Shown: in pieces, positions 1 to 63,270 of the stretch
How the letters are laid out: the number at the start of each line of letters is the position of its first letter
Numbering within the stretch: the first letter of the stretch is position 1
Source: an uncultured Oscillospiraceae bacterium
GTDB taxonomy: Bacteria > Bacillota > Clostridia > Oscillospirales > Oscillospiraceae
Direction of reading: 5' to 3'
DNA length: 63,270 bases
NCBI GenBank assembly: GCA_964371875.1
Contig: CAYJOS010000001.1
Span: 1 to 63,270 of the forward strand
Made by a program: the position numbers and the translations under genes
Notes under the pieces: generated by a model
Database searches by the model: none
What the model saw: only the letters and a program-made list of their open reading frames with translations
Told to the model about the DNA's origin: nothing

Positions 1-266
1 GAAATTTATTTAATATCTCAAAAATGTATAATTGGTGAAAACTAATAATTTTACAGCAATAAAATGTATATATTTCACATTTCTGTTGCTTTGGGCTATT
101 GTATAATCCTACAAAATTGGGTTTTTATAGAATGAAAATGGAAAAAAATAAGCAAAAATCTCTTGCTAAACACATTGCTTTGTTGTATTGTAAAGGAGCA
201 CAAGCTAAATGCTTTTTGGTTCTGGGCAGAACACGAAAAGCAATAAAAATTTGGAGGAGAATTACA

Positions 267-893
267 ATGATTGAAAATGTAAAACAAGCTATTATCACAG
301 GTAAACTTAAAAAAATCGAAGGTATCGTTCAAGAAGCTCTTGACGGTGGCGCTCAAGCTCCAGAACTTCTAGATGCTATGATCGGCACAATGGACGTTGT
401 TGGTGAAAAATTCCAAAGAAACGAAATCTTCGTTCCTGAAATGCTAGTTGCTGCTCTTACAATGAAAAAAGGTGTTGCTGTTCTTAAACCTCTTCTAGGT
501 AGCACTGATACAAACAGCTATGGCAAATACATCATCGGTACAGTTGAAGGCGACCTTCATGATATCGGTAAAAACCTTGTTGCTCTTATGGTTGAGAGTG
601 CTGGTTTCGAAATCATCGACCTTGGCGTTGACGTACCACCTGCAAAATTCGTTGAAGCTATTAAAGCTAACCCAGAATGCAAAGTCGTTGGTATCTCAGC
701 TCTACTAACAACAACAATGCAAGCTATGAAAGACACAGTTGCTGCTATCAAAGAAGCAGGACTTGACAGCCAAGTTAAGATGATGGTTGGCGGAGCTCCC
801 ATCACTCCTGAATTCGCTGCTGAAATCGGCGCTGACGCTTTCACACCAGACGCAGGTTCTGCTGCTAACAAAGCTAAAGAACTAGCTTCTTAA
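267..893 (+). CDS. Cobalamin-binding corrinoid protein (helical cap plus B12-binding Rossmann domain, MtaC/MtbC or MetH cobalamin-module type)
   Basis: Part of ORF 99..893. The internal ATG at 267 follows GGAGGA at 253-258. A DxHxxG cobalamin-ligand motif is seen as GDLHDIGKNLV, followed by GISALLTTTM and MVGGAP. Confidence 0.85.
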   Translation: MIENVKQAIITGKLKKIEGIVQEALDGGAQAPELLDAMIGTMDVVGEKFQRNEIFVPEMLVAALTMKKGVAVLKPLLGSTDTNSYGKYIIGTVEGDLHDIGKNLVALMVESAGFEIIDLGVDVPPAKFVEAIKANPECKVVGISALLTTTMQAMKDTVAAIKEAGLDSQVKMMVGGAPITPEFAAEIGADAFTPDAGSAANKAKELAS

Positions 894-910
894 TCAATTT
901 AAAAATACTA

Positions 911-938
911 AAGCCTCCGGTTTTCCGGAGGCTTTTTT
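911..938 (+). terminator. Rho-independent terminator after the corrinoid gene
   Basis: aagcctccgg (911-920) pairs with ccggaggctt (925-934) across a tttt loop and is followed by a T-run. Confidence 0.8.
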
Positions 939-957
939 CAATAGGAAATTACAAATT

Positions 958-1326
958 ATGCATGATTTTACACACGAACACAATCACGACCACACACATG
1001 ACCATGACCACAGCCACGGTCACGACCACCACCATCACAGTCACGGGGAACACGGGCACACCCACTCCCCTGAGGAAACTCGTGCAGTTGTTAACAGACT
1101 TTCGAGAGCTATTGGGCATCTTGAAAGTGTTAAACGCATGGTTGAAAGCGGAAAAGACTGCTCTGATGTTTTAATTCAGCTTTCGGCGGTTAAATCCGCG
1201 CTTAACAACACGGGTTTGCTCATCCTTCAAAGCCACATTGAACACTGTTTGGTTGATGCTGTTCAAAATGGTGACCTTGAAGCTATCAAAGATTTGAATA
1301 AGGCGATTTCACAATATATGAAATAA
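958..1326 (+). CDS. csoR: CsoR-family metal-sensing repressor with a His-rich N-terminal tail
   Basis: The core RLSRAIGHLESVKRMVESGKDCSDVLIQLSAVKSAL...SHIEHC is DUF156/CsoR-like. Cys, His (+25) and Cys (+29) have the spacing of the Cu(I) C-H-C fingerprint. The first 35 or so residues are H/D-rich. Confidence 0.8.
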   Translation: MHDFTHEHNHDHTHDHDHSHGHDHHHHSHGEHGHTHSPEETRAVVNRLSRAIGHLESVKRMVESGKDCSDVLIQLSAVKSALNNTGLLILQSHIEHCLVDAVQNGDLEAIKDLNKAISQYMK

Positions 1327-1348
1327 ATGAGTGAAAGGAAGGAAGATT

Positions 1349-2020
1349 ATGACACGTTTTCTCCTGAATTTTGAAGTTTTACTCACATTTGATGATGTCA
1401 AAAAAAGGCTTAAACTCGAGGGCAAAGACTATGAAGAAGATGTCTTGGAATTGTATGAACAGGCGATGAAAATTGCTAAACCCAAGGCGGTCTATGCTGA
1501 ATGTTATATTGATGAGATGACGGAAAATTCCGTTACCATAAACGGTGAAGTTTTTACCAGTCCTTTGATGGTGAAAAATTTGGATGGATTACATCGAGTT
1601 TTTGCCTATGCCTTAACTTGCGGGACTGAGGTTGATAAATGGTCACACGAAGAGGAAGATTACATTTCTCAAATGTGGCTGGATACCATTAAAGAGTTGA
1701 TTTTAATGGACGCAAGAAAGCAATTTTTTGCACATATTAAAGACAAATATAAAATCGAAAAACACTCAACAATGAACCCAGGCTCTGGAAACGCTGATGT
1801 CTGGCCGATTTATCAACAGCTTGGACTGTTTAACTTGCTTGGAGATGTGGAAAAAGATACAGGCATTGTTTTACAAAAAAGTATGCTTATGACTCCAACA
1901 AAATCAGTTTCGGGAATACTTTTCCCATCCGATAAAGAGTTTGTCAACTGCGCTTACTGTACAAAAATTGACTGTCCAAGCAGAAAAGCACCCTATAATC
2001 CTGAGATGCTTGACCATTAA
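1349..2020 (+). CDS. Protein resembling the methionine synthase (MetH) reactivation/activation domain, stand-alone, with a C-terminal Cys cluster
   Basis: The ATG at 1349 follows AAGGAAGG. The block NPGSGNADVWPIYQQLGLFNLLGDVEKDTGIVLQKSMLMTPTKSVSGILFP resembles the Met_synt_B12 core. The tail carries CAYCTKIDCP. The start is 23 nt after csoR, so the two are probably co-transcribed. Confidence 0.6.
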   Translation: MTRFLLNFEVLLTFDDVKKRLKLEGKDYEEDVLELYEQAMKIAKPKAVYAECYIDEMTENSVTINGEVFTSPLMVKNLDGLHRVFAYALTCGTEVDKWSHEEEDYISQMWLDTIKELILMDARKQFFAHIKDKYKIEKHSTMNPGSGNADVWPIYQQLGLFNLLGDVEKDTGIVLQKSMLMTPTKSVSGILFPSDKEFVNCAYCTKIDCPSRKAPYNPEMLDH

Positions 2021-2021
2021 A

Positions 2022-2056
2022 AATACCCCGTGGTTTTTAAAAAACCACGGGGTATT
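2022..2056. terminator. Bidirectional terminator hairpin between convergent genes
   Basis: aataccccgtgg (2022-2033) pairs with ccacggggtatt (2045-2056). The loop is A/T-rich and there are T-runs on both strands. Confidence 0.8.
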
Positions 2057-2059
2057 CTT

Positions 2060-3124
2060 TTAACCAAAACTTACATTTTCAGGTGATACAGTTAATGGAG
2101 AATGTTCCAAGCCACCGTGTCCGAAGATTGCATAGCTTTCAAATGTACCGTCTTCGTATGTGCAAATGAAGGTATAGTGCGCCATGCTACCTGGGAATGT
2201 TAACCAAGTTACCAATGGAGTGTATTCATTAAAATTTGTTGTTTCATAAATTTTCTCGCCAGGAACAAAAATTAGCTCGTCCTCAAACATTTCGGTTGTT
2301 CCTTGTGAGTACATTTCAAATTTTGTGACAGGTCTGTCTGTTGTTAGCATAACTTTTTGACCATACTCTAAGTATTGGTCACCAAATTCATCGTAGCCTT
2401 CATACTCTCTCAAAATTGCGTCAGTAGTTAAAAAATAGCCGTTAATAGGGCTTGCTTTAAATGGATTTCCGTCAACGTAAATTTCATCAAATTTCTCAGC
2501 AGTGAAAATTCCGTCCTCGATTAGTTGTTCATAAAGCGTGGTGTCGGTGCTTTTGAACTCAGCAAAAAGTGCTGCCCCAGTGATTACAAGCGCATCAGAG
2601 CGAAGTAGATATTCTGATTGTAAATTTACTGGTCTAATTCCGACAAAATATGACAAATCATAAGGCTCGTCCCATGAAAAATCAGCATATTCAGCATCGG
2701 TGTAGCCTAAGGCTCTGAGCAAAATTGTGTGGTAAAGTCCGTCAGTTGCCATATCTTCTGCGCCCATCATTGTATCGGAAATACCGTTTACGAGTCCGTT
2801 TTGATAGGCATATGTTGCATAACCGTCCGCCCAACTGGGAACATCTGTAAATGGATGGTCTTTTTCCATGTCAACTGCTTCTGCGTCTTTGCCGAGCAAG
2901 CGGATTAATAAGGTAACCATTTCCATTTTTGTTAGGTTTCTTTCGAGTCCGTGGTCAACAACACCGTTCTCATCCTCGGAAATGCCTTTAACAAGTCCTA
3001 ATTCATAGAGTTTTTCTGCGACTTCGTAGCCTTGTTCAAGGTTACCCTCGGTGTAAAAAGCTGCGGCTGATGTGCTGAGCAACAAGCCAGTTGCCAGAAA
3101 TAATGCGAGTAATCTTTTTTTCAT
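2060..3124 (-). CDS. Secreted SLH-domain cell-wall-associated protein
   Basis: The N-terminal signal peptide is MKKRLLALFLATGLLLSTSAAA. SLH-like repeats are present (FTDVPSWADGYATYAYQNGLVNGIS...ILLRALGY). The C-terminal half has no recognised domain. Confidence 0.7.
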   Translation of the reverse strand: MKKRLLALFLATGLLLSTSAAAFYTEGNLEQGYEVAEKLYELGLVKGISEDENGVVDHGLERNLTKMEMVTLLIRLLGKDAEAVDMEKDHPFTDVPSWADGYATYAYQNGLVNGISDTMMGAEDMATDGLYHTILLRALGYTDAEYADFSWDEPYDLSYFVGIRPVNLQSEYLLRSDALVITGAALFAEFKSTDTTLYEQLIEDGIFTAEKFDEIYVDGNPFKASPINGYFLTTDAILREYEGYDEFGDQYLEYGQKVMLTTDRPVTKFEMYSQGTTEMFEDELIFVPGEKIYETTNFNEYTPLVTWLTFPGSMAHYTFICTYEDGTFESYAIFGHGGLEHSPLTVSPENVSFG

Positions 3125-3215
3125 GGTTTTTCCCTCCTGTTTTTTTAATATTGTATCATTTATTGCAGAAATTTACAATATTAAATTACAATATCTAACT
3201 TGTAATTTTTAACAT

Positions 3216-3254
3216 AAAAAAGCCGATACATTGATTAAAATCTTTGTATCGGCT
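3216..3254 (-). terminator. Rho-independent terminator of tyrS
   Basis: agccgataca (3221-3230) pairs with tgtatcggct (3245-3254). On the minus strand the hairpin is followed by a U-run (plus-strand aaaaa at 3216-3220). Confidence 0.75.
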
Positions 3255-3259
3255 CTTTA

Positions 3260-4483
3260 TTACGAAATTTTAGCTCTCATAAAGTTTTTCTTACCTCTTT
3301 TAACGACAATTCCGTCGCCTTCAAGGTCAGAAATTTCAAAAGTTTTTCCTATATCTGTAACTTTTTCACCCATGGCTTCAACGCCACCTTGTTGAACATT
3401 TCTGCGTGCCTCACCTTTTGAGGGGCAAAGTCCGCACTTCACAAGTAGGGTTAAAATGTCGATTTTTCCGTCAGTGAGGTCTTCAGAAGTTAGGCAAACT
3501 TCGGGCATATTTGCAGCTCCACCGCTTGAAAATAGAGCTTTTGCAGCGGTTTGAGCCTTTTCTGCTTCCTCTTCGCTGTGTACTAATTTTGTAAGCTCGT
3601 AAGCCAAAATTTCCTTAGCACGGTTTAGTTCAGCACCTTCCCAAGAGTCCATAGCGTTGATTTCTTCAATGGGTAAAAATGTAAGCATTCTGATGCATTT
3701 TAGGACATCATCATCGGCAACATTTCTCCAATATTGGTAGAAATCAAAAGGTGAAGTTTTGTTCGGATCAAGCCAAACAGCACCCGAAGCGGTTTTACCC
3801 ATTTTTTGACCTTCAGAGTTTAAAAGCAGTGTGATTGTCATAGCGTGGGCATCTTTTCCAAGCTTACGGCGAATGAGTTCAGTTCCGCCAAGCATGTTCG
3901 ACCATTGGTCGTTTCCGCCGAATTGCATGTTGCAATCGTGGTGCATGAAAAGGTGGTAAAAATCGTAACTTTGCATAATCATATAGTTAAATTCAAGGAA
4001 AGACAAACCCTTTTCCATGCGCTGTTTATAGCACTCAGCACGAAGCATGTTGTTAACAGAAAAACAGTGTCCAACATCACGAAGTAGCTCGACATAGTTT
4101 AAGTCCAAAAGCCAGTCAGCATTGTTAATCATAACTGCTTTGTCTTCACCAAAATCGATGAATTTTTCCATTTGTTTTTTGAAACAATCGCAGTTGTGTT
4201 GAATTGTTTCAGGTGTCATCATGTTTCGAAGGTCTGTTCTGCCCGACGGATCGCCTATCATTCCAGTACCACCGCCGATAAGTGCGATGGGCTTGTTCCC
4301 TGCCATTTGCAGACGTTTCATAAGGCAAAGAGCCATGAAATGTCCGACGTGTAGAGAGTCGGCAGTTGGGTCAAATCCTATATAAAATGTAGCTTTTCCG
4401 TTGTTTACAAGCTCCTTAATTTGCTCCTCGTCAGTGACTTGAGCGATAAGCCCACGGGCCACTAATTCGTCATATACTTTCAT
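3260..4483 (-). CDS. tyrS: Tyrosine--tRNA ligase
   Basis: The class I signatures HVGH (SLHVGHFM) and KMGKT are present, and there is a C-terminal S4-like domain. The ATG at 4483 lies 9 nt from AAGGGGA, which is better than the ATG at 4492. The gene overlaps the recN 3' end by 14 nt. Confidence 0.95.
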
Positions 4484-6191
4484 TTTTTCCATTCCCCTTT
4501 TGTAAATTTCTGTGTTGTATTTTAAAGTTTTCAGCAGCTAAAAGTTGCTCTTTTGCACTCTTTAAAGTTGTTTCGGTTATGACATCACCGCCGTGAAGTC
4601 TTGCGAGTTCCTCTGCCCTGCCCTCGTCGCTTAAAACGCCGACGGAGGTTATGGTTTCGTCCTTTTTCTCGGCTTTTAAAATGTGAAAATGCCTGTCCGC
4701 CATGGCGGCAATTTGTGGTAAATGAGTGACGCACAAAACCTGCCTGTGCAGTGATAATGAGCCAAGTTTTTCGCCAACTCTTTGCGCCGCAATTCCCGAA
4801 ACTCCAGTGTCGACTTCGTCAAAAACCATAGTGCCCACGGCTTCGGTTTCGGCAAAAACATTCTTGATTGCAAGCATAATTCTTGAAAGCTCACCGCCCG
4901 AGGCGATGTTTGCAATTCGCCCAGCTGCCATGCCCTTGTTTGCAGTCATGAGGAAGCGAACTTCGTCGCAACCTGTTTTGTCAAAACCATTTTTTTGAGT
5001 GGATTTTGCAATTTCTACTACAAATTTTGCTGAAGGCATACTTAATTCAGTTAGTTCGGTTTCTATACGCTTTTGTAGTAAAAGAGCAGATTTTTGACGT
5101 GCTTTTGTCAATTTTTCGCCGATTTCTAAAACAAAGTTTCTGTCTGTATCAAGCTGTTTTTGTATTATTTGAAGTTTATCGGAGGAAAATTCTAAGCCGT
5201 TTAATTTCTCTTCACACTCTTTTAAATATGCAGGTAATTCATCGGCATCACGATTATATTTCTTTTGCAATCTGCGAATTTTTTGAATTCTCTCTTCAAT
5301 ATTGTCATATTCGTCAGGTGAAAATGATAAATTTCCCAGGAAATCTCTTATGGTTTCGACAGCGTTTTCAATCGAAAGTGTAGCAGTGTTAAGGCTGTCA
5401 TTTGCGTCTGAAATGTCACGAGAAAAGCTCATGGCTCGGCTGACAAAATCCCCTGCCTCAGAGCAGAGTGATGCTGCATTTGCCTCACCATCAGCAAGTA
5501 ATTCAAGGGCAGATTGGAGCGAGGAAGTCAACTTTTCGGAGTTTCTCAAAAGCTCTCGTCTTTCGGATAATTCTTCAAATTCTCCGACCTCAATTTTAGC
5601 TTCGGAAAGCTCTGAAACTGTGAATTTTAGGTTCTCAATTAAACGCTCTTTCTCGGCATCGTCCATGCTGAGAGAGTCGAACTCTTTGAGGGTTTCTCTC
5701 CATTTTTTATATGCTTCATTATATTTTAAAATTACATTTTTATAGTCGCCAAAAGTGTCTAAAAATCCAAGATGATTTGCTTCGTCGAGCAGTTGTCTGC
5801 CGTCGTTTTGACCGTGAATGTCAATGACGGAAGCGGCAAGTTCTCGAAGCTGAGAAGCAGTGGCAGGAGCGCCATTAATTCTAGCGCTGGACTTTCCATC
5901 ACCTGTCATTCTTCGAGTGATAATCAGTTCATCATCAGCTTCCATTTCGTTTTCCGAAAGCCAAGTAAGAGTTTCTTTTGAATGTGAAAAAACTGCGGTG
6001 ACAGAGGCTTTTTCACAGCCTGAACGCACCAAATCACGGGAAACACGTCCACCCATAATCGCGTTTAATGAGTCAATAATTATGGATTTACCAGCACCCG
6101 TTTCACCTGTTAGTACATTAAGTCCCTCGGTAAATTCAATGTCGGCTTTTTTAATAACTGCTATGTTTTCAATATGAAGTTCGGTCAGCAT
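4470..6191 (-). CDS. recN: DNA repair protein RecN
   Basis: Walker A is GETGAGKS, the middle is a long coiled coil, and the C-terminal ABC signature is SGGELSR with MVFDEVDTG. Confidence 0.95.
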
Positions 6192-6215
6192 CGTCTGTCC
6201 CCCTGTGCCGTAAAA

Positions 6216-6665
6216 TTACAGCAATTCCTCAATTTCTTTGCAAAGTTTTTCGGCAGCTTCATTGGTTTTCATTGCCAAAAATGCAGTGTCGTCACCAGCT
6301 AAAGAGCCAACAAGTTCCTTGATATCCATGCCGTCTAGCGTTGAGCAAGCTGCATCGGCAAGGCCTGGTAAGGTCTTGATTACAATAATATTTTGTGCGA
6401 CGGCGTGACTGATTACACTCTCTCTGAAAATTTTTCGCAGTCTTAGATCATAGTCTTGCAAGTCATCTCTTTCGGCGGCAACATAGCGATATCTGCCACC
6501 TGTGGACAGCTCTTTGATCAATCGAAGCTCTTTAATATCACGTGAAACTGTTGCTTGAGTGCTCTTAACTCCACGGTTAATTAATGCTTCCATGAGCTGA
6601 TGTTGAGTTTCTACATCCTCATTTGCAATAATATCCAATATCACGTTTTGTCTTGATGTTTTCAT
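6216..6665 (-). CDS. argR: Arginine repressor
   Basis: At 149 aa it has the N-terminal winged helix (QATVSRDIKEL) and the C-terminal GTLAGDDT-like motif (GSLAGDDTAF). Confidence 0.9.
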   Translation of the reverse strand: MKTSRQNVILDIIANEDVETQHQLMEALINRGVKSTQATVSRDIKELRLIKELSTGGRYRYVAAERDDLQDYDLRLRKIFRESVISHAVAQNIIVIKTLPGLADAACSTLDGMDIKELVGSLAGDDTAFLAMKTNEAAEKLCKEIEELL

Positions 6666-6672
6666 TTTAAAA

Positions 6673-7530
6673 TTAAACCCCCAATTTTTCGTAAACTATA
6701 TCAAAAAAACTCTTATATCCGACTTGCGCCAAAATGGTTTTAAAGTTCGATTTTTTAACTTCTAAAATGTCGCCACTTTGAAGCGAAACAGCTTCACCGC
6801 CATCAATGGATAAAATAGCGTTTTTTTCGTTTAAATTGTCAATTTTTATCATAACACTTCCAGTAGGCGCAAGCACAAATGAATGAACCGTGCGGACATG
6901 TGCGCAGATGGGTGTGAGCAGAATATTTTCCGCTTCTGGCTCTGTCAATGGTCCGCCTGCTGAGAGTGAATAAGCCGTCGATCCTGTCGGAGTTGCGGCA
7001 ATTATTCCATCACCCGAAAAGCTTGAAATCACTTTTCCGTCACGCAAAATTTCAAGATAAACCATGTGGACAATTCCTGAAATAACAGCGTCATTTAGGG
7101 CGATATCTGAGTGAATAACTTCACCGTTTCGCACTAAATTTACATCTAACATCATGCGAACACTGCTTCTAAATTCGCCTTTAGCGGCAAGTGAAATTTT
7201 GTCAATTTCATCTTTGGAAATCTCTGCCATAAAACCCATGTGACCGAGGTTTATTCCGATGATAGGGACATCACATTTTGCGGCAAATTTTGCAAGTTTT
7301 AAAACAGTTCCGTCGCCACCCAAAGCAACAGCAAGCTTGGCATTTTTAATTGCGTGTTCAAGCGGTGTTATGCTGATTTTTTTTAAAATTTCATAGCTTT
7401 CTTCGTGTATAAAAAGTGGACTTATTACGGTGTTAAATCCATTATTTTCCAATAATTCTTTAACTTGTAAGGTGATTTTTAAATCCTTATCCCGAATTAA
7501 ATTGGGACACAGTGCAATGATTTCACTCAT
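6673..7530 (-). CDS. nadK: NAD(+) kinase
   Basis: The GGDGT motif (ALGGDGTVL) and the TPTGSTAYSLSAGGP motif are both present. Confidence 0.9.
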   Translation of the reverse strand: MSEIIALCPNLIRDKDLKITLQVKELLENNGFNTVISPLFIHEESYEILKKISITPLEHAIKNAKLAVALGGDGTVLKLAKFAAKCDVPIIGINLGHMGFMAEISKDEIDKISLAAKGEFRSSVRMMLDVNLVRNGEVIHSDIALNDAVISGIVHMVYLEILRDGKVISSFSGDGIIAATPTGSTAYSLSAGGPLTEPEAENILLTPICAHVRTVHSFVLAPTGSVMIKIDNLNEKNAILSIDGGEAVSLQSGDILEVKKSNFKTILAQVGYKSFFDIVYEKLGV

Positions 7531-8347
7531 TTTTCCCCTCCGAAACTTGCTTTAATGAGGCATGGGATAAGCTTACAATTTCCTTGGGGTCAACGCAAAA
7601 ACGGCTTTCAAATTCGCCTTTTTTCAACCAAGCAAGGTATTCGATATTGCCCTCAGGGCCTTTGACAGGTGAAAAATTTAAGCCAATTATTGAAAATTCG
7701 GTTTGGCTGATATGCTCAATGAAGTTAAGCAAAACTTCCTCGTGTATCTCTGGTTCACGGACAACACCTTTTTTTCCGACCTTGTCTTTGCCTGCTTCGA
7801 ATTGAGGTTTTATCAGACATAAAATGTCCCCATTATCCTTTAAAAGCTGTGAAACAGCAGAAATTACTAACTTTATTGATATAAAACTTAAGTCCATAAC
7901 TGCAAGATCAAACTTTTCATTTATATCTTCAGGGGTGACATTCCTGATATTTGTCCGCTCCATGGAAACAACTCTCTCGTCGTTTCTAAGCTTCCAAGCG
8001 AGTTGACCATAGCCAACATCAACCGCATAAACTTTTTTTGCTCCATTTTGAAGCAAGCAATCTGTGAAACCGCCAGTCGAAGCTCCGCAGTCTATGCAGG
8101 TTAAGCCTTGAGGGTCATATTCAAAAACTGAAAGTGCTTTTTCAATTTTCAATCCACCACGGCTGACATATTTTAGGGTTTCGCCCCTGACTTCCACCAC
8201 GCAATCCTCAGGGACGCTCATTCCGGGTTTGTCGGCACGTTGTCCGTTGACGAAAACAATTCCACTCATCACAGAAGTTTTCGCACGCTCACGACTTTCG
8301 GTGAGTCCCCTGTCGAATATGAGTTGGTCAAGTCGAATTTTAGCCAT
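7523..8347 (-). CDS. tlyA: TlyA-family rRNA 2'-O-methyltransferase (hemolysin A-like)
   Basis: There is an N-terminal S4 domain (RLDQLIFDRGL) and an FtsJ-type SAM site (IDCGASTGGFTD). The ATG at 8347 follows AGGAGA. The upstream ATG at 8362 lies inside that RBS. Confidence 0.9.
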   Translation of the reverse strand: MAKIRLDQLIFDRGLTESRERAKTSVMSGIVFVNGQRADKPGMSVPEDCVVEVRGETLKYVSRGGLKIEKALSVFEYDPQGLTCIDCGASTGGFTDCLLQNGAKKVYAVDVGYGQLAWKLRNDERVVSMERTNIRNVTPEDINEKFDLAVMDLSFISIKLVISAVSQLLKDNGDILCLIKPQFEAGKDKVGKKGVVREPEIHEEVLLNFIEHISQTEFSIIGLNFSPVKGPEGNIEYLAWLKKGEFESRFCVDPKEIVSLSHASLKQVSEGKNE

Positions 8348-10184
8348 CGTGTTTCTCCTCATGTGAGTTTTTTAATAAGGTAAGACAGGTTTTTGCAATG
8401 CTTTCACTGTCGATTTTTGCAAGTTTTTTCAGTTCTGAAACTTCGCCATGCGTTAAAATTCCGTCACCTAAATTTAGGCATTTTACTTCGCAGTTTAGCA
8501 GTGGGGAAAGTTCAATTCCAACACTGCCAGCAGAGCAAACTTCCTCGACAATAACAGCGCATTTGCAGTTTTTTGTCATTGAAATTATCTTTTCTTTATC
8601 CAGTGGATTTATGATATTTAGCTTGATTATTTTGGCAGAAATATCAATTTTTTTAAGCAAATCCACTGCATCCAAAGCTTCATTTATCATAGTTCCATAG
8701 ACTATAATTGCGACATCTTCGCTCTCGCCGATTTCCACAACAGAGCTTGAAATTAGGCAGTCTTTATATCGCCCCTCGGCTCCTCTTGGGTATCTGATAG
8801 CGACAGGAGTTTGGATTACATTAATTGCCATGTCGAGCATTTTTTCTAATTCCACATAACTTGATGGACATAGAATTGTCATATTCGGAACAGTTTTTAG
8901 CAAGCTTACATCATAAACGCCGTTATGAGTTTCGCCGTCAGCGCCGACAATTCCTGCACGGTCGATAGCAAAAACCACATGGTGATTTGAAAGTGAAACA
9001 TCATGAATCATCATGTCAACAGTTCGCTGTAAAAAACTGGAGTAAACCGCAAAAACAGGACAAACTCCCTGAGCGGCAAGCCCAGCCGCCATTGAAACAG
9101 CGTGGCCTTCGGCTATGCCGACGTCGAAAATTCTGTCGGGAAAATTACTTGCAAAATTTGTAAGTCCAGTTCCACTGCCCATGGCAGCTGTGATTGCGAC
9201 AATGGACTCATCTTTTTCGGCGAGTTTTGTAAGGGTAGAACCGAAGACATCGGAAAAGGAATTTGAAGATTTTTTAACTCCGATTTTCGGGTCAAAAGAC
9301 GACACTCCGTGGTAAGTAGCAGGGTCTGCCTCGGCGAAAGGATAGCCTCTCCCCTTTTGGGTTTTAACATGTAAAAGTACAGGCTTTTCCATATCTTTTG
9401 CCATAGTTAAAGTGTGTTCAAGTTGTTTTATATTGTGTCCGTCCACAGGTCCAAGGTAGTAAAAACCCATACCTGTGAAAATGTTTTCTGGTAAAAATAT
9501 GCTTTTAATACCCTCTTTAATTCTGTGAGTGAGGGCATAAATTGGCAGAAAATTTCGCATAATTCGGCGATAAGCACGCTTAAATCGAATATAACCGCTT
9601 TTTACTCTAAGTTTCGACAACATACGAGCAGTTCCGCCGACATTTTGGGAAATACTCATTTCGTTGTCGTTTAAAATGACGACCATAGGCTCGCCGCTTC
9701 CACCGACGTTGCTCAAGCCCTCGTAAGCCAAACCGCCAGACAAAGCTCCGTCACCCAAAAGGCAGGCAACTGAATAGTCTTCATCCAAAACTTTTTTCGC
9801 CTTTGCCATTCCGAAAGCGACAGAAACAGAGTTTGAAGCATGACCTGCGATGAAGGCATCGTGAGTGCTTTCTGATGGTTTCGGAAAGCCTGAAATTCCG
9901 CCTGTATGCCTTAATTTTTCAAAGCCTTCTTGTCTTCCTGTTAAGATTTTATGGACATAACATTGGTGTCCAACATCAAAAATCAGTCTATCTTTTTCGG
10001 TGTCATAAACTCGGTGAATTGCAAGTGTAAGCTCAACAATTCCAAGATTTGAAGCCAAATGACCGCCGTTTTTTGAAACTTTTTCTATTAAAAATTCACG
10101 TATTTCTTCAGAAAGACTGTCTAGCTCTTTATAACTTAACTCCTGTAATTTGTCAGGAGATGTAATCGTATTTAAAATATTCAA
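8340..10184 (-). CDS. dxs: 1-deoxy-D-xylulose-5-phosphate synthase
   Basis: TPP-binding GDGALSGG and transketolase-like domains are present. The ORF opens at TTG 10244 with no RBS. The in-frame TTG at 10184 is preceded by GAGGA with an 8-nt spacer and gives the usual N-terminus (LNILNTITSPDKLQELS). Confidence 0.9.
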   Translation of the reverse strand: MNILNTITSPDKLQELSYKELDSLSEEIREFLIEKVSKNGGHLASNLGIVELTLAIHRVYDTEKDRLIFDVGHQCYVHKILTGRQEGFEKLRHTGGISGFPKPSESTHDAFIAGHASNSVSVAFGMAKAKKVLDEDYSVACLLGDGALSGGLAYEGLSNVGGSGEPMVVILNDNEMSISQNVGGTARMLSKLRVKSGYIRFKRAYRRIMRNFLPIYALTHRIKEGIKSIFLPENIFTGMGFYYLGPVDGHNIKQLEHTLTMAKDMEKPVLLHVKTQKGRGYPFAEADPATYHGVSSFDPKIGVKKSSNSFSDVFGSTLTKLAEKDESIVAITAAMGSGTGLTNFASNFPDRIFDVGIAEGHAVSMAAGLAAQGVCPVFAVYSSFLQRTVDMMIHDVSLSNHHVVFAIDRAGIVGADGETHNGVYDVSLLKTVPNMTILCPSSYVELEKMLDMAINVIQTPVAIRYPRGAEGRYKDCLISSSVVEIGESEDVAIIVYGTMINEALDAVDLLKKIDISAKIIKLNIINPLDKEKIISMTKNCKCAVIVEEVCSAGSVGIELSPLLNCEVKCLNLGDGILTHGEVSELKKLAKIDSESIAKTCLTLLKNSHEEKHDG

Positions 10185-10212
10185 AGAAAAATTCCTCGAT
10201 GTAGTTGCAAAT

Positions 10213-11094
10213 TTAGTGCCTGCGCACTGAAAGTGAATCGGCAAGCCACTCTAGGAAAGCTGTATCTTTAAATTGAGATATAATCGCTTCCTTCGCTTGA
10301 CCTGTTTTACGCTCTACTATGCCCTCGCAAGCCTCGAGACCCATGGCAGTTGCAAAGGTGGTTTTGTTACTTTTTTTGTCTGAACCTATGGGTTTTCCTA
10401 ATTCTTCGACAGTTGAAATTAAATCAAGCATGTCATCTCTAACCTGAAAAGCGAGTCCAATTGCCATTGCAAAAGCTCTCGCGGCGTCGAGTTGTGTTTG
10501 AGTTCCTCCGCCGACGATGACACCCATGACACACGCCGCTTCAAATAATGCGGAGGTTTTTCTGTTGTGAATTTCTTTCAATTCACGCTTCGATAAAATA
10601 ATTCCTTCGGAAACCATGTCGAGCATTTGACCAGCACACATGCCGTCGCTACCTGCCGCTTTTGCCAAGGTTTCACCACATTTGACACGAACTTCCGCTG
10701 GAAGCGCTGCCGTTAAAATTGTTGAAAAAGCTTCGGTTTGAAGGGCATCTCCTGCCAAAATTGCAGTTGCTTCATCAAATTCAATATGGTTGGTTTTCAA
10801 GCCACGACGCAAATCGTCATTGTCCATACTGGGCAAATCATCATGGACTAGTGAGTAAGCATGAAGCATTTCAATTGCACAGGCAATGGGCAGTGCATCG
10901 GCAAAATTTCCGCCTGTAATTCGGCAAAATTCGAGTACCATAGTTGCCCTAACACGTTTTCCAGGTGACAAAAGACTGTATCTCATGGAGTCTAAAAGTC
11001 TTTTATAGCCTTTATCATCAGGGATAAAATAGCCGTCGAGAGCTGAATTTATCGTTTCTATGTAGTCGTCAAAAATGTTTTTAAAATTATCCAT
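10213..11094 (-). CDS. ispA: Farnesyl/geranyl diphosphate synthase (polyprenyl synthetase)
   Basis: The two Asp-rich motifs are LVHDDLPSMDNDDLRRG and VRDDMLD. The ATG at 11094 follows GAGGAGG. Confidence 0.9.
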   Translation of the reverse strand: MDNFKNIFDDYIETINSALDGYFIPDDKGYKRLLDSMRYSLLSPGKRVRATMVLEFCRITGGNFADALPIACAIEMLHAYSLVHDDLPSMDNDDLRRGLKTNHIEFDEATAILAGDALQTEAFSTILTAALPAEVRVKCGETLAKAAGSDGMCAGQMLDMVSEGIILSKRELKEIHNRKTSALFEAACVMGVIVGGGTQTQLDAARAFAMAIGLAFQVRDDMLDLISTVEELGKPIGSDKKSNKTTFATAMGLEACEGIVERKTGQAKEAIISQFKDTAFLEWLADSLSVRRH

Positions 11095-11098
11095 TTTG

Positions 11099-11338
11099 CT
11101 ATGCCTCCTCAGCGTCAAATGGTAGGTGCTCGGGCTCTCCGTTTTCTCCTCGGCGTAGTTTTGTAACTTTTTGCTCGGCATTATCAAGCATGGTTTGGCA
11201 GGTTTTGATTAGTGAAGTACCCTCTTCAAAAAGTGAAAGTAGTTCATTTAGAGGAGCGTCACCTCGTTCGAGTGTTTTAACAATAGTGTCCAGTCTAAAA
11301 ATTGATTGCTCAAAATTCTCAACTTTAATCTCACTCAT
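11099..11338 (-). CDS. xseB: Exodeoxyribonuclease VII small subunit
   Basis: It is 79 aa, with FEQSIFRLDTIVKTLERGDAPLNELLSLFEEG typical of XseB. It overlaps the xseA stop. Confidence 0.9.
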   Translation of the reverse strand: MSEIKVENFEQSIFRLDTIVKTLERGDAPLNELLSLFEEGTSLIKTCQTMLDNAEQKVTKLRRGENGEPEHLPFDAEEA

Positions 11339-12543
11339 AAACTTATATTTTCCTTTCCGTCCACAGAACAATTTACATTCCCGTCTTTAAGGCGAAGTGT
11401 GATTTTATCGCCCACTTCAAGTTCAGTTGCAGACCGTATTATTTTATCTTTTTCGTTGCGAGCTATGCAAAAACCTCTTGAAAAAACTTTTAAAGGACTC
11501 ATAGCGTCAAGCCCAACTGCAAGTTTTACAAACTCTTCTCGTTTTATGGCAATTAACCTTTCGGCAACTGCTATGAGTTTGTCTTGCCTGTGGTCTAGCT
11601 CTACCCTTTTCATGTCGAGATAACTGCTTGGGTTTTGCATCACTCGTCTTGTGCTTAAATCATATAATTTATCGTTTAAATTGCGGATTTTTTTGACAGT
11701 TGCACTGCTTGCCCTAAAATCATAGGATTTTAAAACTTCACGAAGTTCATCCGCCGACGGAACAGCAAGTTCAGCGGCATTTGATGGTGTGGCAGCCCTT
11801 AAATCTGCGACAAAATCTGCAATTGTAACATCGGGTTCGTGCCCGACAGCGGAAATTATAGGGATTTTTGATTCAAAAATTGCCCTTGCAACTCTTTCGT
11901 CATTAAATGCCCATAAATCCTCAATAGAGCCGCCGCCTCTTCCCGTGATTATGAGGTCGCCGACTTCATATTTATTTGCATATTTAATTGCCCCGACAAT
12001 TTCCGGCGGAGCTTCAACACCTTGAACACGGACAGGCATGACGCAAACTTCTGCCATGCTCCATCTTTTGGAGAGCACTCGCAAAATATCGTGAACTGCC
12101 GCCCCTGCTTCTGATGTGATTATTACAATTTTTTTTGGAAATTGCGGAATAGCTTTCTTAAACTCGGGAGAAAATAAACCCTCTTTGGAGAGTTTTTCTT
12201 TGAGCTGTTCAAAAGCTACGTGCAAATCTCCCATGCCCTGAGGCATAATTCCTGTGCAGTAAAGCTGATATGCGCCATCTCGTGGATAGACAGAAATTCT
12301 TCCAACGGCGATGACACCCATGCCACTTTCGGGCTTGAATTTTAGCTTAATAGCACTGGACTTGAACATAACACAACGGATAGAACTTTCGTTGTCTTTC
12401 AGTGTAAAATAATGATGCCCCGAGGGGTAAATTTTATAATTTGAAAGTTCACCCACGACAGAAACCTGAAACAAAAACGGGTCGCTGTCTAAGAGGTCTT
12501 TTATCCTGTTGTTAAGTTCGGTAACGCTGATTTGAGCGTTCAT
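11335..12543 (-). CDS. xseA: Exodeoxyribonuclease VII large subunit
   Basis: At 402 aa it has an N-terminal OB fold and the catalytic region with GRGGGSIEDLWAFN. Confidence 0.95.
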   Translation of the reverse strand: MNAQISVTELNNRIKDLLDSDPFLFQVSVVGELSNYKIYPSGHHYFTLKDNESSIRCVMFKSSAIKLKFKPESGMGVIAVGRISVYPRDGAYQLYCTGIMPQGMGDLHVAFEQLKEKLSKEGLFSPEFKKAIPQFPKKIVIITSEAGAAVHDILRVLSKRWSMAEVCVMPVRVQGVEAPPEIVGAIKYANKYEVGDLIITGRGGGSIEDLWAFNDERVARAIFESKIPIISAVGHEPDVTIADFVADLRAATPSNAAELAVPSADELREVLKSYDFRASSATVKKIRNLNDKLYDLSTRRVMQNPSSYLDMKRVELDHRQDKLIAVAERLIAIKREEFVKLAVGLDAMSPLKVFSRGFCIARNEKDKIIRSATELEVGDKITLRLKDGNVNCSVDGKENISL

Positions 12544-13073
12544 TATATACGTTCTCCGAAAGTCGAGGTTTCAAATTCGCCTAAAATTTCGTTGACAATT
12601 TCGTCTTGCTCTCTCTCTTCGGGAGTAGGCTCTAAAGTTTTGTCACTTCTTGCAAAGCTTCCTAAAACTCCGTTGATGAAGGAAACAGTATCTTTTTCCT
12701 CATAGCCTTTTGCAATTTCAATTGCTTCACTGATGGCAACATTTTCAGGAACGTCGTCAACATATAGTGTTTCGTAAATTGCAACACGCAAAATAGTCAG
12801 TGCGGTTTTTGAAATACGAGAAATTTTCCAGCCTTTGGAGTATTTTGCAATATGAGCATCAAGTTCTTTCATGTGCTCTTTAACACCAAAAACTACAGAT
12901 TTGATGTAAGTTCTCAATTTTTCGTTTGGATATTCTTCCATACCCTCGATTTCTAATGTTCTGTAATATGCTTCGTCAAAAAAAATATCGGTTAGTTCTT
13001 CGCCTTTATCTTCCGACTTAGCCGTCGCATAACAAAGCATTACAGCGATATCACGAGCTTCGGCTCTTGTCAT
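12543..13073 (-). CDS. nusB: Transcription antitermination factor NusB, with an acidic C-terminal extension
   Basis: The NusB core runs from RAEARDIAVMLCY to FINGVLGSF. About 35 extra residues follow. Confidence 0.9.
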   Translation of the reverse strand: MTRAEARDIAVMLCYATAKSEDKGEELTDIFFDEAYYRTLEIEGMEEYPNEKLRTYIKSVVFGVKEHMKELDAHIAKYSKGWKISRISKTALTILRVAIYETLYVDDVPENVAISEAIEIAKGYEEKDTVSFINGVLGSFARSDKTLEPTPEEREQDEIVNEILGEFETSTFGERI

Positions 13074-13086
13074 AATTTATCCTCCT

Positions 13087-13446
13087 TTATTTATCATAGG
13101 CAATTCCACTGATGTTAACATTAACAACACAGGGCATACCTGCCATACTATCAACAGCGGAAGAAATTGCCTCTTGGATTTTTGCTCCCACTTCGCTGAT
13201 ATTTGTTCCAAATCTTACCATAACGACAACATCGATGATAATAGATCCATTTTCAAACTGAATTTTTATGCCTTTGTGGACATTTTTTCTGCCAATAAAA
13301 TCGGCAATTTCAGCGCTGATATTGCTTGTGAGACCAGCAACGCCTTCAATCTCCGAAACAGCCGCTTTTACCATGACCTCAATAACATCTTCTGAGATAT
13401 TTATGCTACCTCTTTCAACTTGCCTTGAAATATAGTTATCCACCAT
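13087..13446 (-). CDS. Asp23/Gls24-family envelope stress protein
   Basis: The pattern INISEDVIEVMVKAAVSEIEGVAGL is typical of Asp23. The ATG at 13446 follows GGAGGA. Confidence 0.85.
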   Translation of the reverse strand: MVDNYISRQVERGSINISEDVIEVMVKAAVSEIEGVAGLTSNISAEIADFIGRKNVHKGIKIQFENGSIIIDVVVMVRFGTNISEVGAKIQEAISSAVDSMAGMPCVVNVNISGIAYDK

Positions 13447-13564
13447 AAGATTAATCCTCCGATTAAATTCTTGTTTTATATATTTTACCATAATCAATCA
13501 AAAAAATAAAGACTAATTACTGTATAATTTGAAAAATATTCATAAAAAATGAATAAAAGTTCCT

Positions 13565-13607
13565 TAGCTTGCAGAAAAATCTCGGGCTGAGTTCTTCTGC
13601 AAGCTAA
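13565..13607 (-). terminator. Terminator hairpin after the SLH/Ig-like gene
   Basis: ttagcttgcagaa (13565-13577) pairs with ttctgcaagctaa (13595-13607). A U-rich tract follows on the minus strand. Confidence 0.6.
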
Positions 13608-13612
13608 TGAAT

Positions 13613-14515
13613 TTAGTTTATTGTTGTAAATGCACGACTGAGCAAAAATGCAGCGTCTTCACGGTTTAGGCTGTCGCTGTTAACTGAGGAACTTGAAATT
13701 ATATTATGCGCCTCCAAATTCATGCTCGCCTGATTTGCCCAGACGGGAACAGTGTCCACCGGTTGACCATATCGCACATCGGTAAAATTCATAATATTAT
13801 TTAACATAACAGCAGCTTCGGCGCTTGTGATAATTTCAGAAGCGTTAAATTCCACACCATTTTCGGTTGAAACACCGCTAATAGCACCGCACATTAAGGC
13901 GGTTGAAGCATATGGTTTTATCCACTGCGGAATAGTTTCATCGTCTGAAAATCCTGTTTTTGAAACATCGGAAAGTAGTTCAATTTCAGATAATTTCATG
14001 CACATAGCCAGAAATTCTCCCCTTGTGACTTCCACATCAGGGCTGAAAATGTACTCATCACCCACAGAATGACCGACAAAAATTTCCTCATCGGCAAGCA
14101 AAACAGCAGCATATTCAACTGCATGACCTTCTAAATCCGAATAGCTAACTTGGCTTTTTTGCTTTTCGATTTTGATAATAACAGTTGCTTCATGGGATAT
14201 ATTTCCATCGCTGTCGGTTGCCTTATAACCGAAATAATCCTTGCCTTTTTTACCCTCTTTCGGCGTGTAAATGTAGTTTCCATCTTCGGACAATTCGATG
14301 TCACCTTTAATCGGCGGTGTTGTGATTTCGAATGTGGTGAGGTCGCCTTCGGGGTCGATTGCAGTTAGTTGACCGCTGGTTGAAGTGTTTACAAATGTTG
14401 TGATTTCAAAGTTTTCCGCAACAGGAGCAGAATTTTCTGCAACTGCTGTTGTCATACTTGCGGTAAAAATTGCAAGCGTTAGCGCTAATGTGATGATTAT
14501 TTTACGAGTTTTCAT
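13613..14515 (-). CDS. Secreted cadherin/Ig-like plus triple-SLH cell-wall protein
   Basis: The ATG at 14515 follows GGAGG. The signal peptide is MKTRKIIITLALTLAIFTASMTTAVA. An Ig/cadherin-like module is present (GQLTAIDPEGDLTTFEITTPPIKGDIELSEDGNYIYTP...YKATDSDGN), followed by three SLH-like repeats. Confidence 0.7.
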   Translation of the reverse strand: MKTRKIIITLALTLAIFTASMTTAVAENSAPVAENFEITTFVNTSTSGQLTAIDPEGDLTTFEITTPPIKGDIELSEDGNYIYTPKEGKKGKDYFGYKATDSDGNISHEATVIIKIEKQKSQVSYSDLEGHAVEYAAVLLADEEIFVGHSVGDEYIFSPDVEVTRGEFLAMCMKLSEIELLSDVSKTGFSDDETIPQWIKPYASTALMCGAISGVSTENGVEFNASEIITSAEAAVMLNNIMNFTDVRYGQPVDTVPVWANQASMNLEAHNIISSSSVNSDSLNREDAAFLLSRAFTTIN

Positions 14516-14608
14516 ATAAACCTCCATGTTTTTATTGCAAAATAAGTATTTACAAAACATGGATAATTTATTCTCGGTTTTCACTTTAATATATATCTAA
14601 ATTATAAT

Positions 14609-14649
14609 CAGCTTGCTCAAAATGTCCTTTGGAACATTCGAGCAAGCTG
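14609..14649 (-). terminator. Long hairpin after oppF, a probable terminator
   Basis: cagcttgctc (14609-14618) pairs with gagcaagctg (14640-14649), with further inner pairing. The U-tract is weak. Confidence 0.5.
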
Positions 14650-14658
14650 AATTTAAAA

Positions 14659-15627
14659 CTAATTATATAAATGACAATAAACATAGTGGCTTTCGCTAAA
14701 TTCATACTTTGGCGGTGCTTCGGTTTTACATTTTTCCATGCAATTCGGGCAACGGGTATGGAATTTACAGCCAGAGGGCGGATTGATTGCCGAGGGAATA
14801 TTTCCCTCCAAAATAATACGCTCTTTTTTCATTGTTGGGTCAGGAATAGGAACAGCAGAAAGCAGTGCTTTGGTGTATGGGTGGAGTGGGTTTTCGTATA
14901 TACTCACCTTGTCGGCAACCTCGACAAAATCACCAAGGTACATAACCCCAACCCTGTCACTGATATGCTCAACAACGCTCAAATCATGGGCGATGAACAT
15001 ATAAGTCAAGCCGAGTTCTTCCCTCAAATCGCTCATCAAGTTCAAAACTTGTGACTGAATTGAAACGTCAAGCGCTGAAACAGGCTCGTCTGCGATTATC
15101 AGCTGAGGGTTAACAGCAAGCGCTCTTGCGATTCCAATTCTTTGGCGTTGACCACCTGAAAATTCGTGTGGATATCTATTCGCATGGTAGTCGTCAAGCC
15201 CAACTTTTCTAAGCAAATCGACAACTTTTTCGTCAATTGTTTCCTTATCTTTCGCAATTCCGTGGATTATCATAGGCTCGGCGATGATATCTCTAACGGA
15301 CATACGAGGATTTAGCGAAGCGTATGGATCTTGGAAAACCATTTGAACTTTTTTTCTAATAGGAATCATTTGTTTATTGGAATATTTTGAAATTTCTTCG
15401 CCGTCGAGTTCAACTGAACCAGAAGTTGGTTGAGTGAGTTTGCAGATGCTCTTTCCAAGGGTTGACTTTCCGCAACCAGACTCGCCGACTATACCAAGAA
15501 CTTCGCCTTTATAAACGTCAAAGTTTACGCCGTCAACAGCTTTTACATAATTTGTTTCACCGAATTTTTTTCCTGAAACTTTGTAATACTGCTTTAAATC
15601 ACGAACTTTTAATAAAATTTCAGACAT
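14659..15627 (-). CDS. oppF: Oligopeptide/dipeptide ABC transporter ATP-binding protein
   Basis: Walker A is GESGCGKST, the signature is FSGGQRQR, and the C-terminal oligopeptide-type extension carries a Cys motif. Confidence 0.9.
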   Translation of the reverse strand: MSEILLKVRDLKQYYKVSGKKFGETNYVKAVDGVNFDVYKGEVLGIVGESGCGKSTLGKSICKLTQPTSGSVELDGEEISKYSNKQMIPIRKKVQMVFQDPYASLNPRMSVRDIIAEPMIIHGIAKDKETIDEKVVDLLRKVGLDDYHANRYPHEFSGGQRQRIGIARALAVNPQLIIADEPVSALDVSIQSQVLNLMSDLREELGLTYMFIAHDLSVVEHISDRVGVMYLGDFVEVADKVSIYENPLHPYTKALLSAVPIPDPTMKKERIILEGNIPSAINPPSGCKFHTRCPNCMEKCKTEAPPKYEFSESHYVYCHLYN

Positions 15628-16634
15628 TATTCGCCACCTCCGATTTTATCCCAATGCCAACATTTGGTTTTGTGGTCTGCGCTGATTTCGTGGAAATCAG
15701 GCTCTTGTGTTTCGCATTTTTCAGAGGCATATTTACAGCGTGGGGCAAATTTACAGCCAACAGGCATGAATTTTGGGTTTGGAACATTGCCTGGGATGGG
15801 GTCTAATCTGTCCACGTGTTCGCCAAGTTTTGGTATTGAAGCCAAAAGCCCTTCGGTGTATGGGTGTGAGGGATTTGCGAAAATTTCGTTTACATTTCCA
15901 GCCTCTACCACGCGTCCGCAGTACATGACAACCACGTCGTCACAAACTTCCGCAACAACTCCCAAGTCATGAGTGATGAAAATTATTGAAGTGTTAATTT
16001 CACTTTTTAAATTGTTCATTAAGTCCAAAATTTGCGCTTGAATTGTAACATCCAACGCTGTTGTTGGCTCGTCAGCAATCAAAATTTCAGGGTGACATAC
16101 CAAAGCCATGGCAATCATGACACGCTGTCTTTGTCCGCCAGATAGCTGAAAAGGAAACTCACGCATCATTTTTTCGACTCTGGGAAGACCTGTCAAATTC
16201 AGCATTTCAATTGCTTTTTTGCGTGCTTCGTCTTTGCTGATTTTTTGGTGTTCCAAAATTCCTTCTATGATTTGGTCGCCAATTCTCATGACAGGGTTAA
16301 GGCTTGTCATGGGTTCTTGGAAAATCATAGAAATTCTGCTACCACGCATTTTTCGCATTTGGTGTTTGTCGAATTTTAGTATATCTTCGCCGTTTAAAAC
16401 GATTTCGCCGTCAACGGTTTTTCCAGTAGTTCCCATTAAAAGTCCCATAATAGACATCGCAGTTACGCTCTTACCACTACCAGACTCGCCGACAATTCCG
16501 AGCGTTGCGCCTTTTTTAAGGCTAATATCAACACCGTCGACAGATTTTACAGTTCCATTATCTGTGAAAAAATAGGTGTGCAAATTCTTGATTTCAAGTG
16601 CATTTTCAGTTTTATTAATCATTATTATGACCAT
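15627..16634 (-). CDS. oppD: Oligopeptide/dipeptide ABC transporter ATP-binding protein
   Basis: Walker A is GESGSGKS, the signature is LSGGQRQR, and Walker B is ILIADEPTTALD. An alternative start lies at 16622. Confidence 0.9.
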   Translation of the reverse strand: MVIIMINKTENALEIKNLHTYFFTDNGTVKSVDGVDISLKKGATLGIVGESGSGKSVTAMSIMGLLMGTTGKTVDGEIVLNGEDILKFDKHQMRKMRGSRISMIFQEPMTSLNPVMRIGDQIIEGILEHQKISKDEARKKAIEMLNLTGLPRVEKMMREFPFQLSGGQRQRVMIAMALVCHPEILIADEPTTALDVTIQAQILDLMNNLKSEINTSIIFITHDLGVVAEVCDDVVVMYCGRVVEAGNVNEIFANPSHPYTEGLLASIPKLGEHVDRLDPIPGNVPNPKFMPVGCKFAPRCKYASEKCETQEPDFHEISADHKTKCWHWDKIGGGE

Positions 16635-16770
16635 TCCTTCCTTCTAAAGTCACAAAATAGCCATAAAAATGGTCATAATGTGCCATGTTTTTCGGTTGTC
16701 CACCATAAGTGGACGAGAAAAACGGTTAAAATAACATGAAGTTTGAAATTTTTTCAAACTTGCATCCTCC

Positions 16771-17649
16771 TTAGTCGCTTAGTTTTGGATCAAGCGCATC
16801 ACGAAGTCCGTCGCCGAGCAGGTTAAAGCTCAAAACAGTCAAGAAAATTGCAAGTCCTGGGAAAAGTGTGATGTGCCAGCTACTCATCATATAGTTACGT
16901 CCGTTGCTGAGCAAAAGCCCCCACTCAGGAGTTGGAGGAACTGCGCCCATACCAAGGAAACTTAGTGATGAAGCTGTTAAAATTGAAGTACCGATTGACA
17001 TGCTGTATTGAACGATGATGTTTGGAACAGCACTGGGTAAAATGTGTTTAAATAAAATTCTTCTGTCGCTTGCGCCGATATTTCTCGCCGCTTGGACGAA
17101 AACGCTGTTTTTTGTCGAAAGTGTGTTACTACGCACAAGTCTTGCAAATTTTGGAATATTAAAAACTGCAACAGCGATGACAACATTAGTCATACCAGAG
17201 CCCAAAATCGCAACAATGGCAATCGCCAAAATAATTCCAGGGAAAGCAAAAAGTGCATCGCAAAATCTCATGATAAGCGCATCAATCCAGCCTCCGTAAT
17301 AACCGCCGATTAGACCCAAAACAGCACCGATTAACATGGCGATTGTGACCGAAAAGACACCAACACTAAGTGAAATTCCTGTGCCTGAAATTATTCTTGA
17401 AAACAGGTCACGACCAAATTCGTCAGTGCCGAAAATATGGTCTGATGTTGGGGCTTGCATAATGCTTTCGTAGTTATATTCGTTAATTCCATATGGAGCA
17501 ATGCTCTCTCCAATGAAAGATAGTAGCACGAGAAATAAAATAAATACAAGTGCGCCTATTGCCGTTTTTTGTTTTTTAAATTTTCTTACAAATTCTGAAA
17601 ACGGGGTATTTATCTTCTCGTTTTGTTCTTTATTTTTTATATTTTCCAT
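16771..17649 (-). CDS. oppC: Oligopeptide ABC transporter permease
   Basis: The protein has multiple TM helices, and its EAA-like loop (ARNIGASDRRILFKHILP) is of the BPD_transp_1 type. Confidence 0.9.
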   Translation of the reverse strand: MENIKNKEQNEKINTPFSEFVRKFKKQKTAIGALVFILFLVLLSFIGESIAPYGINEYNYESIMQAPTSDHIFGTDEFGRDLFSRIISGTGISLSVGVFSVTIAMLIGAVLGLIGGYYGGWIDALIMRFCDALFAFPGIILAIAIVAILGSGMTNVVIAVAVFNIPKFARLVRSNTLSTKNSVFVQAARNIGASDRRILFKHILPSAVPNIIVQYSMSIGTSILTASSLSFLGMGAVPPTPEWGLLLSNGRNYMMSSWHITLFPGLAIFLTVLSFNLLGDGLRDALDPKLSD

Positions 17650-17663
17650 GGTTATCCCTCCAA

Positions 17664-18584
17664 TTAATCAAGTTGTATTTCAGGATTTAACACCGCATAC
17701 AAAATGTCCACAAGCAAATTGATAAGGACAAAATGCAGTGAGAAAATCAAAATTAATGATTGTATTGCAGGGTAATCACGATAGTTTACAGATTCAACAA
17801 GCAAAGAACCAAGACCAGGGAAAGCAAAAACTGCCTCTGTTACAACTGAACCGCCAAGCAAAAATCCAAATTGCAAACCGACGACTGTTACAACAGAAAT
17901 CATGGCATTTCTGAAAGCATGTGACCAAACAACAGCTCTCTCCTTGAGTCCTTTTGCTCTTGCTGTGCGGACATAATCGTCCTTTAAAACTTCAATAATC
18001 GCTGAGCGAGTGAAGCGTGCGATGATAGCAGCGATGCCGACGCCGAGAGTTATTGAAGGCAAAATGAAGTTTTCTAAACTGTCTGCTCCTGTGGTCGGAA
18101 GCCATTTTAAATTGACTGAAAAAACAATAATAAGCATGAAGCCTATCCAAAATGAAGGCATAGAAATACCAGAAACCGCAGTTGTCATGCCGACATAATC
18201 CTGCCATTTTCCTCTATTTCTTCCTGCCCAAACACCGACAGCAACACCGACAACAGTACTCCAACCGAGGGTCATAAGTGTTAGTGTTACAGTGTTTTGA
18301 TATCTGTTTTCAATTTCTGTTGTGACAGGTCTTTTTGTGCGCAGTGAAGTTCCCAAATCTCCCTCGAGCAGACCTGTTATATAATTGAAATACTGTTCGG
18401 GGATTGAGTCGTTTAGCCCGAGTTGCTCACGAACAAGCTCAACATCTTCCAAAGTCGCCTGTGGGCCTGCTATCTCTCTTGCAGGGTCACCGGGTATCAA
18501 GCGAACAAAGAAAAATACAAAGGTTATAACGATAAAAAGTGTTGGAATAATTCCAATTATTCGCTTTAGTATGTATTTTAACAT
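17664..18584 (-). CDS. oppB: Oligopeptide ABC transporter permease
   Basis: The N-terminus MLKYILKRIIG is typical, and the loop YVRTARAKGLKERAV is present. The ATG at 18584 is 8 nt from AGAGG. The ORF opens at GTG 18593. Confidence 0.9.
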   Translation of the reverse strand: MLKYILKRIIGIIPTLFIVITFVFFFVRLIPGDPAREIAGPQATLEDVELVREQLGLNDSIPEQYFNYITGLLEGDLGTSLRTKRPVTTEIENRYQNTVTLTLMTLGWSTVVGVAVGVWAGRNRGKWQDYVGMTTAVSGISMPSFWIGFMLIIVFSVNLKWLPTTGADSLENFILPSITLGVGIAAIIARFTRSAIIEVLKDDYVRTARAKGLKERAVVWSHAFRNAMISVVTVVGLQFGFLLGGSVVTEAVFAFPGLGSLLVESVNYRDYPAIQSLILIFSLHFVLINLLVDILYAVLNPEIQLD

Positions 18585-18641
18585 TCCTGTCACCTCTTTT
18601 GTGTAGATAATTTTTGCGATTGTAGTGTTTCATAACACTGT

Positions 18642-18678
18642 CAAAACGGTTTGGTGAAATATTCACCAAACCGTTTTG
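18642..18678 (-). promoter_or_regulatory. Strong intra-operon stem-loop between oppA and oppB, a likely partial terminator or mRNA stabiliser
   Basis: caaaacggtttggtgaa (18642-18658) pairs with ttcaccaaaccgttttg (18662-18678). The 17 bp are perfect and the loop is 3-4 nt. Confidence 0.6.
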
Positions 18679-18694
18679 GATTATAGAATACTAA

Positions 18695-20365
18695 TTATTC
18701 GTATAGTTTACCGTTTCTCATGTTAATAGCTCCGTCTGGGAAGATTTTAACACCGTCGATTTTTGTTGAAGTTGCGATTGTATTTGAGTCAACACCCAAG
18801 TTTACAAGTGGAACTTCTTCAAATAGAATGTCTTGGATTTCGTGGTAAGCAGCTTCACGAGATGCAGGGTCAGCAGTTAGAAGACCGTCGTAGATTAGTT
18901 TGTCTACATCTGCGTTGTCATAGTAAGCGATGTTGAAGCTGTTTGGAGGGAATGATTCTGTGTGAAGTAGAGGACGAATACCCCAGTCAGCGTCACCTGT
19001 TGAGGGTGACCAACCTGATAGGTAGATTTCGACTTCAGCTTCAGCGCCAGAAGTTGCAACGTCTTGAACTCTTTGGTTTAGAACAGCACTTTCAAGAGCG
19101 TTGATGTTTAGTGTAATTCCAACTTGTGCAAGTTGTTGTTGTAAAAACTCTGCTTGTTTAACGTTTAGAGTTGATGTGTTGCACATGATAGTTGTTTCAA
19201 ATCCGTCAGGATAGCCAGCTTCTGCAAGAAGTTCCATAGCTTTTTCAGGATTATATTCTCTTGAATTTGCTTTATAGAATTGAACAGCAGGTCCTAAAAC
19301 AGACTCAGCAGGAGTTGACATTCCGTTCCAAACAACAGCTGCATAAGCGTTTTTGTCGATAGCATAGTCCATAGCTTGGCGAACTAGAACATCGTCAAAA
19401 GGAGCTTTTTGGGTGTTTAGCATAATCCAGCGAACAACAATACCGTCAGTTACTTGAACTGAAACAGTGTCGTCACCTTGTAGAAGAGCAACGCTTTCAG
19501 TTGGAACAGTCCAGATTACGTCAGCATCACCAGCTTGAAGCATAGCAACTCTTGTTGCGCCTTCAGATACAGGTTTGAATGTGATAGTGTTAAAGCCAGC
19601 GTCAGCGTCAGCAAGACCAGCTTCATAACCCCACCATTCTTTGTTTAGTTGAATAGTTGCATGTTCGCCAGCAACCCATTCAACGAAGGTGTATTGACCT
19701 GTACCAACTGGTTCAGCAGCAACAACTTCAACACCTTTTTCGATTTGAGCAGGGCTTACGATAACGCAAGCTGGGTGAGCTAATGTGCTGATAAACGCAC
19801 CGAAAGGAGCTGTTAGAGTAACTTTAACTTCATATTCGCCTGTAACTTCAACTGAACCGATGTTGTTTGAAAGAAGGCTTGTTCTTTTAAGACCAAGGCT
19901 TTTGTCTGCCCAACGGTCAAGGTTTGCTTTCGCAGCTTCAGCATTCCAAGGAGTGCCGTCTGAGAAAGTAACGCCTTCTCTTAGAGTTAGAACAAACTCT
20001 GTAGCATCGTCGTTAGCTGTGTATTCTGTAGCAAGCATTGGAATTAGGGTCATTTCATCGTCAAAACCGAAGAAACCGTCCATCATAAGTCTTTGAATAC
20101 CACCTGATAGTGTGTCGCTTGTGTCAAGTGGGTCCATTGTTGTGAAATCGACTGCCATAGAAGCAACGATATCAGAACTTTGTGAAATTGAAGCGCCACT
20201 AGGAGCAGCTTCATCGCCTTCAGCAACTTCACCTGTCGCATCAGGTGCTGTGCTTTCTTCACCTTCAGCAGGTGCTTCCTCAGAACTACCGCAAGCTGCA
20301 AACATTGACATTGCAAGAACTAAAATAAGTAGTAGTGAGAGAACTTTTTTGAAATTCTTTTTCAT
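18695..20365 (-). CDS. oppA: Family-5 ABC substrate-binding lipoprotein (peptide/nickel type)
   Basis: The lipobox is LAMSMFAAC. A Ser/Glu/Ala-rich linker leads into an SBP_bac_5-like body of 556 aa. Confidence 0.85.
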   Translation of the reverse strand: MKKNFKKVLSLLLILVLAMSMFAACGSSEEAPAEGEESTAPDATGEVAEGDEAAPSGASISQSSDIVASMAVDFTTMDPLDTSDTLSGGIQRLMMDGFFGFDDEMTLIPMLATEYTANDDATEFVLTLREGVTFSDGTPWNAEAAKANLDRWADKSLGLKRTSLLSNNIGSVEVTGEYEVKVTLTAPFGAFISTLAHPACVIVSPAQIEKGVEVVAAEPVGTGQYTFVEWVAGEHATIQLNKEWWGYEAGLADADAGFNTITFKPVSEGATRVAMLQAGDADVIWTVPTESVALLQGDDTVSVQVTDGIVVRWIMLNTQKAPFDDVLVRQAMDYAIDKNAYAAVVWNGMSTPAESVLGPAVQFYKANSREYNPEKAMELLAEAGYPDGFETTIMCNTSTLNVKQAEFLQQQLAQVGITLNINALESAVLNQRVQDVATSGAEAEVEIYLSGWSPSTGDADWGIRPLLHTESFPPNSFNIAYYDNADVDKLIYDGLLTADPASREAAYHEIQDILFEEVPLVNLGVDSNTIATSTKIDGVKIFPDGAINMRNGKLYE

Positions 20366-20516
20366 TTTCTTCTCCTTTTCTTCTGCACAATTATGTGTAG
20401 TGCATATATAGACAAAAGTATACCATAGGTGGACATTTGTGTCAATGTTTTACAAGTGATTTTTTTAACAATTTAATTTATTAAAGCGTTAAAAATTTAT
20501 AGTTTGTAATAAATAC

Positions 20517-20545
20517 TTGATTTGAGTTTTCAATAATGATATACT
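20517..20545 (+). promoter_or_regulatory. Candidate sigma-A promoter
   Basis: TTGATT (20517-20522), a 17-nt spacer and TATACT (20540-20545). It points into a structured 270-nt leader ahead of the amidotransferase gene. Confidence 0.45.
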
Positions 20546-20570
20546 ATTTGACTGTAGATAAAAGTAAATT

Positions 20571-20790
20571 AGCTGATTTTCGGAAGGAGTGGGAGTGTGA
20601 GGGCGAACCATCAGGGTTCGCCTTCGCGTTGAAATAACCTGCGTCCGCAGACGCATATTTTGTGAATTTCATACAAAATTCTATGATAAAATAAAGAATT
20701 TACAAAATGCCATCGCAAGGCGATGGAGCGAAGCTTGGGGACAAAAAGGCTCGCAAGCCTTTTTGTCTTCGAGCTGATACTGTGTTGAAT
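20571..20790 (+). promoter_or_regulatory. Unassigned structured leader: four GC-rich hairpins plus a terminator-like stem
   Basis: The hairpins are ggcgaacc/ggttcgcc, tgcgtc/gacgca, ccatcgc/gcgatgg and acaaaaaggct/agcctttttgt. The element gcgaag can pair with cttcgc either upstream or downstream. Confidence 0.35.
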
Positions 20791-20824
20791 TTGTATAATA
20801 TTTTATTAAATAGAGAGGTAAAAA

Positions 20825-21532
20825 ATGAAGCCTAGAATAGGAATAACAACATTTCCAATGACAAATCCTACCAGCGGATTGCCACGAGATGCACTAAACG
20901 CTGCTTATAGTGATGCAGTTGTAAAATCCGGCGGAGTGCCATTTTTAATACCAAATGTCACCGATGAAGATTTGCTAGACACTATAGTTAACACGCTTGA
21001 CGGCTTTGTTGTCAGCGGTGGATTTGATGTCAGCCCATTATTATATAATGAACAGCCACATTCAAAACTGGGTGAAACTTATGTTTACACCGACCACTGC
21101 CACATAGGAATTACCAAAAAAGCAATAGCTGCAAAAAAGCCATTTTTTGGAATTTGTCGTGGACATCAAGTTTTGAATGTAGCTTGCGGTGGAACACTTT
21201 TCCAAGATGTGGGAATTTATGGAGATGTGATTAAACATGTTCAAACAGGCAGTTATAGCGATATTAGCCATGTTGTCAAAGTTAAAAAAGGGTCTAAATT
21301 GTTCGAATTATACGGCGAAGAGATGCTAACTAACAGTTTTCACCACCAAAGTGTTAAAGTTTTGGGTGAGGGCTTAACTGCTGTTGCACATGCTTCCGAC
21401 GGAATTATTGAGGCAATAGAACTTCAAAATCATCCGTTTTGCATGGGCGTTCAATGGCATCCAGAGGCTATGCTTACAGCTGAGGATAGCATGAAAAAAT
21501 TGTTTGAAGCGTTTATAAATGCTTGTAAATAA
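20825..21532 (+). CDS. Class I glutamine amidotransferase-like gamma-glutamyl hydrolase (peptidase C26, PuuD-like)
   Basis: The nucleophile elbow is GICRGHQVLNVACGG, and a downstream HHQ and WHPE are present. The RBS is AGAGAGG. Confidence 0.85.
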   Translation: MKPRIGITTFPMTNPTSGLPRDALNAAYSDAVVKSGGVPFLIPNVTDEDLLDTIVNTLDGFVVSGGFDVSPLLYNEQPHSKLGETYVYTDHCHIGITKKAIAAKKPFFGICRGHQVLNVACGGTLFQDVGIYGDVIKHVQTGSYSDISHVVKVKKGSKLFELYGEEMLTNSFHHQSVKVLGEGLTAVAHASDGIIEAIELQNHPFCMGVQWHPEAMLTAEDSMKKLFEAFINACK

Positions 21533-21534
21533 TT

Positions 21535-22317
21535 TTATTTTGTCGAAATTTGACGTCCTGTGTGGTCTATACTAAAGTCCTCGCCTTCAACTCCTTCAAG
21601 GATAATTTGCGAAATTGGGACAACGGAATATCCATCGGCGAGTAATTTTTCTAAGATTGCAGGAAGAGCTTCAGGGGTGTTTTTTGCTGCATTATGGAAT
21701 AAAACTATGCTGCCCGAAGTCACCTTGCCCACTACCCTATTTGTGATTTCCGAAGCGGACAATTCTTTCCAATCTAAGCTGTCAACATCCCACTGAATGG
21801 TATTCATTCCCATTTCTCTGACGGTTTTTATCACATGGTCGTCATATTCTCCATATGGCGCTCTGAAAAGTGTGGGTCTTTTTCCAGTAATTGCCTCAAT
21901 TTTATCGTTAGTTGCATTGATATCGTCCATGATTTCTTGCTCAGAAAGTTTTGCAAAATGGGCGTGGTCGTTAGAGTGGTTCATAATTTCATGCCCTGCG
22001 TCTGAAAGTGCTTTTACAGACTCAGGGTATTTATCTACCCACTCACCCACCACAAAAAATGTGGTTTTAACATCATATTTTTCCAAAATTTCAATGAGCT
22101 CCTGTGTGTCTTCGTTCCCCCAAGCGGCGTCGAAACTAATTGACACAACTTTGTCTTGTCGCTCAACGCAATAGATAGGCAACTCTCTATCAGTTGCGGA
22201 AACGCCGACAATCATGGGATTGTTTACCAGTCCAAAAATCAGCACAACCAAGATAATCATGGATATTGTGCCGACAAATTTCTTTCGTTTAGCAATTTTA
22301 GAAAATTTAGATTTCAT
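21535..22317 (-). CDS. Polysaccharide deacetylase (NodB domain, PdaB-like), membrane-anchored
   Basis: The ATG at 22317 is 8 nt after GGAGGA. There is an N-terminal TM helix. The NodB motifs are FDAAWGNEDT, HEIMNHSNDH and LFRAPYGEY. Confidence 0.85.
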   Translation of the reverse strand: MKSKFSKIAKRKKFVGTISMIILVVLIFGLVNNPMIVGVSATDRELPIYCVERQDKVVSISFDAAWGNEDTQELIEILEKYDVKTTFFVVGEWVDKYPESVKALSDAGHEIMNHSNDHAHFAKLSEQEIMDDINATNDKIEAITGKRPTLFRAPYGEYDDHVIKTVREMGMNTIQWDVDSLDWKELSASEITNRVVGKVTSGSIVLFHNAAKNTPEALPAILEKLLADGYSVVPISQIILEGVEGEDFSIDHTGRQISTK

Positions 22318-22388
22318 AAAAAATTCCTCCGCATTTTTTAAAAGCATATGTGCCCAAGCTTTAAAAAATGACGGAGGATTTTATATAA

Positions 22389-22655
22389 TTATAGTATAGT
22401 GTGATTTTCCAATTTCTGACGTGTCTCCTCCATCAAAACGAGGATTTTTTCAGCTTGAATTGCAAACAATTCGCCCTCAGCAGTGAAAACAACGCCTTTA
22501 TTGCTCCGAGTGACCAAGTTTACACCTAGGTCAGCTTCCAATTTTTTGAGATTTTTTGTCAGTGTAGGTTGACTTATGTATAATTCCTGTGCAGTTTTAG
22601 ACAGGCTTTTTAGTTTATGTAGGGTCAAAATTATTTTGAAGTCCTCTTCCCGCAT
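22389..22655 (-). CDS. LysR-type HTH domain only (88 aa), either a truncated regulator or a remnant
   Basis: SKTAQELYISQPTLTKNLKKLEADLG is a LysR HTH_1 motif. There is no effector-binding domain and no clear RBS. The next gene starts about 70 nt downstream. Confidence 0.45.
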   Translation of the reverse strand: MREEDFKIILTLHKLKSLSKTAQELYISQPTLTKNLKKLEADLGVNLVTRSNKGVVFTAEGELFAIQAEKILVLMEETRQKLENHTIL

Positions 22656-22673
22656 ACAAAAAACAACTACTTT

Positions 22674-24143
22674 CTAACAAAAATTTATGCACGATTTGTG
22701 CTTGGTGCTAATTCTAACGTCTAATTGAGAAAAATAATCCGATATTTTCTTGGAAATTATTGGGATTATTATATTTTCAGTGCAGTAATGCCCAGCGTCA
22801 ATTAAGTTCAATTCTGCTTCAACAGCTTGCATAAACTGATGGTATTTAATGTCAGCTGTGATGTAAGTATCGCATCCATGGGCGATTACAGCGTCAATCA
22901 AATCACCGCCTGAACCACCGCAAACTGCAATTCTTTTCACTGGTTTTCCTGAGGAATGAAAGCGTAAACCGCTCGCATTTAAGGTTTTTTTGGTGATTTC
23001 TAAAAATTCAGACATGGGAATTGCGGCAGAAATTTCGCCAAATCTCCCCATTCCTCCGCCGTTATACGCAGCGCCTGTGTCGACAGAACCAAAAACTCTG
23101 CATCCAAATTTTTCAATCAAAACATCGTTAACACCACCATCAACAATATCCAGATTTGTATGTAAACAGATAGCAGAAATTCCATTTTCTAGCATACGAA
23201 TAATTTTATGCCCCTCGCCTGTTGAGTCAGTGACAGATTTCAGCTTGAAAAAAAGCGGATGGTGGGAAACAATAAGTTCAGCTCCGATTTCAATCGCTTC
23301 TTCAATGACTTCGTTCGTGATGTCGAGTGCGCATAGCACTTTTGAAACTGGATTTGTGCTTTTTCCTACTAATAAACCGACATTGTCAAAGTCCATTTTC
23401 ATTTTTGAGGGTATGGATTTTTCAAAAAAATCCATTATTTCACAAATTTTAACCACGACTTTAGCTCTCCTCATTTTTTCAAGTTCTTTGACCAATTTTT
23501 CGTTTTCTGCCAATTTTGCATCTTCAGATGAATTTCTCATACCCAAAATTACTTTCTCAGTTTTGTCAATAATTTTGGATAAATACTCTCCAAACAGTTG
23601 TTCAGAGTTGTGCATTTCTTTTTTTCCGACAGCAAATTCAGCAAGATTATATGCTTCGCTTTTGCCACCGATGACTTCCATAATAGGGTAAATTCTGTCA
23701 TTATCTAGAACTAAATGCTCGTTTTTTATGTCAAATTCATTCTCAAATAGCCATTTTCTTAGTTCAAATTGCTTTGATTGTGGCTGTAAAATCAACTTTA
23801 TATCCTTTTTTATCCAAGAAACAGCAGAGAGAATATTTATAATTGTTTCCCCACCCATGCCGGCAATTATGATAGTGTCGGCAGAAAAAGGTGTAATTTC
23901 CAATAAACCATCGCTTAAAATGGTGGAAATTTTTTCTTCAAGTCCAAATTCGGAAATGAGAGCCTTCGCCCTGCTTAGGGGTTCGGCATTAAGGTCTGCG
24001 GCGATTGCAGATTTTACCAATTGATTTTGAACTAAGAAGACAGGAATTCTTCCGTGGTCAGTTCCGATATCGGCAACAGATGCGCCTTGGGGAACTAAAG
24101 AGGCTACGAGTTCTAGCCTCGGTTGTAATGTAATTTTTTCCAT
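22674..24143 (-). CDS. Fusion of tRNA (adenine22-N1)-methyltransferase TrmK with a Nif3-family dinuclear-metal protein
   Basis: Residues 1-225 are TrmK/DUF633-like (ADIGTDHGRIP, IIIAGMGGE, LILQP) with a coiled-coil tail. Residues 230-489 are NIF3-like (DNVGLLVG, VSHHPLFF, LHTNLD, DAGHY). The two parts form one uninterrupted frame. Confidence 0.85.
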   Translation of the reverse strand: MEKITLQPRLELVASLVPQGASVADIGTDHGRIPVFLVQNQLVKSAIAADLNAEPLSRAKALISEFGLEEKISTILSDGLLEITPFSADTIIIAGMGGETIINILSAVSWIKKDIKLILQPQSKQFELRKWLFENEFDIKNEHLVLDNDRIYPIMEVIGGKSEAYNLAEFAVGKKEMHNSEQLFGEYLSKIIDKTEKVILGMRNSSEDAKLAENEKLVKELEKMRRAKVVVKICEIMDFFEKSIPSKMKMDFDNVGLLVGKSTNPVSKVLCALDITNEVIEEAIEIGAELIVSHHPLFFKLKSVTDSTGEGHKIIRMLENGISAICLHTNLDIVDGGVNDVLIEKFGCRVFGSVDTGAAYNGGGMGRFGEISAAIPMSEFLEITKKTLNASGLRFHSSGKPVKRIAVCGGSGGDLIDAVIAHGCDTYITADIKYHQFMQAVEAELNLIDAGHYCTENIIIPIISKKISDYFSQLDVRISTKHKSCINFC

Positions 24144-24215
24144 GTGTTTTCACTTTTTTATGTAGTAATAATTGAAATTTGAGAAAGTCAACTAACTGAC
24201 CTTCTCAAATAAAGT

Positions 24216-24416
24216 TTAGATTTTTTCAATAAATGCGTTTAGGCTTTTGATGAATTCTTCAGCGTCAACGCCGTGAACTTCACAAGCTTCTGCGACTGTT
24301 TCGCCGTTTGCCATCGCACAACCCATGCAGTGCATACCGATTGCTTTGAAAAGCACATAAGTTTGTGGTGCGCCTTCCATGACTTCTGATATGATTGTAT
24401 CTTTTGTTACTACCAT
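24216..24416 (-). CDS. DUF1858-type small redox-disulfide protein (hybrid-cluster-protein-associated family)
   Basis: It is 66 aa starting at ATG 24416. The motif TIISEVM...GMHCMGCAMANGETVAEAC is characteristic. Confidence 0.75.
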   Translation of the reverse strand: MVVTKDTIISEVMEGAPQTYVLFKAIGMHCMGCAMANGETVAEACEVHGVDAEEFIKSLNAFIEKI

Positions 24417-24491
24417 TTTTTTGCTCCATTCTGCCGCCTTGCTTCGGCAAATTTTTTTTACAAGGAGATTTAATTTAAATCTATCTAAGAT

Positions 24492-24520
24492 ATTATAACC
24501 GCAAATCATTTGAATTTCAA
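24492..24520 (-). promoter_or_regulatory. Candidate sigma-A promoter for the DUF1858 gene
   Basis: On the minus strand: TTGAAA (24515-24520), a 17-nt spacer and TATAAT (24492-24497). Confidence 0.5.
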
Positions 24521-24535
24521 TAGTTTTTTAAATAT

Positions 24536-24571
24536 AAAACTCACTAAAAATGAACTTTAGTGAGTTTTTTT
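24536..24571. terminator. Terminator ending the fla/che operon
   Basis: ctcactaaa (24540-24548) pairs with tttagtgag (24556-24564). A-runs and T-runs flank it on both sides. Confidence 0.7.
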
Positions 24572-24574
24572 ATT

Positions 24575-25147
24575 CTATTCAGGTTTATGATGAGGCATAC
24601 TTGAAACTTTAATACATGCTTTTATAATTTCGGCCAAAATTTGGCTTTCATATTTTTTCCAATAATAGTCAACCAAAGGTGAAATATTATCGGCATGTGC
24701 AACGACATATTTCGCTGGCAAATTTGACAAAGCAAGCGCAATTGTATCTGCAACACAACGTGAACAGGTGCAATTGCCAAACCTTACCATATAAGGCACG
24801 ACATTATCACCTACAATATTTTCCATTATACAGATATATTTATAAGTTTCGCCGTCAAGCTCTGCTGTTTTAGTGGTGGATTTTGCGGCAATCGGAAGCG
24901 CTTCAGGCGGAACTTTTCTGGGTCTTCCCCTCTTACCAGCTGGTTTTGCCGAGGGAGATGACTCAAGACCTGCCTCCAGCGATTTCCTGATACTGTCAGC
25001 CAAAGCTGTCGAACTTGTAGACGATGAAATAACGGAAACTCCTTTACCGCCTTCGTTGTCTTTTGGGTCTTGCTTTTGTTGAGTATCATTTTCACTGCCT
25101 GCTATTAAGTTTAAAACGTGGGCAGTTTTATTGCTTTTTCTAGGCAT
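24575..25147 (-). CDS. ComFB-domain protein with a basic N-terminus, a disordered linker and an AT-hook
   Basis: The C-terminal 95 aa match the ComFB pattern (MENIVGDNV...NCTCSRCVADTIALALSNLPAKYVV...MPHH). The N-terminus is MPRKSNK. The linker is Ser/Pro-rich and contains GKRGRPRKVP. Confidence 0.75.
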   Translation of the reverse strand: MPRKSNKTAHVLNLIAGSENDTQQKQDPKDNEGGKGVSVISSSTSSTALADSIRKSLEAGLESSPSAKPAGKRGRPRKVPPEALPIAAKSTTKTAELDGETYKYICIMENIVGDNVVPYMVRFGNCTCSRCVADTIALALSNLPAKYVVAHADNISPLVDYYWKKYESQILAEIIKACIKVSSMPHHKPE

Positions 25148-25160
25148 TTTTCACCACTCC

Positions 25161-25934
25161 TTACATCCTACCGTGCATTCGTTTCATCATTTCTATCACA
25201 AAATCTTTGTAATCTCTCGCCGGATTTGACCTCGGAGAATAGTCCAAAATGCTCATTCCATGAGCCGGCGCTTCTCCGACGGAAATTCCTGTCCTGATTT
25301 TAGTGTCAAAAACAACCGTTCCAATTTGGTCTGCAACCATTTCTGCCATGTCGCAAACATCGTTTGACAGACCTGATTTTTGATTATAACGTGTTAGAAT
25401 AATTCCAAGTACTTCCAATTCTGGGTTTAAAGATCGCTGAACTGCTTTAACTGTCTCCTTCAGCTGGGTAAGTCCAACTAGGCTTAAAATTTCTGCTGCC
25501 ATGGGAATTATCAAAAAATCCGCTGCAACATATCCATTTATTGTTAAAATATTTAGTGCCGGTGGAGTGTCTATGACTATATAATCGTAATAATCTTGAA
25601 CTTCTTCCAGTGCGTTTTTCAAAGTGTCCTGAGGGTTATCCTGCGAAAAAATTTGATTTCCCTCGCTCAGTAAAATATTTGAAATTAAAATATCCCCATT
25701 AGCCTCAGTTTCTTGAATTGCCTCGCTAACAGACATTGAACCGTTTAAAACATCATAAACCGAGTTTCCGTTTTCAATGTCCATGCCAAGGCAAAAGCCA
25801 AGGTTTCCCTGAGGGTCTAAATCGACGGATAATACACTTTTTCCCATTTTTATAAGCCCGGAGACCACAGCGCTTGTGGTGGTTGTTTTACCAACTCCAC
25901 CTTTTTGATTTGTTAAGACAATAGTAATTGCCAA
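25161..25934 (-). CDS. Orphan ParA/Soj-type deviant Walker A ATPase
   Basis: The motifs KGGVGKTTT, DLDPQGN and IDTPPAL are present. No ParB gene is nearby. It sits between cheV and the ComFB gene. Confidence 0.9.
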   Translation of the reverse strand: MAITIVLTNQKGGVGKTTTTSAVVSGLIKMGKSVLSVDLDPQGNLGFCLGMDIENGNSVYDVLNGSMSVSEAIQETEANGDILISNILLSEGNQIFSQDNPQDTLKNALEEVQDYYDYIVIDTPPALNILTINGYVAADFLIIPMAAEILSLVGLTQLKETVKAVQRSLNPELEVLGIILTRYNQKSGLSNDVCDMAEMVADQIGTVVFDTKIRTGISVGEAPAHGMSILDYSPRSNPARDYKDFVIEMMKRMHGRM

Positions 25935-25961
25935 AAAATGTCACCTCCAAGCTTTAATAAT

Positions 25962-26873
25962 CTAGTCTACAAATCCCATTAATTTGTCAATTTCGTTTAC
26001 AAGTAATCCAATATCAGGCTTTGACAACTGAACATTTGCTCCGAGTTCCTTACCTTTTAGCATCATTTCGGAGTTGATAAGTGAAGAGAAGATGATGACT
26101 GGTAAATGTTTGAATTTATCAGAACTTTTTATCAATTTTGTCAGCCTATGACCGTCCATTTGTGGCATTTCGATGTCTGTTATAATAACGTTCACGTGGG
26201 AGTCGATATTATCGCTGTCTTTAACACGCATAAGTCCGTCCCACAATTCTTGTCCATTGTTAAAGTGAGAAACTTTTGTATAGTTTGCATTTTCTAGCGA
26301 ATTTACAATAAGTTTTGTAAGTAATGAGGAGTCCTCTGCGAGGAAAATATGAACACTTTGTCTTAAATGAATGTCTTCTAATGCAAATTCTTGCTTTTTA
26401 AAACTAGTGTCTGGCGCGATATCGGCAACAATTTTTTCAAAGTCTAAAATGATGACAAGTCTTCCGTCACATTCAGTAACACCTGTTGCAACACTTTCCT
26501 TGCCTTGGTTTAAGGTAACATCAGGTTTTTTTATGTCTTTCCATGACATGCGCTGAATTCCAACAACAGATTGAACCCTAAAAGCGATGTTAACTTTGTT
26601 GAATCCTGTAATCATGAATAAATCACGAGATTTTGCCACGCTTTTCTCCCCTGTTAGGTAGAAAGGCAAATCAACAACTGTGAAAATTGTATCACGAGGT
26701 TTGAAAATACCCTCAATTGAAGCGTGAGAATGTGGGACAGGGTTTGCATCACATGCCATCATAATTTCACGCACTTTAGCAACGTTGATGCCATATAAAT
26801 CATCGTTGATGGTGAATTTCATAATTTCGATTTCGTTTGTTCCTGATTCAAGTAAAATTTCTGTCCTAAGCAT
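25962..26873 (-). CDS. cheV: CheV (CheW-like domain fused to a receiver domain)
   Basis: The N-terminal half is CheW-like. The C-terminal REC domain has LAEDSS...DIEMPQMDG...SSL. Confidence 0.9.
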   Translation of the reverse strand: MLRTEILLESGTNEIEIMKFTINDDLYGINVAKVREIMMACDANPVPHSHASIEGIFKPRDTIFTVVDLPFYLTGEKSVAKSRDLFMITGFNKVNIAFRVQSVVGIQRMSWKDIKKPDVTLNQGKESVATGVTECDGRLVIILDFEKIVADIAPDTSFKKQEFALEDIHLRQSVHIFLAEDSSLLTKLIVNSLENANYTKVSHFNNGQELWDGLMRVKDSDNIDSHVNVIITDIEMPQMDGHRLTKLIKSSDKFKHLPVIIFSSLINSEMMLKGKELGANVQLSKPDIGLLVNEIDKLMGFVD

Positions 26874-26898
26874 AATAAAACCTGCCTTTGATAAGTAC

Positions 26899-27384
26899 TT
26901 ATAATTTAGTTTGGGGTCTTCCTATGGTACGCACAAAAACATCACCCGTTTTTACATCAACCGACATTGTTCTGGCATAACCTCCGCCGACATCTTCACT
27001 TTTAATTCGCAAGCCCTCTCTCATAAGAGATTGCTTTACAGTTTCGATGTTTCTCTCTCCAATATTGCCTAAAAAAGAAGTGTTTTCACCTTTAAACATT
27101 TTTGCTCCGCCTGCAATTTTGCAGACAAAATTTCGTCTATTTCCACCCAGTCTGGTTAAGTCTTTAATCATTTGTGCAATGCCCGTATCGGCAAATTTAT
27201 ATGGAAAAGGCTCGTTCATTCGGTTGTTTGATTGCGGTAAAATTATGTGCAAAAGTCCAGCGACTTTCATAATAGGATCATACATACTAACCCCAACACA
27301 AGAACCTAGGGCATATGTTATAAGTGTTCCGCTGTTTTTTGCGGTTTTCATATCAGCTATCGCAACGGTATAGGTTTCATTCAT
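26899..27384 (-). CDS. cheD: Chemoreceptor glutamine deamidase CheD
   Basis: It is 161 aa with the ALGSCVGV motif. Its start overlaps the cheC stop in an ATGA arrangement. Confidence 0.9.
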   Translation of the reverse strand: MNETYTVAIADMKTAKNSGTLITYALGSCVGVSMYDPIMKVAGLLHIILPQSNNRMNEPFPYKFADTGIAQMIKDLTRLGGNRRNFVCKIAGGAKMFKGENTSFLGNIGERNIETVKQSLMREGLRIKSEDVGGGYARTMSVDVKTGDVFVRTIGRPQTKL

Positions 27385-28001
27385 ACAGCACCAAATCTTT
27401 CAAGTATGGCACCCAGAGATTTGACACTTGGAATTAGAAGCAAGTTTGATTCATGTTGCTCGTTGCCGATGATAAAACGGCCTGAAATTAGCATTAATTT
27501 GTTGGTCTCATGCCCAATTTCTGCAACAGGTGCATCAATAACTCCGCCAAGCATGTTCACTGCAATAGCCGGAACTGAAAGATTTACGTCTAAATCCGTA
27601 AAAGATGATAAAGAACTGATGTAGGAAGAAATTAGAATATTTCCAATTTCTGTAATAACAGAAGTTGAGTAATCGTCTATGTCGTTATAATCCTCAATCT
27701 CAATGCCTGCAAGTGCTTTTATCATAGTTTTTGCAAAATCAATTCGCATTAAAAACATCATAAGTCCGGTTATGCCACCCTTCATTTCGGTGACAACTGC
27801 AATGATTGGCTCTTCGGGGTCACCCAAAAAGCTGACTGCTTCGGAAAAACCTAAAATCTGAATGTCTGGTAGAGATATGCTTACATCGCAACCCAAAATC
27901 GAGGAAATTGATGTTGCAGCGTTTCCGGTTCCTATGCTTCCAATTTCTCTGAGTACATCTTTTCCGTAATCACTTATATCTTCGTATCTAACTATTGGCA
28001 T
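27381..28001 (-). CDS. cheC: CheY-P phosphatase CheC
   Basis: There are two CheC motifs, LREIGSIGTGNAATSIS and ITEIGNILISSYISSLS. Confidence 0.85.
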   Translation of the reverse strand: MPIVRYEDISDYGKDVLREIGSIGTGNAATSISSILGCDVSISLPDIQILGFSEAVSFLGDPEEPIIAVVTEMKGGITGLMMFLMRIDFAKTMIKALAGIEIEDYNDIDDYSTSVITEIGNILISSYISSLSSFTDLDVNLSVPAIAVNMLGGVIDAPVAEIGHETNKLMLISGRFIIGNEQHESNLLLIPSVKSLGAILERFGAV

Positions 28002-28009
28002 TATTTATA

Positions 28010-28729
28010 TTACCCCCTCAAGCGGTTAATTGTCTGTTGTACTTCGTCTGAGGTCATCATCATTTTCAAGTTGAGTGAGTAAGCCCTTTGAGCTTCTATT
28101 GTGTTTGCAATTTCTGTTGCGAGGTCAACGTTTGACATTTCAATCCTGCCGCTCATAACATTAGCGTCTAAAATTAGGAACGGTTCGCCATTTTTTGCGA
28201 CAGGGACTAATTCGTTGTTTCCAATACTTTCCATTCCGTCGGTGTTGATAAAATCAAAAACACCTGGCTTTGTATCTAGTTTTCCCTCTTCATCGGCAAT
28301 AATCGGAACTTCGTCTTGGTCTAAAACAAGTTTTCCGCCATTAGTCGTGAGGTAAAAGCCGTCTGCCCTGTCAGAAAGATAGAAAACTCCGTCACGAGTG
28401 TAGCTAATTTCGTTTGTGATTGGATCTCTCAGCATGAAAAATCCTTCAGGGTCCATGATTGCAAAGTTATTTTCGTCAGTTGAGGCGAGTGTGCCTGCGC
28501 CTGAGAGATTTGTGTTTGTGTGGCTGACTTTTGTGCCTGTGCCTGCGTACATTTGCTCGGCAAATTCGGGGTCAGCGGCACGCATATTGTAATACATCAA
28601 ATCTTGAAAAGCAACGCTTTTGCTTTTATAACCTGTTGTATTTACGTTGGCTATATTATTTGCAATGACATTCATTTTATCCTGTTGAGTGGAAGCGCCG
28701 ACTGAGGCGGTATAGAAAGAAGTGTTCAT
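28010..28729 (-). CDS. flgG: Flagellar basal-body rod protein (FlgG/FlgF family)
   Basis: The N-terminal motif is IANNIANVNTTGYK and the C-terminal motif is IEAQRAYSLNLKMM. Confidence 0.8.
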   Translation of the reverse strand: MNTSFYTASVGASTQQDKMNVIANNIANVNTTGYKSKSVAFQDLMYYNMRAADPEFAEQMYAGTGTKVSHTNTNLSGAGTLASTDENNFAIMDPEGFFMLRDPITNEISYTRDGVFYLSDRADGFYLTTNGGKLVLDQDEVPIIADEEGKLDTKPGVFDFINTDGMESIGNNELVPVAKNGEPFLILDANVMSGRIEMSNVDLATEIANTIEAQRAYSLNLKMMMTSDEVQQTINRLRG

Positions 28730-28746
28730 TTACTTATCCCCTTTTG

Positions 28747-29502
28747 CTATTTTGGTCCGAGGTTATTAACAATTTTTCCCATTAATTCATAATACATTGT
28801 AAATATTTGCGCTCCACTTTGAAGTGCTCTTTGGCTTGCCATCATTTCTGTCATTTCAGAAACAGTGTCAACATTTGAAGTTTCAAGCATCTTTTGGTAC
28901 ATTCTTGCGTCAACATCAGTAGGCTCGCCAGTTGAAACAAAAACTCCGCCAGTTGCCTTAGTCAGTTCGTTGTCATAGTCGGCAAAATCGACAACTCTTA
29001 TTTGTCCCAAAATTTCATTGGTTTCGACGTTCATAATATTTCCCATGGGGTCAATTCCAACATTGTCGGTTTCGAGTAGCAATTCGCCGTCAACACCCAT
29101 AACCCGACCAACGCCTTGCATCCATAAATATCCTTCAGCGTCGAGGGAAAATGAACCATTTCTGGAGTAAAACTGCTCTCCTGCTTCGTTTTGAAGAACA
29201 AAAAATCCTTCAGAAGCAAGCGCAACATCAAGCGGATGTGTGGTTGGGGTAAAACCGCTTTGAGCAAAGTCGATATAGTTTCTGTCTGCAACGACAGCAG
29301 TTCCGACTTCGCCGACAGGAACTGAGCCCACCATTGGTTTGTTATTTGACCTATAAGCCATGTGTTCTTCAAAACTTATAGCAGTGAAAGTATCACTTTT
29401 ATATCCCGGAGTTGAAACATTTGACATATTATTACTTGTGACATTTAGGTTTCTTGTTTGAGTTAACATGCCAGATGTTAAATTATAATAACCTTGAAAC
29501 AT
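28747..29502 (-). CDS. Flagellar basal-body rod protein (FlgF/FlgG family)
   Basis: The N-terminal motif is SNNMSNVSTPGYK and the C-terminal motif is MMASQRALQSGAQ. Confidence 0.8.
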   Translation of the reverse strand: MFQGYYNLTSGMLTQTRNLNVTSNNMSNVSTPGYKSDTFTAISFEEHMAYRSNNKPMVGSVPVGEVGTAVVADRNYIDFAQSGFTPTTHPLDVALASEGFFVLQNEAGEQFYSRNGSFSLDAEGYLWMQGVGRVMGVDGELLLETDNVGIDPMGNIMNVETNEILGQIRVVDFADYDNELTKATGGVFVSTGEPTDVDARMYQKMLETSNVDTVSEMTEMMASQRALQSGAQIFTMYYELMGKIVNNLGPK

Positions 29503-29521
29503 GGTCTGCCTCCTTTGGAAC

Positions 29522-30310
29522 TTACGAATTTTCTGTTATATAAACTTTTAGTTTTTTAATTGCAGAAGTGTGGATTTGTGAAACTCGTGGTTCACTTATA
29601 TTGAGAATATTTGCAATGTCTTTCATATTAAGTTGTTCAACATAATAAAGTGACACAACAAGCTGTTCTTTTTCTTTGAGGGTTTCCACTCCATTTGCAA
29701 GAATTTTATGGAGTGCCTTTTCCATTACCCTCTCTTCGGGTTGTTCATAGCTGTTTTCGGAAACAAGTTGGACAGTGCTTTTGTTGTCCTCAGAGTCGTC
29801 TGTAATCATGTCTAGCGATAGCACAGACATAAAACTGCTTTTTTCCATTATATCACAGCATTTGGCTTCGTCAATTCCTAATATTGCCGAAATTTCTTCA
29901 ACATTAGGTTCTCTTCCGTTTTCCATGTAAAAATTTGTAATTGTATCGTTGATATCCTTATAAATTCTACGCTGTTCTCTTGGGACTAGGTCTTTTTTTC
30001 TGGCAATATCCAAAATCATTCCACGTATGCGTTTTGAAATATAGGTTTCAAATTTTATGTTTCTCTCGTGTTCAAATCTGTCAATTGCGCCCATTAAAAC
30101 GATAACGCCTTCGTTTATAATATCGTCAACTTGCTCATAACTGTCAAAAACTTTTTTCATTCTAAGCGCAATACTTTTAACTACATACAAATATCTCATG
30201 GCGATTTCTTGCTTAATATCAAGCCTGCCTGTGCTTTTGTATAGAGAAAAAAGTTCGTCATTAGAATAATCTGTCAATTGCGTAATTGTATTCATATTAG
30301 CCATCGACAT
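29522..30310 (-). CDS. fliA: Flagellar sigma factor, sigma-28 (FliA/SigD)
   Basis: Sigma-70 regions 2, 3 and 4 are present (region 4 is MKDIANILNISEPRVSQIHTSAIKKL). It starts immediately after flhA. Confidence 0.9.
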   Translation of the reverse strand: MSMANMNTITQLTDYSNDELFSLYKSTGRLDIKQEIAMRYLYVVKSIALRMKKVFDSYEQVDDIINEGVIVLMGAIDRFEHERNIKFETYISKRIRGMILDIARKKDLVPREQRRIYKDINDTITNFYMENGREPNVEEISAILGIDEAKCCDIMEKSSFMSVLSLDMITDDSEDNKSTVQLVSENSYEQPEERVMEKALHKILANGVETLKEKEQLVVSLYYVEQLNMKDIANILNISEPRVSQIHTSAIKKLKVYITENS

Positions 30311-30315
30311 CGCTC

Positions 30316-32373
30316 TTAACCTCGCTTAATATTTCCGATTGCTTGAATTTGTACGTTATTTGCAATTTCGTTAAAGGCTAAAACGTAAATATTTGGATAA
30401 AATTGCTCAAGCAATCTGTATAAGTACGGACGTATTACTTGACTTGTAAGTATGATTGTTTCCTGTGAAAGCTCTTGGAATTTTTTCATATTTTCTGCAA
30501 TTTGTGCTAGCATGCTTTGCATAATTTCTGGGTTGATTGCAAGATAAACGCCTTGGTCACTTTTTGCTTTGCTGGTTACAAGCATTTTTTCAAGTTCGGC
30601 ATCAATTGTGATAACACGCATCTGCCCTGCTTCGCAAAATCTTCTGGTGATTGTGCGTTTGAGTGCGGCACGGATATTTTCAGTGACTGTTGTGATGTCA
30701 AAACCTGAACCTGCTGAGTCTGCGACAGTTTCTAAAATTGTGTCCATGTCTTTTATTGGAATACCCTCTTTTAAGAGGTTTACAAGAATTTTTTGCAAAT
30801 TACCAGCCGAAATTATAGCAGGAACAACTTCATTTACTAATTCTTCTGAAGTTTTCTTAGTGTTTTCAAGAAGTAATGCAACCTCTTGTCTGCTGAGAAG
30901 TTCGTGTGCATGGTGTTTTATTGTTTCGGACAAGTGAGTTAGCATAACCGAAAGTGGGTCGATAACGGTGTAACCATAGATTTCAGCCATGTCTTTGTTC
31001 TCGGGTAAAATCCATTTACTGGGAATACCATAGGCTGGCTCAACCGTATCAATACCGTCGATAGCACCAGCTGGGCTTGAAGGTTCAAGCGCAAGATAGT
31101 GGTCAACCAAAATTTCGCCACGGGCAACTTCTTCGCCTTTTACTTTAACTATGTACTGATTTGTGTTAAGGCTAGATTTGTCACGAAGTCTGACCGAGGG
31201 TATAACAAAACCCATGGTTTGAGCATATTGACGTCTGAAAATGACAATTCGGTTAATCATTTTACCGCCGCTACCCTCGTCAACCATGGGTATAAGGCTG
31301 TAACCAAATTCCATTTCTATCGGTTCAACACCGACAAGTGAGTAAACATTGTTGATATCTCTGTAGTAATCTTCCTCTGAAACAGGCGTTTCGTCGGGAA
31401 CTTCGATGGGAGCTTTTGCAGCTTCCTCTTTTTCGCGCATTTTGACGGAAATTCTGTAACCGCCATAAATAAATGCAGCTGCTGCTATAAGCAGTGGAAT
31501 TACAGGCATTCCTGGGACTAAAGCAAGGATAATCAGCACAGCACCAGTCATCATAATAGCACGGGGTTGAGCCAAAAATTGCTTTGAAACGTCCTCGTTC
31601 AAGCTTCCTTCCGATACGGCACGAGTTACTATCATACCTGTGGAAGTTGAAATTAAAAGTGCGGGAATTTGTGAAACCAAACCGTCACCGACGGTTGCGA
31701 TTGAATAAACCTGAACAACTTCGGCAAACTCCATGCCCTCGCTCAAAAGTCCGACACCCGAACCGCCGATAAGGTTTATTGCTGTGATGATTAGCGACAT
31801 GATGGCGTCGCCTTTAACGATTTTTGTAGCACCGTCCATGGCACCGTAAAAATCAGCTTCTCTTTGAATTTTGTTTCGTCTTGCTCTTGCGTCTGCTTCG
31901 TTTATAAGACCAGAACTTAGGTCAGCGTCAATCGCCATTTGCTTACCTGGCATAGCGTCAAGAGTAAATCTTGCTGCAACTTCTGCGACACGCTCTGCAC
32001 CTTTGGTGATAACGATAAACTGGACAAGTACTATAATTAGAAATATTACAAGTCCGACGAATACATTTCCTTGCAGAACGAAGTCACCAAAAGACTTGAT
32101 AACCTGACCTGCCTCACCTCTTAATGTAAGGATGTTTCTGGTTGATGAAACGTTAATTCCTAGGCGGAATAGGGTTGTGATTAAGAGCAAAGATGGAAAA
32201 ATTGAAAATTCCAAAGGCTCTTTGATATTCATGCTGACAAGCAGAATAATCATCGAAATTGCAATATTTATAATAATCATGACGTCCAACATAAATGGAC
32301 TCATGGGGATGATCAAAAGAAGTACGATACCAATTACAGCTATAGCAACTGTATTGTTTAATAATCGCTTCAT
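30316..32373 (-). CDS. flhA: Flagellar export gate protein FlhA
   Basis: At 685 aa it has an N-terminal TM domain with FPSLLL and GAERVAEVAARFTLDAMPGKQMAIDADL, plus a cytoplasmic C-terminal domain. Confidence 0.95.
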   Translation of the reverse strand: MKRLLNNTVAIAVIGIVLLLIIPMSPFMLDVMIIINIAISMIILLVSMNIKEPLEFSIFPSLLLITTLFRLGINVSSTRNILTLRGEAGQVIKSFGDFVLQGNVFVGLVIFLIIVLVQFIVITKGAERVAEVAARFTLDAMPGKQMAIDADLSSGLINEADARARRNKIQREADFYGAMDGATKIVKGDAIMSLIITAINLIGGSGVGLLSEGMEFAEVVQVYSIATVGDGLVSQIPALLISTSTGMIVTRAVSEGSLNEDVSKQFLAQPRAIMMTGAVLIILALVPGMPVIPLLIAAAAFIYGGYRISVKMREKEEAAKAPIEVPDETPVSEEDYYRDINNVYSLVGVEPIEMEFGYSLIPMVDEGSGGKMINRIVIFRRQYAQTMGFVIPSVRLRDKSSLNTNQYIVKVKGEEVARGEILVDHYLALEPSSPAGAIDGIDTVEPAYGIPSKWILPENKDMAEIYGYTVIDPLSVMLTHLSETIKHHAHELLSRQEVALLLENTKKTSEELVNEVVPAIISAGNLQKILVNLLKEGIPIKDMDTILETVADSAGSGFDITTVTENIRAALKRTITRRFCEAGQMRVITIDAELEKMLVTSKAKSDQGVYLAINPEIMQSMLAQIAENMKKFQELSQETIILTSQVIRPYLYRLLEQFYPNIYVLAFNEIANNVQIQAIGNIKRG

Positions 32374-32376
32374 GTT

Positions 32377-33438
32377 TTACCTCAAATTATTTTTTAATTT
32401 ATATACATATACAAGGATTTCAGCCACTGCACCATAGAGTTCCGTTGGAATTTCTTGGTTAATTTCAGTGCTTGCATGTATAGATCTCGCAAGTTCACGG
32501 TTTTCAATGACGACAACGTCATTTTCTTCACCGACCTTGATAATTCGAAGAGCTAGCTCTTCAACACCCTTGGCTATGACTACAGGAGCTGCATTTTTTT
32601 CAGGTTTATATGAAATTGCAACAGCGTAGTGCGTCGGGTTTTTTATGATAACATCGGCACTGGGCACGGCTTGCATCATACGACTGCGTGCTCTTTGCGT
32701 TTGCATCTGTTTGATTTTTCCCTTAATTTCGGGGTTACCTTCGGTGTTTTTATATTCCTCTTTTAATTCCTGCTTGGACATACGAATTTTTCGTTCATAT
32801 TCCCAGCGTTGGTATAAATAGTCGAAAAATGCGATAACTGCAAAAACACCTGTGACTGTGGTAATAATTGTCATCGCCATATCAAAAGTGAAACTGACAG
32901 CAGCGTGAGTGCTCATATTCGCAGTTCGCATGACTTGGCTGATATAATCACCCATTAGTGAGTAAACAATGACAATCAAAATTATAACTTTAAGTAAGTT
33001 TTTAATTAGTTCGACAAAGTTTCTGAGTGCAAAAAGTTTTTTAATTCCTTCGATTGGATTAATTCGGTTGAGTTTTGGCTGTAAACTTTTGGCACTAAAT
33101 AGAAATTTGGTTTGAATTCCGTGCATAATTATGGAAACTGCAACGCAAATCAAAGCGAGGGGCAAAACCGCCCAAGCAAAAGCAATTACAAATTCAAGAG
33201 AATAAATTTCTGCTAATCCATTATCTAAAGAAGCAGTTGTTCCAACAAATGTCAAAAACTCTTTGGTGAAATCAACTATGGTTTCGTACATAAAAGGAAA
33301 AAGTAATTGTATTGCGTAAAAAGACACAAATACAAAAGTGACGCTTACGACGTCCTTACTTTGAAATACATTACCTTCTTTTCTCTCGTCACGTCGCTTT
33401 TTCGGCGTGGCTTTTTCGGTTTTTGAATCTGCCGGCAA
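32377..33438 (-). CDS. flhB: Flagellar export switch protein FlhB
   Basis: It is 353 aa. The NPTH autocleavage site is seen as IIKNPTHYAVAISY. Confidence 0.95.
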   Translation of the reverse strand: MPADSKTEKATPKKRRDERKEGNVFQSKDVVSVTFVFVSFYAIQLLFPFMYETIVDFTKEFLTFVGTTASLDNGLAEIYSLEFVIAFAWAVLPLALICVAVSIIMHGIQTKFLFSAKSLQPKLNRINPIEGIKKLFALRNFVELIKNLLKVIILIVIVYSLMGDYISQVMRTANMSTHAAVSFTFDMAMTIITTVTGVFAVIAFFDYLYQRWEYERKIRMSKQELKEEYKNTEGNPEIKGKIKQMQTQRARSRMMQAVPSADVIIKNPTHYAVAISYKPEKNAAPVVIAKGVEELALRIIKVGEENDVVVIENRELARSIHASTEINQEIPTELYGAVAEILVYVYKLKNNLR

Positions 33439-33453
33439 GAGCGTCCACCACCT

Positions 33454-34227
33454 TTAAGCCGCACTAAGTGATAAAATTTCCCTAATACTGTCAATCATTT
33501 GGGTTATGACATCGTTTAAAAATGCACCGGCTGGTGTGATATAAAATGTCATAACTATAAGTCCAATAAGGACACGAAGCTGAATACTCATGACAAAAAG
33601 GTTGATTTGCGGAATGATTTTCATGAGTATACCGATTGAAACTTCCATCAAAAATTCAATAGCGATAAGCGGAAAGGCAAGTCTAACTGCAAGCCCTACC
33701 CCCTCAACAAACATTGAAACCACAGCGTTTGCAACATCTTGTCCGATGGAAACTTGAGCATATGGAACAGCGTGCTGAGAAAATGCCATGATTTGTATAA
33801 AGGCTAAATGTCCATCAACTGCAAAAAACAGTAGTAGGAACATTATTTGCAAAATATTACCTGATAGTGGCATTTGTATACCACTTTGGGCATCATAGAA
33901 ACTCGCCATAGACAAACCCATTTGAAAGTCGATTATAGCACCTGCATAAACAGGAATCATTTCGAAAATTTGAATGATGACACCAATGGTGAAACCGATT
34001 AAAAATTCTTTTAAGAGCAAAACTCCGAAAGCTAAAGAAGAAGTGACTTCAACAGCTTCAAAATCGACTGTTGGATAAACCAAAACGGTGAAAGCTAGGG
34101 CAAGACCGGCTTTGAAAAGTGCAGGGATAGTGTTTCTTCCAAAAATAGGATTTAGCAAAATTGCACCCGATATTCTCATCAAAACCAGACAAAAAAGTAA
34201 AAATTCAGGTGTTCCCGCAATCAGCAT
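33454..34227 (-). CDS. fliR: Flagellar export protein FliR
   Basis: It is a 257-aa polytopic membrane protein sitting between fliQ and flhB. Confidence 0.9.
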   Translation of the reverse strand: MLIAGTPEFLLFCLVLMRISGAILLNPIFGRNTIPALFKAGLALAFTVLVYPTVDFEAVEVTSSLAFGVLLLKEFLIGFTIGVIIQIFEMIPVYAGAIIDFQMGLSMASFYDAQSGIQMPLSGNILQIMFLLLFFAVDGHLAFIQIMAFSQHAVPYAQVSIGQDVANAVVSMFVEGVGLAVRLAFPLIAIEFLMEVSIGILMKIIPQINLFVMSIQLRVLIGLIVMTFYITPAGAFLNDVITQMIDSIREILSLSAA

Positions 34228-34255
34228 ATCTATCTCCTATATAAGTAAACTTAGG

Positions 34256-34525
34256 CTAACCAGTTGCAATTAAATTCATTATAAATCTGGCAAATTCTTG
34301 AAGAGAAGTAAGCATAGAACTGCCCATGGTTACAAGTAAAACTCCAATAATTACAAGTTTTGGAACAAATGTTAAGGTTTGCTCTTGAATTTGGGTTGCA
34401 GCTTGGAGAATTGAAATAATGATACCGATTACCATGGCGGCAAGCAAAATAGGGCCGCCAATTCGCATAGCGAGAACAAACATTTGGTAAAATACATCTA
34501 AAATTTCACCACCGGACATAGGCAA
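34256..34525 (-). CDS. fliQ: Flagellar export protein FliQ
   Basis: At 89 aa it has two TM helices and the typical QEQTLTFVPK motif. Confidence 0.9.
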   Translation of the reverse strand: MPMSGGEILDVFYQMFVLAMRIGGPILLAAMVIGIIISILQAATQIQEQTLTFVPKLVIIGVLLVTMGSSMLTSLQEFARFIMNLIATG

Positions 34526-34540
34526 ATCCTCCTTTTATCT

Positions 34541-35203
34541 TCATTGCAGAAAACTCTGCACAATAGAAGAAAATAGCAGTTCCCACCCATCTAAGCTTAC
34601 GAAAAGTAAGATTTTGAACGGAAGTGAGATTGTTGCCGGTGGTAGCATAATCATACCCATGGACATCAAGGTACTTGATACGATAATGTCGATTAATAAA
34701 AATGGTATGAATAGTAAAAGACCGGCGGTAAACCCTCGTTTTAGTTCTGAGGTCATAAATGCAGGAACGACAACCGTTAAAGGCAAGTCCTCCAGTGGCA
34801 TTTCTTCGGTTATATTTGCAAAGCCAATGAACATATTAATTGAGCTCATGTCAGACTGTCCAAGCATGAAGGTTTTCATGGGGACGATTGCACGTTCAAC
34901 AGCCTCAGTTTGGCTTATTTCATCGTTTATGTATGGTGTGTAAGCTTCGGTTTCGATTTCGGCTATTACAGGACTCATTATAAACAATGTCAAAAACAGA
35001 GCAATTCCGACAAGAACCATGTTTGGAGGCGTTTGCTGAGTGCCGAGTGCAGTTCTTGTAAATGATAAAATTATGATTATTCTGACAAAAGATGTCATCA
35101 TGACCACGATAGATGGCAAAAGCATCAAAATCGTGAGCATTGCCATAATTTCTAAAGTAGGAACTTGCTCGGCGTTTATATTTATAAGTGCATCAGTATT
35201 CAC
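34541..35203 (-). CDS. fliP: Flagellar export protein FliP
   Basis: The motifs RIIIILSFTRTALGTQQTPPN and AFMTSELKRGF are characteristic. Confidence 0.95.
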   Translation of the reverse strand: MNTDALININAEQVPTLEIMAMLTILMLLPSIVVMMTSFVRIIIILSFTRTALGTQQTPPNMVLVGIALFLTLFIMSPVIAEIETEAYTPYINDEISQTEAVERAIVPMKTFMLGQSDMSSINMFIGFANITEEMPLEDLPLTVVVPAFMTSELKRGFTAGLLLFIPFLLIDIIVSSTLMSMGMIMLPPATISLPFKILLFVSLDGWELLFSSIVQSFLQ

Positions 35204-35535
35204 TCGCCGTCCTTCTTCCTAATTTTATCAAATATAGATTTAAATTGAGGAGAATTTGTTTCGTTTAAATTTAAATCAAAATAATCTCCTAAATTTAGGC
35301 TGTCAAGCTCTTTAAGTAAGGTGATTTGAGTTGAACTTATGCCAACGAGTAGATAAGTTTCGTCGATTTTCACCACAGCAATTGCCTTATCTTGGCTGAC
35401 AGCAACTTGGTCAATGATTTTTATCAAACCACGAGAACCTTTAATTCTTCCCATTTTTCCAACATATTTCGACGCAATAAATGCAAAATAAAGGATTAAA
35501 ACGAGTATAAGCAAAACTTGCACTGCTTCAAGCAT
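35200..35535 (-). CDS. fliO: Flagellar biosynthesis protein FliO/FliZ
   Basis: It is 111 aa with a single N-terminal TM helix and lies immediately upstream of fliP. Confidence 0.75.
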   Translation of the reverse strand: MLEAVQVLLILVLILYFAFIASKYVGKMGRIKGSRGLIKIIDQVAVSQDKAIAVVKIDETYLLVGISSTQITLLKELDSLNLGDYFDLNLNETNSPQFKSIFDKIRKKDGE

Positions 35536-35547
35536 GGGTTTTCTCCT

Positions 35548-36771
35548 CTATTCCGTTAGGAAAATTTCGCTTGCTGTGATTTCTGTAATTCTTATGCCAA
35601 AGCTGTCGTCAACAACAACGACGTCACCTTGAGCTATGCATTGACCATTAACAAGTAGGTCAACTTGCTCGCCTGCCATTCTGTCTAAGACGACAAGTGA
35701 ACCTTTGTTTAGTTCCAAAACGTCTTTGACAAGCTTTTTTGTACGACCAATTTCAACAGAAACTTCAACAGGAACGCCCATAACAAGTTCAAGGTTTGAG
35801 TCGAAAGCGCCGCCAACTGAAAGGTTATTTAGGTTAGGTCTTACAGGTTGGTCAACCTTAATAGTTCTCGGTGAATTGTCAACCTGACGACTACCAGCAA
35901 GTTGCATTTGTGTTAGTTCCATTTGCTGACGCATAAGATCCATCATTTGTGCAATTGTGTCGTTTAGTTGTGGTGAAACTGGCGCAGCTTGCATTTGCGG
36001 AGCTTGTTCGTAGTAAACAGGAGCAGCTGCGGCAGGTGTTGGTGGTGCAACAGGGGCTACGGCAACAGCTGGCTCAGGCGCAATTGGTGCAGGAGCTGGT
36101 GGCGCAACAGGTGTTGGTGGTGGAGCGACAGGAGCTGGAGCTTCAGGCACAACAGGAATTGGGTCTGGTTCTGCCTCAATTTCACCCATAAATCCGCTGA
36201 CAATTTCTTTAGCTAAGTCGATAGGAATTAGATAAAGGAACTGACAGTCTATATTATCTCCAATTAGCAGTGAAAAGCTGATTTCAGCTAAAATCTCATC
36301 AGTTGAGAAATATTTCTCTTTGAACTTATCTTGGTCTGCGATTTCAAAAACAAAGGGGGTTGAAATATCAACAGTTCTTCCAAGCATATCAGACAAAGCG
36401 GTGGAGGATGCACCCATCATTTGGTTCATAACCTCACCGATTGCACTGGAAGCGATTTCGTCTAGCTCGAAAGTTTCATCGTCAAATTGCATTGACATGA
36501 GCATTTCAAGTATAGCCCTAACATCGCTACGCTTTAAAATCATGATATTGCTACCCGTTAGCCCTACGGTGTTTTCAATTTCAACACCGACAGCAGGATC
36601 CATATCTTCGAATTCAAATTCATTTCTGCGTCTAACTCTAACAACTGGTGTTGTGATGTCAACACGAGTGCTTAACATATTAGCAACAGAAGTTGAAGCA
36701 GAACCAAGACTTATGTTCATAACTTCGCCTATGGCGTCTATTTCCAAAGGCTTTAAAACATTATCTTCCAT
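35548..36771 (-). CDS. fliY: Flagellar switch protein FliY (CheC-like domains plus FliN C-terminus) with a Pro/Ala-rich linker
   Basis: The CheC-like motifs are IDAIGEVMNISLGSASTS and SSAIGEVMNQMMGASST. A PAPVAPP-type linker of about 70 aa follows. The FliN/SpoA domain is LVVLDRMAGEQVDLLVNGQCIAQGDVVVV. Confidence 0.9.
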   Translation of the reverse strand: MEDNVLKPLEIDAIGEVMNISLGSASTSVANMLSTRVDITTPVVRVRRRNEFEFEDMDPAVGVEIENTVGLTGSNIMILKRSDVRAILEMLMSMQFDDETFELDEIASSAIGEVMNQMMGASSTALSDMLGRTVDISTPFVFEIADQDKFKEKYFSTDEILAEISFSLLIGDNIDCQFLYLIPIDLAKEIVSGFMGEIEAEPDPIPVVPEAPAPVAPPPTPVAPPAPAPIAPEPAVAVAPVAPPTPAAAAPVYYEQAPQMQAAPVSPQLNDTIAQMMDLMRQQMELTQMQLAGSRQVDNSPRTIKVDQPVRPNLNNLSVGGAFDSNLELVMGVPVEVSVEIGRTKKLVKDVLELNKGSLVVLDRMAGEQVDLLVNGQCIAQGDVVVVDDSFGIRITEITASEIFLTE

Positions 36772-36805
36772 ACATCATTCTCTTTCCGGCAAACTAAAAG
36801 CCAAC

Positions 36806-37240
36806 TTATTTTCCAATCTCCAGTGCCTTTTCTATCATTTGTTTTAAGGCATTGTAAGCCGTGATATTAGCTTCGTAAGATCGGTTTGCTGCCATTGCAT
36901 CGGCTGTTTCTTTAACTAGGTCAATATTTGGCATATAAACATAGCCGTTTTCGTCGGCGTCGGGGTGTTCTGGGTCATAAATAGCAGGCAAATCTGTTTG
37001 ATCTTCAACAATCTCAGTGGCAATAACTCCCAAATTGCTTTGAGCTTGGTATTCCCTGTCCAAAATTGCCGCAAAATCAGTTCCAGCTGCTTCTAATACA
37101 ACCATTTTTCTTCTATAAGGTGTGCCATCTTCTGTTCTGGTTGTTTCGATATTACTAATGTTTTCGGAGGCTATATCAAGCCTTAATCTCTGTGCTGTCA
37201 TTCCTGAAGCACTGATATTCAGTGAATTTAAAAATGCCAT
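36806..37240 (-). CDS. flgC: Flagellar proximal rod protein FlgC
   Basis: The sequence NISASGMTAQRLRLDIASENISNIETTRT...YVYMPNIDLVKETADAMAANRSYEAN is typical FlgC. Its position between cheY and fliY is atypical. Confidence 0.9.
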   Translation of the reverse strand: MAFLNSLNISASGMTAQRLRLDIASENISNIETTRTEDGTPYRRKMVVLEAAGTDFAAILDREYQAQSNLGVIATEIVEDQTDLPAIYDPEHPDADENGYVYMPNIDLVKETADAMAANRSYEANITAYNALKQMIEKALEIGK

Positions 37241-37264
37241 GCTGTATACCCCTTTCGCTGTGTA

Positions 37265-37624
37265 TTAGCCGATTACTTTTGCAACAGCTTCTAAAATTCT
37301 GTTTGGCTTAAAGGGTTTAACAATAAAGTCTTTAGCGCCGGATTTGATAGCATCGATAACCATTGCCTCTTGTCCCATAGCAGAACACATAACAACAGTT
37401 GCATTTGCGTCATAAGCTTTAATTTCTTTAAGCGCATCAAGTCCGTTCATGTTTGGCATTGTGATGTCAAGAAGTACAAGTGCAGGAGATTCGGTTTTAT
37501 AAAGTTCAACCGCAATTGCTCCGTCAGCTGCTTCACAGATATCATCATATCCGCCTTTAACTAGTGTGTCCTTAATCATCATACGCATGAAAGCTGCGTC
37601 GTCTACAACCATAATCTTAGCCAT
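37265..37624 (-). CDS. cheY: Chemotaxis response regulator CheY
   Basis: It is a 119-aa receiver domain: MVVDDAAFMR, DITMPNMNG, and K in IVKPF. Confidence 0.95.
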   Translation of the reverse strand: MAKIMVVDDAAFMRMMIKDTLVKGGYDDICEAADGAIAVELYKTESPALVLLDITMPNMNGLDALKEIKAYDANATVVMCSAMGQEAMVIDAIKSGAKDFIVKPFKPNRILEAVAKVIG

Positions 37625-37676
37625 TTTTAAAAACCTCTTTCTTGAAATTATATTGCATCTAATTTTAATTTATTTT

Positions 37677-38774
37677 TTACTCTTCTAGAGTTTGGTCTAC
37701 ATCATTTGGGATTTCTTCAATGTCGTTATCGGATAAAGGCTCTCCGTTTTCGCCTAAACGACGACAGATTTGAATTGCTGTGTTTTTATTATAAGCACCC
37801 ATTTTTCCTTCAAACCAAGGCTGGCCTTCAACATAAACGGTTATTTCAGAATCTTTCGGTTTATTTAAGTCGATAACATCGCCGACTTTGAGTCTGTAAA
37901 TATCTTCTATATTAACAACGGCACCGCCGAGTTTTGCTCGGACGTCCAAAGTGCTTCGCTTAATGCTTGCAAGAATTCGCTCTCTTGCGCTGGATAATGC
38001 GTCACCATAAATACTTTCGGTGTAGCGCTTTTTGTCGACAACAGTGAAAATATCTGTGAGGAGTGAACCTGGAATACATATAGTATAAACTCCTTCGAGA
38101 TTGTTGATTTTAAGGTTAACAATAACGATTACAACAGGTTCATCAAGGCTTATTTCTTGGAAAAGTGCTGGGTTACTTTCGAGATATCTCTCACCCAATG
38201 CGATTTCTAAATAGTTACTCCAAGCGTTAGCCGTAGCATCAAGCATAGAGCCCATCGCCTTTTCGTATAAAACCAGTTCAATATCAGTATATTCATATTG
38301 TGGGTCGATATCCAAATCATCTTCGTCGCCCGTGCCACCCATCATTCTGTCAATCATATTGAGCATCAGCGCAGGATTTATATGGAAGAGAATTGGAAAT
38401 TCCATATTGTCACCTGGGGCTTTTGTGTTCATAATCATAATTACGTCAGTGTCGGTCAGCATGTTACTAAACTCGAAATATCGCTGTTCTTCGACTGAAA
38501 TAATCTCAACTTCACATACGGTTCTAAGCAAACCGTTTAGCCTTAATGTCAGTAGCCTTGCATAGTTGTCATAAACACTTTTTAAATGTTTTAGTCTGTC
38601 TTTATTAAATTTTTTAGGACTGCTAAAGTCATATTTTTTCCAAGCTTTGCCCTCTTCGTCCTCGCCTTTATTGGGAGAGCTGTTTCCGTTGCTTGCAGGG
38701 GCACTTGGAGCTGGGTCTGAAGCTATTGACTTTAAAAGTTCGTCTATTTCATTTTGGGATAATACTTCCGCCAT
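37677..38774 (-). CDS. fliM: Flagellar switch protein FliM
   Basis: The N-terminal CheY-P-binding peptide is LSQNEIDELL. A middle domain and a C-terminal SpoA domain are present. Confidence 0.95.
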   Translation of the reverse strand: MAEVLSQNEIDELLKSIASDPAPSAPASNGNSSPNKGEDEEGKAWKKYDFSSPKKFNKDRLKHLKSVYDNYARLLTLRLNGLLRTVCEVEIISVEEQRYFEFSNMLTDTDVIMIMNTKAPGDNMEFPILFHINPALMLNMIDRMMGGTGDEDDLDIDPQYEYTDIELVLYEKAMGSMLDATANAWSNYLEIALGERYLESNPALFQEISLDEPVVIVIVNLKINNLEGVYTICIPGSLLTDIFTVVDKKRYTESIYGDALSSARERILASIKRSTLDVRAKLGGAVVNIEDIYRLKVGDVIDLNKPKDSEITVYVEGQPWFEGKMGAYNKNTAIQICRRLGENGEPLSDNDIEEIPNDVDQTLEE

Positions 38775-38801
38775 ATAGTCACCTCGTTTACATTACTGAA
38801 A

Positions 38802-39575
38802 TTATGGGTTTTGAGTTGCAACACCTTCATACACTTCATTATAGAACGAGTCGAAAGTTCCTGTTGTTCCTGATCTGGAAATAAGGATTTCGACACGTCT
38901 GTTTTTGGTTCTGTCTTCTTCAGTGTCGAAGGGTGCTATAGGTCTAAACTGACCAAAGCCGAGGCTAACTAGTTTGCTTGGATCAATAAGATTTTTTTCT
39001 TGAATGAAAGCTGCAACAACAGCCGAGCGGTTTGCCGATAAAACACGGTCGAACATAAGTTCATTAGGCAAATCGGGGTGAGCCTGTGTTGTGTGTCCTA
39101 AAACTTGAATTTCGCCGATTGCTTCAGGCGCTTCGGCAATTATTTCCGTGAACGCATCAAGGACAACAACGCCCTCGGGTCTTAAAACAGAGCTGTCACC
39201 GTCGAAGAAAACGCTGTCGTTAAAGCGTATGAATTGATAGTCTGCACCTTTTGAAATTTCGATATCCACCGAATCTTCAAATTCTGCCTGCATTGCCTGC
39301 AAGTCAGCGTACATTTCTTCAAATTGTTTGTTTATATCAAATTCAACCGAACCAGGAACAGGGTCCGTTCCCTCGTCTAGGTTATTGGGGTCGGCGATTT
39401 GGGTGACATCTGTTGCGTCGGGGTTGAAACTTTGCACAAGATGAATCCATTTTGTTTGGTCAACTGTTGAGATTGAGTAAAGCAAAACAAAGAAACACAT
39501 AAGCAGTGTAACCATGTCGCCATATGTATCCATCCAGTTTGAACCCTCTTCTGCCGATTTTTTAGTTCGCTTCAT
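38802..39575 (-). CDS. motB: Flagellar stator protein MotB
   Basis: The TM helix carries the conserved Asp (YGDMVTLLMCFF). The C-terminus is OmpA-like (RSAVVAAFI...NRRVEI). Confidence 0.9.
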   Translation of the reverse strand: MKRTKKSAEEGSNWMDTYGDMVTLLMCFFVLLYSISTVDQTKWIHLVQSFNPDATDVTQIADPNNLDEGTDPVPGSVEFDINKQFEEMYADLQAMQAEFEDSVDIEISKGADYQFIRFNDSVFFDGDSSVLRPEGVVVLDAFTEIIAEAPEAIGEIQVLGHTTQAHPDLPNELMFDRVLSANRSAVVAAFIQEKNLIDPSKLVSLGFGQFRPIAPFDTEEDRTKNRRVEILISRSGTTGTFDSFYNEVYEGVATQNP

Positions 39576-39612
39576 AGATCAAACTCCTAAAGTGAAATAG
39601 GGTACATTGTGA

Positions 39613-40437
39613 TTATTTTTTCTTGCCTTTTTTGCCGCCGCCACCGTCGTCACCGCCGCCACCTTCGCTGTCGATAATTTTTCCTCTTTTCTTTTGGTGG
39701 AGCTGTGAGGCTAGGCGCTCTTTAAGGTTTTTTGGGTTTTCACCAGATTGAATTCCGATGACACCCTCTATTATAATCTGTTTATACAGAATTTCTTCCT
39801 CGTTACGAATACGGAGCTTTTTTGAAATTGGTGCAAAGATAAGGTTTGCAAACAAGCTTCCGTAAAATGTTGTGATAAGAGCAACGGACATGTCGGCACC
39901 GATATTTGATGAACCCGAGGTAACGTCCATACCCTTAAGCATGTTGATAAGTCCAACAAGCGTACCAACCATTCCGAATGCTGGACAGTATGCGTTAAGC
40001 TTGTCGTAAATTGCGATTTCGTCTTCATGTCGCTTGTCCATTGAAGCAACTTCACTTTCGAGAAGTTCACGAACTTTATCGGCTTCAACAGCATCGACAA
40101 CGTACATAATTCCTTGTTTAAAAAATGGGTCTGTAAGTGCGTTTGCTTGTTCTTCAAGAGCAAGCAAACCATTTTTTCTGGCTAGTTGAGCAAATTCAAC
40201 CAATGTTTCTATCGTGGGTTCTGGTCTAAACGCTTTAGCTGAAATTAGTGATTTACCGTGCTTAATAGTGTTTTTAAGCATATTTAGAGGGAAGCTTGCT
40301 ATAACTGCGGCGAATGTACCACCCAAAACGATAGCAAGGCTGGCTGGATCTATGAAGTTACCTAGTTTATCTAAACCAATACCCCAGACTACGACTCCTA
40401 GTCCTGCTAAAATACCTACAATTGTTGTTACATCCAT
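39613..40437 (-). CDS. motA: Flagellar stator protein MotA, with a Gly/Lys-rich C-terminal tail
   Basis: The MotA/ExbB core includes PAFGMVGTLVGL. The tail is SEGGGGDDGGGGKKGKKK. Confidence 0.9.
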   Translation of the reverse strand: MDVTTIVGILAGLGVVVWGIGLDKLGNFIDPASLAIVLGGTFAAVIASFPLNMLKNTIKHGKSLISAKAFRPEPTIETLVEFAQLARKNGLLALEEQANALTDPFFKQGIMYVVDAVEADKVRELLESEVASMDKRHEDEIAIYDKLNAYCPAFGMVGTLVGLINMLKGMDVTSGSSNIGADMSVALITTFYGSLFANLIFAPISKKLRIRNEEEILYKQIIIEGVIGIQSGENPKNLKERLASQLHQKKRGKIIDSEGGGGDDGGGGKKGKKK

Positions 40438-40442
40438 TGCGT

Positions 40443-40646
40443 TTAGTCCTCCCAGCCGAATGTTCTATGTATACATTCGTTACGAAATTTTACTATTTTT
40501 TCATAAATTATTTCTTTTGGCTCTTTGACAATATGATATCGTCCATTCATCATAATGATTTTGGATTCAGGGATAATTTCTATATTTTCGATTTGATTTG
40601 GGTTAATTAGAATGATTTCGTCGTTTATCTTAGTTAATTCTATCAA
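40443..40646 (-). CDS. flbD: Flagellar protein FlbD
   Basis: It is 67 aa. The sequence MIELTKINDEIILINPNQIENIE...MNGRYHIVKE is typical FlbD, and the gene lies upstream of motA. Confidence 0.9.
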   Translation of the reverse strand: MIELTKINDEIILINPNQIENIEIIPESKIIMMNGRYHIVKEPKEIIYEKIVKFRNECIHRTFGWED

Positions 40647-40709
40647 AATTCATCATCCTTTTCAAGTGTGGCGAAGAAAAAATCTTCGCCACTTTATAAA
40701 TTTAACAAA

Positions 40710-41618
40710 TTAGCGCTTCATATTAACTAATTCTTCTAACATTTCGTCAGTAACTGTGATGATTTTGGTGTTTGCTTGGTATCCTCTTTGTGTTGTGATC
40801 ATACCAGCAATCTCTGTTGACAGGTCAACGTTCGCCATTTCGAGGTAGTTACTCAAAACTTTACCCATAGAACCTGTGCTTTGAACAGCGGTAACATCAC
40901 CTGCGTTTGCTCCGATATTATATAGATAACCGGCTGTTTGATTAAGACCGTTTACGTTTTCAACAGAAGCAAGTGCAAGTTTACCGATTGTGATTTTTGA
41001 GTTGTCCATGGCAATACCTGTGACAACACCGTCTGTTCCTATTGTGACAGATTGGATTTCAAATTGTTCACCTGCATTATCAGGATCTTCTGGAATAACA
41101 ATTCTTCCCATTTCATCATATGTATCTTCAAAATCTGTGCTTAATGGATCGTCTACAGAAAAACCATAAACATAGTTACCTTGTGCGTCAACAAGATAAC
41201 CGTTATCGTCAATTGTAAAAATACCAACACGAGTTAGTGACATACCATTTTCTGCAAGTTCGTCAACAGGAACGTCGTCACCTGCGACTGCAGGACCAAC
41301 GATGAAAAATCCTGTTCCATCTATCATACAGTTAAGGCCTTGTCCTGTGTATCCCCAGCTACCTACGCCGTGGTTTGTTGAGATAGAACCGAGGTTAACA
41401 CCGAAACCGAGTTGTGAGCTGTTAACACCACCGATACCGCCGTCGACATCAGCACCGCCACTACCGACAGTGACATTTTGATACATAGCATCTTGGAAGT
41501 TTGCTGTACGAGCCTTAAAACCCCAAGTGTTAACGTTTGCGATATTATGGCTTATAACGTCCATTTTAGATTGGTGAGTCTGCAATCCTGAGATAGCAGC
41601 TGTCATTGATTTAACCAT
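40710..41618 (-). CDS. flgE: Flagellar hook protein FlgE (short form, 302 aa)
   Basis: The N-terminal motif is ISHNIANVNTWGFK and the C-terminal motif is MITTQRGYQANTKIITVTDEML. Confidence 0.85.
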   Translation of the reverse strand: MVKSMTAAISGLQTHQSKMDVISHNIANVNTWGFKARTANFQDAMYQNVTVGSGGADVDGGIGGVNSSQLGFGVNLGSISTNHGVGSWGYTGQGLNCMIDGTGFFIVGPAVAGDDVPVDELAENGMSLTRVGIFTIDDNGYLVDAQGNYVYGFSVDDPLSTDFEDTYDEMGRIVIPEDPDNAGEQFEIQSVTIGTDGVVTGIAMDNSKITIGKLALASVENVNGLNQTAGYLYNIGANAGDVTAVQSTGSMGKVLSNYLEMANVDLSTEIAGMITTQRGYQANTKIITVTDEMLEELVNMKR

Positions 41619-41696
41619 TTTTTAGCTATCCTTTCTTTATCCATGCGTTACCCTTGTCATTCGCACAAGGGCAATAAGCCTCCATAATGGTCCGGC

Positions 41697-42077
41697 TTAT
41701 AATAAGATTGCGCTGTCTATATTTGTAAAAACTTTGTTTTTCATTTCAAGCGGATTCATAGTTGTAACCACCGTATTGTTCGGAATATTAACTACAAATG
41801 CACTTTCTTGCCCGATTATGACAACATCACGAGCACCTTTTTCTTTCGCCTTTTCGATGGCATGTTCAAGGTCGATTTTCATTTCATCAGTCATTTCAAT
41901 TCCACGCTCGTTCATTCGAGTGAGGGCATGTTTTGAAAACTGTACCGAGCTTTCTTTTTTTATTTCTTTATCAAGAAGTTCGGCAAAATCGCTTTTCTGA
42001 GTTGAATTTGATTTATGTAATTGAAGGTCGTGATTTAATCGTAATTGGGAAATGCTGGTCATTTTATCTACCGACAT
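41697..42077 (-). CDS. Small flagellar operon protein (TIGR02530-type) between flgD and flgE
   Basis: It is 126 aa. The pattern VQFSKHALTRMNERGI...IIGQESAFVVNIPNNTVVT and its position both match the conserved Firmicute gene. Confidence 0.7.
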   Translation of the reverse strand: MSVDKMTSISQLRLNHDLQLHKSNSTQKSDFAELLDKEIKKESSVQFSKHALTRMNERGIEMTDEMKIDLEHAIEKAKEKGARDVVIIGQESAFVVNIPNNTVVTTMNPLEMKNKVFTNIDSAILL

Positions 42078-42147
42078 TTTTGCCTCCGTTCTGAACTTAT
42101 ATGTTCAATTTTTTCGGATTACAGTCGGGATTTACTGTTACGAAAAA

Positions 42148-43026
42148 TTATTCAGGGAAAATTAAATTTGCTTCAGAACTTTCTTCAACTTCAGGGAAAA
42201 TCAAAGATTTGTCATCTTCTTCAGAGCTGTTATCAGGCTCGTCAGTTTTTTCTTTATCAGGGAAAATCAAAGCTTTTGCGGTTTGAGCTGTGCTGTCTGA
42301 AACATCATCGCTTCCGCTTGCCGCATTGACATTGTCATCGTTTTCAGATGAGCTATTGTCCCCTGTTCCTGATGTTTGTCCTGTTGCTGCAGCTTCTCCA
42401 CCTGTTGTCGAATTATCTGTTGAAGTGTCTGTACTGCTGCCACCTGTTGTTGTATCGCCTGATACACCTGAGTTATCACCAGTTGTGGTGTTGGTTGTGT
42501 CATCTGTGTCAACGCCGTCAACAGTTTCGTCTTCAAGCTCTTCTTCAGGCACGACTTCCTCTTCGGGGACTTCGGATATTCCTGGAACTGTTCCGACAGT
42601 CATGACTTGTGAAAGGCTATATTCCTTATCTCCGATGAAAATTGATGGAACTGAACCCATTAAAACACCGTTTACAACGCCTGTTGTGGTTTTTTGTGTA
42701 GCTTCGCCTTCGTCATCATATTCCAGAATTGGAACACCAAAATCATCAACTTCAACTACGGTTACTGTTTGATTTACCATAGACATGCCGTATTGAGTGG
42801 AGTTGATTTGCGACATTTGTACGATTGCTTCAATCATTTGTGTTTGAACAAGTTGGTTCATCATCTCAGCAGTATCCATAGGATTATCTGCGTCTTGATA
42901 TTTCATTTGGGTTGCAAGTAAGGTGTAAAAGTCATCAACTGTTAAAGTTCCGCTGGTACTATCAGTTTTTGTAGTGTAGCTGTAATTTGATACTGAAGCA
43001 TTTTGGGATACGCCATCTACTGCCAT
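42148..43026 (-). CDS. flgD: Hook-capping protein FlgD with a 140-aa acidic, Thr/Ser-rich C-terminal extension
   Basis: The FlgD N-terminal region is LTVDDFYTLLATQMKYQDADNPMDTAEMMNQLVQ, followed by a beta domain. From residue 150 the sequence is low complexity and ends in three LIFP[DE] motifs. Confidence 0.85.
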   Translation of the reverse strand: MAVDGVSQNASVSNYSYTTKTDSTSGTLTVDDFYTLLATQMKYQDADNPMDTAEMMNQLVQTQMIEAIVQMSQINSTQYGMSMVNQTVTVVEVDDFGVPILEYDDEGEATQKTTTGVVNGVLMGSVPSIFIGDKEYSLSQVMTVGTVPGISEVPEEEVVPEEELEDETVDGVDTDDTTNTTTGDNSGVSGDTTTGGSSTDTSTDNSTTGGEAAATGQTSGTGDNSSSENDDNVNAASGSDDVSDSTAQTAKALIFPDKEKTDEPDNSSEEDDKSLIFPEVEESSEANLIFPE

Positions 43027-43041
43027 TTACATCTCCTTTCT

Positions 43042-43968
43042 TCACATTTGCGTGAGTCCAAGTCTTAATTGTTGCAGAAAATCGGTTGAGTCGGCAAAAT
43101 CTTTGCCATTGTTTTGATTTTCGCTTTGAGCTTGTCTGTTGCCTTGCTCGTCATTTTGACGCTCTTGTTGCATGAAATCCTTTGGCGGAGTTTCAAGAAT
43201 GACCTGTGTTTCAGTGCCTGAACGGTTTTCCAAAATCGAAGCGATATCGCCTGAGTTTCTGGAAAGTGTTTGAAGCGTGTCAAGGTCAGAGCACAAAATT
43301 GTGACAACTGCTTTTCCTGCTTCCATAGAAGCCTTGATGGTTAAAGTTCCCAAATTTTCGGGTTGTAGCTGAATTTCAAAACTCTCCTTGCCTAACATGA
43401 CATTTTCGGCTATGGTCTGGTTGATTTCAGATACATATTCAGGGCTTAAAATTTCACTTGCGGTCGGCACGGCACTTGCAGATAAATCATAGTTTAACTG
43501 AGTTGTCAAAGGCAAAATTATTGTGCTGTCAGAGTCAGATTGTGAATTTGAATTCATCAAAAATTCGCCTGTTTGACCGTTTTGTGACTGTGAAGCATTG
43601 GAATTTTCAGTCATGATTGGCTGAGTTCCGACAACGGTTTGAACAGTTTGTTCAACAGCTAAAAGCCCAGTTTCGCCTGTAGTTGCCATCGGTTTTTGCA
43701 TATCGACAAATGCTGGATTTATGAAAAGTGACATGATGTCTGACATAAGTCCGTCTTCGTCGGTAAGCAAATTTTCAACAACGACTTCGGTTTCACCTGT
43801 GAACATTCCTAAAATTTCTTCTGTCGGTACAGTTTGAACTTTTGCCATCATTTGGGAAAAGTTTGTGCCTTCTCCAGCTGATTGGGCATTACTGCTTGGG
43901 GCTTGAGTTTGCGGTGCTTGGAAATTAATCTGGGGTATAGTTACTTGCATTGTTTCACCTCCCTTCAA
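43042..43968 (-). CDS. fliK: Hook-length control protein FliK
   Basis: The N-terminal half is Gln/Ser-rich and disordered. The C-terminal Flg_hook-like block is FEIQLQPENLGTLTIKASMEAGKAVVTILCSD. Confidence 0.8.
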   Translation of the reverse strand: MKGGETMQVTIPQINFQAPQTQAPSSNAQSAGEGTNFSQMMAKVQTVPTEEILGMFTGETEVVVENLLTDEDGLMSDIMSLFINPAFVDMQKPMATTGETGLLAVEQTVQTVVGTQPIMTENSNASQSQNGQTGEFLMNSNSQSDSDSTIILPLTTQLNYDLSASAVPTASEILSPEYVSEINQTIAENVMLGKESFEIQLQPENLGTLTIKASMEAGKAVVTILCSDLDTLQTLSRNSGDIASILENRSGTETQVILETPPKDFMQQERQNDEQGNRQAQSENQNNGKDFADSTDFLQQLRLGLTQM

Positions 43969-44010
43969 GAATTAATTACTATAATATAATGTATATATAC
44001 ATATTATATT

Positions 44011-44460
44011 TTAAGCTCTTTTAGATGCAGTTGCGGTGTTTGAAACAAATTCTTCTATGAAATGTTCCTCGGCTTTCGCCACTGCTTTGGAGTATTCCTC
44101 TTTGCGTTTGTCTTTGATTTTATCAATGGAACTGCGATCCATTTTAGCGTTCATGAGTTCTTCGAGCTTTTTCTCTTTTTGCTTTTCAAGCTCTGATAGA
44201 ACTTTTTTTGCCCTCTCTATTTGATAGGCTTTTTCGGTTAAAAAGACTTCGTATATATGTACGATATTGATTTTGCAACCGTTTGATTTTTCTTCGTCAA
44301 GTTTGATTGAACAATCAATTGCTTCCTTTTCCAGTCGTGCTATCACTGCTTCTTGGTCAGAAATTTTTGATAGAATTCCTGCGTGTTCATTTCGGATATT
44401 ATCTTCAACTTGTTCCCTGTAACTCAAAACTTTTTGAAGGGAAAACTGGAATTTTTTCAA
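44011..44460 (-). CDS. fliJ: Flagellar export chaperone FliJ
   Basis: It is a 149-aa coiled coil starting MKKFQFSLQKVLSYRE, and it lies directly after fliI. Confidence 0.85.
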   Translation of the reverse strand: MKKFQFSLQKVLSYREQVEDNIRNEHAGILSKISDQEAVIARLEKEAIDCSIKLDEEKSNGCKINIVHIYEVFLTEKAYQIERAKKVLSELEKQKEKKLEELMNAKMDRSSIDKIKDKRKEEYSKAVAKAEEHFIEEFVSNTATASKRA

Positions 44461-44488
44461 GGGTACACCTCCGATGTTTGCTGGGTAA

Positions 44489-45799
44489 TTAGCCGTTTAA
44501 AACTGTGTCCATCATTTCGTACATTTTAGTTTGGTTGCAATTTTCGCCCATATCTTGCTTTAAAAATTCCTTGACGGTGTCAATCTTTTTAATAGCGTGA
44601 TTTAGCTTTTTATTACTGCCGTCTTTATAAGCACCGATAGATATTAAATCTTCGTTTTGCTCATAAATACTCAAAATATCTCTCATTTGTGAGGCAGATT
44701 GTTTCTGTTTTGCGTCGACAATATTCGGCATAAGCCTTGAAATGCTTGAGCTGATATCTATTGCTGGGAAATGGTTTGAGTTGGCAAGTTTTCGACTTAA
44801 AACTATGTGTCCGTCCAAAATACCTCGGACGGTGTCGGCAACAGGCTCATTTGTGTCGTCACCCTCAACCAAGACAGTGTAAATTCCAGTGATAGAACCT
44901 TGGTTGAACATACCGCTTCTCTCCAAAAGTTTTGGAAATTCGGCATAAATCGACGGTGTATATCCACGGGCGACGGGTGGTTCGCCAGTTGCAAGCCCAA
45001 TTTCACGTTGAGCCATGGCAAATCTTGTAAGTGAATCCATCATCAGCATAACATTTTTGCCTTGATCTCTGAAATATTCCGCAATTGTTGTTGCAACTAG
45101 TGGGCATTTCATGCGGAGCATTGCAGGCTGGTCGGAGGTTGCGACAACTAAAACCGAGCGTTTCATGCCCTCGGGCCCAAGGTCGTGTTCGACAAATTCC
45201 CTGACCTCACGTCCACGTTCTCCAACCAGTGCGATTACGTTTATATCGGCTTCAACATTTCGGGCAATCATGCCCAAAAGTGTACTTTTTCCAACACCTG
45301 AACCTGCAAAAATTCCTATACGCTGACCCTTGCCTATGGTGTTTAGGGAGTCGATTGCGCGTATTCCAAAATGCATTCTCTCCCTAATGGGAGGTCTGTC
45401 CAAAGGGTTGATTTTGGGGTTTTCTACATAATAAAATTTTTCTGAGGGGAAAGCCCCTTTTCCGTCAATTGGATTTCCCATGGCGTCGATAATTCTGCCT
45501 TTAAGAAACTGCCCGACAGGGATTTTTAAACGTTTTTTTGTGTTTCTAACAAAACTATCAGGTCCAATTCCTGGAATATCTTCATAAGCCATAAGTTGGA
45601 TTTTATCGCCTTGAAATCCAACAACTTCGGCTGGGATTTGTTTTTTTTGGTCTTCATTATAAATGAGAACAATGTCGCCTATGTTTGCACCTTTGCCTGA
45701 AGCAGTCATAGAGATGCCCGTGACATTTTCAATTTTGCCGATATAACTGATGGTGTCGGCATTTTTTATCATCGTAGGTAAATCTCTTAGCATTGGCAA
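44489..45799 (-). CDS. fliI: Flagellum-specific ATPase FliI
   Basis: Walker A is GSGVGKST, Walker B is LMMDSLTR, and the overall layout resembles the F1 beta subunit. Confidence 0.95.
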   Translation of the reverse strand: MPMLRDLPTMIKNADTISYIGKIENVTGISMTASGKGANIGDIVLIYNEDQKKQIPAEVVGFQGDKIQLMAYEDIPGIGPDSFVRNTKKRLKIPVGQFLKGRIIDAMGNPIDGKGAFPSEKFYYVENPKINPLDRPPIRERMHFGIRAIDSLNTIGKGQRIGIFAGSGVGKSTLLGMIARNVEADINVIALVGERGREVREFVEHDLGPEGMKRSVLVVATSDQPAMLRMKCPLVATTIAEYFRDQGKNVMLMMDSLTRFAMAQREIGLATGEPPVARGYTPSIYAEFPKLLERSGMFNQGSITGIYTVLVEGDDTNEPVADTVRGILDGHIVLSRKLANSNHFPAIDISSSISRLMPNIVDAKQKQSASQMRDILSIYEQNEDLISIGAYKDGSNKKLNHAIKKIDTVKEFLKQDMGENCNQTKMYEMMDTVLNG

Positions 45800-45807
45800 G
45801 CCCTCAC

Positions 45808-46632
45808 TTAAAGTCGTGCATTATTTAAAATTTCCTTGATATTTTCAAGCTGTGTTTTAACACTGATATCCATAATTGCATCGGGTGTTTCAACTATGCA
45901 AGTTCCTGGTTCGCTCTCGTCGATAACCACAATTTTTACACTTTCGGCTATATGCGAAATGCTCTCTAAAAATTCTGTATCGCCAGAAATGTCAATGCCT
46001 TCGCCACTATTACCTATATAAATTTTAGCCCAACTTACTTTTTTCATTTTTTCGGTTGCGACCAAAATCATTCGCTCAATAACTTCTTTGCTGGACTTCA
46101 AACTTGTTTGAACTATTTTTTCTCCGATTGCGATTGAAATATTTTTTAATGCATCTAAATATTGCTCTAAAAGCTTTTCTTTCTCCTCAGAAATTTCATA
46201 AATTTCATTTTCAAGTCTTTCCATAAAATTGTTGAGCTCTAAAGTGATTTTTTTGTCTGCATCTTCGGTTGCCCGTCGAAGACCTTCGGCATAGCCATCT
46301 TCTTCGCCTTTTGCAAATGACTCATTATATTTTTTTTCAGCCTCAACTTTGCATTTTTCCTCGGCTTGGAGAATGATTTGCGTTGCAGCTTCACGGGCGT
46401 CGGCAACTATTTGCTCTGCATCGGCAATTGCTTTTTGCAGTGTGTTTGTCGCCAAAAGATCCTCTTCAAAAACATCTTCTTCGGGGATGAATTCTTCTTC
46501 TACTTCTTCGATTTTAATTTCATCTATAATTTCTTCGATTATAGCAAAATTGCTGTCGAGATTTATGGTTTTGGGCACATAAAGACTGATTTCTCTATTG
46601 AAAGGGTTATCGGGCTTTAATATGTTAGACAA
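45808..46632 (-). CDS. fliH: Flagellar export stator FliH
   Basis: It has a charged coiled-coil middle and a FliH-type C-terminal domain. Its position is between fliG and fliI. Confidence 0.8.
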   Translation of the reverse strand: MSNILKPDNPFNREISLYVPKTINLDSNFAIIEEIIDEIKIEEVEEEFIPEEDVFEEDLLATNTLQKAIADAEQIVADAREAATQIILQAEEKCKVEAEKKYNESFAKGEEDGYAEGLRRATEDADKKITLELNNFMERLENEIYEISEEKEKLLEQYLDALKNISIAIGEKIVQTSLKSSKEVIERMILVATEKMKKVSWAKIYIGNSGEGIDISGDTEFLESISHIAESVKIVVIDESEPGTCIVETPDAIMDISVKTQLENIKEILNNARL

Positions 46633-47710
46633 TTATATCATCTCCTCCGCCGCCTTTACCGACGACAATTTCACCTTCTTCTTCAAGCTTTCTAATGATG
46701 TTAACGATACGTTGTTGCGCTTCTTCAACATCGCGAAGTCTTACATTAAATGTAATTTCAAGGTCGGATTTAATTGTTTCAGCCATTCTGGAAGACATGT
46801 TTGCAAAGAAAACATCCATGATTTCTTGACTTGAACTCTTAAGCGCATAGACAATGTCTTTCATGTTGCAATCTCTGATAAAACGTTGAATTGAGTGGCT
46901 GTCCATAAGTAGAATATCTTCGAAAACGAACATTTTTTTGCGGATTTCTTCTGCAAGTAATGGGTTGACTTTGCTCATCTCGTCGAAGATAAACTTCTCG
47001 TTTGACCTGTCCATGTGGTTCATGACGTCTGCGATATAGTCTATGCCGCCGATTTCTGTAAAGTCTGTTGTGAGAACGCTGTCGAATTTTTTGAGTAGAC
47101 TGCTTTCAATTGCACGGATAACTTCTGGTGAAGCACTTTCCATTTGGGCAATACTTTGAACAACCTTGATACGTGTTTTGTCGGGAAGTTCAGAGATAAG
47201 TGCCGCCGCTTGTCCCGGTTCTGCATAAGACAAAATCAAGGCGATTGCCTGAGGGCGCTCACGTTGCAAAACAGAATACAAGCTTTTTGTATCCATTTTT
47301 TGTATGAATTCAAATGAACGATTTTTAAGATATCTGTTCATTTTCTTCAGAAGTTCGGCAGCTGCCGCTTCGCCATAGGTTCTCTCTAAAACTGCACGGG
47401 CATATTCAATGCCGCCTTCTGTGACAACCTTTTGCGTTAGGCAAGCTTTGTAAAAATCATCCATTACAACGCTTGTGTCGTCTGAGGACATGTGCCCTAG
47501 TTTAGCAAGCTCTAATGTTAATTTTTCTACGTCTTCTTCGCTTAAATATTTATAAACTTTTGATGCACTATCAGCACCTAAAGCGGCGACGATAACAGCC
47601 GCTTTTTTTTGAAATGTAAGTTCAGGAGCAACGGCAGCGACTTCTGGCGTTTCGGCTACTTCTTGCTCTGTTTCTGTATCAGCTTTTTTAGAACTACGTG
47701 CCACTTTCAT
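46625..47710 (-). CDS. fliG: Flagellar rotor protein FliG
   Basis: The C-terminal torque-helix region is MSSRMAETIKSDLE...RLRDVEEAQQRIV, and an MFVFEDI motif is present. The N-terminal extension is about 30 aa. Confidence 0.95.
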   Translation of the reverse strand: MKVARSSKKADTETEQEVAETPEVAAVAPELTFQKKAAVIVAALGADSASKVYKYLSEEDVEKLTLELAKLGHMSSDDTSVVMDDFYKACLTQKVVTEGGIEYARAVLERTYGEAAAAELLKKMNRYLKNRSFEFIQKMDTKSLYSVLQRERPQAIALILSYAEPGQAAALISELPDKTRIKVVQSIAQMESASPEVIRAIESSLLKKFDSVLTTDFTEIGGIDYIADVMNHMDRSNEKFIFDEMSKVNPLLAEEIRKKMFVFEDILLMDSHSIQRFIRDCNMKDIVYALKSSSQEIMDVFFANMSSRMAETIKSDLEITFNVRLRDVEEAQQRIVNIIRKLEEEGEIVVGKGGGGDDIIV

Positions 47711-49295
47711 CGCCTCCGTTCAACCATTGTCTAATCATTTGTGCAGAAATTTCGGGATTTTCGTCGGCAAAAGCACGAACCATGTCACGAATTTCTGTTG
47801 ATTTATCGGGCGGAATATCGCCAAAGCTTGCAAATTCAACTCCATCACCGTTGACAAATCCAGCAATTTCACCTGCTGCGGCTGCTTCTGCTGCGGCGGC
47901 AAGACGTTTTTTCTTGGATCTTTTTGCAAGGATTATTGCTAGTACTATTACTAAAATCAACACAGCCAGACCGATAATTGCTACAAGTGGATTTTCTTGT
48001 ATGTATTCAATCGGAGAAATGTCAATTCCAAGCCCTGAAGAATCACTGCCTGAGCCGTAGAACGGTGCGGCGATAATTGAAATTTTATCCGCTCTGACAT
48101 CTGCTGCTATACCTGTTGCGTTACCGATTAAATCTCTCAAAAGTGATTCGTCGATTATTGTCGCTTCAAAACTGTTGATTGAAACTGCAACAGAAACGTC
48201 TTCAATTGTTGCGCCTTCTTCTTGTTGAGTTTGTTCAATTTCTTGGTTTACGAGATAATCTCTGTCGGCGGCGGTGCTTAAAACGTCGCCACCTGCTGTG
48301 TCTTCGTTGCCATTATATTGAGTTGCCTCTGCGTTTGTTTCAGTTCCGACGACTTCGTTTGCTCCGTCGCCACCTTGAAGAATTTCTGAAGAGGTTGTTT
48401 CGTGTGAAACGATGCCTTCTTTGTCGAATTCGTCTATTTTATCGGGAGTTGTGTATGTTGTGGTTTCTTTAACAGAAGAAGCAGAATTTAGCTTGCCCCA
48501 AACAGAAACTCTAACATTGTCTTCGCCATAAAATGGAATTAAAACATTAATCGCTTTACGTGTTAGCTCGTTTTCCATTTGCCTTAGAGTTTCCTCGGCA
48601 GAAACACCTTCGCCTGTTAACTCGGCTGTGGAAACTTCAAGTCCGTTGCCGTCGATGACAACAACATCTTCCATCAGCATTCCAGCAACACTAGTGGAAA
48701 CAAGGCGTTGTGCAGCTTGCGCTTGCTCTGCTGAGGGCGCTCCACCATCGTTCATTATAATGGTAACGGAAGCACTTGAACCCTCTTTTTCGCTTGCAGG
48801 CGACAAAATATATTGGTCTTCTTCAACTAGGGCGATTGTGACTTTTGCGTCTTTAACTCCGCCCCAAAGTCTGATAGTTGAGCCAATTCTGTCCTGCAAA
48901 TCGTATAGCTCTAGTTGTTGATTTTCAGCATCGGTTGACATGCCACCGGCATTGTCTAGATATGTACCATATGCAAATCCGCTTTTGGGATAGCCCTCAA
49001 AAACTAAAGTTGCACGGGTATTGTCGACAACCTTGCTGTCGACAAGAATATCCCCGTTTTGCAGATATTGATATTCAATTCCCTGTTCTTGGAGTCTTCC
49101 AGTGATTTGTGTTGCCTCGTCAGGTGCAACACCAGCAAACAAAACTTCATAGCTTGTGCGGTTTAGCATGACCGCACCAACAATTGCAAGAACAAGCACC
49201 AAAACAGCACCGCCTATAATAAGACCGAGTGTTTTTTTGCTAAATTTTTGAAGAAATTGTTTGAATTGAGATAACCAAAGTTTAATTTTGTCCAT
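47694..49295 (-). CDS. fliF: Flagellar MS-ring protein FliF
   Basis: At 533 aa it has two TM helices flanking ring-building motifs, and a C-terminal FliG-binding tail. Confidence 0.95.
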   Translation of the reverse strand: MDKIKLWLSQFKQFLQKFSKKTLGLIIGGAVLVLVLAIVGAVMLNRTSYEVLFAGVAPDEATQITGRLQEQGIEYQYLQNGDILVDSKVVDNTRATLVFEGYPKSGFAYGTYLDNAGGMSTDAENQQLELYDLQDRIGSTIRLWGGVKDAKVTIALVEEDQYILSPASEKEGSSASVTIIMNDGGAPSAEQAQAAQRLVSTSVAGMLMEDVVVIDGNGLEVSTAELTGEGVSAEETLRQMENELTRKAINVLIPFYGEDNVRVSVWGKLNSASSVKETTTYTTPDKIDEFDKEGIVSHETTSSEILQGGDGANEVVGTETNAEATQYNGNEDTAGGDVLSTAADRDYLVNQEIEQTQQEEGATIEDVSVAVSINSFEATIIDESLLRDLIGNATGIAADVRADKISIIAAPFYGSGSDSSGLGIDISPIEYIQENPLVAIIGLAVLILVIVLAIILAKRSKKKRLAAAAEAAAAGEIAGFVNGDGVEFASFGDIPPDKSTEIRDMVRAFADENPEISAQMIRQWLNGGDESGT

Positions 49296-49323
49296 AAAAA
49301 ATGCCTAACCTTCTCAGTTTAAA

Positions 49324-49626
49324 TCAAAGACCAATTCTTATCAGTTCATTATAAGCTTCTAGAGCTTTATTTCTTAACTGAACTAACATATCAACAGATA
49401 ATTGAGCTTCGGAAGCGGCGATAGTCACGGTGTGTGCGTCGTCTAGCTGTCCTGTTGCGAGCAAATATTGTTTGTGTTCTAAGTTTTTTTGAGTTTCGGT
49501 TACGTCATCAATAGCGTTTTGAAAAATATTAGCAAAAATTCCGCTGTCATCATTTGTAATATTGGTTTCTTTCATTTGAGAAAAAGTCTGTAGTCTGTCA
49601 ATTGGAGCGATAAAACCATTATTCAT
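49324..49626 (-). CDS. fliE: Flagellar hook-basal body protein FliE
   Basis: It is 100 aa, and the C-terminal VQLRNKALEAYNELIRI is typical. Confidence 0.85.
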   Translation of the reverse strand: MNNGFIAPIDRLQTFSQMKETNITNDDSGIFANIFQNAIDDVTETQKNLEHKQYLLATGQLDDAHTVTIAASEAQLSVDMLVQLRNKALEAYNELIRIGL

Positions 49627-49660
49627 AATCGTCCATACCTTTCGATTTTTTTATTTATAA

Positions 49661-50041
49661 CTAACCTTTGATAGCTGTGCTCAATCTGTTTATGTCGCTA
49701 CTGATTGAATCTAGAGCATATCTGTACTGAAAAGAAGTTCTGGTGAGCTCAATCATTTCGACTTCAACGTTGACATTGTTTCCGTCAAGGCGAAGTCCTT
49801 CGTTTTGGGAAGTGTGAACTTTTGCAAAAGATTTGTCTATTGCATCTTTAAAGCTATCACCGCCCATGTTTAAAGCGGCGTCTAGTTCTTTTCTGAACTC
49901 TTCTTCAAAAGTTACGTATTGGGCTTTATAGCCAACAGTGTCATTATTTGCAATATTGTTTGAAGTCACACCTTGGCGTAACCAGAGGTAATCGAGTGAC
50001 TTGTTAAGCATATTTATAGAATTTCCATATATAGTATTCAT
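49661..50041 (-). CDS. flgB: Flagellar proximal rod protein FlgB, the first gene of the operon
   Basis: The motifs LRQGVTSNNIANNDTVGYK and a C-terminal rod heptad are present. Confidence 0.9.
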   Translation of the reverse strand: MNTIYGNSINMLNKSLDYLWLRQGVTSNNIANNDTVGYKAQYVTFEEEFRKELDAALNMGGDSFKDAIDKSFAKVHTSQNEGLRLDGNNVNVEVEMIELTRTSFQYRYALDSISSDINRLSTAIKG

Positions 50042-50087
50042 ATTTTACCCTCGTTTACATAATATTACTTAAAACATAATTTACTTT

Positions 50088-50116
50088 ATTATACATCCAA
50101 TTAGAATTTTTTTCAA
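50088..50116 (-). promoter_or_regulatory. Consensus sigma-A promoter of the fla/che operon
   Basis: On the minus strand: TTGAAA (50111-50116), a 17-nt spacer and TATAAT (50088-50093). It lies about 45 nt upstream of the flgB ATG. Confidence 0.7.
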
Positions 50117-50214
50117 CATTTTTTTGCAAATTTCGACAATAAGTGCATAATTACTCAAAAAAAATAATTTATAATCATAAAAATAATATTTTTGAACAAT
50201 TTTTAAACAAAGCA

Positions 50215-50243
50215 TTGAAAATTTTTTCAATTTACTGTATAAT
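50215..50243 (+). promoter_or_regulatory. Sigma-A promoter of the PilZ gene, divergent from the fla promoter
   Basis: TTGAAA (50215-50220), a 17-nt spacer and TATAAT (50238-50243). Confidence 0.65.
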
Positions 50244-50284
50244 ATTTGTGCGAACTTATTTATGTAAGCAATGGAGTGAAAAAC

Positions 50285-50965
50285 ATGAGTTTAAAATTGT
50301 GTAGCAAAGCTGCGATATACGACAACGATGGTGATACCATTCTTTGTCAGGCAAGCGTTAGGGATGTAGATGGAAATACTGCAACCCTTGTTTTTGATGA
50401 AAATGATATAGAAATACTCGAATCAGAAATGATAATTACATTTTATGATGATGTTTTGGGTTTGATTACATACAATTGTCAACTTGCGGCAGGAAAAAAG
50501 TTTATAGACAAAGACAGAAAATATAAACAAGCACTTAAATGCGTACTTGGAGAGCAATTGTCCGTTCTTCAAAGAAGGTCTGACATTAAAGTTCATGTCG
50601 ACATTCCTGTCAGATTGCTAATTCCGCCAACTGTTGAACTGCCGCCCGAATTTTCCGAAGGTGAAAAACATAGGGGGGCAACGATTGTTGTGGGCACAGC
50701 CTTTGACCTAAGCGCCGGAGGACTGTTTCTACACACCTTGTGCGACATCCCTGAGGAGAGCAGCTTTAGTATTTTGTTGCCTGTTTCGTCCGACAAGGCG
50801 ATTGAGCTTGACGTGACTATGCTTAGAAAAGTGCCACCTGAAGAAAATGCTGAAAATAAAAATTTTGGCTATGGCTGCAAATTTGTCAATATGAGTTCAA
50901 GCACAGAAACAACCATACGTAGCTTTGTCTTTAGACAGCAAATGTTAAATCGTAAAATGAGATAA
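50285..50965 (+). CDS. PilZ-domain protein (YcgR/MotI-like candidate c-di-GMP receptor)
   Basis: The ATG is at 50285. The PilZ motifs are QRRSDIK (the second Arg of RxxxR is replaced by Lys) and DLSAGG (DxSxxG). The length is 227 aa. Confidence 0.75.
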   Translation: MSLKLCSKAAIYDNDGDTILCQASVRDVDGNTATLVFDENDIEILESEMIITFYDDVLGLITYNCQLAAGKKFIDKDRKYKQALKCVLGEQLSVLQRRSDIKVHVDIPVRLLIPPTVELPPEFSEGEKHRGATIVVGTAFDLSAGGLFLHTLCDIPEESSFSILLPVSSDKAIELDVTMLRKVPPEENAENKNFGYGCKFVNMSSSTETTIRSFVFRQQMLNRKMR

Positions 50966-50974
50966 AATGAGATT

Positions 50975-51014
50975 AAAAAAGTCAAAAATCCAAACTGGAT
51001 TTTTGACTTTTTTT
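50975..51014. terminator. Bidirectional terminator between the PilZ gene and the ylqH-like gene
   Basis: gtcaaaaatcca (50981-50992) pairs with tggatttttgac (50996-51007). A-runs and T-runs flank the hairpin. Confidence 0.8.
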
Positions 51015-51022
51015 ATTCAAAT

Positions 51023-51364
51023 CTATTCAGCCTCAACTACCTCAGCTGTTCCGGTTTCTTCAAGAATTTCGGCTTTGGTTTCGTCAATCAATCCTGAGGG
51101 TTTGTAGTTTAGGAAGTAGATATAAATATCGACTATCGCACGGTAAAGTTCTTCAGGAATTTCAGAGCCGAGTTTTAACTGAGTGAGCATGGTTGCAAGT
51201 GAGTTGTCTTCATAGACAGGAATGGAATTTTCCCTTGCGACTTCGACAATTTTCTCCGCAAGATATCCCATGCCAGAGGCAACTATAATCGGTGCGGCTT
51301 TGCCTGCTTCGTCATAGGAAAGCGCAACCGCCTTTTGGTTTAAAATTTCATTAAATTGAGACAT
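51023..51364 (-). CDS. Soluble paralog of the FlhB C-terminal domain (YlqH-like)
   Basis: KAVALSYDEAGKAAPIIVASGMGYLAEKIVEVARENSIPVYEDNSLATML...IPEELYRAIVDI aligns with the post-NPTH part of FlhB at 32377..33438. It has no TM region. Confidence 0.8.
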   Translation of the reverse strand: MSQFNEILNQKAVALSYDEAGKAAPIIVASGMGYLAEKIVEVARENSIPVYEDNSLATMLTQLKLGSEIPEELYRAIVDIYIYFLNYKPSGLIDETKAEILEETGTAEVVEAE

Positions 51365-52784
51365 TTACAGAGTTTTTCCTTTCAAAAATTTGTGGAAATG
51401 CAGTGGAAATTGGAATTGAACGCTTGTCGGTTTCTATAAAAAGTTCATCGGTTTTGATGTTATTTAAAGCCAAAATTCTGGAAATTTCATCTCGAATTAT
51501 GCCTATATCTTTTTCCAATTCCTCGGGGCAATTTAGCTGTAATTTTATGCTTTCGTTTGTGTATAAAAAGTATAAATCAAAAAATCCAACCTCTTGAATG
51601 TCGAATTTTATAAGACCTTGCAAAGTCTTTTCTTTGCCGTTTTTGTCCTTATTTCCCTCGGCGTCGGGGTCTATCCACATCTCGGAAAACATCAGTCTTT
51701 CGCCAACTTGTAGTGGTAACATCAAGTGCAAAACAGGCATATAAACGCTTTCGTTTAGTAGTATAGACTGCATTAAATTTCTGAAAACCATTTTGTTTTC
51801 AAGCCCTGCTTCGCCTGAAGCTCCGTTACGGATTAGCTCTATCATGCTGTCTGCCCACTCTTGTTGGTTTGCGGTTTTTTTATAGTCAGTTCCTTCCAAA
51901 ACTTGAAGCAAAACTGAGGTGTCGAAGTTTTTAAATTCCTGTTGCATGGCTTGATATTTCATGAGATTTTCAAAGGCCATAACAACACGGTCAGCAGAGC
52001 CGTTTTCACATCTTGCCATCAAAGTTGCAAGTGCAGCCGTGAGGTCACGAAGGTTTCCTCTGTTGTTGTTTCGGGTTATGTAATTATTCAGGAAGGGCAA
52101 AATTTCACCTTTGAAAACAGTGATATTTTCAGCCATACCCTCTCCCCTGCTACCTATATTATAATTGAGTTTTGTCAGCAGAGTATGGAAACCCTCCTTT
52201 GAAGATTGGAGCAAGTTTTTGTCAATTTGGTTTAACAAATCCGAAGCTGTGTTCATAAGGTGCGAACTCTCGCTCATATCGGTGTATCTTCGCAGAAAAT
52301 CCAAAATTCCCGTTTTGAGTTCAACTGAAGTTGTGTTTTCAAGTACTTGATTTAGTAAGGTGAAAAATGAACCTGTGAATTTTAAAGATGCGTTGGCTTG
52401 GTTTTGGACATAGTTTAAAACGTCAGCTTCGCCCATGCCTATCATTTCAAAAAATTGGGCAATTTGCTCTGCAAAATTATTTCCAACACCTGATTCAACT
52501 ATAGAGCCGAATTTTTGGAAAAATAATTTTGAAAATTCTTCGGTCATATTCGGGAGCATTTTTGTCTGCTGTACAAAATTTTCAAAGTTTGAGTCATATC
52601 GGAATTTTAGCCCAACCCCATTATCTTGCGGTGCTGAATCGCTTCGAGCGTCAGGTTTTGAAACCTTATCGGGCGTTATCGGCGCTTGAATTGCGGGGTC
52701 TGTGGTCTTCACGGGCCCTGTTTTCACATGATTTGCATTATCAAAACCACTTATAGGGGTGGTAACTTTTAATATATTAGACAT
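51351..52784 (-). CDS. Hypothetical 477-aa protein translationally coupled to the FlhB-C paralog (YlqG-like position)
   Basis: The ORF is long and uninterrupted and overlaps the downstream gene by 14 nt. The N-terminus is disordered. I recognised no catalytic motif. Confidence 0.6.
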   Translation of the reverse strand: MSNILKVTTPISGFDNANHVKTGPVKTTDPAIQAPITPDKVSKPDARSDSAPQDNGVGLKFRYDSNFENFVQQTKMLPNMTEEFSKLFFQKFGSIVESGVGNNFAEQIAQFFEMIGMGEADVLNYVQNQANASLKFTGSFFTLLNQVLENTTSVELKTGILDFLRRYTDMSESSHLMNTASDLLNQIDKNLLQSSKEGFHTLLTKLNYNIGSRGEGMAENITVFKGEILPFLNNYITRNNNRGNLRDLTAALATLMARCENGSADRVVMAFENLMKYQAMQQEFKNFDTSVLLQVLEGTDYKKTANQQEWADSMIELIRNGASGEAGLENKMVFRNLMQSILLNESVYMPVLHLMLPLQVGERLMFSEMWIDPDAEGNKDKNGKEKTLQGLIKFDIQEVGFFDLYFLYTNESIKLQLNCPEELEKDIGIIRDEISRILALNNIKTDELFIETDKRSIPISTAFPQIFERKNSVNVSI

Positions 52785-52961
52785 TTTTTCACCTACTACA
52801 AAAATTATTGTTTCATTTTATAAAAGTTTATGGTATAGTTAAGTAGACATATTTTAAAAGTGTAAATTCGACATTTTTAAAATCATCATATATACTTTAA
52901 CATATCACGAGATATGTTGCAATCTATTTTGTATTCTAATCATAAGGTGGTGCCAATTTAA

Positions 52962-55106
52962 ATGAGCAATATAAATGATAGCTTATTTGAAGCGTATTTG
53001 TTCGAAACAAATTCTCTACTCGAAAAACTGGACGAACTTCTTCTTGAAGCGGAGAGTTCTGGGGACTTGAGTGAAGATGCCGTCAACGAAATCTTCCGAA
53101 GCATGCATACAATCAAAGGTTCTTCTGCTATGATGGAGTTTAAACCTCTTATGGAAATTGCTCATCATGTTGAAGATCTGTTCTTTGCAATTCGTGAAAA
53201 TGGCATGGGAGATTTTAGTCAAGAGAAAAAAGGTGAACTTTTTAACTTGCTATTCAAATGCAATGATAGGCTGAAAGAAGACGTTTTAAAAGTTGAAAAT
53301 GGAGAAGAGCTAAGTGACAACATTGCCGATTTTATTGAAGAAATCGACTCTTTCTTAAAGTCGACAAAAGACGAACCTGCAAAACCCGCTCCTGCACCTG
53401 TTGAAAACAAAGCTCCCGAAAGCGGAAATGCTGAAGTAACACGAGTTGTTGAAGTTGACCCTGAAGCACTCGTTGGTTTTACTTCTGAAATTGACGCACC
53501 AGAGCATCCATATTATCTTCATATCTTTTTTGATGATGACTGCGGAATGGAAAACCTTAGGGCTTTTATAATCGTTACTGCATTAAAAGAAGCCGAAATG
53601 GAGTTTTTATTTTCACCACCTGACATTGAAACAAATTCGGAAACTTCCGAAAAAATTGTCAATGATGGATTTTATGTTTTCTTCAAAACAGATGATGAAA
53701 TCGAAAAAGCAATACAAGCTATTGCTTCAATGGCAAACATCAAATCTTATGAAGTTTTGATGAATCCAAAGTATATCGACCCTGAAGCGGAAAAAGAAGC
53801 GGCGGCAGCTGCAGCGGCTGAAAAAGAAGCCGAGGCAGAAGTTGAAGTTGAAGAAAAACCAATTCAAAAAGCCGAGCCTAAAGCCGAAGTTTCAAAACAA
53901 ATCAAAGCTTTAAGTAATACAAAACAAAGCCTTATCAGCGTTAGCCTTTCAAAACTTGATAAACTTATGGCGCTAGTCGGAGAAATTGTTATCACCGAAT
54001 CTATGGTGGCATCATCTCCCGAGCTAAAAGGCGTAAAGCTTGATAATTTCCTTAAATCTACAAGACAGCTCAGAAAATTAACCGATGACTTGCAAGATAT
54101 TGCCATGTCACTTCGAATGGTTTCTGTTTCTGCTGTTTTCCAAAAAATGAACCGTATTGTTAGAGATATGACAAAATCTCTAAACAAAGACGTTGCACTT
54201 ACGATTATTGGTGAGGACACTGAGGTTGACAAAACTATTGTCGACTGCATTGCCGACCCCATTATGCATATAGTACGAAATGCCATGGATCACGGCATTG
54301 AAAAAACTGCCCAAGAAAGAATTGACAAAGGTAAAAACCCTCAAGGCGCTATTGTTCTGTCTGCTGAACACACAGGCAGTGAAGTTATCATCAAAATTTC
54401 AAACGATGGTAGTGAAATGGATGCAGAGAGAATTTTGGCTAAGGCAAACAAAAAAGGTCTTCTTTCAAAACCACCTGAAGAATATACTCGCAAGGAAGCT
54501 TTGTCGCTTCTCATGCTTCCAGGTTTTTCAACGAACTCACAAGTCACTGAATATTCAGGCAGAGGCGTGGGACTTGACGTTGTTAAGAAAAATGTTGAGT
54601 CAATCGGCGGAACAGTCACAATCACAAACGACCCTGGTGATGTCTGCTGCTTCACTTTGAAAATTCCGCTAACACTTGCAATTGTTGACGGTATGGAAAT
54701 TTCTGTCGGCGGAGAAGCTTTCACAATTCCGATTGCAAATATCAGGCAGTCATTCAAAGCTGATGACTCCGATATTTTATTCGACGCTTCAGGAAATGAA
54801 ATCATCTCATGGCAAGGCGAATTTTTCCCTGTTGTCAGACTGTATGATGCACTTCAAATCCCAGCGGAGTCAACAAAAATTGCTGATGGTATCTTGATTT
54901 TGGTTGAAGCAAATGAAAAACCATACTGCCTATTTGTTGACAAACTTCACGGCGAGCAACAGGTTGTTGTTAAGCCACTCCCCTCATATTTAAATGCTTA
55001 CAATATCAAAAATTCCGGTATTAGTGGTTGCACAATTTTGGGTAACGGTAATATCAGCATCATCCTTGATATTGGCAATCTATATACTTCAACTCAAAGA
55101 CCATAA
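52962..55106 (+). CDS. cheA: Chemotaxis histidine kinase CheA
   Basis: The HPt site is FRSMHTIKGSSAMM. The HATPase motifs are HIVRNAMDHGIE and GRGVGLDVV. The C-terminal domain is CheW-like. Confidence 0.95.
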   Translation: MSNINDSLFEAYLFETNSLLEKLDELLLEAESSGDLSEDAVNEIFRSMHTIKGSSAMMEFKPLMEIAHHVEDLFFAIRENGMGDFSQEKKGELFNLLFKCNDRLKEDVLKVENGEELSDNIADFIEEIDSFLKSTKDEPAKPAPAPVENKAPESGNAEVTRVVEVDPEALVGFTSEIDAPEHPYYLHIFFDDDCGMENLRAFIIVTALKEAEMEFLFSPPDIETNSETSEKIVNDGFYVFFKTDDEIEKAIQAIASMANIKSYEVLMNPKYIDPEAEKEAAAAAAAEKEAEAEVEVEEKPIQKAEPKAEVSKQIKALSNTKQSLISVSLSKLDKLMALVGEIVITESMVASSPELKGVKLDNFLKSTRQLRKLTDDLQDIAMSLRMVSVSAVFQKMNRIVRDMTKSLNKDVALTIIGEDTEVDKTIVDCIADPIMHIVRNAMDHGIEKTAQERIDKGKNPQGAIVLSAEHTGSEVIIKISNDGSEMDAERILAKANKKGLLSKPPEEYTRKEALSLLMLPGFSTNSQVTEYSGRGVGLDVVKKNVESIGGTVTITNDPGDVCCFTLKIPLTLAIVDGMEISVGGEAFTIPIANIRQSFKADDSDILFDASGNEIISWQGEFFPVVRLYDALQIPAESTKIADGILILVEANEKPYCLFVDKLHGEQQVVVKPLPSYLNAYNIKNSGISGCTILGNGNISIILDIGNLYTSTQRP

Positions 55107-55120
55107 TAGGAGGTGCAGTT

Positions 55121-55621
55121 ATGACAGATTTTGATTTTGACAACAATGAAATTGAATTTGACAGCGATAATGAAGCTCTAATTCAAGACTATGTCCCCAA
55201 GGACATTAAAAGCTACCTAACCTTTAAATCAGACGATGTGGTTATGGGTGTTCGTGCAGAAACTGTAATTGAAATAATTGCAAACTACATGATACGTCCT
55301 GTTCCGAAATTGCCTGAATTTATCAAAGGTGTTATAAATTTACGTGGACAAGTGCTTCCTGTAATTGACATGCGTTTACGCATGAACAAATCAGAAACCG
55401 TGTCTACCTCCGAAACTTGCGTCGTAATTTTGGACATAGACGGAACAGAAGTTGGGCTTATAGTCGACTCGGTTTTGCAAGTTCAAAGTGTCGATATGAA
55501 CAAAGTTTCCCCTGTTCCTGTGAAAAATGGTGATGCACTAGCAGACACTATGATTAGACTGTCTGAAGACTGCGTTGCACTTCTTCTCAATTGCCCTGCA
55601 ATCATTGCAAACGTATATTAA
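55121..55621 (+). CDS. cheW: Chemotaxis coupling protein CheW
   Basis: It is a 166-aa CheW-like domain (VINLRGQVLPVIDMR). Confidence 0.9.
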   Translation: MTDFDFDNNEIEFDSDNEALIQDYVPKDIKSYLTFKSDDVVMGVRAETVIEIIANYMIRPVPKLPEFIKGVINLRGQVLPVIDMRLRMNKSETVSTSETCVVILDIDGTEVGLIVDSVLQVQSVDMNKVSPVPVKNGDALADTMIRLSEDCVALLLNCPAIIANVY

Positions 55622-55634
55622 TGGAGGTGGCTAA

Positions 55635-56447
55635 GTGCTAACCCTTACGCAAGAAGATTATCTCAGGCTTGTTAAGTTTATGCGTACAAATTACGGCATA
55701 AATTTGGAGCGAAAAAAGGAACTTATCCAGAGTAGATTGTCAGATATAATCGCTTCAATGGGATATACTTCCTTTAAAGACTATGTAAAGCATATAGAAA
55801 CAAGCAAAGACCAAAACGAAATTGAGATTATCGTCAATGCCCTTACCACAAATTACACATATTTTATGCGTGAAAACACCCATTTTGACCATTTTAGGGA
55901 CGTAATTCTCCCAGATTTGGAAAAAAAGAAAAAGGACAAAGTTTTAAGTATATGGAGCGCAGGTTGCTCTTCGGGTGAAGAACCATACACGCTTTCCATG
56001 CTTATAATGGATCATTTTGGCGAAAAAGCCAAGCAGTGGGACACGAGAATTTTAGCTACTGACATTTCCGAAAAAGCTTTGCAAAAGGCTTTAATTGGAA
56101 AATATAAGGAAGAGTCAATCTCAAAAGTTCCTGAAAGCTGGAAAACGAAATATTTCGGCAAACCCGACAAATTGGGCGACTGCCAAGTTTCCGACCAAAT
56201 TCGTGCAAATGTCATCTACAAAACTTTTAATTTAATGGATAGAATACAATTTAAATTAAAATTTGATGTTATTTTCTGCCGAAATGTCATGATTTATTTC
56301 GACAGAGATACTCAAAAAGCACTAACCAAAAGGTTTTACGATGCGACAAACAGTGGCGGATATCTGTTCATTGGGCACTCTGAAAACCTTGTGGATAATG
56401 AAATGGGATATAATTATATCATGCCGGCGGCATACAGAAAAAATTAA
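55635..56447 (+). CDS. cheR: Chemotaxis methyltransferase CheR
   Basis: The GTG start follows GGAGGTGG. The SAM motif is IWSAGCSSGEEPY, and FCRNVMIYF is present. Confidence 0.9.
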   Translation: MLTLTQEDYLRLVKFMRTNYGINLERKKELIQSRLSDIIASMGYTSFKDYVKHIETSKDQNEIEIIVNALTTNYTYFMRENTHFDHFRDVILPDLEKKKKDKVLSIWSAGCSSGEEPYTLSMLIMDHFGEKAKQWDTRILATDISEKALQKALIGKYKEESISKVPESWKTKYFGKPDKLGDCQVSDQIRANVIYKTFNLMDRIQFKLKFDVIFCRNVMIYFDRDTQKALTKRFYDATNSGGYLFIGHSENLVDNEMGYNYIMPAAYRKN

Positions 56448-56469
56448 TAAAAAAATTTTAAATTTTTAC

Positions 56470-56496
56470 TTAAGTAATTAATTTAACCGCCGATAT
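56470..56496 (+). promoter_or_regulatory. Sigma-28 (SigD/FliA) promoter of the flagellin gene
   Basis: The -10 is an exact GCCGATAT at 56489-56496. The -35-like element is TTAA/TAAG at 56470-56474, with a 14-15-nt spacer. Confidence 0.8.
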
Positions 56497-56557
56497 ATCT
56501 AAGTGAACATGAAACAGTGTTGCGCGCCACGGTTTCTTGTAATACAATTTAAAAAAG

Positions 56558-56590
56558 AGAGCAAGGATGCTCTTTAAAATTCAAGGAGGA
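56558..56590 (+). promoter_or_regulatory. Flagellin 5'-UTR hairpin with a GGA loop plus a GGA-containing SD, which look like CsrA-type binding sites
   Basis: The stem agagc/gctct (56558-56573) presents AAGGAU in its loop. The SD is AAGGAGGA at 56583-56590. The layout mirrors the B. subtilis hag leader. Confidence 0.55.
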
Positions 56591-56597
56591 AAATTCA

Positions 56598-58088
56598 ATG
56601 CGTATTCAACATAATATTACAGCTCTAAACTCATACCGTAACCTAGGTATCAACAACAGTGCAGTTTCTAAAAACCTAGAAAAACTTTCTTCAGGTTATA
56701 GAATCAACCGCGCTGGTGACGATGCTGCTGGTCTTGCTATCTCTGAAAAAATGAGATCACAAATCACAGGTCTTGAAACAGCTCAAAAGAATGCTCAAGA
56801 CGGTATTTCACTTGTTCAAACTGCTGAAGGTGCTCTAACTGAAGTTCACTCAATGCTAAACCGTATGGTTGAGCTTGCAACACAATCTTCAAACGGTATC
56901 TATACAGATTCTGACCGTGCAAAACTAAACGACGAAATCAACCAACTAAACGACGAAATCGACAGAATTTCTGAAGCTACAAACTTCAACGGCATCAACC
57001 TACTTGATGGTTCTCTAGCTTCTAAAGCTGGTGTAAGCGGAGTTACAACTGATATAGCTGGTACAACCACTCCGTTAGCAGCAACTGGTGGTGCTAAATT
57101 CTCACAAGTCCTAACATTTGCTCAGGGCACTGACGAAGAAACTCAAACAGTTGAACTTGCTTACTTAGATAAAGATGGTGTGGCACAAAATGCTACAATT
57201 TCTTTTACAGCAGGTTCAACAGCTGCTGAAACAGGCACTAGTGCTCTTGAAGCACTTAAAGGTGTATTTGGTGAAGGATATACACTTACTGCTTCTGCTG
57301 CTGCTATCACTATAACAGCAAACGAAATTGTTGGTGAAGAAACATCAGTTCTAAAAATGACACAATATGATGGTACTTCTACAACAGCTGAAACAACAAC
57401 TGTCGCTGCAGCAACAGCTGGTAAAGATAATCTATATACAGCAACACTCAATACCGCAGATTTGGCAGATGAAATTTTCTTAGAAGTTGACGGACAAAAA
57501 TTCCAAGTTCTTTCTGAAGGTAAAACTGCTGAAGCTGGATACACAGGGATTTTTGTTGACCAACAAACAGGCGCACTAACAGGAGACTCAATCAAAGAAG
57601 TTGCAACTCAACTACAAGAACTTGGTATTGATGTTAAAGCAACTGCTACAGCACTAGAATTTACAGAAAAAACTGATTCATCTGTTAAAGGTGGTCTAAC
57701 ACTACAAATCGGTGATACATCAGACCAATTCAACAAACTAATTGTTGGTGTTCAAGATATGAGTGCTGATGCTCTAGGTCTAGGCTCACTTGATATCTCA
57801 ACATATGAAGGCGCTTCTGCTGCTATCGATGCTATCAACGCTGCTATCGAAAAAGTTTCAACAACTCGTTCAGCAATGGGTGCTATCCAAAACCGCCTTG
57901 ACCACACAATCAACAACCTAGGTGTTACAACTGAAAACATGACTGCTGCTGAAAGCCGTATTCGTGACGTTGACATGGCTAAGGAAATGATGGAATATAC
58001 AAAGAACAATATCCTTGTTCAATCTTCACAAGCTATGCTTGCGCAAGCTAACCAAATTCCACAAGGCGTTCTACAACTTCTACAATAA
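56598..58088 (+). CDS. fliC: Flagellin
   Basis: The conserved N-terminus is [16 protein letters not shown]...[23 protein letters not shown] and the C-terminus is [18 protein letters not shown]. The central region is variable and Thr/Ala-rich. Confidence 0.95.
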
Positions 58089-58104
58089 TCAACGGATTAT
58101 AAAT

Positions 58105-58135
58105 AAAAATGTCGCCCTCGGGCGACATTTTTTAT
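58105..58135. terminator. Bidirectional terminator between the flagellin and ANL-enzyme genes
   Basis: atgtcgcc (58109-58116) pairs with ggcgacat (58121-58128) across a ctcg loop, with a following T-run and a preceding A-run. Confidence 0.85.
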
Positions 58136-58145
58136 TTTAATTTTA

Positions 58146-59783
58146 CTATATATCCCCTGTTTGCTTCGCAACAATTCCAACCGCCCCATACTTCTCACGG
58201 AGTTTGGGTTTTTCTATTTTTCCAGTCGGATTTCTAGGAACTATATCAAAAATAACTTCTCTTGGTCTTTTATATCTAGGTAAAGAATGACAAAATTCGT
58301 CAATTTCTTCCTTCGTGCAACTAACATCGGGCTTCAATTCAATAATAGCTGCTGTGATTTCACCAAGCCTTGCATGAGGTCTGCCGATAACTGCAACATC
58401 CTTTATCTTGTCGTTTGCACGCAAAAAGTCCTCAATTTGCACAGGATAAATATTTTCACCACCAGTGATGATGACATCTTTTTTGCGGTCAACCAAGTAG
58501 TAAAAACCATCTTCGTCAATCCTCGCCATGTCACCAGTGAACAGCCAACCATCAGCCAAAACCGCCTTGGTCGCCTCCTCATCCCTGTAGTAACAAGTCA
58601 TCAGTCCTGCGCCCGAAACCGCAAGCTCCCCTACCTCACCTTTGGCTACTTCATTTCGATTTTCATCGACAATTTTCGCAGACCAACCAAATCCAGGTAT
58701 GCCAATTGCGCCAACTTTGTGAATATTTTCTACACCAAGGTGTATGCAACCAGGGCCGATTGACTCGCTCAAACCGTAGTTTGTGTCGTAATCATGATGT
58801 GGAAAATACTCTTTCCAACGCTTGATAAGGCTTGGTGGAACAGGTTGAGCGCCGATGTGCATTAGTCGCCAAGCGCTTAAATCATAGTCTGAAAGCTTCA
58901 AAACTCCACTGTCAAGTGCATCCAAAATGTCCTGTGCCCATGGAACTAATAGCCAAACTATGGAAACTTTTTCCTCGCTCGCAGTTTTTAAAATCCACTC
59001 AGGACTAATTCCACGGAGCAAAATTGCCTTACTTCCAGCCAAAAGACTGCCAAACCAGTGCATTTTTGCGCCTGTGTGATACAGCGGTGGCATACATAAA
59101 AAACAGTCGTTTCTGTCTTGTGAATGGTGCTTTTGCTCGCAAAGACAAGCGTGAACAAGGCTCTCGTGATTGTGCAAAATCGCCTTCGGGAAACCAGTTG
59201 TGCCAGAGGAAAAATAGATAGCAGCGTCGTCAGTGTCAGAAATTTCAATCGACGGATTTCGACCAGTGCAGTACGACAAAAATTGGTAATAGCTCTGCGC
59301 ATATTCAGGAGTGTGCCCACCGACGTAGTATAGACTTCTAATATTTGGAATATCATCTTTGATTTCAGCAACACGATCTTTAAATTCTCTGCCAAAAATT
59401 AGGAGAGAAGAGTCTGAAAGGTCAAGGCAATACTTAATTTCGTCAGCAGTGTAGCGGTAGTTGAGCGGAACTGCAACAGCTCCGGCTTTAAGAGTCCCGA
59501 AATAAATCGGTAGCCATTCTATGCAATTCATCAGCAAAATGGCAACTTTTTCGCCTTTTTTGATGCCATTTGCAAGTAATAAATTGGCAAATTGGTTCGC
59601 ACGTCTGTCAAAATCTTGCCAAGTTAATTCACGGCGGTATGCGTTATCGACGTCGGCTTCGACCAGATTAAATTCTGACCAGTCCAATGTTTTTCTGCCC
59701 TCACGTTCGGGGTTGATTTCGATTAAACATGTTTCAGTTGTGTATTTTTTTGCATTTCCTTCTAAAAAAGTGGTAATTGGCAT
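58146..59783 (-). CDS. ANL-superfamily adenylate-forming enzyme (acyl-CoA synthetase/ligase-like)
   Basis: The AMP-binding motifs are YFSSGTTGFPKAI, YGLSES, TGDMARIDEDGFYYLVDRKKDVIITGGENIYP and a terminal GKIEKPKLR. The ATG at 59783 follows GGAGAA. Confidence 0.85.
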   Translation of the reverse strand: MPITTFLEGNAKKYTTETCLIEINPEREGRKTLDWSEFNLVEADVDNAYRRELTWQDFDRRANQFANLLLANGIKKGEKVAILLMNCIEWLPIYFGTLKAGAVAVPLNYRYTADEIKYCLDLSDSSLLIFGREFKDRVAEIKDDIPNIRSLYYVGGHTPEYAQSYYQFLSYCTGRNPSIEISDTDDAAIYFSSGTTGFPKAILHNHESLVHACLCEQKHHSQDRNDCFLCMPPLYHTGAKMHWFGSLLAGSKAILLRGISPEWILKTASEEKVSIVWLLVPWAQDILDALDSGVLKLSDYDLSAWRLMHIGAQPVPPSLIKRWKEYFPHHDYDTNYGLSESIGPGCIHLGVENIHKVGAIGIPGFGWSAKIVDENRNEVAKGEVGELAVSGAGLMTCYYRDEEATKAVLADGWLFTGDMARIDEDGFYYLVDRKKDVIITGGENIYPVQIEDFLRANDKIKDVAVIGRPHARLGEITAAIIELKPDVSCTKEEIDEFCHSLPRYKRPREVIFDIVPRNPTGKIEKPKLREKYGAVGIVAKQTGDI

Positions 59784-59803
59784 GTTATTTCTCCTTTTTT
59801 GCA

Positions 59804-60070
59804 TAAAAAAATCCCGTCCTATCCTAAGGACGAGATTGAAAATTCTCGTGGTACCACCTTGGGTTTGCACATGCCTCACGACATATGCCTCGCAGAGTTC
59901 AAAAAAACTCTCGGTGCTGTAACGTGCACTCACGTCGTAGCCTACTTGATATCGTTCGGTACGCTGCTAAGAGATGTATTCACAAAGAAAAACCATGCGC
60001 CTCTCATCAAACGGCAACTTTCTGAATGGATAAAAACTTTGTTACTTCTTCCCTATTATCGCTTTTTAAT
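59804..60070 (-). promoter_or_regulatory. T-box riboswitch leader with a UAC (Tyr) specifier
   Basis: All on the minus strand. Stem I starts GCGAUAAUAGGGAAGAAGUA. The specifier loop is GAA-UAC-A, with the codon at 59976-59978. An F-box-like CACGUUACAG is present. The T-box is AAACCCAAGGUGGUACCACGAG (59845-59868). The terminator is CUCGUCC/GGACGGG plus U7 (59804-59834). Confidence 0.85.
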
Positions 60071-60079
60071 ATGCATTAT

Positions 60080-60108
60080 ATTATAGACCTATTTTGGTCG
60101 TTTGTCAA
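60080..60108 (-). promoter_or_regulatory. Consensus sigma-A promoter driving the T-box leader
   Basis: On the minus strand: TTGACA (60103-60108, overlapping the thiN stop), a 17-nt spacer and TATAAT (60080-60085). Confidence 0.75.
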
Positions 60109-60755
60109 TAATTTTTTAATAAAATTTCAATTTCTTCTGCTCTGCAATTAAATGTAATACTTAATCTGCCATTTTTAACTGAAATTTCGGATTTTTTTCC
60201 AATAAATTCATTGCTTACTCCCAGTGGGTGAGTTGCCGTTAAATTTCCATTTTTTAACTCATATTTGAGACCTGAAATGTCAACATTTTCCGCTTTTTCA
60301 CTGTTTGCAAAGACAGAAATATAGCCATTTTCACGTTTTGGCAAGTTGATTTTGCGGTTTTTTATCACAGTTAGCGCAGTGTTTTCTCCCCAAAGCCAAG
60401 CAGTTAAATTTTTTTCTGCTAGGTAATTTAAGCATTGAATATTCGCCAAACTGTGGTCAAATCTTCCACCTAAACCGCCATAAATTAGGAATTTTTTATA
60501 CCCTAATTCTATGCCCTCGCAGATTGCAAGGAACATGTCCGTGTCGTCTTTTTCGGGCTTGTGTACCAAGGTTTTGGTGGAATTTGGAATATAGCCAAGC
60601 GAGTCAAAATCACCAACAGCGAGGTTTGGTTCTATACCTATTTTTAGTAAATGTGCATAGCCACCATCGGCGGAAATTATATAGTCATTTTCATTTTTAT
60701 TAATCGAAATGCCCTCACAGGCGCCTGCGCCAACAATATAACAAATTCCTTGCAT
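60105..60755 (-). CDS. thiN: Thiamine pyrophosphokinase
   Basis: The ATG at 60755 follows GGAG. The motifs are ISADGGYAHL, GDFDS, KDDTDM and GGLGGRFDH. Confidence 0.85.
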   Translation of the reverse strand: MQGICYIVGAGACEGISINKNENDYIISADGGYAHLLKIGIEPNLAVGDFDSLGYIPNSTKTLVHKPEKDDTDMFLAICEGIELGYKKFLIYGGLGGRFDHSLANIQCLNYLAEKNLTAWLWGENTALTVIKNRKINLPKRENGYISVFANSEKAENVDISGLKYELKNGNLTATHPLGVSNEFIGKKSEISVKNGRLSITFNCRAEEIEILLKNY

Positions 60756-60887
60756 AGTTGCTCCAATACTTTTTTTACTGATAATACCATATTTACGCAA
60801 AAAGTCAATAAAAAACTCTTTATTTTTAGAAATTTAATGTTATAATGTATTAATGTGCTGAATAAAAAAAGAGAGGAAGTAACAAAA

Positions 60888-62054
60888 ATGCGTTTTGCGA
60901 AGAGAATGGAAAGATTTACCGAAGGTGTTTTTTCAACACTTTTGGATGTAAAAAATAAAAGAATTGCCGAGGGAAAATCTGTGGTCGACCTCAGTGTCGG
61001 CACTCCGAACATCCCCCCTGCCCCTCATATTAAGGAAGCAATTGTCAATTCTATTAATGATAGTTCAAAATTTATTTATGCGATTTCTGACACGAGTAGA
61101 CTGAAAAATGCGGTTGCAGATTGGTATAAAACCAGATATGATGTCATCTTAAACCCTGAAACCGAGGTGGTTTCTTTGCTTGGTTCACAGGAGGGACTCG
61201 CTCACATTTCGCTGACTTTGGCTGACGAGGGAGACATAATTATGGTGCCTGACCCTTGCTATCCTGTGTTCAGCGACGGCCCTAAAATCGCTGGTGCTGA
61301 ACTTTACCACATGTTGCAAAGACCCGAAAATGATTTCATCATAGATTTAAGAGAAATACCCACAGATATTGCAAAAAAAGCAAAAATGATGATAATTTCA
61401 TATCCAAATAATCCCACAACAGCTGTTGCTCCTGATAGTTTTTATCTCGATTTAATCAAGTTTGCAAAGGAATTTGACATCGCTGTTTTGCACGATAACG
61501 CATACAGTGAGCTGACTTTTGATGGAAAAACAACTGGCAGTTTTCTTAGATTTGAGGGTGCTCGTGAGGTCGGAGTTGAGTTCAATTCACTGTCAAAAAC
61601 TTACGGTTTAGCAGGTGCAAGAATTGGATTTTGCGTTGGTAATTCTGACATGGTATCACACCTTAAAAAGCTCAAATCAACCATGGATTACGGCTTGTTT
61701 TTGCCACTTCAAGAGGGTGCAATTGCTGCTATTTCAGGCGACCAAGCATGTGTGAAAACCACCTGTGATGCATATGAAAAACGTAGAGATGTACTTTGCG
61801 ATTCGTTTTCAAAAATAGGCTGGAAAGTTGAGAAATGCCCTGCAACTATGTTTATTTGGGCTAAAATACCTGGAAAATATTCAAGTTCTGCCGATTTTGC
61901 GATGCGACTTGTCAACGAAGCCGGTGTGATCGTAACCCCTGGAATTGCCTTTGGAGAGAGTGGTGAGGGTTATGTTAGAATTGCCCTTGTACAAAACGAA
62001 GAGGAAATTTTGAAGGCAGCCGAAGCGATTGATAAAAGTGGTATTTTGAAATAA
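60888..62054 (+). CDS. Class I/II PLP-dependent aminotransferase
   Basis: The ATG at 60888 follows GAGAGGAAG. The PLP-lysine motif is NSLSKTYGLAGARIGF, and NNPT and LHDNAY motifs are present. Confidence 0.85.
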   Translation: MRFAKRMERFTEGVFSTLLDVKNKRIAEGKSVVDLSVGTPNIPPAPHIKEAIVNSINDSSKFIYAISDTSRLKNAVADWYKTRYDVILNPETEVVSLLGSQEGLAHISLTLADEGDIIMVPDPCYPVFSDGPKIAGAELYHMLQRPENDFIIDLREIPTDIAKKAKMMIISYPNNPTTAVAPDSFYLDLIKFAKEFDIAVLHDNAYSELTFDGKTTGSFLRFEGAREVGVEFNSLSKTYGLAGARIGFCVGNSDMVSHLKKLKSTMDYGLFLPLQEGAIAAISGDQACVKTTCDAYEKRRDVLCDSFSKIGWKVEKCPATMFIWAKIPGKYSSSADFAMRLVNEAGVIVTPGIAFGESGEGYVRIALVQNEEEILKAAEAIDKSGILK

Positions 62055-62073
62055 AAATTTGGCAATTTTTAAA

Positions 62074-62770
62074 GATTTTTGCTTCGGCAAAAAGAACGAG
62101 GGAACGGAGAATTTTCGTTGCGACGAAAAGAACGAGAGAACGAAGAGAACGGTCTCCGACGGCTCACTTTTTCTCGTGAAAAAGTAAGCAAAACACGTCG
62201 GGGAAACACCCCCGAACGGTGGGAACGATTAAGGGTGCAGAATATACAGACTATAATAAAAATGAAAAATTTTGAGTAGTTGCAATCGCACTAAAAGAGA
62301 GCAAAACTAACAAGGGCTAATCGCCCTTCGGGTGTCCCGTTGGCTACTCATCTGAAAAACTTTATAGTAGGAGGGTCTATTTAGTCCTGTAAAATGCGAA
62401 CTTTGCAAAACGCTTCGTATCTAGCAGTTTTAAATAGACCCTCCTACTCGTGGATTTTGCTGGTGAGTAGTCAACGGGCGTTTTTTAGGCGTCAGCCGTG
62501 GTTTCGCTTTCTTTTGGTGCGATTGCAACTGGTGATTATCTTGCCGATTTTGTTAGTCTGTATATTCAGCACCCTATCGCATCCCACCGTTCGGGGGTGT
62601 TTCCCCGATGAGTTTTTTCCATACTTTTTTTCTCACTAAAAAAAGTATGCCCTCGGAGAGCGTTCTTTTTCGGCGCAACGAAAATTCTCCCCGTTCTTTT
62701 CGCCGAAGCGAAAACCCTTCTCGTTCTTTTCGTCGCAACAAAAATGCTCCCCCTCGGAGAGCATTTCGTA
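62074..62770. repeat. ORF-free nested inverted-repeat (foldback) element built from A/U-stem mini-hairpins
   Basis: The left arm (62074-62297) is about 80% identical to the reverse complement of the right arm (62511-62716). A perfect 27-mer at 62198-62224 pairs with 62582-62608. An inner hairpin spans 62336-62478 and is followed by T6. An extra repeat unit occupies 62717-62770. Confidence 0.8.
62740..62765 (-). terminator. Probable terminator of glnS, embedded in the outermost repeat unit
   Basis: On the minus strand, AUGCUCUCCGAGGGGGAGCAU forms a hairpin followed by UUUUU (plus-strand aaaaa at 62740-62744). It lies 18 nt after the glnS stop. Confidence 0.6.
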
Positions 62771-62782
62771 TTGTAAAATTCC

Positions 62783-63270
62783 TTATTTCTTAAACCCATC
62801 TTTAAGTTGCACCGAACGGTTAAACACAAGTTTTCCCTCTTTCGAATCCACGCTATCAACGCAGAAATATCCAAGTCTTAGGAATTGGAACGAAGCTGGT
62901 GCGACCACATTTTCAAGACTTTTTTCAACTTTGCAGTTTGAAAGAACTTCAAGCGACTCAGGATTTAGGCAGTCAATAAAGTTCTCAGCCATGTCAGGTT
63001 CAGCATCGGAAAATAGGCTAGAATATTGACGAACTTCGGCATCGAGGCAATTATTTGCATCAACCCAGTGAATAGTACCACGCACTTTTCTGCCGTCGGG
63101 AGTAGTTCCGCCACGTGTTTCGGGGTCATATTCGCACAAAATTTCGACAACATTTCCCTCATCGTCTTTAACGCAACCTGTGCATTTTACGATGTAAGCA
63201 CTCTTTAGGCGAACTTCGTTTCCTGGGAAAAGTCTGTTGTATTTTTTGACAGGTTCTTCCATAAAATCGT
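62783..63270 (-). CDS. glnS: Glutamine--tRNA ligase, C-terminal anticodon-binding part (the gene runs off the window)
   Basis: The sequence RLFPGNEVRLKSAYIVKCTG...PDGRKVRGTIHWV...FQFLRLGYFCVD is typical of the GlnS C-terminus. The frame stays open to the window edge. Confidence 0.85.
   Translation of the reverse strand, partial: DFMEEPVKKYNRLFPGNEVRLKSAYIVKCTGCVKDDEGNVVEILCEYDPETRGGTTPDGRKVRGTIHWVDANNCLDAEVRQYSSLFSDAEPDMAENFIDCLNPESLEVLSNCKVEKSLENVVAPASFQFLRLGYFCVDSVDSKEGKLVFNRSVQLKDGFKK

Follow-up and report, generated by a model that had tools for sequence, protein, structure and literature searches.

A Soj-type ParA ATPase and a ComFB-domain partner form a conserved gene pair in clostridial flagellar clusters and may organise the motility machinery

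Introduction

ParA/MinD ATPases organise cargoes as different as chromosomes, carboxysomes, flagella and chemoreceptor arrays. They act with a wide range of partners, and many of the ATPases are still "orphans". Among the described systems closest to the locus reported here, Vibrio ParC/ParP and Rhodobacter sphaeroides PpfA/TlpT likewise comprise an orphan ParA encoded among motility and chemotaxis genes; the neighbouring partner presumably engages the ATPase by its N-terminus. Whereas ParP binds arrays through a CheW-like domain and TlpT is itself a chemoreceptor, the partner at our locus has only a ComFB domain, and the constant neighbour of the pair is fliD; we know of no second-messenger sensor described for ParC/ParP or PpfA/TlpT. 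Soj/ParA-Spo0J/ParB and McdA-McdB share with the pair a deviant Walker A motif, an intact catalytic set and an R189-type basic residue in the ATPase, and their partners likewise begin with a short conserved peptide, followed by a disordered spacer and a C-terminal part that dimerises. In contrast to these systems, the pair is accompanied by no ParB, parS-type system or carboxysome, and its partner protein is unrelated in sequence and has an acidic linker. FlhF/FlhG (FleN, YlxH) likewise includes a ParA/MinD-family ATPase encoded with flagellar genes. However, FlhG is MinD-like, carries one helix at the C-terminus for membrane targeting and another at the N-terminus that activates FlhF, and has this GTPase as partner, whereas the ParA here resembles Soj, lacks both helices and has a ComFB protein as its partner.

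ComFB proteins bind c-di-GMP or c-di-AMP and influence motility (PMC12448109; PMC12265714). The receptors BsComFB (4WAI) and Synechocystis CdgR (8HJA) have in common with the partner the fold, the BsComFB-type cysteines, D33/A36/L37/Y46/V47 (BsComFB numbering) and a link to motility, but most ComFB proteins described so far consist of the domain alone, and the partner has another residue in place of the basic one at position 41. In the passages searched, a survey of ComFB architectures and neighbourhoods reports neither an N-terminal ParA-type peptide nor a ParA neighbour (PMC12448109). The PilZ flagellar brakes YcgR and MotI are likewise c-di-GMP receptors encoded in or beside flagellar operons, and a PilZ gene is present in the DNA analysed here; in contrast to the pair, however, they have a fold unrelated to ComFB and work on the motor itself, with no ATPase as partner.

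We analysed a stretch of 63,270 nucleotides from an uncultured Oscillospiraceae bacterium (GCA_964371875.1, contig CAYJOS010000001.1; hereafter the window). It encodes, within a flagellar gene cluster, what we read as a ParA-plus-adaptor module of the motility apparatus, probably gated by c-di-GMP.

Results

The two genes lie on the minus strand. The Soj/ParA-type ATPase gene (25161..25934; 257 aa, TTG start) is followed by that of the ComFB-domain protein, the putative adaptor (24575..25147; 190 aa), whose start at 25147 lies 13 nt past the ParA stop codon; both ORFs are at the coordinates of the preliminary description, which had given the length of the second protein correctly and placed the start of its gene 14 nt later. 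Directly upstream of parA, and in the same operon, is cheV (25962..26873, minus; CheW and receiver domains). The 27 nt between the cheV stop codon and parA contain the parA ribosome-binding site GGAGGTG (25942..25948, minus) and no terminator, and cheV is preceded on the same strand by cheD, cheC, two rod genes, the gene for a FliA/SigD sigma factor, flhA, flhB and the remaining fla operon. The window also encodes cheA, and a PilZ protein gene adjoins the fla operon, which suggests that c-di-GMP acts on motility here too. Directly 3' of the ComFB-gene stop codon is a palindromic hairpin with a 13-bp stem and flanking A and T runs (24536..24568). The terminator scan called this hairpin on the plus strand only; as we read it, the stem followed by the T-rich TTTTATATTT would act as an intrinsic terminator in both directions and end the minus-strand operon as well. 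Consistent with the earlier remark that no parB is nearby, no ParB-type gene was found in the Pfam scan, which covered nearly all window ORFs and, between 22389 and 49295, all genes on either side of the pair. A sigma-28 promoter for parA inside cheV (GCCGATAT, 26425, minus) was considered and rejected, the octamer occurring six times in the window, at about chance level.

The ATPase carries NQKGGVGKTTT and DLDPQGN and matches Pfam AAA_31 (3e-49) and CbiA (3.8e-21), in agreement with its original designation as a Soj/ParA-type ATPase with KGGVGKTTT and DLDPQGN motifs. It has the features of an A/D P-loop ATPase, namely a deviant Walker A motif, read from the sequence as KGGVGKTT (25881..25904, minus; residues 11–18), with the signature lysine K11, and the Walker A' and Walker B aspartates. 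K11, G12, K16, D38, D40 and D122 are unchanged in 75/75 loci-derived ParA sequences, and the protein is, as judged from these residues, a catalytically intact Soj-type ATPase. Its nearest solved structures are ParA/Soj proteins (8ray, 1.7e-39; Thermus Soj, 1e-34), with MinD reaching only ~1e-13; MinD-type matches trail the ParA-type ones by some 25 orders of magnitude. The score against NCBIfam ParA_partition (95 bits) is below the cut-off of 180. Among the best 120 ParA homologues, nearly all share at least 56% identity with the window protein. Since the Walker A motif begins at residue 11, the ATPase has no N-terminal extension; it also has no conserved C-terminal membrane-targeting helix, and the C-terminal tails of the family differ in length and sequence. 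The equivalent of Soj R189 is arginine in 67/75 members and lysine (K186) in the window protein, an assignment with which the Thermus Soj alignment agrees, whereas the equivalents of R215 and R218 are non-basic. R189, R215 and R218 are the residues of B. subtilis Soj for non-specific DNA binding; nucleoid binding by the ATPase is therefore not assured, as two of the three arginines are lost.

Four parts make up the partner. An N-terminal peptide and a second short helix are followed by a long linker, which is disordered and usually acidic, and by a C-terminal ComFB domain. Family members range from 188 to 479 aa, the window protein being among the shortest. Outside the ComFB domain, the N-terminus is the best-conserved part. 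The preliminary description had singled out a short basic N-terminus, MPRKSNK, which is present, but the conserved element is longer, a 15-residue peptide of the pattern M-x-[KR]-K-S-N-K-T-A-H-V-L-N-L-I, contained in the window protein in MPRKSNKTAHVLNLIA (25100..25147, minus; residues 1–16). Across 119 sequences K7, T8, V11 and L14 are invariant and A9, L12 and N13 occur in at least 90%; residues 7–16 are modelled as a short helix. Of the 81 matches to this motif in 80 related loci plus the window, 80 are ComFB partners and the remaining one is a truncated copy, and no other protein with the peptide was found across these loci. Partners of ParA/MinD (A/D) ATPases work via a charged N-terminal peptide, a rule that the conserved N-terminus of the partner fits (PMC10241942; PMC11407121). 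By analogy with these systems, the peptide is a candidate for ParA docking and activation, and contact between the two is rather likely.

The second, amphipathic helix contains ALADSIRKSLEAGLE (24962..25015, minus; residues 45–62); L57 is invariant and I53 is present in at least 90% of the 119 sequences, and the mean pLDDT for residues 51–60 is 79. The linker that follows is modelled with pLDDT below 50 for residues 64–74 (block mean 49 for 71–80) and is strongly acidic across the family, with a median net charge of −25. An AT-hook-like core, GKRGRPRKVP (24908..24937, minus; residues 71–80), lies in this disordered region and had been proposed as part of the module. The RGRP-type core (KRGRPRK, residues 72–78) is, however, private to the window protein among 165 family members, and the nearest homologue has a poly-Asp run in its place; given this rarity and the acidic linker, we rejected the AT-hook as a nucleoid tether of the family.

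ComFB (PF10719) is the sole Pfam domain of the window partner (9.5e-13; 48.5 bits against a cut-off of 25; residues 107–185), and no CheW-like, MCP-like or other array-binding domain was detected by Pfam. The domain, with its C-x-C-x2-C...C cysteine set (24593..24844, minus; residues 102–185), is modelled with block-mean pLDDT values of 93–98 for residues 101–180 and 88 for 181–190. Superimposition of the model with BsComFB (4WAI) gives a TM score of 0.75–0.77 and an rmsd of 2.2 Å, CdgR in complex with c-di-GMP (8HJA) is also matched, and the partner-family profile matches 4WAI at 3e-6. The predicted structure thus confirms a ComFB fold at the C-terminus, as the first reading had it. C126, C128, C131, D134 and Y147 are invariant in the 119 sequences. 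The majority of c-di-GMP contact positions keep their residues: in the dimerisation and contact set (BsComFB N4, E7, D33, A36, L37, N40, R/K41, Y46, V47 and Y55), D33, A36, L37, Y46 and V47 are retained, with serine, asparagine or threonine at N40 and tyrosine, phenylalanine, methionine or isoleucine at Y55. The N4 column is asparagine in 116/119 sequences and cysteine in the window partner. Position 41 is asparagine or glycine in 108/119 and basic in just 4/119, which counts against nucleotide binding; a K41A substitution, however, hardly alters the affinity of BsComFB. We lean slightly towards a domain that would bind c-di-GMP or c-di-AMP.

The association of the two genes extends well beyond the window. 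An exhaustive search returned 576 partner-family cluster representatives at E<=1e-30; the family comprises hundreds of 50%-identity clusters, and, among the matches listed, most of the top ones span the partner profile end to end. In 79/80 related loci, which come from Lachnospiraceae, Oscillospiraceae, Anaerotignum and other Clostridia, parA is directly upstream of, and co-directional with, the ComFB gene; a median of 13 nt separates the two genes, which overlap in 17/74 pairs. This supports the proposal of a two-gene module. Flagellar and chemotaxis genes accompany the pair in every locus with enough context, so that the suggested synteny with fla/che genes holds throughout the neighbourhood survey. 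The most constant and tightest neighbour is not a che gene but fliD-fliS, divergently oriented and less than 600 nt upstream in 64/65 loci with enough sequence. The genes 3' of the pair are cheV-cheD-cheC..., csrA-DUF6470-flgL, an MCP gene, or an EAL+HDOD gene. In the usual arrangement the two genes form an operon of their own, divergent from fliD and convergent with cheV; the description of the pair as the last two genes of the fla/che operon is true of the window, but that position is a local rearrangement common only to the window and two close MAG relatives. The two genes co-occur far above chance and are, we conclude with high confidence, inherited as a unit in flagellar gene clusters.

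In the window, and in every locus showing both genes, flhA abuts sigD; flhF and flhG are therefore absent from their canonical site, the part of these genomes that the loci cover. A substitute function for the ParA pair is thus conceivable in a clade without flhF-flhG after flhA. A conserved element of ~45 nt is common to the region upstream of parA and the sigma-28-type fliD promoter. A sigma-28 consensus 5' of parA was matched in just 1/72 related loci, ~166 nt upstream, and the conserved CCGATA-type box 5' of parA is oriented towards fliD.

Discussion

Given its location within flagellar gene clusters of gut and rumen Clostridia, the pair may organise the motility machinery under the control of a second messenger. 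In the mechanism that we propose, ATP-bound ParA dimers would cover the nucleoid, and the N-terminal peptide of the partner would dock on the ParA dimer, leading to ATP hydrolysis and release, as with ParB, MinE, McdB, PomX and TlpT. The ComFB head, being dimeric and therefore bivalent in this proposal, would bind c-di-GMP or c-di-AMP and grip a motility-related cargo. From a head that binds both nucleotide and cargo it would follow that second-messenger levels control the placement or number of cargo units. The likeliest cargo would be the flagellar basal body or C-ring, with consequences for flagellar number and spacing, a choice favoured because the clade lacks flhF-flhG after flhA. We put forward a dedicated ParA/partner pair of the motility apparatus that works in this manner, flagellar cargo included, as a tentative explanation; flagella as the specific cargo are, taken separately, a somewhat doubtful assignment. 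Flagella are membrane-embedded, and their organiser FlhG acts on the membrane, not the nucleoid, which counts against a flagellar cargo, as does the late-class expression, in model organisms, of fliD, fliS, flgL, csrA, cheV and MCP genes, whereas placement factors are early. The broader proposition, that the partner represents a new class of ParA/MinD partner in which the head is a cyclic-dinucleotide receptor, c-di-GMP switches positioning and the pair replaces FlhF/FlhG in setting flagellar or array number and spacing in flagellated gut Lachnospiraceae and Oscillospiraceae, is in our view rather unlikely.

The same mechanism could act on a chemoreceptor array, spacing or segregating clusters over the nucleoid in a manner analogous to the Vibrio and Rhodobacter systems. 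Known ParA-like ATPases of che clusters position arrays, and a nucleoid-based ParA suits a cytoplasmic cargo. The pair always adjoins the cheC-cheD-cheV operon end or lies within a few kb of it, loci of one type (L060) have an MCP gene directly 3' of the pair, and the presence of cheA in the window is in keeping with an array. We nevertheless consider an array cargo unlikely: the partner offers no recognisable array-binding domain besides ComFB, fliD-fliS rather than che is the tightest constant neighbour, and the csrA-type loci (e.g. L025, L047, L078) have no che gene in the downstream sequence covered. Less probable again is a regulatory module, in which binding of the ComFB head to a transcription factor or motor part would depend on c-di-GMP and the nucleoid ParA would serve as a sink or switch, comparable to FleN-FleQ, Soj-DnaA and CdgR-DevH. 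The ~45-nt element in common with the fliD promoter makes coupled regulation possible, and BsComFB inhibits flagellar function, not production (PMC12265714). CdgR/ComFB proteins work via transcription factors in cyanobacteria (PMC10068817; PMC12448109; bioRxiv 10.64898/2026.03.27.713163). However, an intact ATPase whose partner combines a ParB-like peptide at its N-terminus with a long spacer is a typical layout for cargo positioning, and neither protein has a DNA-binding domain beyond non-specific ParA binding.

That the ATPase is an ordinary Soj for chromosome or plasmid partition or a displaced FlhG, with the ComFB gene a mere neighbour, was already disfavoured and appears very improbable. 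The closest solved structures are indeed Soj/ParA, and the only public database names are "ParA family", "chromosome partitioning protein" and "Soj", but near-invariable pairing across families with operon-like spacing argues against a partition Soj, as do the lack of an observed parB and a context that is flagellar, not origin-proximal. Identification as a displaced FlhG was rejected, given the lack of the N-terminal activator helix, the C-terminal membrane helix and an flhF neighbour, and the far weaker matches to MinD models and structures.

As a gated ParA/partner module, the pair would supply a partner for a large orphan ParA clade and, for the ComFB receptor family, the first candidate for an effector machine. 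As the preliminary description supposed, the system appears to be new: literature searches on ComFB, orphan ParA and flagellar or motility ATPases found no published description of a ParA-ComFB pair. If the proposal is correct, this would be, as far as we know, the first second messenger wired straight into a ParA positioning cycle. Carriers of the pair belong to the motile gut and rumen microbiota, in which flagellar biology is little studied and is relevant to host flagellin sensing. Cultured carriers include Anaerotignum propionicum, A. neopropionicum, Mediterraneibacter glycyrrhizinilyticus, Sporofaciens musculi and Dorea sp. 5-2.

Conservation and Genomic Setting of the ParA-ComFB Pair

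A word-indexed search with the ComFB-domain partner returned 130 relatives, all containing PF10719, and an exhaustive profile search with the partner family, covering 1.84 billion cluster representatives, gave 576 matches at E ≤ 1e-30 and 1198 at E ≤ 1e-10, with the profile matched end to end in most of the top matches listed. In a survey scanning one genome per species, 215 genomes were found and 80 loci (L001–L080) were fetched, from Lachnospiraceae (Dorea, Mediterraneibacter, Sporofaciens, Faecalimonas, Schaedlerella, and others), Oscillospiraceae (e.g. Lawsonibacter), Anaerotignum, Ruminococcus-labelled MAGs, Filifactoraceae, and Epulonipiscium MAGs. In 79 of the 80, the gene immediately upstream, in the same orientation, is a parA whose product is 47%–85% identical to the window ParA, the sole exception being a 937-bp contig; the median gap between parA stop and partner start is 13 nt, and the genes overlap in 17/74 pairs. 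That the two genes form a module, as the preliminary description proposed, is thus borne out at the level of gene conservation, as is their synteny with fla/che genes in relatives (all loci with context are flagellar), and a chance neighborhood is very unlikely. In L055 (~10001–10120) an ORF starting with the partner's N-terminal peptide stops after 38 codons although tblastn still recovers the whole query along the locus, suggesting a frameshift, pseudogene, or assembly error. A second short ComFB-like coding stretch, which may be a stand-alone paralogue, occurs a few kb downstream of the pair on the opposite strand in L007 (13179–13418, −) and L012 (12291–12530, −).

In the window, the ATPase gene (257 aa; 25934..25161, −) has a TTG start seven bases downstream of a GGAGGTG ribosome-binding site and lies 27 nt from the cheV stop codon; 13 nt separate its own stop codon from the partner gene (190 aa; 25147..24575, −). 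Both ORFs, on the minus strand near 24575–25934 behind cheC-cheD-cheV, had been described correctly in every detail: Pfam places the first product in AAA_31/CbiA (3e-49), in agreement with the Soj/ParA-type assignment, and finds the C-terminal ComFB domain in the second (PF10719, 9.5e-13, residues 107–185), and no ParB-type gene is present among the window ORFs scanned with Pfam. The same-strand fla/che operon upstream is complete, with fliF, fliG, fliI, fliJ, fliK, flgD, flgE, motA, motB, fliM, cheY, fliY, fliO, fliP, fliR, flhB, and flhA; flhA is directly followed by the FliA/SigD sigma factor gene (the two together at 29522–32373), and then come two rod genes, cheC, cheD, and cheV. No Pfam match was obtained for the ORF in the fliH position (45808–46632, −) or for an ORF of 477 aa that immediately precedes the operon (51351–52784, −). 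A sigma-28-type promoter-like sequence, CTTAAG..N14..GCCGATAT (56463–56497, +), lies ~100 nt upstream of a flagellin gene (56598–58088).

A palindromic hairpin flanked by A and T runs (24536–24568), 3′ of the ComFB stop codon and called on the plus strand by the scan, is interpreted as terminating minus-strand transcription as well. Beyond it lie a DUF1858 gene and a single 489-aa ORF (22674–24143, −) in which a TrmK tRNA (m1A22) methyltransferase domain is fused to a NIF3/DUF34 domain; in B. subtilis these are separate adjacent genes. An 88-aa ORF (22389–22655, −) with only a LysR-type HTH domain represents either the remains of a truncated regulator or a free-standing HTH protein.

The end-of-operon placement of the pair is the exception: it holds for the window and for L001 and L002, the two uncultured Oscillospiraceae MAGs most closely related to it, but not for the other loci. 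Where upstream sequence extends beyond 3 kb, fliD is divergent from and within 600 nt of parA in 64/65 loci; after fliD come fliS, a small ORF of fliT size in many loci, and an ABC ATPase gene. On its downstream side the ComFB gene converges with either the operon end flhB-flhA-sigD-rod-rod-cheC-cheD-cheV, often with an EAL+HDOD or MCP gene between, or, mostly in Oscillospiraceae and Lawsonibacter-type MAGs, csrA-DUF6470-flgL. As a general rule, therefore, the pair forms a bicistronic operon of its own that sits between fliD and the end of the fla/che operon. Since the pair is co-directional behind cheV only in the window, L001, and L002, its end-of-operon position reflects a local inversion or rearrangement; fliD-fliS follow the ComFB gene in L001 and L002, and the window contains no fliD.

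The FliD cap proteins beside the pair are unusually long (810–1034 aa; L025 5920–9009, L047 5884–8988, L009 6662–9118). The fliD-parA intergenic region of L003–L080 carries a conserved ~45-nt element, CTCTGTACTTATTTATCGGCATATAGTATACTTTAAATAATAG (e.g. L009 ~9119–9227, L060 ~8344–8538), whose reverse complement contains GCCGATAA, a sigma-28-type −10 box facing fliD. A possible sigma-A promoter on the parA strand (TTATCG, 17 nt, nATAAT) would overlap this element, which suggests that the fliD and parA promoters are back-to-back and overlapping.

In Bacillus and Clostridium the flhF-flhG pair sits after flhA. The flhA-sigD adjacency of the window recurs in every surveyed locus showing both genes, and flhF-flhG are absent after flhA in all of these and in the window, so that throughout the clade the canonical pair does not occupy its usual place.

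Features of the Partner and the ATPase

Alignment of 119 partners defines an N-terminal peptide, M-A-[KR]-K-[ST]-N-K-T-A-H-V-L-N-L-[IL], in which K7, T8, V11, and L14 (window numbering) are invariant; a longer basic lead-in (..KSGKSSKTARVLNLL) is seen in some members, chiefly Oscillospiraceae and Lawsonibacter-type. The motif was not found outside ComFB partners in any of the loci. A second amphipathic helix (L57 invariant, I53 in at least 90%) precedes a low-complexity linker (median 162 residues, median net charge −25) and the ComFB domain, in which C126, C128, C131, C178, D134, Y147, P185, and H187 are invariant. The AlphaFold2 model of the window partner has helices at 7–16 and 45–62, disorder at 20–42 and 64–98, and a confidently modelled ComFB domain (block-mean pLDDT 93–98, residues 101–180). 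This domain, matched by PF10719, superposes on B. subtilis ComFB (BsComFB, 4WAI; TM 0.75–0.77, rmsd 2.2 Å) and on c-di-GMP-bound CdgR, a Synechocystis ComFB-family protein (8HJA), confirming the ComFB fold.

The AT-hook core noted earlier is real in the window partner, yet it occurs in 1/165 family members; the window linker is the sole non-acidic one of the 165, and at the AT-hook position the relative sharing 59% identity carries a run of Asp. Because it is unique to the window protein, the AT-hook is ruled out as part of a conserved mechanism.

All 75 family members compared retain the full catalytic set of the ATPase (K11, G12, K16, D38, D40, D122). The closest solved structures are of ParA/Soj proteins, namely 8ray (1.7e-39) and a mycobacterial ParA-like protein (2e-37), followed by Thermus Soj (1e-34) and H. 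pylori Soj (3.5e-33), whereas MinD structures match only at ~1e-13; no NCBIfam model reaches its own cut-off. An N-terminal extension is absent and the C-terminal tails vary, and there is therefore no MinD/FlhG-type membrane helix. Relative to B. subtilis Soj, the position of DNA-binding R189 is Arg in 67/75 members and Lys in the window, a placement with which the Thermus Soj alignment agrees, and the presumed counterparts of R215 and R218 are non-basic. By these sequence comparisons the ATPase is a Soj-like, probably nucleoid-binding orphan ParA. Its top 120 homologues, nearly all at least 56% identical, carry generic names only, and an ordinary Soj is very unlikely.

Proposed Function

The pair consists of an intact ParA and, co-translated after it, a partner in which a long spacer connects a short charged N-terminal peptide to a putatively dimerising head. 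Because of this layout, the partner is read as a "luggage-tag" adaptor, whose peptide would drive the ParA cycle while its ComFB head would sense nucleotide and hold cargo. From sequence, structure prediction, and gene context, we infer that the pair is a positioning module of the ParA/partner kind whose partner belongs to a new class, one that senses a second messenger. Our literature search found no paper pairing ComFB with ParA; a ComFB survey describes several domain fusions and, for B. subtilis and T. denticola, flagellar neighborhoods, and its searched passages mention neither a peptide-linker-ComFB architecture nor a ParA neighbor (PMC12448109).

Flagellar basal bodies are the tentative first choice of cargo, though short of an even chance. 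The neighboring fliD, fliS, flgL, and csrA genes point to them, as do the lack of flhF-flhG at the usual site and the finding that BsComFB affects how flagella function (PMC12265714). The precedent of ParC/ParP and PpfA/TlpT makes chemoreceptor arrays an alternative, though a rather unlikely cargo. Analogy with CdgR-DevH and FleN-FleQ suggests a further, improbable role, in which the pair would regulate a transcription factor or the motor by acting as a sink or switch.

Cyclic-dinucleotide binding by the ComFB domain is plausible from residue conservation. For BsComFB, the survey lists D33, N40, and R/K41 as electrostatic, A36, L37, and V47 as hydrophobic, and Y55 as stacking contacts to c-di-GMP (PMC12448109). 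The equivalents of D33 and Y46 are Asp and Tyr in 119/119 partners, that of A36 is Ala in 118/119, and that of L37 is Leu in 115/119; V47 corresponds to Val or Ile, N40 to Ser, Asn, or Thr, and Y55 to Tyr, Phe, Met, or Ile. The R/K41 equivalent is Asn or Gly, and basic in only 4/119. The survey also gives weaker binding for D33A (Kd 12.6 μM) and N40A (Kd 5.0 μM), and a Kd of 0.45 μM for K41A, so K41 barely matters in BsComFB (PMC12448109).

Gene context fits c-di-GMP signaling, since many Lachnospiraceae loci place an EAL+HDOD gene, encoding another c-di-GMP-related protein, between cheV and the ComFB gene, as in L009, where a 411-aa product (10845–12080, −) is encoded last after cheV and convergent with the ComFB gene, and since a PilZ-domain gene (50246–50965, +), possibly for a YcgR/MotI-type flagellar brake, is divergent from the start of the window fla operon.

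Follow-up and report, generated by a model that had tools for sequence, protein, structure and literature searches.

What need of the cell places an acyl-CoA-ligase-like gene under a riboswitch that reads the charging of tRNA-Tyr? The initial annotation of the window (the whole 63,270-nt stretch of an uncultured Oscillospiraceae genome analyzed here) raised this question when it described a complete T-box leader ahead of a gene for a class I adenylate-forming (ANL) enzyme. We combined covariance-model and profile searches, comparison of related loci, public RNA-seq data and structure modeling to address it, and our overall reading is that the locus is probably a tyrosine-starvation switch on an arylacetate-CoA ligase, whose product would feed reductive carboxylation. 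The target was first judged unusual. This is so for the pathway and the enzyme family, but the principle of T-box regulons is not broken, since the most suitable reading of the gene, one of salvage biosynthesis, fits the general T-box logic.

A tyrosine-type T-box leader on the minus strand

Rfam returned a single T-box in the whole 63 kb window, a full-model match (1-219) to RF00230 at 59823-60068 of the minus strand, scoring 113.7 bits with an E-value of 2.2e-24 (gathering score 93), which bears out the complete leader that had been described there. The same single site came up in a scan for motifs and with an nhmmer profile built from orthologous leaders, which matches the window leader at E 2e-50. 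The sigma-70-type promoter TTGACA-17-TATAAT (60080-60108, minus strand) matches the consensus at all 12 positions, with the -35 box at 60108-60103, a 17-nt spacer and the -10 box at 60085-60080, and it lies where it had first been placed, as does the ATG at 59783, which is preceded by the ribosome-binding site AGGAG (59795-59791). The gene upstream encodes thiamine diphosphokinase, and its stop codon overlaps with the -35 box.

The stems, T-box sequence and competing structures of T-box leaders in general are all present. Stem I (59966-60062 in the cmscan alignment), whose 5' side is GCGAUAAUAGGGAAGAAGUA as originally read, has a K-turn of variant sequence (UAA...UAG), AGUA, a bulge reading AGAAA, GUUUGAUGAGAG as its distal loop, and the specifier loop. 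The latter reads GAA-UAC-A (59981-59975), and the covariance-model alignment places UAC (59976-59978), the tyrosine codon, in the specifier column, where it is flanked by the S-turn GAA on its 5' side and the conserved A on its 3' side, in agreement with the specifier first proposed. The alignment continues through Stem II (59963-59936), the Stem IIA/B element (59934-59923) and Stem III (59867-59889) to the antiterminator (59826-59860), which holds the 14-nt T-box sequence GGUGGUACCACGAG with its UGGU bulge at 59858-59845, again as first located. The intrinsic terminator (59805-59837) is present too, although a few bases away from the 59804-59834 initially assigned to it: its 11-bp stem spans 59837-59810, U7 follows at 59811-59805, and the local fold amounts to -20.7 kcal/mol. 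Terminator and antiterminator share one arm (5' in the former, 3' in the latter) and are therefore mutually exclusive. On these features of the sequence, the leader is almost certainly a genuine T-box riboswitch with tyrosine specificity.

Two parts of Stem I differ from canonical T-boxes. The K-turn at its base is non-canonical on both strands (UAA instead of UGA on the 5' strand, UAG instead of GAG on the 3' strand), and the distal platform (the part of T-boxes that stacks on the tRNA elbow), although aligned at high posterior probability, carries AGAAA in place of AGAGA together with GUUUGAUGAGAG, two non-canonical pairs being flagged. In relatives of the same clade, too, the 3' strand of the K-turn reads UAG or CAG, and the platform variant recurs in L002, L081 and L083; both look like lineage variants.

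The tyrS leader of Bacillus subtilis is the founding example of a tyrosine (UAC) T-box. The window T-box, in contrast, drives the ANL ligase and not tyrS; for the window's own tyrS (3260-4492), Rfam, the nhmmer profile and the motif scan of the 63 kb gave no T-box. T-boxes switch genes on when the cognate amino acid is short, the tRNA 3' end pairing with the UGGN bulge of the T-box sequence. We infer the steps of this established mechanism for the window leader. When tyrosine is plentiful, charged tRNA-Tyr would be unable to stabilize the antiterminator, the terminator (59837-59810 plus U7) would form, and transcription would end ahead of the ligase gene. With uncharged tRNA-Tyr, the GUA anticodon would pair with the UAC of Stem I and the free ACCA 3' end with the UGGU of the bulge; the antiterminator would then form and the ligase would be made.

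Conservation of the leader and attenuation in Sporomusa ovata

Whether orthologs also carry tyrosine T-boxes was a check proposed with the initial annotation. In a set of 88 loci (87 related loci plus the window), a T-box precedes the ligase or its operon in 20, with UAC (Tyr) in 17 and UUC (Phe) in 3, and none of the 20 has any other codon; the remaining 68 loci have no T-box. This check and the codon placement by the covariance model, either of which could have refuted the initial annotation, thus both favored it. The tyrosine T-box stands directly before the ligase in the window and in L002, L038, L040, L044, L059, L069, L081, L083 and L084, and before an operon of symporter, ligase and IorAB (indolepyruvate:ferredoxin oxidoreductase, IOR) in L009, L020, L022, L031, L039, L079 and L080, while the three phenylalanine leaders (L035, L036 and L054) all belong to Faecousia. 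The specifier column of 19 aligned leaders contains UAC 16 times and UUC 3 times; the leader of L084, a tyrosine one found later, is outside this alignment and was detected by the profile only. The leaders are 45-87% identical to one another (median about 58%), and the loci bearing them span Oscillospiraceae, other Clostridia and one Negativicute.

The ligase usually stands alone in the clade to which the window belongs (74-81% identity), and only about half of the loci have a T-box, those without one being L001, L082, L085, L086 and L087. The Rfam gathering threshold by itself misses clear T-boxes in L002, L081 and L083. We therefore used the motif scan together with the nhmmer leader profile, which recovered all Rfam hits and produced no false site beside the ligase. 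This T-box sub-lineage scores below the Rfam gathering score, and automated annotation consequently misses it.

The off-consensus K-turn and AGAGA motifs, and the several clade members below the Rfam threshold, could be taken to mean that the leader is decaying, or linked by accident to an ordinary fatty-acid-CoA ligase. The same deviant motifs are common to the window, L002, L081, L083 and L084, which speaks for a variant conserved in the lineage and against decay. Accident is also hard to reconcile with the restriction to Tyr and Phe codons over the whole taxonomic range given above, or with the linkage of the ligase to IorAB.

Expression data from Sporomusa ovata, which carries the orthologous locus L040, point the same way. 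In three RNA-seq runs, sense coverage sets in at the predicted start (about 3641-3660), climbs to 450-980x in the leader (leader depth overall about 300-950x), and falls to 0-3x from 3896 onward and to 0-9x in the ORF, a drop of roughly 100-fold or greater at the T-box/terminator. High coverage of the leader with a coding region near zero indicates attenuation in vivo, and such strong attenuation argues against a leader in decay. In four older runs, assembled contigs span leader and ORF (3573-5655), which shows that read-through transcripts exist in this organism. The dominant 3' end in S. ovata is at 3874, about 40 nt short of the expected end of the terminated transcript.

The ligase and its genomic neighborhood

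The gene (58146-59783, minus strand) codes for a 545-aa ANL enzyme, a predicted arylacetate-CoA ligase, with an AMP-binding domain (PF00501, 2e-71) and a small C-terminal domain (PF13193, 7e-10). The motifs SSGTTGFPK, YGLSE, TGD and PTGKIEK and the GGENIYP region do not vary among 18 orthologs, and orthologs 66-81% identical to the window protein occur at more than 595 genome loci. A 595-aa ORF starting at GTG in the ORF list is an artifact that reads through the leader. Downstream, a bidirectional terminator (58105-58132, both strands; 12-bp stem with T runs on each strand) separates the ANL gene from a convergent flagellin gene, and the ANL gene is thus monocistronic here.

Homology places the enzyme among ANL ligases at large. 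The window protein reached no NCBIfam cut-off among the best 25 of 108 matching models. The top match, PRK06187 (long-chain fatty-acid-CoA ligase), and the nearest solved structures, FadD13 and FadD5 of Mycobacterium tuberculosis (PDB 3r44 and 8r2q, about 28% identity), are fatty-acyl-CoA ligases and would favor a fatty-acid substrate, but the former scores 397.2 bits against a cut-off of 476. With FadD13/FadD5 the window protein shares the common ANL two-domain fold (E 1e-68 to 1e-70; Foldseek E 2e-42); it differs from them in an additional, conserved segment near the N-terminus (low pLDDT, about residues 25-50) and in a genomic context unrelated to lipid metabolism. Given the score below cut-off and the conserved leader, an ordinary fatty-acid-CoA ligase is very improbable. 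An AlphaFold2 model built from an 18-sequence alignment (pLDDT 76) gave a generic ANL fold in a Foldseek search of the PDB that singled out no substrate, fatty-acyl, anthraniloyl, feruloyl, coumaroyl and benzoyl ligases matching about equally (E about 1e-37 to 1e-42). A PaaK-type identity (TIGR02155) was rejected: PaaK enzymes have about 430 aa and a C-terminal AMP-binding_C_2 domain, whereas the window protein has PF13193 and not PF14535, and a PaaK-like representative aligns to it at about 25% identity over 147 aa only (E 2.5e-4). Tyr- and Phe-controlled orthologs differ in 24 alignment columns, none of them in a core motif and none amounting to a convincing difference in the pocket; we discarded these positions as evidence on the substrate, all 24 being compatible with drift in the Faecousia lineage.

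The gene neighborhood was surveyed in 80 genome loci. IorAB adjoins the ligase in 36 of them (IorA called by TIGR03336 at 708.8 bits against a cut-off of 650.9, IorB by NF005325 at 273.9 against 230), 23 have a sodium:solute symporter beside it, and 14 a PaaK-like ligase; in two loci (L034 and L051) a class I aminotransferase follows IorB. The locus L039 consists of a tyrosine T-box, symporter, ligase, IorA and IorB, is bounded by a convergent gene, and has the ANL enzyme as its sole ligase; this gene set is exactly what import of an arylacetate and its conversion to an arylpyruvate need. In related bacteria the ligase sits in Tyr- or Phe-T-box operons together with IorAB and a transporter, and it most likely starts a route from waste aromatic acids to tyrosine or phenylalanine. 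The 63-kb window itself contains no IorA, IorB, symporter (tblastn for these three) or PaaK-like gene. The window's aminotransferase (60855-62054) was rejected as a pathway member: it is only 22.7% identical to the L034/L051 aminotransferase despite co-clustering, and in NCBIfam it comes closest, below cut-off, to models of LL-diaminopimelate aminotransferase.

This synteny with IorAB, the symporter and the PaaK-like ligase supports the role in tyrosine or aromatic-acid supply or salvage that had been suggested from the leader, and judged from sequence and context the ligase very probably serves Tyr/Phe supply. The other early suggestion, adenylation of an amino acid (be it tyrosine or a different one) by an ANL enzyme that forms amide bonds or aminoacyl products and no CoA thioester of an acid, gained no support. 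Some ANL enzymes are indeed amide synthetases, and one (8pyy) is among the distant structural matches. However, inducing a tyrosine-consuming enzyme in tyrosine starvation would make no regulatory sense, the conserved synteny is with a CoA-dependent oxidoreductase, and the neighbor survey found no carrier protein, condensation domain or peptide-synthesis gene conserved beside the ligase; we consider such an activity highly unlikely.

The identity of the aromatic acid is a finer question. The ligase might activate another precursor, such as 3-(4-hydroxyphenyl)propionate, an aryl-lactate, 4-coumarate or 4-hydroxybenzoate, with Tyr/Phe supplied by a route that does not start at arylacetate and with the PaaK-like ligase, where present, as the true arylacetate ligase. 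Feruloyl-, coumaroyl- and anthraniloyl-CoA ligases do rank level with fatty-acyl ligases in the fold search, and the PaaK-like ligase is in the same operon at 14 loci. Its Bacteroides counterpart has been assayed on arylacetates (PMC13285125), and the ANL enzyme could therefore take a different substrate. Against this, roughly half of the loci linked to IorAB have no second ligase nearby, the Tyr-T-box operons L020, L022 and L039 being among them, and the neighbor survey shows no conservation, beside the ligase, of genes that would shorten the side chain or serve in hydration or oxidation. Moreover, arylacetyl-CoAs are, to our knowledge, the only CoA substrates of IOR. A different aromatic precursor appears unlikely, while still deserving more weight than amino-acid adenylation or a fatty-acid substrate. 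On the comparative genomics, we lean towards an arylacetate as the substrate, probably 4-hydroxyphenylacetate or phenylacetate.

A putative salvage route from arylacetates to aromatic amino acids

Under the arylacetate reading, the ligase would convert 4-hydroxyphenylacetate, or arylacetates more broadly, to the arylacetyl-CoA; IorAB, working in reverse, would reductively carboxylate this to the arylpyruvate, and transamination would give tyrosine (or phenylalanine). The net effect would be to salvage fermentation end-products into aromatic amino acids during tyrosine shortage. The chemistry has precedents. Methanococcus maripaludis is reported to convert aryl acids to aromatic amino acids via IOR (Porat et al., as cited in PMC4162585), and rumen anaerobes to make phenylalanine from phenylacetate (Allison 1965, as cited in PMC7356843). 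The proposed steps (from the aryl acid through arylacetyl-CoA and arylpyruvate to the amino acid) are identical to these, but the organisms are others, the ligase family is apparently different, and riboswitch control is not described for these routes as they are cited in the two papers.

The closest characterized system is that of Bacteroides, in which an AMP-forming ligase beside IOR was assayed as an arylacetate-CoA ligase, which its authors take to argue for a biosynthetic role of IOR (PMC13285125). Both enzymes are of the AMP-forming kind with a genetic link to IorAB (seen in orthologs of the window enzyme), and the Bacteroides one was proposed to drive IOR in the direction of aromatic amino acid synthesis. 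We read the Bacteroides ligase as the PaaK-like type of about 435 aa (our cluster c4; its family is not stated in PMC13285125), unlike the 545-aa FadD-like ANL enzyme with PF00501 and PF13193 described here, and no T-box control of it is reported there. In the searchable literature we found no prior report of an acyl-CoA-ligase-like T-box target, and two T-box regulon surveys and their supplements nowhere mention acyl-CoA ligase, indolepyruvate or phenylacetate.

The same genes could in principle be catabolic, with IOR running in the oxidative direction, as it does in fermenting archaea; IOR of B. thetaiotaomicron has been linked to phenylacetate production (PMC13285125). Yet a T-box induces upon lack of the amino acid, the opposite of a catabolic need, and AMP-forming ligases favor thioester synthesis, whereas catabolic clusters use Pta/kinase pairs or ADP-forming ligases (PMC13285125). 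We regard an oxidative role here as quite improbable. For the family as a whole, it is an evenly balanced proposition that these FadD-like ANL enzymes are unrecognized arylacetate-CoA ligases which, with IorAB and a sodium symporter, make up a salvage pathway governed by Tyr/Phe T-boxes.

In effect, the T-box is a functional label that comes with the gene, stating that it is wanted when tRNA-Tyr is uncharged. The label applies to a widespread uncharacterized family (the more than 595 genome loci noted above) and, by extension, to the linked IorAB operons. It also provides independent regulatory evidence on the direction of IOR in anaerobic Firmicutes, a matter that for Bacteroides was left as a hypothesis by the 2026 paper (PMC13285125). 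If the proposed pathway is true, arylacetates excreted by other community members would serve many Clostridia of gut, rumen and sediment, and a Negativicute, as starting material for aromatic amino acids, IOR would be biosynthetic in these arylacetate-salvaging organisms, and the reductive-carboxylation route first seen by isotope labeling in rumen bacteria in 1965 would gain its genes and a physiological sensor. Its confirmation would allow genes to be assigned to the old route from phenylacetate and 4-hydroxyphenylacetate to amino acids, would improve genome-based predictions of amino-acid auxotrophy, and would explain aromatic cross-feeding in gut and rumen, including that of the precursors of p-cresol and phenylacetylglutamine.

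A tyrosine-specifier T-box before the ligase gene

A complete tyrosine-specifier T-box with its terminator stands before the 545-aa acyl-CoA-ligase-like (ANL) gene. Scanned in full with Rfam, the window returned a single match at gathering level, a T-box leader (RF00230) at 59823-60068 on the minus strand (model positions 1-219, 113.7 bits, E = 2.2e-24; gathering score 93). In its alignment the specifier column holds UAC, preceded by GAA and followed by the conserved A, as the initial annotation had claimed, and direct reading and pattern scans bore out each of the other elements listed there (promoter, T-box sequence, terminator and ATG). On the minus strand, the -35 box TTGACA (60108-60103) and the -10 box TATAAT (60085-60080), spaced by 17 nt and matching consensus at 12 of 12 positions, are followed by Stem I (60062-59966) with GAAUACA in the specifier loop (59981-59975), Stem II (59963-59936), Stem IIA/B (59934-59923), Stem III (59889-59867), the antiterminator (59860-59826) containing GGUGGUACCACGAG at 59858-59845, the terminator (59837-59810) with U7 at 59811-59805, AGGAG (59795-59791) and the start codon at 59783. 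The riboswitch belongs to a well-known class and is ordinary within it, and the initial annotation described it correctly. It has AGAAA where the consensus has AGAGA and a UAA/UAG K-turn where the consensus has UGA/GAG. Since AGAAA is also found in its nearest relatives (L002, L081 and L083), and the 3' side of the K-turn reads UAG or CAG among them, we consider it probably a lineage variant; decay fits less well.

An nhmmer profile of orthologous leaders and a motif scan revealed no further T-box in the window, and the ANL gene carries the sole tyrosine T-box of the 63 kb. The tyrosyl-tRNA synthetase gene (PF00579 and SYY_C; 3260-4492, minus strand), which shares 23 nt with the 3' end of a RecN-like ORF (4470-6191, minus strand), has no T-box leader. 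Downstream, a bidirectional terminator (58105-58132) parts the ligase gene from the convergent flagellin gene (56598-58088), so the ligase gene is monocistronic in the window. Flagellin belongs to a large flagellar and chemotaxis region (about 30000-58100) that includes FlhA (30316-32373), a FliM/N-CheC protein (35548-36771), FliI (44489-45799), FliF (47694-49295), CheA (52962-55106), CheW (55121-55621), CheR (55635-56447) and a 477-aa ORF (51351-52784, minus strand) without Pfam or NCBIfam match.

Recurrence of the leader among orthologous loci

Rfam, a T-box motif scan and the nhmmer profile were used to survey 88 loci, comprising the window, 80 genome loci and 7 contigs of closest relatives. 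Tyrosine T-boxes on orthologues in related Clostridia, which the initial annotation had proposed to look for, were found: a T-box precedes the ligase or its operon in 20 of the 88 loci (window included), with UAC in 17. It lies directly before the ligase in the window, L002, L038, L040 (Sporomusa ovata), L044, L059, L069, L081, L083 and L084, and before a symporter-ligase-IorAB unit in L009, L020, L022, L031, L039, L079 and L080. Three Faecousia loci (L035, L036 and L054) have the phenylalanine codon UUC before the ligase. Divergent lineages repeat this arrangement, with a Tyr or a Phe codon. Nineteen aligned leaders (L084, detected later, was left out) are 45-87% identical (median 58%), with exclusively UAC or UUC in the specifier column. 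Three further T-boxes, in L011, L015 and L016, belong to unrelated neighbouring genes.

A sub-lineage of tyrosine T-boxes (L002, 647-909; L081, 5709-5953; L083, 5719-5962; L084, 4673-4915) shares AGAAA for AGAGA and a K-turn with UAG/CAG as its 3' side; the L083 leader additionally carries GGUGGUAACACG. Though unmistakable by eye, the first three, which are the ones scanned with Rfam, score under its gathering threshold and would therefore be overlooked by standard annotation. The profile recovers all four; the equally clear L084 leader (GAAUACA plus T-box motif) was found by profile alone. Distribution is patchy. Within the clade to which the window belongs (74-81% identity), the survey of 88 loci found the T-box in the window and these four loci, and none in L001, L082, L085, L086 and L087.

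Attenuation in Sporomusa ovata

The orthologous S. ovata leader attenuates in vivo, as seen in three stranded RNA-seq runs of 2026. In these runs, sense coverage begins at about 3641-3660, immediately 3' of a TTGACA-17-TATAAT promoter, peaks at 450-980x in the leader, falls from 128-284x (3862-3878) to 9-32x (3879-3895) and is 0-3x from 3896 up to the start codon and 0-9x in the ORF. This drop marks an attenuator in the OFF state. The main transcript 3' end in these runs, 3874, lies inside the T-box/antiterminator region, about 40 nt ahead of the predicted terminator's U run (3915-3919), which could arise because the library under-represents the hairpin or because the RNA is processed at its 3' end. 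Contigs assembled from the four 2016 runs span leader and ORF (3573-5655), and two of these runs give a contig that extends across part of the transporter gene as far as 7524 or further; read-through mRNA thus exists. Immediately upstream of the promoter, a short multi-copy repeat (3444-3600) shows >1000x coverage on both strands, many variant positions and many contig ends.

The ligase family and its predicted role

The ANL product contains PF00501 and PF13193, and the core ANL motifs are all invariant in 18 orthologues. Among the NCBIfam matches listed, none attains its cut-off (best PRK06187, 397 bits vs 476). The closest solved structures, M. tuberculosis FadD5 and FadD13, are about 28% identical to it, and many ANL subfamilies fit its AlphaFold2 model (pLDDT 76) equally well, so neither sequence nor fold tells the substrate. 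Its family, large and tightly conserved (>595 genome loci; 66-75% identity among the 80 kept), bears generic database names only, and occurs in Oscillospiraceae, Lachnospiraceae, other Clostridia, S. ovata, Dehalobacter, Pelotomaculum and a few metagenome-assembled genomes that carry Planctomycetota, Lentisphaeria or Chloroflexota labels. Orthologues in such genomes (L025, L027, L029, L076, L013 and L075; 66-69% identity; labelled Thermoguttaceae/planctomycete, Lentisphaeria, Chloroflexota or Dehalococcoidia) point either to a highly conserved gene that was transferred horizontally or to contigs binned wrongly. Second nearby copies occur in L055 (1-1973), L007 (8019-9551), L034 (2039-3697) and L076 (1475-3748), that of L055 downstream of a T-box-like motif AGTGGTACCACG at position 14, at the locus cut end.

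Flanking ORFs of the 80 loci were clustered and cluster representatives annotated. The ligase is genetically linked to indolepyruvate:ferredoxin oxidoreductase (IOR): IorA and IorB adjoin it in 36 of 80 loci (TIGR03336, 708.8 bits, cut-off 650.9; NF005325, 273.9 bits, cut-off 230), including 13 of the T-box loci. Other neighbours are a sodium:solute symporter (PF00474, 23 loci), a PaaK-like ligase (TIGR02155, 538 bits, under the cut-off of 646; 14 loci), an Amidohydro_2 protein (PF04909, 5), an ACT-pair protein (PF19571, 4) and a class I aminotransferase after IorB (PF00155, 2). In L039 the minimal unit, T-box(Tyr)-symporter-ligase-IorA-IorB, is closed by a convergent gene, and in S. ovata a CstA-family transporter gene follows the ligase.

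In the window, a thiamine diphosphokinase gene (TIGR01378; 60105-60800, minus strand) ends inside the T-box promoter's -35 box; no terminator was seen between it and the ligase gene, making read-through from upstream possible. IOR needs thiamine diphosphate, and this neighbour may be coincidence. Divergent from it lies a class I/II aminotransferase (60855-62054, plus strand) whose best matches, under cut-off, are LL-diaminopimelate aminotransferase models; at 22.7% identity to the post-IorB aminotransferase of L034 and L051, it is unsupported as a ligase partner.

IOR is reversible, and a biosynthetic role has been proposed in methanogens (PMC4162585; PMC13285125). In M. maripaludis, aryl acids are reported to feed aromatic amino acid synthesis via IOR (Porat et al., as cited in PMC4162585), and phenylacetate to yield phenylalanine in rumen anaerobes (Allison 1965, as cited in PMC7356843). 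The AMP-forming ligase adjoining Bacteroides IOR was assayed as an arylacetate-CoA ligase, and the same authors argue that AMP-forming ligases point to biosynthesis, catabolic clusters using Pta/kinase pairs or ADP-forming ligases (PMC13285125, 2026). We propose that uncharged tRNA-Tyr would switch on the ANL gene, that the enzyme would form an arylacetyl-CoA, most likely 4-hydroxyphenylacetyl-CoA, that IOR would reductively carboxylate this to the arylpyruvate, and that a transaminase would yield tyrosine. The main rival is that the ANL enzyme acts on another aromatic acid, the PaaK-like enzyme, where present, being the arylacetate ligase. Adenylation of an amino acid, the alternative raised in the initial annotation, is less likely, as are simple activation of fatty acids and a catabolic role; none of these agrees well with the regulatory logic or the synteny. 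The weakest points of the whole reading are the predicted substrate, the patchy T-box distribution and the absence of IOR genes from the window, which holds no IorAB, symporter, PaaK-like or other listed partner within 63 kb.

T-box control of such genes is unmentioned in two T-box regulon surveys, their supplements and our full-text searches, Vitreschak et al. 2008 lying outside this scope. As far as could be checked, the T-box target, its association with IorAB operons and the function predicted for this large orphan family of enzymes are all new.

Follow-up and report, generated by a model that had tools for sequence, protein, structure and literature searches.

A conserved non-coding palindrome between convergent aminotransferase and glnS genes of an uncultured Oscillospiraceae bacterium

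Correia (NEMIS) elements of Neisseria are 100-155 bp long, occur in hundreds of copies and have a TA duplication at their borders. They are frequently transcribed together with their neighbours, form long hairpins and have promoter and terminator activity. The REP/BIME/REPIN and ERIC/IRU sequences of Proteobacteria are short imperfect palindromes in extragenic DNA, typically located after genes or between convergent genes. REPINs are inverted pairs of units that form a larger hairpin and can stabilise the upstream mRNA. The REP/BIME/REPIN and ERIC/IRU families are defined by their high copy number, and REPs also by the associated RAYT transposase. A terminator pair needs less than 100 bp. To our knowledge, terminators do not usually stay similar in sequence between genomes in which synonymous sites are saturated, or move to another locus. 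In Clostridia and gut bacteria, invertible promoter switches such as the RecV-dependent ones of C. difficile have 20-30-nt inverted repeats that flank a 150-300-bp promoter segment, and they lie upstream of the regulated gene.

Here, we consider an intergenic element in a 63,270-nt stretch of DNA (referred to as the window) from an uncultured Oscillospiraceae bacterium (GCA_964371875.1, contig CAYJOS010000001.1). Judging by sequence, we tentatively favour the reading that this element is a single-copy, lineage-restricted and selected non-coding cassette of transcription signals, which would most likely act via transcription and RNA. Our literature search for comparable bacterial elements returned nothing relevant.

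A gene-free palindrome between two convergent genes

The aminotransferase and glnS genes converge, with stop codons at 62054 and 62783-85, respectively, and the 730 bp between them form a large gap that is free of ORFs, as the initial annotation of this DNA had proposed. From stop codon to stop codon (62055-62782, with no strand assigned), the gap is a single palindrome, as can be seen in its self reverse-complement alignment, in inverted repeats I1-I13 and in its folds. The alignment of 62076-62714 with its own reverse complement covers 680 columns (E=7e-81), and the RNA fold of the region reaches -367 kcal/mol, as compared to -195 for shuffles (z=-27). Including this one, two folds of the whole palindrome (62055-62782) scored z=-27 and z=-31 against shuffles. 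The long imperfect foldback that had been described is thus borne out, and the palindrome is real, gene-free and highly non-random. It consists of a module of ~340 bp that is duplicated in inverted orientation, with the symmetry centre near 62407, and its terminal inverted repeats (I3, I5, I6 and I7) are 24-32 nt long, at 84-96%. The estimate of ~80% for the match between the arms (62074-62297 vs. 62511-62716) was fair, the value being 74% over all columns and 87% when ungapped, and the perfect 27-mer, the 20/21 block and the 19/20 block within them were all verified.

Other parts of the initial annotation fared differently. It had claimed strand-biased G-U pairs, yet the transition differences counted along the full palindrome speak for the plus strand in 29 cases and for the minus strand in 24. 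Folding of the plus against the minus strand, which had been suggested as a check, gave about equal RNA energies (-367 vs. -363 kcal/mol), and the DNA energies were nearly equal as well (-225 vs. -213). A 13-mer from the element that recurs at 24439 does so by chance (E=1.6).

The element is non-coding. No Pfam match was found in it, and the joined six-frame pieces of 62185-62625, searched against 5.8 billion proteins as a proxy that should reveal homologous elements wrongly annotated as ORFs, gave no match. In each of the three available arm copies, the longest inward ORF reads through the invariant 27-mer in a frame of its own. The ORF in the loop encodes 81 aa in the window and 35 aa in the homologue described below (L001), with substitutions at the three codon positions in the ratio 7:5:10. 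A toxin-like peptide starting from the ATG at 62394 was considered and rejected, its ORF being truncated and changed in frame in L001, and a small protein or type I toxin gene was rejected in the same way, with no ORF kept in frame among the copies. Rfam was searched with cmsearch, as had also been suggested, and no family matches the element: at gathering thresholds, the T-box at 59823-60068 is the sole hit of the window (4227 families), and a permissive search of 61900-62900 yielded nothing but chance hits, the best model being MIR8562, with 35.7 bits against a threshold of 211. MIR8562 is a plant miRNA model, which scores here because the element is a long hairpin.

A single homologue and its level of conservation

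The sole homologue that we found, L001 1-419, belongs to an uncultured Oscillospiraceae MAG (GCA_964370925.1, contig CAYJLH010000079.1). L001 covers no left arm (not assembled), and every comparative statement in our analysis refers to two genomes and three arm copies, namely the left and right arms of the window and the one arm of L001. When exact 19-20-mers were scanned over the GTDB species representatives, a 20-mer matched once in the whole of this MAG and in none of the other ~185,000 representatives, and within the 63-kb window no second copy of the element was found. No match was obtained when the 728 bp were compared by blastn to plasmid and phage collections, or when viral contigs were scanned with exact and degenerate patterns. 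A metagenome scan with AGTAGGAGGGTCTRTTTAR gave two single matches (L004 and L005), which have no wider similarity to the element and are attributed to chance, and tandem repeats of Streptomyces from the genome scan (L002 and L003) were judged to be a chance G+C-rich match. Neither synteny nor the element was found in the neighbourhoods of aminotransferase homologues of up to 73% identity (P0004, P0006 and P0008) or of glnS homologues (P0122 and P0129).

Between the two genomes, identity at the four-fold sites of the aminotransferase is down to 32%, which is saturation, and the ordinary spacer between TPK and the aminotransferase cannot be aligned (48%, where shuffled sequences give 51%). For the element, the two genomes agree at 74.4% (85% in the centre), on par with the T-box leader (59823-60068 in the window), for which the value is 74.5%. 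Conservation comes in blocks, with one run of 27 columns that does not vary among the three arm copies (permutation p<5e-5). Only 12 of the 106 variable arm columns differ in all three, which is far from saturation, and at 33 sites the two window arms agree with each other and differ from L001.

These data bear on a serious rival to the selected cassette, one that we hold to be possible although unlikely, namely a foldback mobile element, non-autonomous and low in copy number, or the relic of one. The arms would then be ends for a transposase or recombinase encoded elsewhere, and the terminators and promoter would be carried along as cargo, through which an insertion between convergent genes would do no harm. 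The inverted repeat runs from end to end, subterminal motifs are present (two on the left and three on the right) and there is no ORF, all of which suits such an element. So does the location of L001, which adjoins a different gene (ATPase_2/DUF234), 5 nt from the stop codon. The orthologous aminotransferase of the MAG is followed by an MCP gene 61 bp downstream and lacks the element, and the synteny between window and MAG ends exactly at the aminotransferase stop codon. The unsaturated arms would be simply explained by a split later than that of the genomes. However, the gap in the relative, which the initial annotation had proposed to inspect, is not a clean 'empty' site, as the gene downstream of the aminotransferase differs between the genomes and what is seen is a synteny break. 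The single copy in 63 kb, the one 20-mer match in the MAG with none in the other species representatives, the two stray metagenome matches and the empty viral, plasmid and phage collections also argue against mobility. The best candidate for a target-site duplication, the 6-mer AAAATT, was chosen among 1161 boundary choices in AT-rich DNA and is within chance. The genes examined around the element, from 44 kb to the end of the window, include no transposase, recombinase, Rep or Par gene. Finally, as the element is conserved like the T-box leader, vertical descent under selection would be sufficient. The MITE-like foldback put forward earlier is thus supported by the homologue at a different locus, but not by copy number in the window, by the one arm match in the MAG or by a significant duplication.

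A homologue at a different locus, taken by itself, suits the mobile-element reading no less than the cassette model.

Predicted signals in the arms and in the centre

From the outside towards the centre, each arm holds a small-hairpin array, an intrinsic terminator that faces inward (well formed in the right arm only), an A/T hairpin and, facing outward, a second intrinsic terminator formed by the 27-mer. The left array (62076-62129, plus strand; repeat D2) has two 18-nt hairpins (62076-93 and 62112-29) and a purine-rich GAACG linker after each, in a unit of 36 nt, and the right array (62667-62744, minus strand; repeat D1) mirrors it with three hairpins (62667-84, 62697-714 and 62727-44) in a unit of 30 nt. 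The hairpin pattern TTTTYGN6CRAAAA has five matches in the 63-kb window, where 0.37 are expected, and all five lie inside the element, exactly where mini-hairpins had been reported. GAACG recurs, as also reported, at 62094, 62102, 62130, 62138 and 62147. L001 has three mini-hairpins as well. The compensatory changes noticed earlier are real, affecting two of the seven pairs over eight copies, with 94% of the cells paired, so that these stems co-vary. The spacing differs, being 30 and 36 nt in the window and 40-43 nt in L001.

The left A/T-run hairpin (GCTCACTTTTTC..GAAAAAGTAAGC, 62162-62189, I13) and the right one, with a perfect 12-bp stem (62620-62649, I11), were assigned to no strand, and the stem is preserved via double changes among the three arm copies. 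Identical sequence blocks are kept in both arms in mirror orientation, again with no strand assigned: GGGTGCWGAATATACAG at 62232-62253 has its mirror at 62554-62575 (I8), and AGTTGCAATCGCAC... at 62278-62307 has its mirror at 62501-62530 (30 nt, 90%; I4). Some four local wobble pairs favour an outward reading and one an inward reading, which is thin and mixed evidence for direction. As single RNAs, the arms score z=-2.0, -0.8 and +0.2 against shuffles; since they fold no better than shuffles, we discarded the idea that each arm works as a structured RNA by itself.

Mirrored blocks of this kind could also be read at the DNA level, as an invertible promoter segment (62308-62500) or as an origin, partition or recombination site made of mirrored protein-binding repeats, a reading to which we give little credence. 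In its favour are the 30-nt inverted repeats (62278-62307 and 62501-62530, 90% complementary), which flank a 193-bp segment with face-to-face promoter-like sites, the conservation of the same blocks, mirrored, in both arms, and the repeated dyad-symmetric units at both ends. An invertible segment, however, is hard to reconcile with the surroundings, since the genes on either side both point inward and the outward terminators of both arms would block a switched promoter. The co-variation of the hairpin stems is unlike that expected of a protein half-site, the repeat spacing (30, 36 and 40-43 nt) is not kept, which argues against phased protein binding, and the element has neither a recombinase, Rep or Par gene among the neighbours examined nor similarity to plasmids or phages.

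Several specific sites were rejected upon inspection of the sequence. Block 62232-62253 resembles dif only in AGAATATA, with the 'XerD arm' varying among the arms, so that a dif/Xer site was dismissed, as were LexA, Spo0A, DnaA and cre boxes. A CRISPR array was rejected as the 30-36-nt units are contiguous and the part outside the hairpin is itself repeated (D1 and D2).

Intrinsic-terminator-like sites, defined as a G+C-rich stem-loop followed by a T run, number five where 1.3 are expected in the window region, and two of them were recovered in L001. Outward terminators are predicted in both 27-mer copies, on the minus strand in the left arm (62190-62224, TCGGGGGTGTTTCCCCGA then CGTGTTTTGC; I2) and on the plus strand in the right arm (62582-62617, hairpin 62591-62608 then TGAGTTTTTT). 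The right hairpin is identical in L001 at 246-263, where it is followed by CAAGTTTTTG. An inward terminator-like hairpin is predicted in the right arm on the minus strand (62649-62661, GCTCTCCGAGGGC then ATACTTTTTT); its equivalent is kept in L001 at 312-300, and its counterpart in the left arm (62150-62165) is degenerate. Another terminator-like hairpin on the minus strand (62312-62328, AAGGGCGATTAGCCCTT then GTTAGTTTTG) is, according to the arm alignment, found in the left arm only. The predicted terminator of glnS itself (62746-62764, minus strand, GCTCTCCGAGGGGGAGC then ATTTTTG) has a 12-nt core in common with the internal hairpin at 62649-61 (repeat D3).

A passive origin would have the terminator-rich 3' flank duplicated in inverted orientation when a rearrangement joined the two convergent genes, with ordinary termination as its only role. 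We regard this as very improbable, even though the element lies at a synteny breakpoint, is composed mostly of terminator-like hairpins in excess of expectation and shares the 12-nt core with the glnS terminator. The homologue largely refutes such a by-product, as the same palindrome, with the same asymmetries, stands at another locus of a genome in which neutral sites are saturated. The element is 74-85% identical while ordinary intergenic DNA is at the shuffle baseline, and the 27-mer is invariant in all three arms.

A promoter-like site, TTTACA-N18-TACTAT, was predicted on the minus strand at 62364-62393, in the better-conserved left half of the central hairpin, pointing into the left arm. 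It is a sigma-70-like match of only 9/12 with an 18-nt spacer and is exactly kept in L001 at 47-18; at the mirror site, in the right half of the central hairpin, both genomes have TACTCG. The conservation of this promoter match is not independent evidence, because the site lies within a block that is conserved anyway.

In the cassette reading that we favour, an old inverted duplication of the ~340-bp module would have given rise to the present element, which purifying selection would then have kept. The two convergent mRNAs may be terminated and capped by the inward terminators and hairpin arrays; coming from the aminotransferase, one meets no detected plus-strand terminator before the central hairpin and its T6. 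A short minus-strand transcript, from ~62357 to 62190, could start from the promoter-like site of the centre, and the outward terminators would stop transcription that begins in or crosses the centre before it enters the adjacent genes in antisense direction. Transcription of any part of the element, the ends of the transcripts and a benefit to the host are what we infer from this arrangement.

The central hairpin (62336-62478, I1, no strand assigned) is the most conserved part of the element. Its inverted repeat consists of 65-nt arms, 74% complementary, with 13 nt between them. The two stems of the inner hairpin described initially were recovered (15/17 and 18/18), but the '47-nt apical loop' is itself largely paired, and the GGAGGG sequestered in the inner stem is located at 62370-75 rather than at 62372-77. 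Compared to L001, the hairpin is 85% identical, with 92% in the left half and 78% in the right half, and the left/right asymmetries are alike in both genomes. Between the genomes, two single changes preserve pairing, six single changes break it and one double change also breaks it; no compensatory double change that preserves pairing was found in the central hairpin.

The initial annotation had placed here a structured plus-strand sRNA of ~220 nt (~62264-62487), in which the central hairpin and the T6 would be the terminator and the sequestered GGAGGG the functional core. We find this doubtful. The centre is indeed the best-conserved part, and a plus-strand lean does hold for the central hairpin alone: eight of the ten transition differences there are plus-strand G-U pairs, as compared to two in the other direction (a bias that is not significant), the plus-strand fold of the hairpin is the more stable one both in the window (-76.3 vs. 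-63.3 kcal/mol) and in L001 (-55.2 vs. -51.6), and five G-U wobbles are common to both genomes. For the whole element, the lean is not found. The T6 at 62481-62486 (plus strand) and the TATAAT at 62252-57 are present in the sequence as had been described, but the T6 is TTTGAGC in L001, so that it forms a plus-strand terminator in the source genome only, and the TATAAT, noted before as specific to the left copy, is absent from the other two arm copies. Seven pair differences break pairs in the central hairpin and none is compensatory, and selection on the stem would not yield the asymmetry of 92% against 78% between its halves. With no strand bias of the whole element and no Rfam match either, the specific proposal of this sRNA receives no specific support.

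Comparison with described systems

Should the element prove to be an RNA-level device under selection, it would illustrate how uncultured gut-type Firmicutes insulate convergent genes from each other, and might also contribute a lineage-specific small RNA. Should it prove to be a mobile foldback, it would represent an unusually large, low-copy and terminator-carrying type for Clostridia. In either case, this orphan palindrome is a clean test case for selection against mobility, because the neighbouring T-box leader and the neutral spacer serve as an internal yardstick of divergence, although its practical importance, with two genomes, is at present modest.

As compared to large structured RNAs (GOLLD, ROOL, OLE, HEARO and T-box), the element is alike in size range, in intergenic position and in its T-box-level conservation. 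It differs from the structured RNAs of Rfam in that it reaches no gathering score and in that its stability comes from arm-to-arm complementarity, equal on both strands, rather than from a strand-specific fold. With invertible promoter switches, the element has in common the inverted repeats that flank a segment with promoter-like sites, but its flanks are two 3' ends with no obvious regulated gene, and the symmetry runs along the whole 700 bp. Like intrinsic terminators, including bidirectional ones, it presents G+C-rich hairpins with T runs on both strands between convergent genes; unlike a plain terminator pair, it is larger, is conserved despite saturation and stands at a different locus in the MAG.

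Similar to REP/BIME/REPIN sequences, the element has a short palindromic unit that co-varies, but all five hairpin units in 63 kb are found at one locus, and the whole structure is 5-7 times larger. Similar to Correia elements, it is a non-coding inverted-repeat element in intergenic DNA, but it is ~700 bp long, apparently single-copy, with no detectable duplication, and belongs to Oscillospiraceae. There is a small chance that it represents a new class, a self-contained palindromic non-coding cassette of Oscillospiraceae with both arms under selection. Such a cassette might be a divergent or antisense RNA module that pairs with the 3' UTRs of both neighbours, or a hairpin-ended element moved by a single-strand-specific enzyme, and its 'terminator-insulated' modular architecture would be unlike that of REP, Correia and ERIC sequences.

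Organization of the palindrome

The stop codons of the class I/II aminotransferase gene (60888-62054, plus strand) and of glnS (62783 onward from its stop, minus strand) are separated by 728 bp that contain no credible gene. This gap holds a nested inverted repeat, in which positions 62076-62714 align with their own reverse complement over 680 columns (E=7e-81, as a self-alignment) and a centre near 62407 is enclosed by 13 nested inverted-repeat pairs. Folded as RNA, the element reaches -367 kcal/mol, as compared with -195 ± 6 kcal/mol for shuffled sequences.

Each half (~340 bp) is composed of modules. Outermost in both arms, 18-nt hairpins (TTTTYG-N6-CRAAAA) alternate with purine-rich GAACG linkers in an array of two units 36 nt apart in the left arm and of three units 30 nt apart in the right arm. 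Further inward lie a CTCCGA hairpin, whose right-arm copy scores, together with the T run after it, as an inward-facing terminator; an A/T-run hairpin; an invariant 27-mer, which as a GGGG/CCCC hairpin with a T run reads as an outward-facing terminator in both arms; conserved blocks at 62232-62253 (mirror 62554-62575) and 62278-62307 (mirror 62501-62530); and, innermost, half of the central hairpin (65+65 nt). The left arm alone carries an additional hairpin (62312-62328). On predicted structure, parts of the element fit the definition of an intrinsic terminator.

The glnS terminator proper (62746-62764) lies just beyond the right arm. It has a 12-nt core, CCCTCGGAGAGC, in common with an internal right-arm hairpin (62649-62661), with an A run preceding each, and a direct repeat (62639-62664 vs 62740-62765) is 77% identical over 26 nt. 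Sequence may have been exchanged between the element and the host terminator.

Much of the initial annotation held on base-by-base checking: the perfect 27-mer and two further arm blocks (20/21 and 19/20) were confirmed, and the inner stems matched at 15/17 and 18/18 positions. The T6 at 62481-62486 and the TATAAT at 62252-62257 are present, GAACG recurs with starts at 62094, 62102, 62130, 62138 and 62147, and arm identity, put at roughly 80%, is 74% with every column counted and 87% with gapped columns left out. The GGAGGG motif of the inner stem exists, its position being corrected to 62370-62375, but the supposed apical loop is mostly paired, as a central inverted repeat. The 13-mer said to recur at 24439 is a chance match within an unrelated hairpin: positions 24436-24460 form a small TTGC-TTCG-GCAA hairpin with a T8 run after it, an ordinary terminator-like site with no wider similarity to the element.

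A second genome and the level of conservation

Scanning one genome per species for an exact 20-mer returned a single true match, contig CAYJLH010000079.1 (L001) of an uncultured Oscillospiraceae MAG (GCA_964370925.1). The first 419 bases of L001 align to window 62347-62745; the contig stops within the left stem of the central hairpin (L001 1-10), the other arm is absent and its 20-mer was not found anywhere in the assembly, which probably broke at the palindrome. The right-arm modules are the same as in the window, three mini-hairpins included, and an independent scan recovered the outward terminator, the inward terminator and the minus-strand promoter match. The neighbour is not glnS, as this element adjoins an ATPase_2/DUF234 gene with its stop codon 5 nt away. 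The MAG also holds the ortholog of the window aminotransferase (84% amino-acid identity) in the same gene order, AMP-binding / TPK / aminotransferase, followed by 61 bp (L006, a contig of this MAG, 4029-4091) and a convergent MCP gene, with no element at that locus. Since similarity breaks off precisely at the aminotransferase stop codon (window 62054-62056), the palindrome lies at the breakpoint of a rearrangement. More distant aminotransferase and glnS homologues that were examined displayed neither synteny nor element.

Conservation was gauged by identities between the same two genomes. Aminotransferase four-fold degenerate sites (saturated) are 32% identical, the ordinary TPK|aminotransferase spacer 48%, shuffled sequence under the same aligner 51% and a T-box leader, a known functional RNA, 74.5%. 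The element is 74.4% identical overall (85% in the centre, 69% in the right arm), and is therefore conserved like functional RNA, far beyond the level of neutral DNA. It is conserved in blocks: a 27-column run is invariant across three arm copies, namely both window arms and the L001 right arm (permutation p<5e-5), while other stretches are low (e.g., 62527-62566, 55%). The three copies are roughly equidistant (68-73%). At the centre, the right halves of the two genomes are 82% alike and either is 68% alike to the left half; as the central hairpin differs between left and right in the same way in both genomes, the palindrome is older than the divergence of the two elements and possesses polarity. 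We consider a passive inverted duplication very unlikely.

The main rival, a low-copy foldback mobile element, would account for the homologue's different locus and for the end-to-end inverted symmetry, yet it is weakened by copy number (one in 63 kb and one match in the whole MAG), by the lack of a significant target-site duplication or of related sequence elsewhere in the collections scanned, and by T-box-level conservation, which needs no recent transfer. Within the 63-kb window the element is not a dispersed repeat, a search there giving no second copy; plasmid, phage and viral collections contained nothing similar and a metagenome scan yielded chance matches only. We regard the mobile element as possible but rather unlikely.

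Some further observations concern similar sequences and the neighbourhood. In Streptomyces sp. NZ_OZ186832.1, two loci (L002 4140-4390 and L003 3010-3260) each consist of three tandem 99-bp non-coding repeats with a 26/27 match to the invariant 27-mer (GGGGAAACACCCCCGAACGG core), judged a chance G+C-rich hairpin match. The T-box leader (59823-60068, minus strand, 113.7 bits) is full-length and is flanked by the genes for thiamin pyrophosphokinase and for an AMP-binding enzyme (the latter at 58146-about 59880) rather than preceding an aminoacyl-tRNA synthetase; arrangement and leader are kept in L006. Upstream is a flagellar/chemotaxis cluster (44489-58088: FliI-type ATPase, FliG, FliF, PilZ protein, CheA, CheW, CheR and flagellin). 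Between 44 kb and the end of the window, the genes that were examined included no transposase or recombinase. In three independent ENA metagenome scaffolds (L011 3475-5156, L012 and L013), the glnS call is split into two ORFs of 340 aa and 233 aa that overlap by 43 nt, which points to a frameshift or to a gene-calling problem that recurs in that lineage.

Coding potential, strand and structure

Protein-coding was rejected, as the longest inward ORF passes through the 27-mer in a different frame in each of the three arm copies (RGNTPERWE, GETPPNGG and GKHPRTVG). An ORF from the loop ATG was likewise dismissed as a gene: it has 81 aa in the window vs 35 aa in the homologue, with substitutions distributed 7:5:10 over the codon positions. 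There was no Pfam match, and a joined six-frame query matched none of 5.8 billion predicted proteins. A covariance-model search against Rfam placed the element in no known RNA family.

Among its candidates, the initial annotation proposed a plus-strand sRNA (about 62264-62487), arguing from strand-biased G-U pairs. Its three examples are real but selected; arm transition differences over the whole element give G-U on the plus strand in 29 cases and on the minus strand in 24. Nor does the plus strand fold preferentially: the strands are about equal as RNA (-367 vs -363 kcal/mol) and nearly equal as DNA (-225 vs -213). A lean to the plus strand, not a significant one, is confined to the central hairpin (8 vs 2 differences; -76 vs -63 kcal/mol in the window, -55 vs -52 in the homologue). 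Between the two genomes, this hairpin presents no pairing-preserving double change, two pairing-preserving single changes and seven pair-breaking differences (six single, one double). Its left half is 92% conserved and its right half 78%, which points to a sequence-specific role of the left half rather than stem selection. The T6 is not kept in the homologue, and single arms folded as RNA do not exceed shuffles in stability. Local hairpins, on the other hand, do co-vary: the mini-hairpin is 94% paired over eight copies, with C-G/U-A exchanges at 2/7 pairs, and the outer pairs of the A/T hairpin vary among the three arms with complementarity retained. The earlier description is largely right, but its strand-bias argument and specific plus-strand sRNA are not supported; we give that sRNA, like a DNA-level site, very little weight.

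Possible function and comparison with known systems

This orphan palindrome is real, rare and conserved to an unusual degree. The conservation yardstick lifts it above a curiosity, while any mechanism is drawn from the sequences of two genomes. Our leading reading, held tentatively and at less than even probability, is that selection maintains a non-coding, single-copy cassette built from transcription signals and hairpins, probably acting at the RNA level. Inward terminators and hairpin arrays would end the convergent mRNAs, and outward terminators would confine transcription arising in or crossing the centre. A conserved promoter-like site (TTTACA-N18-TACTAT, 62393-62364, minus strand), found in both genomes, may drive a ~165-nt minus-strand RNA ending at the left outward terminator. 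Transcription of any part of the element is something we infer.

The element resembles an inverton in having repeats around a promoter-like site, and differs in that its context offers nothing to regulate. Intergenic palindromes of the Correia, ERIC and REPIN type are often co-transcribed, carry promoter or terminator activity and are defined by high copy number. The element would be closest to these in its working, although it shows no high copy number in the sequences scanned and is several times larger.
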